A stretch of 22,354 bases of DNA from Candidatus Thorarchaeota archaeon. GTDB taxonomy: Archaea > Asgardarchaeota > Thorarchaeia > Thorarchaeales > Thorarchaeaceae. The position numbers were made by a program, and so were the translations under genes. Shown here piece after piece: positions 1-22,354 of the stretch. Below the pieces are notes generated by a model, which ran no database searches, was not told the DNA's origin, and saw nothing but the letters and a program-made list of their open reading frames with translations. Where the stretch lies: NCBI GenBank assembly GCA_046758445.1, contig JBHIAE010000046.1, positions 1 through 22,354 of the forward strand, written 5' to 3'. How positions within the stretch are numbered: position 1 is the first letter of the stretch; each line of letters begins with the position of its first letter.

Positions 1-451
1 TCCCACCCCTCCCACTCTTTCTGTCCGAGTGTTACATCAGTTTTGCAACAGAGCCTCGTTCTGGAGAACTGTTACTGGCTCATTCCTCCTCTTCGTCTGC
101 AACGATCAACCAGAGCAAGTCCTTGGCAATGACGACCCCGCCTACCCTTTAGGGCACTTCCCTGTCGGTCGTTGTTTCCTACATGAGTTTCTTGGGTGGA
201 TTCTTCTATTGAGAGAGCACAGTTCGATGGGTAAGAAAGAATGTGGCCAAAGAACCTTGCGGAATCCTGTTAGGTTCTCTGACCAGTATGACAGCACACG
301 ACTCTCTAAGGTCTGAGATGTGTACAGACTGTCGTCCTTTCGCCTTCCCTATAAGCACCTACAAAGTGTCGTTTGCGTGAACCTTTGACTCTAGCCTCCG
401 GAGCAACCGCCTACGGATCTTCGTCATTTGCACTCCCTGACATATAGGGAC

Positions 452-709
452 ATGACAGCTTCTAGGATTCTAAGGCGCCACGGTGTGGCGGTGGTCAACA
501 GGCGCAGACGCGCCAGCAACGGCTCTCTTGAGATGCAGTGCCTTGGGTGTGGGGCATGGGTCCCCGTCAAGGAGGGGAGAAGGGTCCAGTGGTCCGGTAC
601 TGGCGTCACTGACAGGACAGTGGCCGGGCTCCCCACCATCGAGTACTACTGCGTGACCTGTGAGGGCATGCTCGACCGTGTGCTATACATCCCAAGGAGG
701 CTCGTGTGA
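452..709 (+). CDS. Small Zn-ribbon-like hypothetical protein (mobile-element operon)
   Basis: Two CxxC pairs (CLGC, CVTC). ATG at 452 follows AGGGA and is preferred over the TTG at 428. The stop overlaps the next start (GTGA). Confidence 0.6.
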   Translation: MTASRILRRHGVAVVNRRRRASNGSLEMQCLGCGAWVPVKEGRRVQWSGTGVTDRTVAGLPTIEYYCVTCEGMLDRVLYIPRRLV

Positions 710-984
710 CCATGCAGGAGGAGCTTCCAAGGATTGAGTTCGTGGGGATGAGAGTCGAGATCAGTATGCTCCGCGCTGGGGAGGAGTCCACCACTAGGCT
801 CTCTATGGAGAGGACTGCGGACGGCTGGACCTTCCACTTCCACGGTCCCAGTCCTCTGGGTGAGACCTGTCCCGACATTGACCTAGACGGTTTCAACAGG
901 GGTGAGGCATGTGCACTACTGTTCAACTGGTTGACGGTGTTTGCCAACACGGAGTTTGAAGGGGTTGTGAATCGTGCAGACTGA
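706..984 (+). CDS. Small acidic hypothetical protein
   Basis: 92-aa ORF overlapping both neighbours; 16 D/E versus 7 R and 0 K. Confidence 0.6.
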   Translation: MTMQEELPRIEFVGMRVEISMLRAGEESTTRLSMERTADGWTFHFHGPSPLGETCPDIDLDGFNRGEACALLFNWLTVFANTEFEGVVNRAD

Positions 985-2233
985 GCAGACGCAGGACGCG
1001 GTTTCAACTGTGGACCTTGAGGGCACTCCCCTCACTCTTGAGATGCGTGAACTTCTGACCTTCAGTGTTGACCATGTGACTGGTCGACGCGTGGCAGACG
1101 AGTGGGACCGTGCGATTCCGACAGCAGTGACCTACAACCCGGAGTCACAGAGGTTTGAGGTCCCCTTCGGGAGGAAGCCTGCTGCTTGGGTCAGGGATGT
1201 GTTGAAGTCTATGCACTTCGGCTGGAACAAGTTCGAGGGCTGTTGGGAGCTGTACACATGGCAGGTCAGACTCTATGAGAGAGAGCCAATTGGCGCGTTT
1301 CTCTCGTCACTGTTCTCCGGGGTGCTGATTGACCCGCCGGAGGTCCCCGATGGCGCACGGCGCAGGTGGTGGAAGGAGGTACGGGACATGCCCGCAAAGT
1401 TCGTCGAGCAACTGGCCGAGGCCACCGATGCGGAGCGTAATAGGGAGGGCGTCGGGCAGTGGCTCAGGTTCGTGAGAGGCTTCAAACAGTACTCTCCATA
1501 CAACATTCTCTCGATACTGATACAGTGCCCCGAGGCTTCCTTTGTTGCAGGAGAACGACATTGGAACAGCCTAGGCCGTTTCGTCAAGTGGGGAGAGAGC
1601 CCTATCATCATTCTAGGGCCACGCTTCAAGACCATCAAGGAGGATGACCCCGAAACCGGAGAGGAGGTCAAGACGAAGGTGTTGGCTGGCTTTCTTGCCC
1701 TGCCCGTCTATGACGTTTCGCAGACTGAAGGAGAATCACTACCTGAACCTATGAGGATTCCGCGGATTGAGGGCGACGAAGGAATGGTTTTCCTTGAAGC
1801 CATGAAGTCCCCCTGTGTGGAACATGAGATAATGTACAACTTCGCAGAGCTTGAGGATGGCCTAGGGGGGCAGTCCGCACGTAGGTGGATTAGAGTAGAC
1901 AACACTGGTTCTATCAACGAGCAGCTTGCTCTCATGGTCCATGAGGTAGCACATGAGTATCTTCATTGGGATGGCCTTGCGAAGCCGAGCCAAAGAAAGC
2001 TTGAAACAAAGAAGTGGCAGAGGGAGGTAGAGGCAGAGGGTGTCGCCTATGTGGTTTGTAGCTTCTTCGGTCTTCCTACAACGTCATCTCCATACCTAGC
2101 TGCTGAAGGGGCAAGTGGCAAGGACATCATGACACTAGTGATAACTTCCCTTGAGGCAGCTTCCAGTATCATTTGCTACCTCATTGAGAAGGCTTGTTGG
2201 GGCAAACCTTTTGCGCTTAAATCATTCAGATAG
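974..2233 (+). CDS. ArdC-like ssDNA-binding (ArdC-N/DUF1738-type) protein with C-terminal zincin metallopeptidase (HExxH) domain and an extra N-terminal domain
   Basis: ArdC-N-type motifs YSPYNILSILIQCP..SFVAG...W..LGRFVKWGE and PVYDVSQTEG; HEVAH at 1940-1954 followed by EVEAEGVAY. Confidence 0.85.
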   Translation: MQTEQTQDAVSTVDLEGTPLTLEMRELLTFSVDHVTGRRVADEWDRAIPTAVTYNPESQRFEVPFGRKPAAWVRDVLKSMHFGWNKFEGCWELYTWQVRLYEREPIGAFLSSLFSGVLIDPPEVPDGARRRWWKEVRDMPAKFVEQLAEATDAERNREGVGQWLRFVRGFKQYSPYNILSILIQCPEASFVAGERHWNSLGRFVKWGESPIIILGPRFKTIKEDDPETGEEVKTKVLAGFLALPVYDVSQTEGESLPEPMRIPRIEGDEGMVFLEAMKSPCVEHEIMYNFAELEDGLGGQSARRWIRVDNTGSINEQLALMVHEVAHEYLHWDGLAKPSQRKLETKKWQREVEAEGVAYVVCSFFGLPTTSSPYLAAEGASGKDIMTLVITSLEAASSIICYLIEKACWGKPFALKSFR

Positions 2234-2253
2234 ACTATCATGGTTGTGGAGTC

Positions 2254-2631
2254 ATGACAGCGCTTAGCTTGGCAAAGATGAAGAAGGCACTAACTCATGA
2301 GGACTTCCTTCATGTGCATGAAGTTCTCTCCCAGCTTACTTCAGACCTCGGATGGACTCGCGCATGGACAACCCTTCAGGATGCGATTGCAGGGACTGTT
2401 GGTACAGGCTGGTACAGCGTCAACCTGACAATCCTCTCTGTCTTCAAGATGGAGGAGCTGATTGGGTACGATGGAGATGTTCCAGAGGTCCTTGCTACAC
2501 TCCAGAATACGCGTAATTTCGGCGAGGTTGATGGAGCATTCTTCGAGAGCATGACGGACAGAGTCAGAAACCAATTGACCAGACACGGTTCGACACGCAG
2601 AAGATGGAGACACGACGAACAGCCTCTCTGA
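2254..2631 (+). CDS. Hypothetical protein
   Basis: 125-aa ORF in the operon, GGAG before ATG, overlaps the next ORF. Confidence 0.6.
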   Translation: MTALSLAKMKKALTHEDFLHVHEVLSQLTSDLGWTRAWTTLQDAIAGTVGTGWYSVNLTILSVFKMEELIGYDGDVPEVLATLQNTRNFGEVDGAFFESMTDRVRNQLTRHGSTRRRWRHDEQPL

Positions 2632-3854
2632 TCCCTGATATTGCATCTGCTAGGAGATTTGAGTTTGCAAGAGTAGTCAAGGACCTAGTTGACCAAGGAG
2701 TCTTCAGCTACCCGGCTGGGTTTGAACAGAAACCATTGCTTCTTACAGCCTATGGTAGAAGACTAGTCGAGGAAACAGGGGTTACTGAGTTCAAGTACTT
2801 GGCTCCGCACCTTCAGGAGCTTGGTAGAGAGATAGGAGTTGACGTCCCTGAGTTTATCCCACTAGGTGATTCGAAGCCGTACGTCATCGGGGCAAAGACC
2901 CCCGAACGTCCCAAGCCTTGGCAACCGGGGGTGTCTGAGCGGCTTGCCAGAGTTATGCTTATGTTCACGGACATAATGGACCCACCATCCATCAATGACA
3001 TATACACCCTTTTCGAATCTGGGTTTGCCTCATCGGCTGATGTTGTCACTCTTGTGATAGAAGACCGACAGGACGCATGGACGCAAGGTCTCGGCTACAT
3101 GGCTTACTACGACGAGATGTCGATGGACAGGATCTATCTAGCTGCTGTTGAACATCTCGCTTCTCTGTCCTTCTCCCAACATAGGACCAGCCTCCTTTCC
3201 AAGGTCCTGGTCAAGAGGCTACCTTACCACTATGAGAGGAGAAACTACGCCTCCGAGGTACAGCTAGCTGCGATAAGGGGTCTTCGGAAAGACAAGGCTA
3301 ATCGGGCAACGAAGGCAGTGTTGGAATTCGTGAAGCGTCAGGAGTGGGAACCTTTTGGCGAGAGCTGCAAAGACAGGCACGCCGTTCTCCTCTATACAAC
3401 TTCGGATGTCCTAGACGAATCACTTGGTTTTCTTATTGAACGTGGTCAAGACATTCAGGAATTGTTGACCTCCTTCATGGACTGTTTGAATTGGTCTTCA
3501 GAGGGGGGTATAGGTGAAGTCATCACTAGGCGGCTCGTTGAAACTAGCGGGGTGGAGGCGTTCGAAGCGTTGATTTCACATCTCAGGTGGGAGAGAATGG
3601 GTTGTGGCTCAGGCGTAAGTGATAATGTCTCTAATGCATTAACCACTCTTGGAACAGAAATCCTCCCAAAGCTGCAGAACTACTTATGGGACAACGGGTC
3701 AATCAATCGCACCGTGGTTGCTATTATGGAACGTATTGAAATCTCATCGAAACCACTGATGGAGTTCTTGGTCCAAAACGCCCGGAGTATATCCGCACAC
3801 GACACGGAATGGCTATTCAAGACAATTCGCAACGGTGATAGCTTATTACCGTGA
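2604..3854 (+). CDS. Hypothetical protein, possible N-terminal winged helix and C-terminal HEAT-like helical repeats
   Basis: 416-aa ORF; 'VKDLVDQGVF...LLLTAYGRRLVE' is wHTH-like; VQLAAIRGL, AFEALISHL and VSNALTTLGTEILPKL are HEAT-like. Confidence 0.65.
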   Translation: METRRTASLIPDIASARRFEFARVVKDLVDQGVFSYPAGFEQKPLLLTAYGRRLVEETGVTEFKYLAPHLQELGREIGVDVPEFIPLGDSKPYVIGAKTPERPKPWQPGVSERLARVMLMFTDIMDPPSINDIYTLFESGFASSADVVTLVIEDRQDAWTQGLGYMAYYDEMSMDRIYLAAVEHLASLSFSQHRTSLLSKVLVKRLPYHYERRNYASEVQLAAIRGLRKDKANRATKAVLEFVKRQEWEPFGESCKDRHAVLLYTTSDVLDESLGFLIERGQDIQELLTSFMDCLNWSSEGGIGEVITRRLVETSGVEAFEALISHLRWERMGCGSGVSDNVSNALTTLGTEILPKLQNYLWDNGSINRTVVAIMERIEISSKPLMEFLVQNARSISAHDTEWLFKTIRNGDSLLP

Positions 3855-4002
3855 TTCACTGCTTTTTCGCATTCCGGCTAGCATAACCCTTCTTCTAGGT
3901 GTTTCGTCATTTTGGTCACGATTTTTGGGAATTAAGAAAAAGGAAGCACCGTTTCGTTTTTTCGATAAGTATGCGCTTTTTAACAGAAACCCTCTCACAA
4001 AA

Positions 4003-4015
4003 GAAAACCTTATAG
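4003..4015 (+). promoter_or_regulatory. BRE-TATA promoter for candidate ncRNA-1
   Basis: GAAAACCTTATAG, about 25 nt upstream of the first paired G (4039). Confidence 0.65.
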
Positions 4016-4038
4016 GCCCAATTGGTCCTCCTTGAGTC

Positions 4039-4140
4039 GGAGACGCAAGACCCGCGGATTCACGTTCGTTAACTTGAGTTTCCTGTTGCTTCAGTCTGCG
4101 TCCCTCCCGGCGGAGATCAACAGGTAGCGGGTCTTCTCCA
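4039..4140 (+). ncRNA. Candidate ~102-nt structured ncRNA (three-way junction, possible pseudoknot), family not recognised
   Basis: Helices GGAG/CTCC, AAGACCCGC/GCGGGTCTT, GGATTCA/TGAGTTT and CCTGTTG/CAACAGG; own TATA box and oligo-T tract. Confidence 0.65.
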
Positions 4141-4151
4141 CCTTTTTCTCC
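4141..4151 (+). terminator. Pyrimidine/oligo-T archaeal terminator
   Basis: CCTTTTTCTCC immediately after the closing helix. Confidence 0.5.
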
Positions 4152-4266
4152 AGAAAATCACGGATTTGTGTTTCAGCTGTCTTCTGCCGTGCTGTCAATT
4201 ACGCTGAAGATTCAGGACAAGCTTCTTATCATCGTTGACTCAGACTCTCGAATTGGTGAGCAAAGA

Positions 4267-5046
4267 TTGGAGCGCGTAGAGCTTGGCTGGGATGATTTCT
4301 GGGCGGAGGTCTTCCGTGTTAGGCATCGTGGGTCGATACCTGGCATCCAGCAGTACGATCAGCTGGTTGTAGACTTCTGCTCTGATGTCTTGGACCTCAA
4401 AGAGGACAACTCTCTTCTGGACATTGCTTGTGGGGCAGGTGATCAGAGCATTCTCTTCGCCAAGCGTGGGATGAGCGTTTCGGGCTTTGACATTGCGGGC
4501 AGTCTGATTGAAATTGCGAAATCTCGTGCAGCTGAGGCCGGACTAAAGATTGACTTCTTCACTGGAGACATGCGCAAGATTGACGTGGACCAACCGTTCG
4601 ACGCCGCAGTGCTTCTCAGTCACAGTTTCGGCTTCTTTGACCACGAAGAGAATCAAGGAGTTCTGAAGGGTGCGTTCAAGGCACTCACAAAAGGAGGTAG
4701 GCTCCTCTTAGATCTCATGAATCCCTACAATCTTCCGCGTTTTCAGAAGACCTGGATGAAGTTAGAGAATGACTTTCTGTTGAGTGACCCACACGTCATC
4801 GATGCCCCAGCAGGCGTTTTGCGAGGTCGACCTGCGACATTCATCGAAACAGAGGCAGGACGAATCGTATTCATGAATGAGGACGCAATGAAGAACAACG
4901 ATATCCGAATGTACACAGCACTTGAGATCAGACACATGCTTGAAGATGTCGGTTTCACAAAGACGGAGTTGTATGGACAGAACAAACTGCCAAGAATGCC
5001 ATACGCCGCGAATTCAGAGCGAATGGTAGTGGTTGCAAGTAAGTGA
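4267..5046 (+). CDS. Class I SAM-dependent methyltransferase
   Basis: Motif I LLDIACGAG, plus GDMR, FDAA and GGRLLLD; TTG start at 4267 after GGTGAG SD (4255-4260) and a CTTATC TATA-like box (4225-4230). Confidence 0.9.
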   Translation: MERVELGWDDFWAEVFRVRHRGSIPGIQQYDQLVVDFCSDVLDLKEDNSLLDIACGAGDQSILFAKRGMSVSGFDIAGSLIEIAKSRAAEAGLKIDFFTGDMRKIDVDQPFDAAVLLSHSFGFFDHEENQGVLKGAFKALTKGGRLLLDLMNPYNLPRFQKTWMKLENDFLLSDPHVIDAPAGVLRGRPATFIETEAGRIVFMNEDAMKNNDIRMYTALEIRHMLEDVGFTKTELYGQNKLPRMPYAANSERMVVVASK

Positions 5047-5085
5047 AGCGCTATTCCAACTGATCCATTTGAGAGAGGAGAATCA

Positions 5086-5890
5086 ATGAAGTTAGGTGTT
5101 GTTCTTCGCTTGGTGAATACTGGCTATGACCACAAGGGCATTGGAGAATTTGTTCAGAATGTCGAGGACCCGGGATATGACTACTTACTTGCCTACGACC
5201 TTGTGACGAAGACTGAAGGGTCACCTCCTCCAACAAGTGAACCATTCGTTCTGTTCAGCTATCTAGCAGGATTGACAAGAGGACTGGAGTTTGCAGTAGG
5301 AGTCCTGATTCTACCTTCAAGACAAACAGTACTGGTTGCAAAACAAGCTGCAGAACTTGATCTACTGTCTGATGGACGTTTGCGACTTGGTGTTGCCGTC
5401 GGCTGGAACGAGAGTGAGTATCAAGCTATGAATTCGGGCTTTCACAGTCGCGGAAAGCGTATAGAGGAACAGATCACCGTTTTACGAGAACTCTGGACTA
5501 AGCCATTGGTCAGATTCAAGGGCGAATACCACAATATGGACGGCATTGGCATTGACCCTCTTCCAGTTCAACGTCCTATCCCAATATGGCTAGGCGGGTA
5601 CTCGGATTCCGTCCTGAATCGGGTTGCTCGCGCATATAACGACGCCAGAAGATGGGGAACCAATGATAGAGAGATTGCAAGGCTATGTCGAAGAATCAGG
5701 ACGCACGATGGAGGATCTCGGCATCGGTGTCTGTCTGGATATGCATTTCTCACACGACTGGAACAAGTATGTTGAAGCATGGAGCGAACTGGGAGCGACG
5801 CATTTCGACATCGACACCTCGAGAGCCGGCTTGAAGACTCCACAGGATCATATCGATGTATTGACTCGCTTCAAAGACGAGTGGGGATGA
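5086..5890 (+). pseudogene. LLM-class (probably F420-dependent) oxidoreductase, frameshifted near 5626-5631
   Basis: N-terminal part has EPFVLFSYLAG, AKQAAELDLLSDGRLRLGVAVGW and PIPIWLGG. The C-terminal part (W.ELGATHF) continues in another frame, and the usual DGW motif is missing at the junction. Confidence 0.8.
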
Positions 5891-5915
5891 AGTTGGTCAC
5901 TCGGCGTGTCCCTGA

Positions 5916-6043
5916 CGAAATTCTTTTAAGATTCTATAAGCGTGGTCGGCAAAGCCACCGAGAAGGCCCTCGGTGACTCCAACCGAGTTCTTTCGGAACT
6001 TTGACTTATGGAATTGGAGTCAGACTATTCGAAAGTAAGGTGA
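5916..6043 (+). promoter_or_regulatory. Promoter plus ~95-nt structured 5' leader of the EF-2 paralog
   Basis: CGAAATTCTTTTAAG promoter-like motif; helices CACCGAG/CTCGGTG, TGACTCCAA/TTGGAGTCA and AGTTC/GAACT; SD AGGTGA at 6038-6043. Confidence 0.6.
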
Positions 6044-6049
6044 AGACTA

Positions 6050-8263
6050 TTGGTCAAGATTAAGGACCCAGATGCCATTAAGAGGCTCATCAAGTCAGAT
6101 GATTATGAGCACAAGAGAATCATCTCAATCAGTGCTCACATCGACCATGGAAAGACAACGACGACGGACTATCTCATGCGCCGTGCAGGTCTGATGAGCG
6201 ATGCCGCTGCTGGACAGGCATTGATGACAGATAGCGATGAAGAAGAGCAAGAGAGAGGAATCACAATCTTCACCTCTGTCGTGCTACTCAACTTCGACGT
6301 TGATGGCGAAGAATACCTCGTGCAGCTGTCCGATACACCTGGGCACCTCTCATTCACTGGTGAGGTTTCCCGTGCTCTCCGTGCCAGCGATGGGGCAGTC
6401 ATACTTGTCGACGCCCTTGAAGGAGTCATGACGCAGACTGAAACAAACATCCGTCTTGCTGTGGGTGGCGAGGCGTGCAAGCCCGTGCTCTTTGTAAACA
6501 AGGTGGATAGATTGATCAACGAGCTGAAGCTGCCACCGGCAAAAGTCTACGAACGCATCGACATCATCATTGCCAAAGTGAATGAGCTGATCAAGAAGGT
6601 CGCTCCAAAGGAATACGCAAAGGATTGGAGGGTCAATTTCCAAGAGGGAAGCGTAGCCATCGGCAGCGCGAAGACTGGCTGGGCATTTACGATGAAGACT
6701 CTTGAGAAGCAGGGAATCAAGCCCACCGTCGTGTTCGAGAAATACGGCGAGGGCGATGAGATGTGGCTAAGAGAAAATCTTCCCCTAGATGATGCTCTTC
6801 TCGAGATGATTGTATATCACCTTCCGAATCCGAAGGACGCTCAGAAGTACAAGATACCAAGGATATGGAAGGGAGACTTGGAAACTCCTGAAGGGAAAGC
6901 CCTTCTGGAGTGTAATCGCAATGGACCGCTTCTCGGTATGATTACAAAGATCTTTGTGGACCCGAAGAGCAAGAGACCAACTCTCATTGGACGAGTCTTC
7001 TCCGGCACCATCAAGTCAGGTCAGACCATGAGGCTCGTTGGAATGAAACAGAATGTTACAGTGAAAAGACTAGGCGTGCAGGAGATTACCGACATCCTCC
7101 CAATGGACAAGGTTCCCGCAGGAAACTTGTTCTCTGTATTTGGCTTCATATGTCCCTCTGGCGAGTCTTTCGTTGAGGTTGATTCAGACATGCCAGCTTT
7201 CGAGGCCATCGAGTACGTGAGCGAGCCAGTTGTCAGTAGGAGCATCAAGCCAGTAGACCCGCAAGACATTGCGAAACTTGGTGAAGTTGTTTCAAAATGG
7301 ATTATGGCTGATCCCACAGCCAGATTCATTCATGACAAGGAGTCAGGCGAATACCGACTAGACGGCATTGATCCACTACAGATAGAGATTCTCACAAAGC
7401 GCATCAACGAGCAGGTAAAGATCTCGATCTCCGAACCTATCATTGTGTACCGTGAGAAGATCACCGAGCGTGGTGACGAGTTCCACACCAAATCGCCAAA
7501 CGGTCACAACCGCCTACGCCTCTATGTTGAGCCGCTTGATGATAAGACAGTGGAGCTAATCAGGAGGAAGCGGATCACACCCGACCAGAACGCCCGAGAG
7601 CGTGCTCAGATTCTTCGTGATGAGGCAGGATGGGACGCAAAGAAGGCAAGGAAAATTCTCGACATCTATGAGTCCTCAATGCTTGTAGATGCCATGAGTG
7701 GAGTGCAGAGGTTCGACAGGATATTCTCCTATCTGCAGACTACGTTTCGAGATTTCATTGACCAGGGTCCACTGGCACGCGAACCCGTGATGGGAGTAAA
7801 GGTTGTGCTGACAGATGCGACTGTTCATACTGATCCTGCCCACACAGGATACAACGAAGTCGCCACAATGACAAGTTCTGGACTGAACATGAGTTTCCTG
7901 ACAGCTACTCCGGGTCTCTTTGAGCCAATCCTCAACACTGACATAAAGACCCCCACTGATACACAGGGCGGAGTGATAAAGGTCCTTACCGGTCACAGGG
8001 GACAGGTTGTCACGATTGAGGCCGAGGAGGACACAGTCACGATTAAGGGTGTCCTACCCACTGCGGAAACTATCGGCATAGCAGACGAGTTCAGAAGTGC
8101 AACTGCAGGGCGGAGCTTCTTTGGATATGAGTTCAGAGGGTTTGAGCCACTACCGGGCAGTCTGCAAGAAGAGAAGATTCTGGAGATCCGAAAGCGCAAG
8201 AAGATGCCCGAACAGATGCCGAGCCTGAGCTCATGGAGCAGATGGGTGTACAGACGAACCTAG
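6050..8263 (+). CDS. Translation elongation factor 2 family GTPase, divergent archaeal paralog (aEF-2p-like)
   Basis: G motifs AHIDHGKTT, RGITI, DTPGH and NKVD; full 737-aa length; diphthamide loop reads DPAHTG; not next to rps7/rps12/EF-1A. Confidence 0.92.
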   Translation: MVKIKDPDAIKRLIKSDDYEHKRIISISAHIDHGKTTTTDYLMRRAGLMSDAAAGQALMTDSDEEEQERGITIFTSVVLLNFDVDGEEYLVQLSDTPGHLSFTGEVSRALRASDGAVILVDALEGVMTQTETNIRLAVGGEACKPVLFVNKVDRLINELKLPPAKVYERIDIIIAKVNELIKKVAPKEYAKDWRVNFQEGSVAIGSAKTGWAFTMKTLEKQGIKPTVVFEKYGEGDEMWLRENLPLDDALLEMIVYHLPNPKDAQKYKIPRIWKGDLETPEGKALLECNRNGPLLGMITKIFVDPKSKRPTLIGRVFSGTIKSGQTMRLVGMKQNVTVKRLGVQEITDILPMDKVPAGNLFSVFGFICPSGESFVEVDSDMPAFEAIEYVSEPVVSRSIKPVDPQDIAKLGEVVSKWIMADPTARFIHDKESGEYRLDGIDPLQIEILTKRINEQVKISISEPIIVYREKITERGDEFHTKSPNGHNRLRLYVEPLDDKTVELIRRKRITPDQNARERAQILRDEAGWDAKKARKILDIYESSMLVDAMSGVQRFDRIFSYLQTTFRDFIDQGPLAREPVMGVKVVLTDATVHTDPAHTGYNEVATMTSSGLNMSFLTATPGLFEPILNTDIKTPTDTQGGVIKVLTGHRGQVVTIEAEEDTVTIKGVLPTAETIGIADEFRSATAGRSFFGYEFRGFEPLPGSLQEEKILEIRKRKKMPEQMPSLSSWSRWVYRRT

Positions 8264-8391
8264 AGTGAATCACACTTGGGTGGGTGGAGTCCGACTGGTC
8301 GGCGCTCGCTCTCCTTGCTTCTGATTCAGCCCAATCATAAGTATTGCATTCGATGGATATTTGACTGACGTAGCTCCCCTTCAGACACATT

Positions 8392-9720
8392 ATGAAACTC
8401 AAAGCACTTGATGAGCTTGGGACGCTGATCTCCTTCAAGACAATCAATGATCCTCCAGAGAAGAAAGCATCCTCCGCTTGCGCCAAATACATCAACGAGA
8501 AGCTCGAATCATTTGGATTCTTGACTGAGCTTATCGAGTCTGACGGGTACACTACCGCCTTTGGTCGTCGAGGCCACGGAGAGTTCAAGATACTGTTCCT
8601 TGCACACTTTGATGTAGTTCCAGTTGGCAAGGGATGGAATTCCGACCCTTTCAGGATTAGAGTAGACGGAGATAGAGCCTATGGCCGGGGGACATGTGAC
8701 GACAAAGGTAACGTTGTGTCTTTGCTGATGTTGGCTGAAGAGATTGCAGAGAGCGACTATCCAGCCACGGTGATGATTGCCGCTACTGGGGACGAGGAGA
8801 TTGGTGGTAGAAACGGTGCCTACGTACTCAGAGAGCACTTGGTCAAATCCGGTCTCTTTCCAGACTACGTAGTGGTTGCAGATGGCATCGACCAGCAGAT
8901 AATACACAGAAGACGAAACATCCTGCCGACCACAATTAAAGCAAAGACCTCTAAGAAGAGGCTGAAAGGACGTCACGAAACAGTTCGTTTCACCACAGAG
9001 TTCCTTGGTAGCGAGTCTCGTCATTCAGCATACATGAGGCCTGGTGTAGACAGACACTCGATGTTGGCAGCCTCCAAGCATCTGGACGTGAATCCATATG
9101 CTGTTGTCCAGAACTTGAGAGGCTCATTCCTGAGATCCAACATTGTACCCGATTGGGTCGAAATTGATCTTCTACATCCCGATGATACGGCCTCAGAGGA
9201 AGAGTATGATAGTACGCTCACGGCCTTAATCAGATCACTTCTGCCCGTATCACAGGCGGCATTCCCAACGAAGCACTCCGATAAGGGGACAATAATCTCG
9301 CCGAACCTGCTCTCCTTGGAGGATGACCTTTGGACCCTCTACTTTGATATCCGCGCCATGACTAACGACGGTGAATCGGTCGAGAATGCCATCCAAAGTG
9401 CATTGGATGACTCTGTGGATATCTTCTCACTGAAAGTGAACTCTGGAGCTGGCTATGTGGATTCAGACCCGGATTCACGACTCATCCGTTCTGCAAAGTG
9501 GGGACTGGAGAAAGAAGGCATTCGGTATCGTTTGATTGAAGGATTTGGTGGATCAGACTCACGCTTCTTCTCAGACGGGCCTGAACTATTCGATTTTGGG
9601 CCGCGAGGAGGCAATGTCCACGGGCCAAATGAGTGGGTTTCACTCTCTTCAATAAGGGAGAATGCTGACTTCTACTATACCCTGATTGAGGTGCTCTTGA
9701 GGAAACCTAGTGGGTTGTGA
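8392..9720 (+). CDS. M20 family metallopeptidase/deacylase (ArgE/DapE-like)
   Basis: AHFDVVP, GRGTCDDKG, DEEIG, GGSDSRF, HGPNE. Confidence 0.92.
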   Translation: MKLKALDELGTLISFKTINDPPEKKASSACAKYINEKLESFGFLTELIESDGYTTAFGRRGHGEFKILFLAHFDVVPVGKGWNSDPFRIRVDGDRAYGRGTCDDKGNVVSLLMLAEEIAESDYPATVMIAATGDEEIGGRNGAYVLREHLVKSGLFPDYVVVADGIDQQIIHRRRNILPTTIKAKTSKKRLKGRHETVRFTTEFLGSESRHSAYMRPGVDRHSMLAASKHLDVNPYAVVQNLRGSFLRSNIVPDWVEIDLLHPDDTASEEEYDSTLTALIRSLLPVSQAAFPTKHSDKGTIISPNLLSLEDDLWTLYFDIRAMTNDGESVENAIQSALDDSVDIFSLKVNSGAGYVDSDPDSRLIRSAKWGLEKEGIRYRLIEGFGGSDSRFFSDGPELFDFGPRGGNVHGPNEWVSLSSIRENADFYYTLIEVLLRKPSGL

Positions 9721-9775
9721 ATACCGCTTCGGAGTCATATCCGCCTCTACGGAAGCATCATTCTCACTGAGAGTC

Positions 9776-12700
9776 CTACCTCTCGCTAGGTGATATCGCT
9801 ACCAAAAGCTTCTCCTCGCCGAAGGTGTATTCCTCTTGGAAGCTACCGGTGGGCTTCTTCGCCTTCTTCAAGCTGGTGGCAAGTGTTTCCTCCGTGATAT
9901 ATCCTACATGAAGGTCAACTGCTTCAGCCATTCGCTTACTTGAGGAGTATTGAACTTCGATCATCTCGCTGACGTTTAGATCAGCTGACTTGCGCAAGTT
10001 CTGTACACGTCGAACGAACTCTCGTGCCAATCCTTCTAATTCCAGCTCATTTGTCAGTTCTGTCGTCAACGCTGCCACGTACGCGCCTTCTGCGGCTGTG
10101 GAAAAGCCCTCTTTTGCTTCGACTATGACCTCGACTTCCTCGGGCAGGATCTCGAACTTGTCGTCATTCACACGCACTTCTACAGATTCGCCAGCTTGAA
10201 ACTTAGTCGATACCGTACGCGGGTCCAGACTCATTATTGCATTGCGTATTGCAGGGAATTGGGAACCATACTTTTGACCAAGTTGCTTTGGGAGTGGTTT
10301 GAGCTGATAGTTCATCACCTCTGCAGCAACGTCGAGCAAACGAACACTCTTGACATTCAGTTCATCGCCAATCAGGTCTGCATAACGCAAGAGGATCTCC
10401 TGTTCTTTATCCAGTCCAACAGCAAATGCGATTTCAGATAACGGTTGACGAAGCTTGCGATTTGCTATGTTTCTTGCTGCGTGACCTAAGGACACCAATC
10501 GAAGCACTAGCGCCATCTCATTGGTAAGCACATTATCTACTGCATCGCTCACGGGCCAATCGCAGTGATGAACGCTCTCCGGTGCGCTTGTGTCAACACT
10601 CCTGACCAAGTTCTGGTGCATCACTTCTGACATAAATGGGACAAATGGGGCAAGTAGTCGGGAGAGATTGACCAAGACTCGATACAAGGTATCATATGCC
10701 GCATTCTTATCTGCGTCAGCCTCATCACTTGCACCTGATTCTGCCCAGAAGCGGCGACGGCTTCGTCGCAGATACCAGTTACTCAGGTGATCAATGAATC
10801 GGTCTACAACAGCTGCCGCCATGTTTGGTTCATAGGATTCTAAGTATGCAGTGACATCTCGAGTAACCTCGTTCATCCGGGAGAGTATCCACCGGTCTAG
10901 TAAGCCGGGAGTAGTCTTCAAGCCCTTCTTGGGAACCCACCCGTCTATGAGGGCATATGTGACAAAGAATGAATAGACATTCCATAGAGGGATTAGAAAA
11001 TGACGCCTAACTTCGTCACCGCGAGAATAGCCGAAAACAAGGTCTTTTTCGGGCCTATGTGAACAGAAGAGCCAACGCATCACATCCACTCCCATTTTAC
11101 TTGCGGCCTCATTAAACTCTATCATATTGCCCCAAGACTTGTGCATCACTCTGCCATCTTCACCGAGCAAGAGGGCATATGTGAAGACATGTCTAAATGG
11201 TGCTCTACGTTCTAATATGGTGCTCATTGTTAGAAGGCTATAGAACCAGTTTCTGAATTGACCTGGGAAACTCTCACTGATGAGTTCTGCAGGGAACCAC
11301 TTGTTCCAATACTTTCTGTCTGAGTTGTACCTTATGGTACTCATTCCAACTATTCCCGCATCTAACCAGGGATTACCTACGTCTGGGATTCTCTTCATCC
11401 TCTTGCCACATTCACTGCACTCTACCTCAATCTCATCAATAAATGGTCGATGAGGTGAATGACCCTCGAACATATCCCAGCCTGCTACAGCGCGCTTCTT
11501 TAGTTCCTCTCTGCTGCCTATCACATCAAAGTGGCCACAGTCTGAGCACTCCCATATGGGCAATGCGAGTCCCCAATATCGTTTCTTGGAAATCATCCAG
11601 TCATCCATATTCCTTAACCAGTCTAATTCCCTCTCTTTTCCAAAGGAAGGATGCCAGTTTGTTTCGTTGGCAACAACTTCCATGATTTGATATCGAAGGT
11701 TGCTCTCCTTCTGTTCTTCAGTGACCTCTTCATAGGGGATGTCAAGTTTGGCTCCCATTGAAATGAACCACTCATCAACAAGACGAAAGACTAGTTCCTC
11801 CTGACAACGCCAGCACACAGGATATCTGTGAGTATAGTCCTCTACCTTGTAGGTCAGTCCCTTCTTGGTTAGACTATCAAAGATGGGTTGGGCAACAGTA
11901 TTGACATTCATTCCAGACAACCAATCAAACCCGTCAATGAAGATACCATTCTCTGTAAGGGGTGCGATTGCAACAAGATTGAATTCCTTGGAGAGTTGGA
12001 AGTCCTCCGCTCCGCAGCCCGGGGCGACGTGCACGATCCCGGTGCCTTCCTCTTCTCCCACTTCATCCCATAGTATCACCTTGTGTCTTCCAGCAACTCC
12101 ACTCTCCTTTTGAGCCGGGAGTTCGTCAAAGGGACCGTGATAGAGCCAGCCCTCCATGTCAAAGCCAAGTAGCTCTCCTTCGACTTCGTAATCGCCTTTC
12201 AATATGTGTAGAGTCCCTCGGCTCAGGTAGAAGATCTCCTTGCCCTGACGCACTCTCACATAGGTCAGTTCGGGACCGACTGCAGCTGCTACATTACTGC
12301 TCAGTGTCCAGGGGGTCGTTGTCCATATCAGCAGACTCTCTCCGGGACGGTCCACTAACGGGAATCTCAACGTGATGCTTGGATGTGTCAACTCACGGTA
12401 GCCCTCGGTGACTATCTCATGTTGACTGATGGCTGTTCCACATCGAGCACACCACGGCATCACATCTCGACCTTTGTATATCCAACCCCTTTCATGACAT
12501 GACTTCAATACTGTCCAGATGGTGTAGTTGTTCTCTTCAGAGAATGTGTAGTATGATCCGCCAACCTCGGGCATTCCAAGTCTACCAACTAGCTGCTCTA
12601 CTGTATCTGTGACTGGACCATCTACACCATCAATGGTCATGACTGCCATCGGGTCACTGCCGAGTGCATCATGAAGCTTCTGAAGAGTTTCAAGATTGTC

Positions 12701-13132
12701 CCAGTCCATCCAAAAACCCAGTCGGATGCTTTGCTCAGTCATCACTCCAGCATACTTCAGTACACGCTGCTTACACAGGATGATGAACTTCTCCAACCCG
12801 TATTCTTCTATGTCTTGCTTGCCTTTGAAGCCCATATCACGCTCAACGTTTACCTCAACCCAGAGGCCCTGACAATCAAAGCCATTCTGATAGCGGGTAT
12901 GGTATCCCTGCATGGCCTTGAAGCGATGGTATAGATCCTTGTATGTTCGTCCCCATCCATGATGCACACCCATGGGATTGTTGGCTGTGATAGGACCATC
13001 GATGAACGACCATCTCGGTCCTTTTGCCCTCAGTTCCTTCAACTTCTTGAAAGCCTGGAGATCCTCCCATAGCTTGAGTGTCTCAATCTCTTGAGCAACG
13101 AAGTCAACCTGACTGGGGACTGGCTTGAACAT
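9776..13132 (-). CDS. ileS: Isoleucyl-tRNA synthetase, type 2 (IleRS2) with GVHH/VMHKS signature variants
   Basis: FIDGPITAN, GFDCQGL, WTTTPWTL and GTGIVHVAP editing motifs, DWMISKKRYWG, LSNWYLRRSRRRFW; ATG at 13132 follows a GGTGA SD. Confidence 0.97.
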   Translation of the reverse strand: MFKPVPSQVDFVAQEIETLKLWEDLQAFKKLKELRAKGPRWSFIDGPITANNPMGVHHGWGRTYKDLYHRFKAMQGYHTRYQNGFDCQGLWVEVNVERDMGFKGKQDIEEYGLEKFIILCKQRVLKYAGVMTEQSIRLGFWMDWDNLETLQKLHDALGSDPMAVMTIDGVDGPVTDTVEQLVGRLGMPEVGGSYYTFSEENNYTIWTVLKSCHERGWIYKGRDVMPWCARCGTAISQHEIVTEGYRELTHPSITLRFPLVDRPGESLLIWTTTPWTLSSNVAAAVGPELTYVRVRQGKEIFYLSRGTLHILKGDYEVEGELLGFDMEGWLYHGPFDELPAQKESGVAGRHKVILWDEVGEEEGTGIVHVAPGCGAEDFQLSKEFNLVAIAPLTENGIFIDGFDWLSGMNVNTVAQPIFDSLTKKGLTYKVEDYTHRYPVCWRCQEELVFRLVDEWFISMGAKLDIPYEEVTEEQKESNLRYQIMEVVANETNWHPSFGKERELDWLRNMDDWMISKKRYWGLALPIWECSDCGHFDVIGSREELKKRAVAGWDMFEGHSPHRPFIDEIEVECSECGKRMKRIPDVGNPWLDAGIVGMSTIRYNSDRKYWNKWFPAELISESFPGQFRNWFYSLLTMSTILERRAPFRHVFTYALLLGEDGRVMHKSWGNMIEFNEAASKMGVDVMRWLFCSHRPEKDLVFGYSRGDEVRRHFLIPLWNVYSFFVTYALIDGWVPKKGLKTTPGLLDRWILSRMNEVTRDVTAYLESYEPNMAAAVVDRFIDHLSNWYLRRSRRRFWAESGASDEADADKNAAYDTLYRVLVNLSRLLAPFVPFMSEVMHQNLVRSVDTSAPESVHHCDWPVSDAVDNVLTNEMALVLRLVSLGHAARNIANRKLRQPLSEIAFAVGLDKEQEILLRYADLIGDELNVKSVRLLDVAAEVMNYQLKPLPKQLGQKYGSQFPAIRNAIMSLDPRTVSTKFQAGESVEVRVNDDKFEILPEEVEVIVEAKEGFSTAAEGAYVAALTTELTNELELEGLAREFVRRVQNLRKSADLNVSEMIEVQYSSSKRMAEAVDLHVGYITEETLATSLKKAKKPTGSFQEEYTFGEEKLLVAISPSER

Positions 13133-13483
13133 GTCTTTCACCGACCATTGTAGCTTTCAAACGCAACATAGCTATTCGATGGGTGTTGCAACATTTTCTC
13201 ATACTGTCTTGAATATTCTTCAAAAATCGAACAAGCATGTTATCAGAGAATGGACTGGAATGACCTACACCCGAGCTAGTGAATTTGGCAATCCATCCTA
13301 ATCTCACCTATGTATGCTCTTTGAGAAAAGCAGTTGACCCCGTTAAAAAGCTTAGGCTAGTCGAACTTGACCACCTGCAAGCCACACTGAGTGTTTCGAG
13401 TCACTTGAAACGACCAAGACTTAATTGCAGCCGAAAGGACCTTCTCCGATAACCGGCTTTGCAGTCGGCCCATGGTGACGACT

Positions 13484-14155
13484 ATGAGTGCCCTTGAAGA
13501 AAGGTCAATCGAAGAGCTTGCTGATCTGATTCTTAATGTCAGATGGCAGGACCTTCTAGAAGTCTGGGGAGTCATCAGGAAGAAGATGGATGCAGACGGT
13601 CCTGATACTGTCAAGTCTGGCTTTCAGAGCGCTACGCAACGATTCATGGAGGGCACTCTTGAGAACCACCTAGAGGTTCGTTGGGGTATGAACCTCTGCA
13701 TGCATTGCAACGATGACAATATAGAGAAGAATGGAATCTGCTACGTACAGCCCAGCGGAGATGGACTTGAATTCAACCAGTGTCTGAACTGCCGGATTGG
13801 GATTCTGTACAACCTGGTCAGTGCAAACGCCAAGATGGATACGTATACTATTGGCATTGGAAATCCTGAACAGTTCAACGGAATGTCCTTCTTCTGGAAC
13901 GCGATTGTCCCTGATAACCTCGGCAGGTTTCAGCCTTCCTACGAGGTCATATCCAAAGGTCAATGGGTGGGTACCGTGTCGTTTGATGCCACTTTCACCC
14001 CAAGGTTCTTGGCATTTGGAAAGATGACTGCTTCAACGAAGAGGGATGCAGAAGAGCCCTGGACCTCCGACCTGCCGGATGAGATGAAGGCCGCCGTGGA
14101 TGCCTTTATTGAAGCCGCCCTTCCGCAAATTGAAGTCGCACTTGCACTAAGATGA
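13484..14155 (+). CDS. Hypothetical protein with CxxC...C...CxxC putative metal site
   Basis: Long ORF with CMHC and CLNC; ATG at 13484 after GGTGA (alternative start 13472). Confidence 0.75.
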   Translation: MSALEERSIEELADLILNVRWQDLLEVWGVIRKKMDADGPDTVKSGFQSATQRFMEGTLENHLEVRWGMNLCMHCNDDNIEKNGICYVQPSGDGLEFNQCLNCRIGILYNLVSANAKMDTYTIGIGNPEQFNGMSFFWNAIVPDNLGRFQPSYEVISKGQWVGTVSFDATFTPRFLAFGKMTASTKRDAEEPWTSDLPDEMKAAVDAFIEAALPQIEVALALR

Positions 14156-14174
14156 TATTCTGGAGGATTCGCAC

Positions 14175-14492
14175 TTGCCTGAGAAATTGGTCCGTGACAA
14201 GATACCAGATATAATCAGAACTGGGGGTCAAGAGCCGACTGTCCGAGTCGCCCATGGTGATGAACTAGACTATCTCATGAGAGCCAAGGTTGTTGAAGAG
14301 GCCGGCGAGCTCCTCTCTTCTGGAAGTAGTGATGAGATTGTAGACATTCTCGAAATCATTGATGCATTGCTCGAGCTGAGGTCAGTTGATCCATCCACTA
14401 TCGACGACAAGATGCGCAGGAAGAGGGAAGAACGTGGTGGTTTCAGGAGGGGATTTGTGCTGACCATGGAAGATGGGTCCAAGATTGACTGA
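14175..14492 (+). CDS. MazG-like/PRA-PH-type nucleoside triphosphate pyrophosphohydrolase
   Basis: KLVRDKIPDII, KVVEEAGE, EIVDILE and KREERGGF signature; TTG start after GGAGG. Confidence 0.9.
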   Translation: MPEKLVRDKIPDIIRTGGQEPTVRVAHGDELDYLMRAKVVEEAGELLSSGSSDEIVDILEIIDALLELRSVDPSTIDDKMRRKREERGGFRRGFVLTMEDGSKID

Positions 14493-14519
14493 CCCCTTTT
14501 CATACTCGGAGTCATCGGA

Positions 14520-14610
14520 CAAAGGTTATATTGAAGAATTCGCGGTGCCCACGTAGAATACCACCCCGTTTAGTGGTGGTTCCACTTTGTGATTTTGGAG
14601 TGGAAAGATA
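14520..14610 (+). promoter_or_regulatory. tes promoter and two-hairpin leader covering the SD
   Basis: CAAAGGTTATATT; helices TACCAC/GTGGTG and TTCCACTTT/GGAGTGGAA. Confidence 0.5.
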
Positions 14611-16254
14611 ATGGAAACTGAGAGAGTCGATCCAGTACCAGAGCAGCCGATTGTTCATGAGGACACTGGAGAGCTGAAGAGATTCCGTGTAGAGAAGTAT
14701 CCAGTTCGCGATCTGCCCTATCAGACTCAATCGATATGCCCTGACTGCCTTCTAGATAACGATGAGGTTCGCGTCATCGATGCCACTGTGTACGAGGAAG
14801 AAGGCAAAGTCATGTACAAGAAGTCCTGTCAAGATCACGGGGAGTTTGTCGACGTATACTGGGGCGACGCTGAGATGTTCAAAGAGGCCCAGAAGTGGTG
14901 GTTCAAATCTGTCGGTCTGGACAATCCGAGGACGCAGACGGTCAAGGGGTGCCCGGAGGACTGTGGTCAATGTCCGGAGCACAAGTCACACACCGCTCTG
15001 GCTCTGCTTGATGTCACGAACCGATGTAACCTACGTTGTCCCATCTGCTTCGCAGTAGCGGCAGAGGGTGGTGATGTGTTCGAGCCTGAGCCAGAGGAAG
15101 TACTGGAGATGATGCGGAATCTGCGTAGAAACATGCCAGTTCCGGCACCTGCAATTCAGTTCGCGGGTGGCGAACCAACAGTGACTAAGCATCTTCCCCA
15201 GTACATCAAGTGGGCGAAGGAACTAGGATTTCGACACGTCCAGATTGCGAGCAACGCAATCAGAGTTGGAAAGAGTAAGGAGTACCTACAAGAGCTACGT
15301 GACGCGGGACTGTCAACTATCTACATGCAGTTCGACGGAGTGACACCTGAGCCATACTTGGAAGCCCGAAACACAAATCTGCTACCAGTGAAGGAACAGG
15401 CAATTCAAAACGCCCGAGAAGTCGGCATGGAGTCATTGGTTCTTGTACCTACTGTAGTGCGCGGAGTGAACGACGACCAGGTAGGTAAGATTGTGGAGTA
15501 CGCTGTGGAGAATAGTGATGTCATTCGATGTGTGAACTTCCAACCCGTAAGCATCACGGGTCGCATTGACTACGAAGCACGAAAGCAGATGCGTATCACG
15601 ATTCCAGATGTGATTCATCTAATCGAGGAACAGACTGGAGGCAAGATCCCATCTCATGTATGGTATCCTGTGCCTGCCATGATGCCCGTGGGTCGTGCAC
15701 TTGGCCTGATGAAGGGCAATCCTCAGCTCGAGCTGAGTACTCACTTCGCATGCGGAATGTCCACGTTCATCTACATCAACGATGAAGGCGACTATGAGCC
15801 AATCACCAATCTGATTGATGTCGATAAGTTTCTTGTCCTGCTAGAAGACATCTCAAACCTCTTTGCTGAGCAGAAGACAGGCGCCAGTGCACGCGCAAAG
15901 GTTAAGCTGGCCGCAGGTCTCAGGCACATAAAGAGGAGAGGAGTCATCAAAGATCTGATTGGTGCTTTTCTGAAGCGCGGCGACTACGAGTCTCTAGCCA
16001 AGTTCATGCGGCGCATCATAATGATTGGGCTCATGCACTTCCAAGACCCATTCAACTTCGACTTGGAACGCATCCAGCATTGCGACGTGAACTATGCCGT
16101 GCCAGATGGCAGAATCATACCGTTCTGTACCATGAACACCATCCACAGGTCCAGGGTTGAAGACAAGTTCAGCAAACCGGTCGATGAATGGCGCGCTCAA
16201 CACAAACCCACCAGGGTCGAGGAAGACAGCATCTCTAAGCCGTTTATGGGCTAA
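14611..16254 (+). CDS. tes: Radical SAM tetraether lipid synthase (Tes / GDGT-MAS, MJ0619 family)
   Basis: N-terminal SICPDC...C..HG, GCPEDCGQCPEH cluster, CNLRCPIC radical SAM motif, GGEPT, C-terminal C...YAVPDGRIIPFC. Confidence 0.88.
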   Translation: METERVDPVPEQPIVHEDTGELKRFRVEKYPVRDLPYQTQSICPDCLLDNDEVRVIDATVYEEEGKVMYKKSCQDHGEFVDVYWGDAEMFKEAQKWWFKSVGLDNPRTQTVKGCPEDCGQCPEHKSHTALALLDVTNRCNLRCPICFAVAAEGGDVFEPEPEEVLEMMRNLRRNMPVPAPAIQFAGGEPTVTKHLPQYIKWAKELGFRHVQIASNAIRVGKSKEYLQELRDAGLSTIYMQFDGVTPEPYLEARNTNLLPVKEQAIQNAREVGMESLVLVPTVVRGVNDDQVGKIVEYAVENSDVIRCVNFQPVSITGRIDYEARKQMRITIPDVIHLIEEQTGGKIPSHVWYPVPAMMPVGRALGLMKGNPQLELSTHFACGMSTFIYINDEGDYEPITNLIDVDKFLVLLEDISNLFAEQKTGASARAKVKLAAGLRHIKRRGVIKDLIGAFLKRGDYESLAKFMRRIIMIGLMHFQDPFNFDLERIQHCDVNYAVPDGRIIPFCTMNTIHRSRVEDKFSKPVDEWRAQHKPTRVEEDSISKPFMG

Positions 16255-16337
16255 AGACACTGACCCCAAGGCATCAAGATCGCTGTTCATTGGGGTCCAG
16301 CTTCCTCATTCTTGGTCTGGGCCAAATATGCCAAAGT

Positions 16338-16350
16338 AAACTTTAATATA
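16338..16350 (+). promoter_or_regulatory. BRE-TATA promoter for candidate ncRNA-2
   Basis: AAACTTTAATATA with no credible ORF downstream; phzF has its own box at ~16740. Confidence 0.55.
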
Positions 16351-16380
16351 GATGGCGACTTTCTAAAGTTGGATAAAGTC

Positions 16381-16504
16381 GGTGGGTGTGCGGGAGCTCG
16401 ATCTCCAGGTGCATACTCAAGGCGAGCATGTGGGCTAGTTTTTCGTTACATGCCCTCAATTACGAAACTCCCCCCTCCTACCACGATTTCCCGCGTGCTC
16501 GCCA
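16381..16504 (+). ncRNA. Candidate ~124-nt structured ncRNA, family not recognised
   Basis: 14-bp helix GGCGAGCATGTGGG/CCCGCGTGCTCGCC, plus GGGTGTGC/GCATACTC, GGAG/CTCC and TTTCGT/ACGAAA; G-U pairs indicate the + strand; pyrimidine-rich tail. Confidence 0.6.
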
Positions 16505-16739
16505 CCTCATTCCTTCTCAAAATCGCAGACGGCGGTTTCTGTATCGGTGTTCTGTTAATCTTTCACATATTATAGAGAGTCCTGTGCATTACTACCTGGT
16601 TTAACAATTCGGACAAGTTCAGCATTCCCTAGTGTTCTGGCGTCTGTCACTTCTTCTTGCCATGCCTGTGTGCTACATCGTATCCTGAATCATTACCGTT
16701 GGTCGAAGTCGGTTCCGCTTGCCAATAAGGCAACCACAT

Positions 16740-16753
16740 GAAACTCTTAATTA
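16740..16753 (+). promoter_or_regulatory. BRE-TATA promoter of the PhzF-family gene (likely leaderless or short leader)
   Basis: GAAACTCTTAATTA about 26 nt before GTG 16779. Confidence 0.55.
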
Positions 16754-16778
16754 GCCCCGAGCGATACCACGGTCTGAA

Positions 16779-17702
16779 GTGTCCCGTATGAAGCGACGCC
16801 GGAATCTGCGACTAATACAGGTTGATGCCTTCACAGATACTGCCTATGGCGGCAATCCTGCGGCAGTGATAATCTGTGATAAGGGGCTTGATGATGCAAC
16901 CATGAAGAAGATCGCTCGAGAGATGAATGTTCGTGAAACCGTCTTCGTATCCAATTCTAAGGTGGCAGACTTCCGCTTCCATTTCATGACACCGAAAGGC
17001 GAGCTTGGATTCTCCGGCCATCCAACGATAGCTGCGTTCCATGCTCTGGTAGAGGAAGGTCTAGCTGAAGTGCCTGGTGATGTGACGATGTTCCAGCTCG
17101 AAACGAATGTGGGCGTCCTATCGGTCGAGATCGTGAAGAATGAGTCCACAGGTCATCATGAGGTTCAGATAACACATGAGAAACCGAGCTTTCTGAACAC
17201 GTATGACCCGAAAGAGTATGCCGAGGCACTAGGACTTACGCTGGCAGACATAATGTCCCCAAATCCGGTTCAAACAGTCAGTACTGGGACACCACATCTT
17301 ATGATACCAGTTTCGACCATGCGGGCAATGGAACGTATTGAGCCAGATTGGGCTTGTTTGAAAGAACTCCGCGAAGGTCGTGACTACGTTTCAATACAAG
17401 TCTTCACAAGGGATGCACTAGAGCCCACATCCGATGCTCACGCTCGACATTTCGCACCTGCCCTTGGCGTCTATGAAGATCCTGTAAGCGGTTCCGGAGC
17501 AGGCTGCATGGCTAGCTACATGATAAGATACGGTCTAGTGGAACCAACAATCCCTGTAACTAGCATCGTCATTGAGCAGGGTCACTTTGTTGATCGACCC
17601 GGAAGGGTGTTCGTAGAGGTTCAGGGCAATCAGGAAGACATCCAACAGGTGAAGGTGAGCGGCACAGGCGTAACAGTGCTCGAAGGGACAGTCTTCGTGT
17701 AG
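16779..17702 (+). CDS. PhzF family (DAP-epimerase fold) isomerase
   Basis: QVDAFT...GGNPAAV, ETVF, GHPTIA, VSTG, EDPVSGS, EQG...RPG. Confidence 0.93.
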   Translation: MSRMKRRRNLRLIQVDAFTDTAYGGNPAAVIICDKGLDDATMKKIAREMNVRETVFVSNSKVADFRFHFMTPKGELGFSGHPTIAAFHALVEEGLAEVPGDVTMFQLETNVGVLSVEIVKNESTGHHEVQITHEKPSFLNTYDPKEYAEALGLTLADIMSPNPVQTVSTGTPHLMIPVSTMRAMERIEPDWACLKELREGRDYVSIQVFTRDALEPTSDAHARHFAPALGVYEDPVSGSGAGCMASYMIRYGLVEPTIPVTSIVIEQGHFVDRPGRVFVEVQGNQEDIQQVKVSGTGVTVLEGTVFV

Positions 17703-17747
17703 AGTTTTCAAACGCCTTTCCATCATTCTTCAGTTGATTGCGAGCTG

Positions 17748-17760
17748 GAAAACCCTTATC
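17748..17760 (+). promoter_or_regulatory. BRE-TATA promoter of tldD-tldE
   Basis: GAAAACCCTTATC, followed by a GGTGGTGA SD before GTG 17796. Confidence 0.55.
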
Positions 17761-17795
17761 ACCACAATGTATTGCCGGAGCGGTGGTGAAGCCGA

Positions 17796-19184
17796 GTGCT
17801 AGACGTCATGACCCAAGCGATTGAAGGGCTCTCAGATAGTGAGATTTCGTTCGCTGATATTCGTCAAGAGAGCCGAACGGGCACATCACTCGTGGTTGTC
17901 AACGGTGTACTTCGCACGTTCAACCGTTCAAGCAGATCTGGTACTGTTGCGAGGGTGCTGGTTGGTGAGAGCTGGGGACAGGCGTCGACTACCCAAGCTG
18001 CAACAAGGAGACGTTTGGAGGATCTCCTCTCCGATGCGTCAAGAATGGCCAAAGCAACAGCGGAGTATTCTCGGAAGCGAATCGATCTGTCAGGCGTCAT
18101 TCCCGTTGAGAAGCGCGTTTGGCAGAAGGTGTTGGAGGATCCTGCTGAAGTATCCACTGAAGACAAGCTCGACTTCGTAATGGAACTTGACGAGGCACAG
18201 AAGGTCGATGATCGAATTGTGAACGCGAATTCCAGTTACGCTGACGCAAAGAGCGTGAACAGGCTTGTCAATACTGCCGGGACTAGTCTGGAATGGGATG
18301 AATTACGTGTTCGAGTGACGGTGAATCCCGTAGCAAGAGAAGGCGACCGGATGCAGTTTGATTATGACACACTCAGTGGTCTACAAGGCTTTGAGATGGC
18401 AAGAAGACTCGATGTAGCTGAGTTTGCATCAAAGCCTGCGAAGGGTGCAATTGAGATGCTGTCCGCATCGAAGCCACCGTCTGGCAAGCTGAAGGTTGTA
18501 ATAGATGGAGACCTTGCTGGTGTAGTGGCTCACGAAGTATGCGGGCACGGAAGTGAAGCGGATGAGGTTGTCAAAGGCCGCTCCTTCTTGACTGATATGG
18601 TCGGAAAACAAGTCGGGACCGAGCTTGTGTCAATGGTAGATGACGGCACAATCGAGGGCAGATATGGCACGTTCCCCTTCGATTCTGAGGGCACTCCATC
18701 ATCCAGAACGATGATTATCGACAAGGGCGTTTATGCCGGCTATTTACACACAATTGAAACCGCCAGTCTAATGGGAGTCAGTCCAACAGGCAACGGACGT
18801 GCCCAAGACTACAACCGTCGAATCTTCGCAAGAATGACCAACACTTTCTTTGACGTAGGTGATTGGTCTAATGATGAGATGATCTCTGATACCAAAGACG
18901 GCGTATACGTAATGAAGGCCATGTCCGGTATGGAAGATGTAGTTGGTGGAGGGGTTCAGGTAAGCGCCTTGAAGGGCTATATCATCAAGAACGGCGAACT
19001 CACAGAACTCGTGAGAAGCCTGGCACTAGCAGGAAAGGTTCTTGACATACTGAACACTGTGGACGCAGTAGGGAATGAACTACAGTTCACTGGTGGGACC
19101 TGTGGAAAAGGAGAGGAAGACTGGGCACCAGTGACCTCTGGTGGACCTCACATGAGGGCTGAGATGATCATTGGAGGCGGCTGA
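17796..19184 (+). CDS. tldD: TldD family metalloprotease subunit
   Basis: HEVCGHGSEAD (HExxxH), FDSEG, TGNGRA, RMTNT, C-terminal CGK metal ligand. Confidence 0.93.
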   Translation: MLDVMTQAIEGLSDSEISFADIRQESRTGTSLVVVNGVLRTFNRSSRSGTVARVLVGESWGQASTTQAATRRRLEDLLSDASRMAKATAEYSRKRIDLSGVIPVEKRVWQKVLEDPAEVSTEDKLDFVMELDEAQKVDDRIVNANSSYADAKSVNRLVNTAGTSLEWDELRVRVTVNPVAREGDRMQFDYDTLSGLQGFEMARRLDVAEFASKPAKGAIEMLSASKPPSGKLKVVIDGDLAGVVAHEVCGHGSEADEVVKGRSFLTDMVGKQVGTELVSMVDDGTIEGRYGTFPFDSEGTPSSRTMIIDKGVYAGYLHTIETASLMGVSPTGNGRAQDYNRRIFARMTNTFFDVGDWSNDEMISDTKDGVYVMKAMSGMEDVVGGGVQVSALKGYIIKNGELTELVRSLALAGKVLDILNTVDAVGNELQFTGGTCGKGEEDWAPVTSGGPHMRAEMIIGGG

Positions 19185-19185
19185 G

Positions 19186-20547
19186 ATGACTCTGTCTGAG
19201 AAGTCAAACAAGCTAATCGAGATATCTGAGAGAGAGGGGGCATCTCAGGCAGAAGCCTATGTCATTTGCGCAAGAACATCGAGTGTCTACATCGATGACA
19301 ATATTCCCAAGATTGCTGATTCAAAAGAGGAACTGGGGGTTGGCCTGAAGCTCATACTTGGGAATCAAATCGGATTCACTAGTTCTACACTATTGTCAGA
19401 ATCAGTAGAAGATGTTGTCAGTCGCGCTAAGTCGATGGCAAGGATGAGTTCCGAAGATCCGATGTTCTCTTCTCTCCCCGACCCCGAGAAGCTGTCTGTG
19501 TCACACGATCGATTCTTCGATTCTGAAACTGCTGTCGCCGACAGCTCGGTGCTCGTTGAGAAGGCAATGAGCCTTGTCAGGGTCGCCACCTCGGATTCTA
19601 TCACGGTGCCAAATGGTGTTCTGAGGGCGAGCTCCGTTGAGTTCCAGGTTCAGAACTCCTTAGGAGTCAATACAGGATCCAAATCCACAATGGTATTTGG
19701 TTTCTTCACTGCGAAAGCGGATGACTCCGAATCAGTTGGTGAAGGAGTTCAGAGATGCTGGTCTCGAGGACTTGATGACATAGACTTTGAGAAGGTGGGG
19801 GAGAAGCTGAGAAATCAGGCCGCAGATGTATTGAAGGCAAAGGCCTTCAATGAGAAGTGGGAGGACGCAGTAGCAGTCTTGGCTCCAAGTGAAGGCAGCC
19901 AGATGTTCGGTTCGCTCATCGGATTCACTACCTCGGCAGAGAATGTGAATCGAAGAAGAAGTCCTTGGACAGATAAGGTGGGGGACAGAGTAGCTGATGA
20001 ATCCCTTACAGTCATTGACAATGGTCTTTCCGAGCTTGGGCTCCTCAGCGCAGCCGTCGATGACGAAGGAGTACCAATGCAGAGCACAACAATCATCGAG
20101 AAGGGTGTGCTGAAGTCCTACATCTTTGACAGCTATAATGCCAGGCAGGTCGGTCTGAAATCCACGGGAAACGGAATGCGCCGCAATCCGCGTGATGCGC
20201 AGGGCTCTTTTGTGATGCCAACGAGTTGCGGACCGACAACCTTGGAGATACCGGCAGGGACCAAGACCATTGATGATATCATCAGTGAGGTGAAACGCGG
20301 AGTCTACGTTGAACACTTTGCTTGGCCTCAGGTTGACCCGTTGTCTGGTGCATTCTCTAATGAGATGCGGAACGCTCAGCTCATCGAGAATGGAGAGCTG
20401 ACAACGAAGATCAAGTATGCTCTTCTAGTCGGCAATCTCTATGAAGCAATCGGCAGGGAGCTGGTCTTTGGCTCAGAACTCGAGGTACACTCAAGGTATG
20501 TCATGCCCGCCATTGCCATGAGCGGCATCGAGATTGTTGGACAGTGA
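19186..20547 (+). CDS. pmbA: TldE/PmbA family subunit
   Basis: DDEGVP, STGNG, no HExxxH; ATG at 19186 directly after the tldD stop, with a GGAGG SD. Confidence 0.9.
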   Translation: MTLSEKSNKLIEISEREGASQAEAYVICARTSSVYIDDNIPKIADSKEELGVGLKLILGNQIGFTSSTLLSESVEDVVSRAKSMARMSSEDPMFSSLPDPEKLSVSHDRFFDSETAVADSSVLVEKAMSLVRVATSDSITVPNGVLRASSVEFQVQNSLGVNTGSKSTMVFGFFTAKADDSESVGEGVQRCWSRGLDDIDFEKVGEKLRNQAADVLKAKAFNEKWEDAVAVLAPSEGSQMFGSLIGFTTSAENVNRRRSPWTDKVGDRVADESLTVIDNGLSELGLLSAAVDDEGVPMQSTTIIEKGVLKSYIFDSYNARQVGLKSTGNGMRRNPRDAQGSFVMPTSCGPTTLEIPAGTKTIDDIISEVKRGVYVEHFAWPQVDPLSGAFSNEMRNAQLIENGELTTKIKYALLVGNLYEAIGRELVFGSELEVHSRYVMPAIAMSGIEIVGQ

Positions 20548-20661
20548 CATGTCTTCTGAACAGACCTACAATTTCACGTCTTGTCGGCTCAATACTTTGG
20601 AAACCCTAAAAAGGAGCCTCATTGCAGACCCGTGTGAAACCGATGCGTGAGAGGGTTTCAG

Positions 20662-21744
20662 ATGAGCCAGTTTGAGAAGATAATGAAGGAAGAGATTGCA
20701 GAGATAAATGAGGCTCTGACCGAATTCATCACTTGGAAGAAGGACGAAGCATCTCACATGGGTCCGACTCATCAACAGTACTATGACAACATCCTGGAGT
20801 ACATTATGCGTGGAGGGAAGCGCCTTCGTCCGATGGCGATGGTAGTCGCCCATAAGGCTGTGAAGAAGGACATCGAGGTCAAGCATCTGTATAGGGCTGC
20901 CTGCTCGCTGGAGATTCTACATAACGGCTCACTTCTCCATGACGACCTGATTGATCATGACGAAACAAGACGTGGTGGACCGACATTCCATGCACGCTAT
21001 CGTGAATGGTACAAAGAGCAGTTTGACGCGCGGAAAGAAAAGGCTGATGATTTCGGAATGACTCTCGCCATCTTGGGCGGTGATTCTCTCATCAATCTGG
21101 GGGCCGAGGCGATAAACCACTCCGAACTTGACCCCAGTATTGCGATGAAGCTCTTGGACTATTACCAAAAAGGCTTCAGCGATCTTGTCGAGGGCGTATT
21201 GCTTGAGATGTCTATGATCACACTTCCGGACGTTGGTGAAGATACCTACTTGGAGATGGTATATCGAAAGACAGCGACTCTGTTTCAGAAAGCACTACAA
21301 ATGGGCGCCACCATTGCTGGAGCGAGCAATGCACAGTTGGAGGCCTTCAGCGAGTTTGGTGCGAAGGTCGGACAGGCCTTCCAGATGCAGGACGATATCC
21401 TTGGCTCATTTGGTGACGAGTCTGTCACGGGGAAGTCTTCAGCTGGAGACATAAGAGAAGCAAAGAAGACCATGCTCCTGATTCAGGCCCTCAAGAGAAG
21501 CACATCGGAGCAGAAGAAAGTCCTTGAAGACCTTCTTGGAAAGGCTGACATGTCTGACGACGAAGTCGAAGAAGTTCGGATAGTATTCCGGGATTCAGGA
21601 GCACTTGAAGCCACAGAGAAGATACGAGATGACCTCCTTAAACAGGCACAGGATGCTTTGAAGACAACAAATCCACCGCTAGATTCAAAGTATCTTTCAT
21701 TCTTGATTGATTTGTCAGAGTTCTTGACAAGCAGGGCGTTCTAA
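20662..21744 (+). CDS. trans-Polyprenyl diphosphate synthase (IdsA/GGPPS-like)
   Basis: GGKRLRP, first Asp-rich motif HDDLID..RRG, KTA, second motif FQMQDD; AAACCCTAAAAA upstream. Confidence 0.93.
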   Translation: MSQFEKIMKEEIAEINEALTEFITWKKDEASHMGPTHQQYYDNILEYIMRGGKRLRPMAMVVAHKAVKKDIEVKHLYRAACSLEILHNGSLLHDDLIDHDETRRGGPTFHARYREWYKEQFDARKEKADDFGMTLAILGGDSLINLGAEAINHSELDPSIAMKLLDYYQKGFSDLVEGVLLEMSMITLPDVGEDTYLEMVYRKTATLFQKALQMGATIAGASNAQLEAFSEFGAKVGQAFQMQDDILGSFGDESVTGKSSAGDIREAKKTMLLIQALKRSTSEQKKVLEDLLGKADMSDDEVEEVRIVFRDSGALEATEKIRDDLLKQAQDALKTTNPPLDSKYLSFLIDLSEFLTSRAF

Positions 21745-21748
21745 TCGA

Positions 21749-22348
21749 CTAACCGACTTCTATGAGTCGTAGACTGAGAAGGAGTACATCCTCACCCTTG
21801 GTTTCGAGTATCTTCTCCAAAGGCTTAGTCATACTTGGCAGGTTGTTCCGAAGATACTCTTTGAAATCACTTCTTGAGTCTGCGAGAGCACGGCGCATGG
21901 CTCCGACGTGTCTTAATAGAAGGTCTGCTGCTTCGGCATCCGACACCTCGCCTTTCAGGATCTTGCGTTTCAATGTACGGAGAATGTCTTCAGCGATGAT
22001 TCTTGATTCAGTGACAAGCTTATCGCGAGGGGACAACCGTTTCTTCTTGAGCTTCCTTCTGATTTCCTTGGCTCTCTCAATTGATTCTCTTATCTCAGCC
22101 TCGTCCTGCAACTCCTCCTCTAGATCTGATTCAATCACCAGCTTCTTCCATACTCTCTTTCCTTGAAACTCTAGAGGTGAGAGGTACCCCTTTGAATGCA
22201 TCTCTTTCAGATACCTCTTGAACTCCGGCTCTGTGGTGATGGACTTAGGGCCTGATAGATGAAGGTACTTCTGAAACAGGACCGCCTCAAACTCGATGAC
22301 AGCCCAACCAAATGAGCGAATGATACTGAGCTCTACATCACTATCCAC
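21749..22348 (-). CDS. Hypothetical protein (possible N-terminal winged helix and charged coiled coil); may start beyond the window edge
   Basis: 199-aa ORF convergent with the prenyl synthase gene; the frame stays open to base 22354. Confidence 0.7.
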   Translation of the reverse strand: MDSDVELSIIRSFGWAVIEFEAVLFQKYLHLSGPKSITTEPEFKRYLKEMHSKGYLSPLEFQGKRVWKKLVIESDLEEELQDEAEIRESIERAKEIRRKLKKKRLSPRDKLVTESRIIAEDILRTLKRKILKGEVSDAEAADLLLRHVGAMRRALADSRSDFKEYLRNNLPSMTKPLEKILETKGEDVLLLSLRLIEVG

Positions 22349-22354
22349 TAGTTC

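Follow-up and report, generated by a model that had tools for sequence, protein, structure and literature searches.

Small RNAs whose loops mask ribosome-binding sites are known from archaea, sRNA154 and sRNA41 of Methanosarcina mazei being examples (review, PMC5867862). These are intergenic, independently transcribed stem-loop scaffolds that expose a C-rich loop complementary to Shine-Dalgarno (SD) sequences (PMC5867862), features which they appear to share with the RNA described here, encoded at 4039-4140 on the plus strand of a contig from a 3.25-Mb Thorarchaeota (Asgard) MAG. Positions throughout refer to the window, that is, the whole 22,354-nucleotide stretch of DNA that was analysed. 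The Thorarchaeota RNA differs from the two M. mazei RNAs in that no sequence homology to them is known, in that sites complementary to its hairpin apex occur at chance level, and in being far more rigidly conserved, with a single copy per family genome and an invariant closing helix.

Y RNAs provide a second comparison, since they are likewise ~100 nt long, have their ends paired in a long bulged stem and carry a pyrimidine-rich loop and a U-rich 3' tail. Assignment to this class was nonetheless rejected because a Ro60/TROVE protein (PF05731) was found in 0 of the 31 family genomes, in searches that did detect the positive controls, and there is no sequence or model similarity. Three-way-junction riboswitch aptamers (purine, THF-I) also measure ~100 nt, with a P1 closed by both ends and two further arms, and the resemblance extends to covarying stems, invariant positions, a U-tract after P1 and a location upstream of a gene. 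Unlike such aptamers, however, the Thorarchaeota RNA matches no Rfam riboswitch, its loop-bulge pairing does not covary, its junction strands are variable whilst its hairpin tip is invariant, and convergent genes split it from the downstream gene in several genomes. The raiA motif, an orphan structured non-coding RNA (PMC10861870), shares with it recognition by comparative genomics only and a strongly conserved structure, whilst the Thorarchaeota RNA is archaeal, much smaller and restricted to one family. A full-text literature search found no paper describing the 4039-4140 RNA, and the analysis supports an undescribed, free-standing structured RNA with a three-way junction.

Limits, strand and class of the RNA gene

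The region 4039-4140 is a real structured RNA gene, well beyond chance. The covariance model matches 4036-4147 at 119 bits, and the predicted mature RNA (~102 nt, plus strand) extends from GGAGA at its 5' end to UCUCC-A at its 3' end, as judged from the covariance-model match, the fold, the G-U pairs and the non-coding length differences among homologs. The plus strand folds at -44 kcal/mol (z = -3.6), a stability reached by 0 of 200 shuffles. An RNA on the minus strand was rejected, since the fold is weaker there (z = -2.05) and many G-U pairs would turn into A-C mismatches; such pairs are common in the alignment, which places the gene on the plus strand. A 31-aa small ORF at 4032-4127 was rejected as well, because homologs differ in length by 3, 7 and 10 nt, differences not confined to multiples of three that argue against coding, and because the changes are compensatory.

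A promoter can be read from the sequence at 4002-4016 (plus strand), comprising a purine-rich BRE (AGAAAA) and then a TATA box, (C)TTATAGG. TTATAGG occupies 4010-4016, 24 nt before G4039, and in 44 of the 45 homologs that keep TTTATA the distance from the end of the TATA element to GGAG is 23-25 nt. Homolog promoters read CTATAGATTTATAGG, or GGTTTTTTAGAG in one clade, and compared with its kin the window promoter has lost 7 nt (ATAGATT) of the palindrome CCTATAGATTTATAGG. A TATA-to-start spacing of 23-25 nt is the standard archaeal geometry, so that the transcription start is put at the first base of P1. Beyond the other end of the RNA, at 4141-4149 (plus strand), lies a pyrimidine/T-rich tail, CCTTTTTCT, which includes a T5 tract at 4143-4147. 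The 25 nt after P1 in homologs are 42% T against a background of 26%, and a T-run of 4 or more follows P1 in 32 of 61 homologs compared with 7% of random 25-mers. Judging by this composition the tail is likely an archaeal U-tract terminator, with the long run missing in about half of the homologs.

The window and its homologs were compared with known RNA classes. ARAGORN reported 0 tRNA genes in the window, and Rfam 15 (4227 models) gave 0 matches there at the gathering score; relaxing the threshold to E<=10 on 3900-4300 yielded only two chance lncRNA matches (E>1), and 10 divergent homologs searched at E<=0.1 returned only the neighbouring tRNA. tRNA and tRNA-Sec were rejected on this basis, ARAGORN and the Rfam models RF00005 and RF01852 being negative on the RNA even though the adjacent tRNA-Gln was detected. 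There was likewise no 5S rRNA match (RF00001) at E<=10 on 3900-4300, which rejects that class; canonical 5S genes are present elsewhere in four kin genomes (60-63 bits), with a weaker match elsewhere in genome G000. Canonical copies of RNase P RNA and SRP RNA elsewhere in these genomes led us to reject a replacement of either. A C/D box sRNA was rejected because UGAUGA is absent from 4039-4140 and CUGA turns up solely within the variable internal loop, and there in some clades only, and an H/ACA sRNA because the 3' tails (ACC, AUC, AUU, CUU, AAA etc.) hold no conserved ACA. The first-pass annotation of this DNA, made from the sequence alone, had described the BRE-TATA with a start G about 25 nt further on and the oligo-T tract, and had recognised the transcript as none of tRNA, 5S, SRP, C/D or H/ACA RNA; these statements agree with the results above, and its inference of an undescribed RNA agrees with the lack of a family match in the window and in the 10 divergent homologs.

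Three-way-junction fold and invariant hairpin

Covariation was assessed on an alignment (A3) of 60 distinct homolog sequences. The nested structure of P1 and P3 is 95.9% paired across these sequences and shows double-sided changes in 15 of 27 pairs (81 cells), whilst 0 of 500 shuffles reach any of these measures and sliding the partners by 1-3 columns as a control lowers pairing to 43-54%. Nine divergent homologs folded independently adopt the same three-arm layout, with z from -1.4 to -4.9. The P1, P2 and P3 helices named in the first-pass annotation (P1a, P1b, P2 and P3a as read from the sequence) are present where it had placed them, and the covariation among Asgard homologs that it had called for upholds the nested P1/P3 fold.

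P1 is a closing helix of 13 bp that joins the 5' and 3' ends of the RNA. Its outer part, P1a, is near-invariant: the 5' strand GGAGA (4039-4043) pairs with UCUCC (4135-4139), with per-pair counts of 56-60 of 60 for GC and 54-58 of 60 for AU among the distinct homologs, and a single A follows directly 3' of the helix (UCUCC-A). Between P1a and P1b lies the bulge CGCA (4044-4047), the sequence and length (0-5 nt) of which vary among aligned homologs; one homolog (L116) has no bulge and a continuous P1. The 5' strand of P1b, AGACCCGC (4048-4055), pairs with GCGGGUCU (4127-4134), and all 8 of its 8 pairs are changed on both sides somewhere in the alignment, e.g. CG to UA in 11-12 sequences. P2, a variable hairpin arm that together with the U-rich J2/3 linker spans 4056-4081, is retained as a hairpin in 53 of the 60 distinct homologs despite unrelated sequences (UCAC/GUGA, GCUA/UAGC, CAUCA/UGAUG, CUC/GAG), and is absent from two (L074 and L111). 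P3a pairs CCUGUUG (4082-4088) with CAACAGG (4118-4124); 5 of its 7 pairs are changed on both sides, and some clades carry UUUCCU/AGGAAA or UGAGU/ACUCA in place of this helix. P1b, P2 and P3a therefore vary freely yet stay paired, as would be expected of a scaffold.

Above P3a, a variable internal loop (4089-4093) leads into the P3 apex at 4094-4117, a near-invariant stretch of 24 nt in the homolog alignment consisting of GUCU-G-CGUC, the loop CCUCCC and GGCG-G-AGAU. The CUUC/GGAG extension of P3 drawn in the first-pass annotation is not kept in other clades and has been dropped. CGUCCCUCCCGGCG is identical in 19 of the 19 homologs found by BLAST alone. In the MFE fold of the window RNA, CCUCCC (4103-4108) is the hexaloop at the tip of the arm, with a G-G mismatch at 4098/4113 below it, and a C-rich tract is apical in most of the nine divergent homologs folded independently. 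The apex can pair in two registers, either CGUC/GGCG together with UCU/AGA, or UCUG/CGGA, the latter being favoured in L112 and G024. P1a and the P3 apex are without covariation because they hardly vary.

A further pairing had been proposed from the window, in which GACGCA (4042-4047), spanning the P1 bulge, is the exact complement of UGCGUC (4097-4102) in P3 and could give a pseudoknot or a switch. The complementarity is indeed exact in the window, but its conservation and covariation fail. Across homologs 75% of the interaction is paired and a single double change is seen, a result that 476-484 of 500 shuffles match; its central pairs are unpaired in 14-25 of ~45 sequences. The bulge half varies by clade (CGCA, CACA, GGCA, GAU, UUCA, AC, AAG or none) against a fixed loop half, and in the L042 clade two changes break two pairs with no compensation. 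The pseudoknot was accordingly rejected as a conserved feature, and with it a topology like that of THF-I, in which a loop pairs with a bulge.

The compact three-way junction and the invariant nucleotides are also all that would recommend a small self-cleaving or otherwise catalytic RNA, a possibility raised in the first-pass annotation that none of the tests favours. The strands at the junction are variable and only 1-3 nt long, the hairpin tip rather than the junction core holds the invariant bases, no ribozyme family of Rfam 15 matches, and the RNA is a single-copy gene with promoter and terminator, associated with no repeat or mobile element. We regard catalysis as extremely unlikely.

Family range and gene neighbourhood

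BLAST found the RNA in 15 of 16 same-genus genomes and in six other genera. A pattern scan limited to a single genome per species gave 45 loci in archaea, all of them labelled Thorarchaeota, Promethearchaeota or uncultured archaeon, together with 18 bacterial matches that were set aside as chance since none fits the covariance model. With a first model, R1, a single copy came up in 25 of the 26 genomes sampled from the window's family and in 0 of 125 genomes of 26 other Asgard families; the one family genome apparently without it, G024, has a divergent copy at the syntenic position. The second model, R2, built from 64 sequences and applied with a cut-off down to E<=0.05, found exactly one copy in each of the 26 family genomes and again none in the 125 genomes of the 26 other families. 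In this sampling the RNA is thus specific to one Thorarchaeota family. A tRNA query run on other Asgard families, to look for a counterpart beside tRNA-Gln, matched nothing and so has no bearing on this range. No copies were found in IMG/VR, where five 16-mer matches were rejected as viral copies because they do not fit the model. A partial copy of the last ~24 nt of the RNA (locus L090, G010:C21 ~9944-9967) lies after a run of N, ~70 nt downstream of a full copy, and is probably a scaffolding artefact. Elsewhere in the window a second RNA candidate was noted at 16370-16515, the 3' ~90 nt of which (~16419-16507, containing CTCCCCCCTCCT) are multi-copy (8 matches in the window genome, as many as 14 in relatives) and occur in 30 of 31 family genomes; membership of the same RNA family was rejected on account of this copy number, R1 and R2 giving only one match per genome.

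The RNA sits in a conserved block made up of tRNA-Gln(CUG), the RNA, a 259-aa SAM methyltransferase (MT), an EF-2 paralog, an M20 peptidase and, on the opposite strand, IleRS. In 30 of 41 loci ARAGORN detects tRNA-Gln(CUG) upstream of the RNA and in the same orientation, at distances that are mostly a few hundred nt, and two further cases (L111 and G024) come from the Rfam tRNA model. The tRNA-Gln genes of L125 (G024:C1, 1723-1829) and L111 (1729-1835) carry an intron of ~35 nt, and it is these that the Rfam model detects and ARAGORN misses. The window holds no tRNA at 1-4016; its homology to the closest relative ends ~45 nt upstream of the RNA, where a gene cassette containing ArdC-N starts. 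The proximity of tRNA-Gln, a discriminator-like A at the end of P1 and gene insertions on both flanks might suggest a tRNA-derived or tRNA-like element, either as a relic of the adjacent tRNA or as a signal for processing or integration linked to it. However, ARAGORN and the Rfam tRNA model are negative on the RNA, which has no T-loop or D-loop signatures, no encoded CCA and a strong promoter of its own, and such an origin is hardly credible.

Downstream, at 4267-5046 (plus strand), lies the MT gene, encoding a class I SAM-dependent methyltransferase of 259 aa (Pfam Methyltransf_25). Its longest ORF opens at GTG 4168, but the true start is TTG 4267, as the N-terminus MERVELGWDDFW aligns with the ATG starts of homologs, and the extra 33 codons of 4168-4266 are untranslated leader. 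The protein is 59-78% identical among homologs at a constant length of 259 aa, and its range, 25 of 26 genomes in the window's family and 0 of 125 elsewhere, is that of the RNA. An F420-dependent luciferase-like oxidoreductase gene (5086-5775) separates MT from the EF-2 paralog in the window; it was unmatched in the homologous loci searched, where the distance from MT to the EF-2 paralog is mostly ~100-200 nt, and it is therefore probably a recent insertion. The EF-2 paralog (6050-8263) is mostly 77-98% identical across genera whose MTs are 57-78% identical, and scores below the NCBIfam aEF-2 cut-off (660 versus 738 bits).

In most loci MT follows immediately downstream of the RNA and in the same orientation, and this arrangement is one ground for reading the RNA as a cis-regulatory leader or riboswitch, whose invariant core would be an aptamer and whose ligand-stabilised P1 and U-tract would terminate transcription before the MT and EF-2-paralog genes (an OFF switch). 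The RNA ends 13-160 nt before the MT upstream motif, RNA and MT share their phyletic range, which first suggested a riboswitch, invariant junction-distal nucleotides with covarying stems are typical of aptamers, and a T-rich tract comes immediately after P1. Several findings speak against it. Convergent genes lie between RNA and MT in at least six loci (L037, L061, L083, L084, L099 and G024; ORFs of 114-271 aa, including a VapBC-like pair, a Roadblock-like protein and others), with the RNA and its promoter intact, and in G086 the RNA is found 289 nt upstream of the EF-2 paralog with no detectable MT. The RNA matches none of the known riboswitch models. From P1 to the MT upstream element the spacer is unconserved, we saw no conserved anti-terminator pairing or expression platform, P1 and the T-rich tract being all that could serve, and by-eye inspection of the RNA and the MT 5' region across loci revealed no consistent complementarity.

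MT furthermore has an upstream element of its own, outside the RNA at 4215-4233 (plus strand), reading (G)GACAAGCTTCTTATCATC in the window and (CAT)GACAAGCTTCATATC across the family, where its 16-19 nt are conserved almost as strongly as the RNA core at the homologous loci. The element lies ~35-37 nt before the MT start in loci read directly (automatically assigned starts, often wrong, scatter between 19 and 42 nt), and it stays with MT where other genes are inserted. It is probably the promoter or operator of MT, or both, which agrees with the earlier suggestion that the downstream gene has a separate promoter; the TATA-like TTCATAT within it would give a short leader containing an SD. No second copy of the element occurs within any one genome at 0-1 mismatch, and a regulon operator was thus rejected, as was an upstream ORF, the ATG being unconserved (AGG in the window, ATA in others). 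The convergent insertions, the genome that lacks MT, this promoter-like motif that moves with MT and the unconserved spacer together favour an independent RNA gene, and we consider the leader unlikely, although the shared range and the adjacency of RNA and MT in most loci leave some weight to a cis-acting or MT-linked role.

One such role would make the RNA the partner or substrate of the neighbouring enzyme, with its 5' end or a nucleotide being methylated, or with the RNA regulating MT. The restriction of both to the same family, their adjacency in most genomes and the unusual conservation of MT at a fixed 259 aa are in keeping with this, but adjacency inside a single family may be inherited gene order, and one genome has the RNA without a detectable MT. 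The AlphaFold model of MT (pLDDT 86) most resembles small-molecule and peptide N-/C-methyltransferases (NmbA, PH 1WZN, CypM, CcbJ and the glycine-sarcosine methyltransferase GSMT) rather than RNA methyltransferases, which lowers, without removing, the idea of an enzyme acting on RNA. Such a partnership appears very unlikely.

Proposed role and significance of the RNA

The reading that we prefer is a free-standing gene for a stable RNA of ~100 nt, specific to this family, whose product would act in trans, as RNA or RNP, in a function linked to translation; we give it a probability of about 0.55. That the gene is free-standing and undescribed, as first put forward, is supported by its own promoter, the covariation, the lack of any Rfam or tRNA match and its single-copy presence across one family. 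Transcription would be started by the BRE/TATA at or just before GGAGA, P1 would seal the ends, and the U-rich tract would end the unit. P1b, P2 and P3a would serve as scaffold helices under purely structural selection, whereas P1a (GGAGA/UCUCC-A) and the P3 apex, apparently selected base by base, may be read sequence-specifically by a macromolecular partner. Constant parts read by a partner would imply an RNA acting in trans, whether as an RNP or as a regulator that works by base pairing, and we infer that the invariant P3 hairpin is its business end. A role as RNP scaffold, also suggested in the first-pass annotation, is plausible.

The hairpin sequence points to one mechanism in particular. 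CCUCCC is the core anti-SD sequence, and it is presented apically both in the window RNA and in most of the nine divergent homologs. When 1498 long ORFs of the window genome were taken as a crude gene set, AGGAG, GGAGG and GGGAGG proved to be enriched 3-6 fold upstream of their starts. Since the loop equals the anti-SD core and the genome uses GGAGG-type sites, binding of the loop to ribosome-binding sites is the most concrete mechanism, with a protein that binds C-rich RNA as the alternative; the loop would engage either G-rich ribosome-binding sites or such a protein, and translation would thereby be influenced. Genome sites complementary to the apex over 10, 11 and 12 nt number 60, 13 and 6, compared with 63, 12 and 3 for the reversed and 57, 13 and 3 for the shuffled sequence, and long antisense targets of the P3 apex were rejected given this chance frequency; three 12-nt complementary sites lie near start codons. 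The adjacent MT and EF-2 genes have ribosome-binding sites of the GGUGA/GAGGUG type, for which the loop is a poor match. Taken by itself, the anti-ribosome-binding-site detail is a tentative proposal that we place on the doubtful side, and the evidence fits a protein-bound RNP just as well. The neighbourhood (tRNA-Gln, the EF-2 paralog and IleRS) fits a translation-related role but is not proof of one.

More speculatively, and with rather poor odds in our estimation, a translation-linked module specific to Thorarchaeota might have this RNA as its sensor or its RNA subunit, and would take the form of either an Asgard-only riboswitch gating the MT and EF-2-paralog genes or a dedicated RNP whose invariant CCUCCC hairpin engages the ribosome, SD sites or the EF-2 paralog. 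If true, the former would make it the first riboswitch class restricted to Asgard archaea.

Asgard archaea are the closest prokaryotic relatives of eukaryotes, and to our knowledge almost nothing is known of their non-coding RNAs. The comparative support for the present RNA is strong, comprising a single copy in each sampled family genome, covariation, a base-invariant hairpin of 24 nt and a match to none of 4227 curated families. Encoded within a block of translation genes (tRNA-Gln, the EF-2 paralog and IleRS) and beside a methyltransferase restricted to the same lineage, it offers a well-defined RNA that can be cloned for RNA-protein pull-downs, ligand screens and structural work.

Follow-up and report, generated by a model that had tools for sequence, protein, structure and literature searches.

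Two unrelated structured RNA genes of Thorarchaeota with a proposed anti-Shine-Dalgarno action

Small RNAs that pair unpaired C-rich (UCCC) motifs with Shine-Dalgarno regions are well represented in the Firmicutes by RsaE/RoxS and by the multi-copy LhrC1-5 of Listeria. The RsaE-like RNAs are highly conserved and single-copy, as is one of the two RNAs described here (RNA-A), and the LhrC-like RNAs are multi-copy siblings, as are the members of the other family (RNA-B); the Firmicutes RNAs depend on chaperones and RNases of bacteria, fold differently, and are not homologous to either. In Alphaproteobacteria, the Cuckoo RNAs (alpha-r14) are multi-copy and scattered, with variable stems and an unpaired, invariant, anti-Shine-Dalgarno-like CCUCCUCCC (PMC4615179), which is carried in each loop of 2–4 adjacent hairpins (PMC4615179). 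In contrast, RNA-B has one long closing stem, a large interior, and two different boxes, and RNA-A has a single CCCUCCC loop within a three-way junction. Neither RNA was assigned to the Cuckoo RNAs, given the single loop of RNA-A and the position of CCCCCCUCCUACC in RNA-B, in a joining strand rather than in tandem hairpin loops; the likeness is functional only. Among archaea, Methanosarcina mazei sRNA154 and sRNA41 are intergenic sRNAs that mask the ribosome-binding sites of their targets via anti-RBS loops (PMC5867862). They come from a different phylum and have no sequence relation to RNA-A or RNA-B, and their targets and regulation have been experimentally shown, whereas the mechanism of RNA-A and RNA-B is inferred. 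The literature we searched contained no characterised small regulatory RNA of Asgard archaea.

Here we analyzed a 22,354-nucleotide stretch (the window) of a Thorarchaeota metagenome-assembled genome, in which a preliminary description had proposed two candidate non-coding RNAs with matching ends. Both loci are genuine genes for structured, free-standing RNAs, each behind its own TATA box, and they represent two independent, non-homologous, uncatalogued families specific to Thorarchaeota (Asgard archaea). The best overall explanation, favoured with moderate confidence, is that these are two unrelated RNA genes, which may exert an anti-Shine-Dalgarno action in trans.

Structure and distribution of RNA-A and RNA-B

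RNA-A (4039–4148, plus strand) is a single-copy small RNA of ∼105–110 nt that, by covariance model and predicted fold, forms a three-way junction. Its promoter contains the TATA box cTTATAGG (4009–4016, plus strand), and 28 of 31 orthologues have a TATA-like motif 26–30 nt upstream of the model match, as compared to a background of 1.3% of random 100-nt stretches. The closing helix P1 pairs GGAGA (4039–4043) with UCUCC (4135–4139) and continues as AGACCCGC (4048–4055) with GCGGGUCU (4127–4134); it is followed by P2, a variable hairpin (∼4056–4081), and P3 (4082–4088 with 4118–4124). The apical loop CCCUCCC (4102–4108, plus strand) is anti-Shine-Dalgarno-like and invariant in 31 of 31 aligned orthologues, and the exposure proposed for its CCCTCC tract was borne out by the predicted fold (probability of being unpaired, 0.85). 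In the alignment, 95.8% of cells were paired and seven pairs were changed on both sides, a result equalled by none of 500 shuffles; P1b covaries, and the P2 hairpin is retained despite its altered sequence. The fold also exceeded that of shuffled sequences on the plus strand (z = −3.5, versus −1.6 on the minus strand). The covariance model matched 4037–4144 with 121.7 bits and found exactly one match each in 57 of the 61 genomes of the order. A T5 run at 4144–4148 (plus strand), as read from the sequence, is the likely archaeal terminator; the orthologues are rich in pyrimidines or T there, and several lack a clear T-run.

RNA-B is larger, with the whole gene probably extending over approximately 16372–16510 (plus strand) behind the TATA box TTTAATATA (16342–16350, plus strand). 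In 71 of 87 family members, the preceding 100 nt include a TATA-like motif, whose distance falls into two groups: 35–44 nt in short forms and 75–84 nt in forms with a 5' hairpin. This hairpin, variable within the subfamily to which the present copy belongs, starts with GGUGGG (16381–16416, plus strand); it is built from other sequences in orthologues (GGUGG/CCAUC, GGUAGG/CCUAUC, and GGAGGG/CCCUCC) and is missing in the short subfamilies. Rather than starting at 16377 as had been supposed, the conserved unit begins at ∼16417–16421, and the conserved domain, including the 3' ACCU, occupies 16421–16507 (plus strand; covariance model, 116.5 bits). It consists of a 14-bp P1 (16421–16434 with 16490–16503) enclosing P2 (16441–16446 with 16462–16467) and two boxes. 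Box A, ACAUGCCCUCA (16448–16458, plus strand), forms the P2 loop (predicted probability unpaired, 0.84) and was nearly invariant among 84 distinct members, a set partly gathered via a pattern containing box A itself. Box B, CUCCCCCCUCCUACCAC (16468–16484, plus strand), is predicted to be single-stranded (0.97) and includes CCUCCUA, an exact 7-nt copy from the 3' tail of the 16S rRNA of the same genome, AUCACCUCCUA. It is identical across the orthologues collected by BLAST, with a one-base difference each in G007 and in the C73b paralogue. The exposure claimed for CCCTCC thus also stands in RNA-B, as predicted with a probability of 0.97–0.98. Covariation is concentrated in P1, whose 12 pairs hold 259 of the 272 cells changed on both sides, and none of 500 shuffles matched this; the fold z-score was −3.0 on the plus and −0.65 on the minus strand. 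While the sequence of the stem drifts freely, ∼45 nt of the G-poor interior are nearly invariant across the order, and a U-rich tract (UUUUUCG) is conserved.

By covariance model, this genome carries nine RNA-B paralogues, and every one of the order's 61 genomes has 1–10 copies of the family; in a comparison across the phylum, all 18 genomes from the order had it and none of the 102 other Asgard genomes did. We found no neighbouring gene common to the RNA-B copies, which argues for action in trans.

The two families do not appear to be related. With filters off and E values up to 10, the RNA-B covariance model gave no match at 4035–4149. The RNA-A model, in turn, matched neither 16377–16510 nor the other RNA-B loci. 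Their topologies (a three-way junction versus a stem with a large interior) and copy numbers (1 versus 1–10) differ as well. Because indel lengths in both regions are not divisible by three, neither region is coding. In ∼25 genomes, one contig carries both RNA-A and an RNA-B copy, in the same orientation and 10.6–16.6 kb apart; their 12-kb spacing in the window is conserved gene order. Common descent is not plausible, nor does a common processing pathway seem so, and the common class suggested for the two RNAs falls away, as the models do not cross-match and the end motifs are neither recurrent nor conserved. Taken together, we hold the gene status, structures, distribution, and non-homology of these RNAs, and the chance level of their end motifs, with high confidence.

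Termini and comparison with known RNA classes

The proposed kinship rested on a signature of AGTCGG at the 5' end and CCACCT at the 3' end, and a sequence check located these hexamers as described (AGTCGG at 4035 and 16377, CCACCT at 4138 and 16502). The pattern AGTCGG-N80-130-CCACCT does not recur beyond expectation, with 14 matches in the 3.25-Mb genome versus 23 for a reversed control; among the remaining 12 matches genome-wide, 8 lie within open frames that span 119 codons or more, and none has a TATA-like box. Nor is the signature conserved, since orthologues of neither RNA retain the AGTC preceding the conserved GG. At the 3' end of RNA-A, only CUCC-A is conserved, and the next bases (CC, UC, CU, CA, or UU) lead into a pyrimidine/T tract in the orthologue alignment. 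In the main RNA-B subfamily, GCC-ACC-Y is conserved, so that ACC, not CCA, follows P1; it is missing from distant paralogues, and in the short subfamilies CCACC belongs to the terminal helix, where its partner is a 5' GGUGG. Pairing of the 5' and 3' ends was confirmed for RNA-A (GGAGA with UCUCC) but not for RNA-B, in which the minimum-energy fold places the 5' GG in or beside the separate variable 5' hairpin, not facing the 3' end. The terminal strands had also been thought to have competing partners. In RNA-B the alternative pairing gives a strong signal in the window (z = −3.2), but only 7 of 49 family members show it, and in RNA-A the GACGCA/UGCGUC pairing is broken, without compensation, in one genus. 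The shared ends are best regarded as a coincidence on top of generic features: a closing helix starting with a purine or G-rich stretch, a C-rich 3' strand of that helix, and what would be a pyrimidine-rich archaeal terminator after it.

It is consequently very improbable that the two RNAs form one switchable, tRNA-end-like class with a GG...CC-A-CC acceptor mimic matured by RNase P, tRNase Z, or the CCA-adding enzyme. A stacked helix of 12–14 bp is a recognition feature of these enzymes, and RNA-B offers a 14-bp P1 (GGCGAGC...GCUCGCC) after which most members of the main subfamily carry ACC, just as A and pyrimidines follow the GGAGA/UCUCC helix of RNA-A; the G-C pairs in the terminal helix, and the unpaired A and pyrimidines after it, do resemble tRNA. 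However, the RNAs described here have no cloverleaf, T-loop, D-arm, or conserved CCA. ARAGORN reported no tRNA or tmRNA gene in the window, and Rfam gave no match for either RNA at gathering scores and noise only at E up to 10, with no tRNA or tmRNA even at that level. The end motif at its genome-wide chance level, the unconserved AGTC, the exceptions among RNA-B paralogues and short subfamilies, the variable RNA-A tail (ACC, AUC, ACU, ACA, or AUU), and the lack of homology between the two RNAs all stand against it as well. Because a tRNA-end-like class defined by common termini fails, it should not be used as a seed for further searches.

Other classes were considered and rejected. Neither sequence contains the C (RUGAUGA) or D (CUGA) boxes of guide sRNAs, and the sole Rfam snoRNA matches fall outside both RNAs (E = 2.7 and 6); for RNA-A, an H/ACA assignment is further contradicted by the triplet past the closing helix, which varies as listed above rather than being a fixed ACA. 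Although a three-way junction of ∼105 nt recalls 5S rRNA, no Rfam 5S match was obtained at 3800–4300; the genome's best 5S-like locus lies elsewhere (C2:29256–29407) and scored 32.4 bits, below the cut-off. For RNA-B, the long terminal stem and pyrimidine-rich interior resemble a Y RNA of a Ro RNP, but there was no Rfam Y_RNA match.

Possible roles of the exposed C-rich tracts

What the two RNAs truly have in common, as judged from their predicted folds, is an exposed C-rich copy of the sequence with which the ribosome docks onto mRNA. Each has an invariant, predicted-unpaired, CCUCC-containing tract complementary to Shine-Dalgarno sequences, and this genome demonstrably uses such sequences: cores were present at −16 to −3 of 36% of crude start codons, most often at −15 to −11, versus 15% of controls. 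Given separate TATA boxes, unpaired CCUCC, and the use of Shine-Dalgarno sequences, a common mode of action is plausible, and in their sequences both RNAs agree with a class of trans-acting anti-Shine-Dalgarno sRNAs defined by function, not homology. RNA-A would be transcribed from its own TATA box, end at the T-rich tract, and present CCCUCCC in a hairpin loop; in RNA-B, the 14-bp stem would hold open an interior with two C-rich boxes, one repeating the CCUCCUA of the 16S tail. The exposed tracts may then pair in trans with GGAGG-type ribosome-binding sites, and masking of these sites would lower or tune translation, making both RNAs archaeal analogues of the bacterial C-rich sRNAs. We thus infer that both most likely act in trans by masking Shine-Dalgarno sites; the transcript ends, the action in trans, and the targets, taken jointly, are offered as a tentative reading, held with rather less than even confidence. 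CCUCC would pair with any Shine-Dalgarno sequence, which leaves the specificity of masking unexplained, and sites complementary to box B (GGTAGGAGGGG, with at most one mismatch) were not enriched over control in three genomes, so no long-seed target stands out.

There are two other readings. RNA-B, and possibly RNA-A, may not regulate by pairing with mRNAs but serve either as the RNA component of a protein complex or as a decoy for a protein, which we consider unlikely; examples would be a mimic of the 16S 3' tail titrating a putative KH-domain Dim2/Pno1-like or Nob1-like protein, or a putative Sm-like protein bound at the UUUUUCG tract. The ∼45 nt of invariant interior exceed the usual need of a pairing seed and hint at a protein partner or RNP role, and their combination with a freely drifting stem is a pattern typical of RNP RNAs; the exact 7-nt match to the 16S tail, the conserved U-rich tract, and the lack of enrichment of long complementary sites point the same way. 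However, no conserved gene accompanies the RNA-B copies and no partner protein was found, and the Y-RNA/Ro version fails because no TROVE (Ro60/Rsr) protein was found in this 92.7%-complete genome, although Rsr-bearing control genomes were detected.

Less likely still is that RNA-A is no separate small RNA but a cis-acting leader, riboswitch-like or protein-binding, of a methyltransferase mRNA. RNA-A lies between tRNA-Gln and a gene for a SAM-dependent methyltransferase (confirmed as a methyltransferase by Pfam), and all 30 orthologous loci have this gene downstream in the same orientation. RNA-A generally lies 0–120 nt upstream of the gene, whose conserved part mostly starts ∼70–120 nt past RNA-A. 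This constant proximity to the same gene lends a cis-acting role some weight, as does the absence of a clear T-run behind RNA-A in several orthologues. Against it, RNA-A is intact at two loci where the gene is ∼390 and ∼1000 nt away, a T5 run comes immediately past its closing helix in the window, no Rfam riboswitch matches at RNA-A, and the proposed alternative pairing shows no covariation. Furthermore, the tRNA-Gln flank is as syntenic as the methyltransferase, so the linkage may reflect conserved gene order only. Masking in trans by a free-standing RNA remains our preferred reading of both families.

Implications for Asgard archaea

RNA-A and RNA-B are lineage-wide and strongly conserved, making them good first candidates for post-transcriptional control in Asgard archaea and obvious additions to RNA family databases. 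It is also conceivable, if improbable, that the RNA-B copies found throughout Thorarchaeota mimic the 16S 3' tail and serve as a global decoy for Shine-Dalgarno leaders or for a 16S-tail-binding protein, single-copy RNA-A being a second player that evolved independently in this layer of regulation. If so, the number of RNA-B copies and the level of their expression would determine the capacity for translation initiation, and the archaeal lineage closest to eukaryotes would possess an RNA-based control of ribosome docking.

Two intergenic RNA genes

RNA-A, a small RNA at ∼4039–4148 (+), lies in an intergenic stretch with a 416-aa ORF on one side and a SAM-dependent methyltransferase gene on the other. 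RNA-B, whose conserved domain occupies 16421–16507 (+), is likewise intergenic, flanked by a PhzF-family gene and a radical-SAM gene whose product has an HMPTM zinc-ribbon domain and was called tetraether synthase in the preliminary description. Compared with dinucleotide shuffles, the plus strand folded better at both loci (z = −3.5 for RNA-A, −3.0 for RNA-B), and the minus strand did not (−1.6 and −0.65). Neither RNA was found described in the literature on Asgard and Thorarchaeota ncRNAs. We conclude that each locus holds a genuine small RNA gene of Thorarchaeota, that neither is catalogued, and that they belong to different families.

With BLAST and a covariance model derived from 16 orthologues, RNA-A was found as a single copy in 57 of the order's 61 genomes, none of which is the sole genome of the second family. 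In 28 of 31 loci, a TATA-like motif stands 26–30 nt ahead of the model match. The fold is a three-way junction, with a closing helix composed of GGAGA/UCUCC plus AGACCCGC/GCGGGUCU and a 4-nt bulge; a second arm that changes in sequence and length while keeping its hairpin (CACG/UGUG, CAUG/CAUG, CAGAUG/CAUCUG, CAUCAUG/UGAUGG); and an invariant third arm with the loop CCCUCCC. Among 30 distinct sequences, 95.8% of cells in the alignment are paired and seven pairs have changed on both sides, a level of pairing and covariation reached by none of 500 shuffles and by no slid control.

The surroundings of RNA-A are also conserved, as tRNA-Gln(CUG) is found upstream in 23 of 30 loci, 170–250 nt away in relatives. 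In this genome, the tRNA lies together with its downstream spacer on another contig (C6:1392–1669), and ∼57 nt of the spacer are present twice, at C6:1392–1485 and at 3888–3991 of the window. Because of this arrangement, the ArdC-N-containing gene block at ∼450–3854 (within 1–3854 of the window) appears to have been inserted between tRNA-Gln and RNA-A, with a short duplication at its flanks. Separately, in the region 4168–4260, the annotated GTG start (4168) of the methyltransferase ORF is doubtful because in most loci the protein is conserved among orthologues only from residue 34 onward; translation may start farther downstream.

The conserved unit of RNA-B was found to be 16417–16507 only, rather than the 16377–16507 originally proposed, and is 97–100% identical across the genus. 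This genome carries six more copies by BLAST and nine in total by covariance model, which detected 1–10 copies in all 61 genomes of the order; in a phylum-wide sample, all 18 genomes of the order had RNA-B, and none of 102 others, drawn from 24 further families, did. The clade carrying it is Thorarchaeota. The sequence of its 14-bp closing stem (P1) drifts freely while pairing is kept: among 84 distinct sequences, both sides have changed in 272 cells (matched by 0 of 500 shuffles), and the covariation score is 0.49 versus at most 0.075 in slid controls. The interior has few G residues and hardly varies (UUUUCGU, ACAUGCCCUCA, CUCCCCCCUCCUACCAC); the large alignment was partly gathered with a pattern holding two of these boxes, and a set gathered by BLAST is equally conserved. 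A TATA-like motif is found upstream of 71 of 87 copies, and in the subfamily represented in the window a further, variable hairpin is inserted at the 5′ start of the terminal helix.

A coding reading of RNA-B (frame MWASFSLH...) was excluded by 1–2-nt indels between paralogues and by loss of the ATG, and a viral origin was rejected since the conserved core had no match in IMG/VR contigs. No neighboring gene family common to the copies was found, several flanking ORFs having no Pfam match, among them those of 441, 524, and 241 aa beside the copies on contigs C73 and C82. Two paralogues are 2 kb apart on C73 (9600–11717) and one is on C82 (5295–5386); because the first C73 copy and the C82 copy also have ∼40 nt of upstream flank in common, they must have arisen by recent duplication.

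Shared ends and common class

The preliminary description had suggested that both RNAs might belong to one tRNA-end-like, switchable class marked by common end motifs. The hexamers are indeed present at both loci, AGTCGG at 4035–4040 and 16377–16382 and CCACCT at 4138–4143 and 16502–16507. The pattern AGTCGG-N80–130-CCACCT does not recur as a class mark, with 14 matches in the whole 3.25-Mb assembly versus 23 for the reversed control; none of the remaining 12 matches had a TATA-like box upstream, and 8 fell within open frames 119 codons long or longer. Each hexamer has a ∼2–3% chance of occurring in any 110-nt stretch, and two pairs in one window are nominally unusual. The motifs were picked post hoc with freely chosen ends, and conservation is therefore the relevant test. 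In RNA-A orthologues, the four bases 5′ of the conserved GGAG are AGTC, GGTC, AGTT, TGAT, CATT, CAAT, ATAT, and others, and the bases 5′ of GGU(G/A)GG in RNA-B orthologues are just as free. Judging by TATA spacing, RNA-A probably starts at ∼G4038–4039, so its AGTC may lie outside the transcript. At its 3′ end CUCC-A alone is fixed, and the following bases, which open a pyrimidine/T tract, vary. The main RNA-B subfamily keeps GCC-ACC-Y; in short subfamilies a 5′ GGUGG or GUGGUCAG pairs with a 3′ CCACC or CUGGCCAC, and CCACC is thus just where the terminal helix ends. The letters were read correctly, and the signature is chance.

Descent from one class fares no better. Neither covariance model matches the other locus (one run with filters off, E up to 10), topology and copy number differ, and RNA-A and RNA-B are not one class by descent. 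ARAGORN found no tRNA or tmRNA in the whole window and Rfam 15 yielded no matches at gathering scores, with noise alone at E up to 10, leaving the tRNA-like assignment unsupported. Because the two genes are on one contig and the same strand, 10.6–16.6 kb apart, in ∼25 genomes, their 12-kb spacing is conserved gene order. Nor does either proposed switch find support at the family level: in the window, the 3′ strand of P1 has a competing partner in the 5′ segment of RNA-B (z −3.2), but this holds for only 7 of 49 members, and the GACGCA/UGCGUC pseudoknot pairing of RNA-A has two uncompensated changes in one genus. A K-turn in either closing helix was also discarded, as inspection of the alignments by eye showed no G·A/A·G tandem in the register that such a turn needs.

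Anti-Shine-Dalgarno display and mode of action

What the two RNAs truly have in common is the exposed C-rich tract noted at the outset: each has an invariant, CCUCC-containing tract predicted to be unpaired (P 0.85 for RNA-A, 0.97–0.98 for RNA-B). In this genome the 3′ end of the 16S rRNA reads AUCACCUCCUA, so that box B, a conserved interior box of RNA-B, repeats seven anti-Shine-Dalgarno bases and RNA-A five. Shine-Dalgarno cores precede 36% of crude start codons versus 15% of control ATGs, with a peak at −15 to −11.

Two further features of the rRNA genes were observed. At ∼3100–3156 of a locus on contig C2, the 16S gene contains an extra segment of ∼31 nt that forms a hairpin (GAUGGAAG...CUUCCAUC). 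This segment follows the last canonical helix and precedes the AUCACCUCCUA tail, and the Rfam SSU alignment ends before reaching it. The best 5S candidate (C2:29256–29407) scores 32.4 bits, below the Rfam gathering score of 38, and spans 152 nt versus a 120-position model, which suggests that this 5S is divergent or expanded.

Other modes of action have to be considered. RNA-A could possibly act as a leader of the methyltransferase gene, which is downstream in 30 of 30 loci, usually within ∼120 nt; in two loci it is ∼390 and ∼1000 nt away. Given how much of RNA-B is invariant, it may instead bind a protein or serve as a decoy; the Y RNA/Ro version of this idea fails, as no TROVE protein was found. 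The conserved tracts paired with pre-16S, pre-23S, and 5S rRNA no better than shuffles did. Sites complementary to box B were not enriched in three genomes and no target stood out; one on C2 was rejected, being inside coding sequence in a region without rRNA or other Rfam match.

Pairing with ribosome-binding sites has archaeal precedents in sRNA154 and sRNA41 of M. mazei (PMC5867862), and the closest architectural analogue is the cuckoo RNA family, which is multi-copy and displays CCUCCUCCC (PMC4615179). We infer, as the best-supported reading for both RNAs, that they would act in trans by pairing with GGAGG-type ribosome-binding sites, and that their anti-Shine-Dalgarno display is probably convergent.

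Follow-up and report, generated by a model that had tools for sequence, protein, structure and literature searches.

Described small RNAs with comparable features

Among the small RNAs of the Firmicutes, RsaE and RoxS reportedly use C-rich loops for pairing with ribosome-binding regions. The RNA family described here resembles them in carrying at least two exposed, strongly conserved C-rich motifs that are able to pair with a G-rich Shine-Dalgarno (SD) sequence, but it belongs to another domain of life, has another architecture, and gives no Rfam match to RsaE. Y RNAs and bacterial Y-like RNAs share with the family a length of about 85-110 nt, a long stem formed by the ends around a pyrimidine-rich loop, and the presence of several paralogs per genome. 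Unlike the Y RNAs, it occurs in a genome where no TROVE/Ro protein is found, it contains no bulged Ro-binding helix, and it matches no Rfam Y RNA.

In archaea, loops directed against ribosome-binding sites (RBS) are a documented mode of action of sRNAs, as exemplified by sRNA154 and sRNA41 of Methanosarcina mazei (PMC5867862). The present RNA is like these two in being intergenic, in having its own promoter and RBS-complementary sequences presented by stem-loops, and in being conserved within a single lineage (PMC5867862). It differs from both in that there is no homology in sequence or structure, in that 1-9 paralogs are found per genome, and in that its single clamp helix encloses an invariant unpaired region of much greater length. 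Full-text literature searches did not turn up any such sRNA described from Thorarchaeota or other Asgard archaea. It is a new family within an already known class, that of the structured intergenic sRNAs of archaea. Its order-wide presence, its up to nine paralogs and its very long invariant unpaired core are unusual in an sRNA family.

The sRNA gene between tes and phzF

The window, i.e., the whole stretch of 22,354 nucleotides of Candidatus Thorarchaeota DNA that was analyzed, contains a single match to the models R1 and R2 (16419-16506). It lies between tes, a radical-SAM tetraether synthase gene (14611-16254), and phzF (16779-17702). A sequence-only reading of the window had described a free-standing RNA gene at this place, in a 525-bp gap without any credible coding sequence. 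Its coordinates, helices and TATA box are all right when read directly from the sequence, and the gap is indeed non-coding; the open reading frames 16312-16575 and 16386-16604 have no Pfam match, and coding is ruled out by the C-run of the element, the length of which varies among copies.

The TATA box of the sRNA gene, TTTAATATA on the plus strand (16342-16350), is found at the same distance as the corresponding CTTTAATAAG or CTTTAATAGG in orthologs. Archaeal transcription starts around 25 nt from the TATA box, and the start zone would then be the G-rich 5′ end GUCGGUGG (16376-16383, plus strand). The RNA, of about 125-140 nt, is read from the plus strand, and is inferred to start near 16376-81 and to end in the pyrimidine tract after 16506.

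The minimum free energy (MFE) structure calculated by ViennaRNA for 16370-16520 on the plus strand has an energy of -48.7 kcal/mol (z = -2.1), while the minus strand is unremarkable (z = -0.4). It begins with a 5′ hairpin, HP1 (GGGUGUGC/GCAUACUC, with an inner GGAG/CUCC; 16384-16418, plus strand), which belongs to the tes-phzF copy only and in which GGGTGTGC (16384-91) pairs with GCATACTC (16411-18) over 8 bp, two of them G-U. The closing helix P1 then joins the 5′ arm GGCGAGCATGTGGG (16421-16434) and the 3′ arm CCCGCGTGCTCGCC (16490-16503) by 14 bp on the plus strand, a helix found both in the MFE structure and by covariation. Outside it, GGU at 16381-83 pairs with ACC at 16504-06 in the MFE structure. 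Inside it, AGUU (16437-16440, plus strand) and GAUU (16485-88) may form a 4-bp extension, P1b, which is predicted in the MFE structure and weakly indicated by comparison. The inner hairpin P2 (16441-16467, plus strand) consists of UUUCGU (16441-46) and ACGAAA (16462-67), and is indicated by both MFE and comparison.

Two C-rich motifs are left single-stranded on the plus strand by this fold. Motif 1, ACAUGCCCUCA (16448-58), lies in the 15-nt loop of P2, and motif 2, CUCCCCCCUCCUACCAC (16468-16484), lies in the 3′ strand of the internal loop; both are predicted to be unpaired, with P(unpaired) = 0.86. Motif 2 includes CCUCCU, the anti-SD hexamer. After P1 follows a 3′ tail of ACCU and a pyrimidine tract (ACCUCAUUCCUUCUC; 16504-16518, plus strand) that is likely to be the termination zone. 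When the full window transcript is folded as an ensemble, both P1 and HP1 form completely, and the two motifs and the tail are 86-88% unpaired. ViennaRNA arrives at precisely the fold A that had been proposed from the sequence, with its unpaired C-rich strand.

Conserved core and covarying helix

Alignment of the copies displays a near-invariant interior, GU.ACAUGCCCUCA ... AACUCCCCCCUCCUACCA, while the inverted repeat that flanks it is wholly different between copies, yet pairs in each of them. Motif 1 is invariant in the alignment A3, motif 2 is invariant within the RNA family, and the U-rich GUUUUUCGU tract is also conserved among copies. The length of the C-run ranges from 6 to 9, and short variants read AUG-CCC-UCA-UAA. 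The conservation of the core is therefore not due to coding.

Covariation was analyzed using 83 distinct sequences aligned to the model; such a fitted alignment favours the structure. Compensatory double changes are found for all 14 pairs of P1, and 96% of the cells are standard pairs; sliding the partner strand by 1-3 columns lowers this to 33-49%. P1 has a covariation score of 0.52 vs. 0.05-0.09 for the slid controls, and none of 500 shuffles reached it. Divergent copies each fold their own closing helix, and these single-sequence folds agree independently with the model alignment. P2 is paired in 87%, with C-G replaced by U-A in 18 sequences, and P1b in 87.5% vs. 21-59% in slid controls. 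Since G-U pairs are abundant in the helices, the transcribed strand is the plus strand. Selection at the RNA level on this strand had been suggested earlier from one copy, and the relatives carry compensatory changes in each of the 14 P1 pairs. The recurrence of the element (nine copies in the host genome) and the covariation of its helix (83 sequences) are far beyond chance.

Paralogous copies in the host genome

The host genome is a metagenome-assembled genome (MAG) of 3.25 Mb in 113 contigs that is 92.7% complete. When 16370-16520 was used as the query, nhmmer and the covariance model identified nine copies of the P1 domain (16421-16506), an element of around 85 nt. All nine are intergenic and are found in either orientation relative to their neighbours. 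HP1 is absent from the other eight, and apart from 40 nt common to two copies no homology extends past the ~90-nt element. The free-standing RNA gene of the sequence-only reading stands; that reading had noticed neither that the domain with the 14-bp helix is multi-copy nor that the 5′ hairpin is a locus-specific addition.

The genes next to the host copies are unrelated, and encode among others a HAD hydrolase, a VIT1-like protein, AbiEi, a GAF histidine kinase, OsmC and the NAD synthase NadE. No neighbouring gene was found to be conserved across copies, and no transposase or integrase was seen among the neighbours of the host copies. The AbiEi-type antitoxin gene (L006:1-801; G000:C8:64336-65136, minus strand) is situated 0.7 kb from one sRNA copy, and there might be an abortive-infection or toxin-antitoxin module at this place. 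Outside the host genome, the family member L033 (G023:C1:130628-130746) has apparently been split by an insertion of around 30 nt between the core motifs; its BLAST match comes in two pieces, corresponding to 4-57 and 58-92 of the query.

Synteny, promoters and RNA ends

Dozens of MAGs, belonging to several genera, share the order tes-element-phzF. At this locus the element is 88-100% identical across genera, as compared to 71-78% nucleotide identity for the coding flanks, and the rest of the spacer is unalignable. A further copy likewise keeps its place between osmC and nadE in eight other MAGs. This synteny, together with an identity above that of the flanks, implies that these copies are long-established genes that have stayed in position under strong purifying selection, and not recent insertions.

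In all of the around 30 tes-phzF orthologs a CTTTAATAAG or CTTTAATAGG box is found 70-80 nt upstream of P1, followed after about 25 nt by a G-rich start, GGUGGG, GGUAGG or GGAGGG, and then by a hairpin. This 5′ hairpin differs in sequence between the orthologs and is part of the MFE structure in all 18 that were folded. Paralogs of the A-type have a TTTATTAGGAAG box at a shorter spacing and a leader of around 25 nt. The shorter spacing is also found for class B, where a GCTTAATAGG box is followed by 5′-GUGGUCAG... paired with ...CUGGCCAC-ACCU, and for class C, where a GCTTATTAGGAA box precedes GGUGGACAGG.../...GCCACCAACCU. The starts GUGGUCAG and GGUGGACAGG of these classes pair with ...CCAC at the 3′ end.

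A TATA-like hexamer is located upstream of 74 of 90 distinct copies, as compared to 4% of random windows. The terminal helix is followed by CACCU in 60 of 87 distinct copies (2.5% of random windows), and pyrimidines make up 70% of the next positions, +1 to +15, vs. 49% further downstream. Judged from these sequence comparisons, this is very probably a genuine, conserved, independently transcribed and structured RNA family. The earlier suggestion of an undescribed sRNA thus agrees well with the lack of Rfam matches, the conserved promoter, the strong covariation, the synteny and the identity above that of neighbour genes, and the homolog search it had proposed as a check uncovered an order-wide, multi-copy family.

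Taxonomic range

Model R2 matched all 26 sampled genomes of the same family and the single genome sampled from the sister family, with 1-9 copies per genome, while none of 123 genomes from 25 other Asgard families was matched. BLAST likewise gave matches in 24 of 24 same-family genomes and in the one sister-family genome. The copies of the sister family keep only GCCCUCAA of motif 1, CCCCUCCU(A/G) and the small inner hairpin, and their closing helix is completely different. The exact two-motif core pattern has more than 116 matches in a collection of genomes from 185,579 species. Of the core matches listed, around three quarters bear the name Thorarchaeota or Promethearchaeota in their titles (one Hermodarchaeota); the titles of the others listed say no more than "uncultured archaeon" or "archaeon", and a non-Asgard lineage is named in none of those listed. 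In viral contigs a loose core pattern gave 14 chance matches, none of which was confirmed by the model. There is little doubt that the family, with 1-9 paralogous genes per genome, is confined to the Thorarchaeota order, and that the window contains its founding copy, at a syntenic locus.

The window contains another sRNA (4003-4151) from the same lineage, which like the present one has its own promoter, ACCU after the terminal stem, and a tract of CCCUCC. It differs in being single-copy, in folding into a three-way junction, and in being unmatched by models R1 and R2. At 4035-4150, CC-ACCU with a U run is seen after its terminal stem, and the tract it carries reads CCCUCCC. The ACCU end common to these two unrelated sRNAs may be a shared signal for 3′-end formation or binding.

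Possible modes of action

Tentatively, we favour a function in trans for the sRNA, with its CCUCCU-containing loops pairing to ribosome-binding sites of the AGGAGG type. P1 would then be a stable 14-bp clamp displaying two invariant C-rich single strands, motif 1, UGCCCUCA, and motif 2, CUCCCCCCUCCUACCAC. Through these exposed motifs the RNA would pair with mRNAs at their purine-rich ribosome-binding regions (…UAGGAGGG…, …UGAGGGC…), and the pairing would mask the SD sequence or alter the stability of the mRNA. P1 itself would be a scaffold only, and this would explain why its sequence drifts while the pairing is kept. The conserved TATA box at a fixed distance suggests that the RNA is an intergenic, independent transcription unit, and the CCUCCU of motif 2 is predicted to be accessible to SD sequences (P(unpaired) = 0.86).

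The SD sequence of the host genome is AGGAGGTGA at -15 to -9, and start regions are 3-4.4-fold enriched in AGGAG, GGAGG, GAGGT, AGGTG and GGTGA, with the phasing of a AGGAGGUGA SD. It follows from this enrichment that motif 2 and the CACCU(C) tail share words with the 3′ end of 16S rRNA. The anti-SD sequence was derived from the SD enrichment because the 3′ end of 16S rRNA is not assembled in the host MAG, where GGATCACCTCC and conserved 16S words gave only coding-like matches.

Sites in the host genome that are complementary to the core over 10-11 nt are no commoner than for shuffled cores, and the recurrent core-complementary 11-mers are found in ordinary coding sequence. In a genome-wide duplex scan, start-codon regions paired with motif 2 at -7.9 kcal/mol vs. 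-7.3 kcal/mol for coding controls, and they did no better with motif 2 than with shuffled C-rich probes. Furthermore, the approximately 25-45 invariant unpaired nucleotides are long for a pairing seed and fit a protein or ribonucleoprotein (RNP) interface at least as well.

Only somewhat less likely is that the RNA is a component or ligand of an RNP, with its invariant C-rich strands and CACCU tail serving not as an antisense seed but as a surface for binding of a protein or the ribosome. The partner might be a protein of the KH/PCBP-like or Lsm type, or it might recognise the 3′ end of 16S rRNA, and the RNA would act by sequestration or as a scaffold. Such a role is suggested by the very long invariant single-stranded core within a drifting helix, by the several paralogs per genome with an identical core, as for Y and vault RNAs, by the conserved CACCU tail and U-rich GUUUUUCGU tract, and by the lack of an excess of complementary genomic sites. 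However, TROVE/Ro (PF05731) was not found in the host genome, and the genes neighbouring the copies are not conserved. Base-pairing sRNAs can also be multi-copy and have long invariant regions, as Qrr1-5 do.

A more specific version, which we regard as a long shot, is that of an abundant Thorarchaeota-specific RNP RNA where the clamp, the CACCU tail and the CCUCCU loop together mimic the 3′ end of 16S rRNA and act on the translation apparatus. Such an RNA would either compete globally for SD sequences or titrate a factor by which the anti-SD end of the small subunit is read. If true, it would be a ribosome-directed regulatory RNA in an archaeal lineage close to the eukaryotes, with no described counterpart.

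The alternative fold

The sequence-only reading had also proposed a conformational switch between two long helices that exclude each other, in which the 3′ arm 16490-503 alternates between 16421-34 (fold A, containing P1) and 16381-94 (fold B). A wider version of this switch would have a G-rich leader engaged either in HP1 or with the C-rich core, thereby gating access to the motifs. Fold B is indeed present in the window sequence, where 16381-94 and 16490-503 can be paired by hand in 14 of 14 positions, five of them G-U. The leaders of class A, in addition, surpass shuffled leaders in their complementarity to the core, with z down to -6.4. For 40% of them z is below -1, as compared to 24% of the trailers, and the mean z for core complementarity is -0.9 for leaders vs. 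-0.3 for trailers in this class. The window leader pairs with the core at -30.5 kcal/mol (z = -3.1).

The comparative and energetic data nevertheless make the switch quite improbable. Fold B does not covary; in 26 orthologs the 5′ segment pairs on average no better with its own 3′ arm (-13.4 kcal/mol) than with the arms of others (-13.7 kcal/mol). Outside the close relatives of the window copy its pairing is weak, -7 to -15 kcal/mol vs. -22 to -30 kcal/mol for P1, and classes B and C do not have any such 5′ leader segment. When P1 was forced open, the cost of freeing its 5′ arm was 13-28 kcal/mol in 17 of 18 orthologs, so that the check on alternative folds went against the switch. In the window copy, structures without P1 are 18 kcal/mol worse, and P1 is fully formed in the ensemble (P(unpaired) = 0.0). 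The switch is thus unsupported, since fold B does not covary among orthologs and costs around 20 kcal/mol. The 14-bp helix is conserved, while the fold B helix is a lineage-specific chance pairing.

The complementarity between the leaders of class A (16381-16396 in the window; L112/L044) and the invariant core is an observation in its own right. It comprises GGUAGG/CCUACC and UUGAGCGGCAUG/CAUGCCCUCAA, and the leader words GGUAGG, GGAGG and GAGGGCA-like match CCUACC, CCUCC and UGCCCUC, respectively. In the preferred fold these words are held inside HP1 and not against the core. The complementarity may reflect a target mimic, a segment chaperoning the folding, or a relic.

Other identities considered

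It is very unlikely that the element is a riboswitch-like cis-regulatory leader of phzF. This gene has the same orientation and begins 274 nt downstream of the element, and the combination of a conserved, aptamer-like core and a variable P1 would fit such a leader. However, phzF has its own CTTAATTAG box (16746-54), around 25-35 nt before GTG (16779) or ATG (16788), and the same box is found in orthologs. The window RNA is for this reason not a leader of phzF, whose mRNA is probably leaderless or nearly so. Other copies are situated opposite to, or convergent with, unrelated genes, and the core does not contain the internal pairing partners that would be needed to form a pocket.

An equally improbable explanation is that the copies are a MITE or another selfish repeat, multi-copy, intergenic, around 85 nt long and bounded by inverted repeats that only resemble an RNA helix, since here the inverted repeats are variable and the interior invariant, which is the reverse of a MITE, G-U pairs are frequent in the helix, each copy has a promoter, the tes-phzF and osmC-nadE loci retain their synteny between genera, the aligned flanks show no target-site duplication, no transposase is found nearby, and no members are found on viral contigs.

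The window gave no matches to Rfam 15 at the gathering threshold, so the window copy belongs to no described Rfam family, as had been anticipated. At E ≤ 10 there was no match within the element, only two chance matches (E about 3) elsewhere in the gap, and six divergent copies gave no matches at E ≤ 1. ARAGORN found neither tRNA nor tmRNA in the window, and as no cloverleaf was detected a tRNA or tRNA-like identity was rejected. A C/D-box or H/ACA guide RNA was likewise discarded, because the conserved columns of A3 contain no C box (RUGAUGA), D box (CUGA) or H/ACA features, and the 3′ motif is ACC(U) and not ACA. Inspection of the conserved columns by eye gave no convincing match to K-turn, Sm-site or BHB motifs. 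A Y RNA was rejected as well, since PF05731 is absent from the host genome (control genomes were matched as expected) and P1 is a continuous helix without a bulged Ro-binding helix. No reverse transcriptase was found in the host genome either. With both TROVE and reverse transcriptase missing, the ideas of a Y RNA and of a retroelement RNA are left without a partner.

Significance

To our knowledge, the non-coding RNAs of the Asgard archaea are almost uncharted, because most of the lineages, Thorarchaeota included, are known only from metagenomes. The present locus illustrates that pairings seen in a single sequence are only partly meaningful; one long helix was real, while the alternative one was due to chance. 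The analysis yields a covariance model, motifs for mutagenesis and a testable anti-SD hypothesis. The family is present in all sampled genomes of the order, it is conserved above its neighbour genes, its helix covaries, and it has been duplicated to as many as nine copies. Taken together, these sequence comparisons therefore make it likely that this sRNA family has a core cellular role in the Thorarchaeota.
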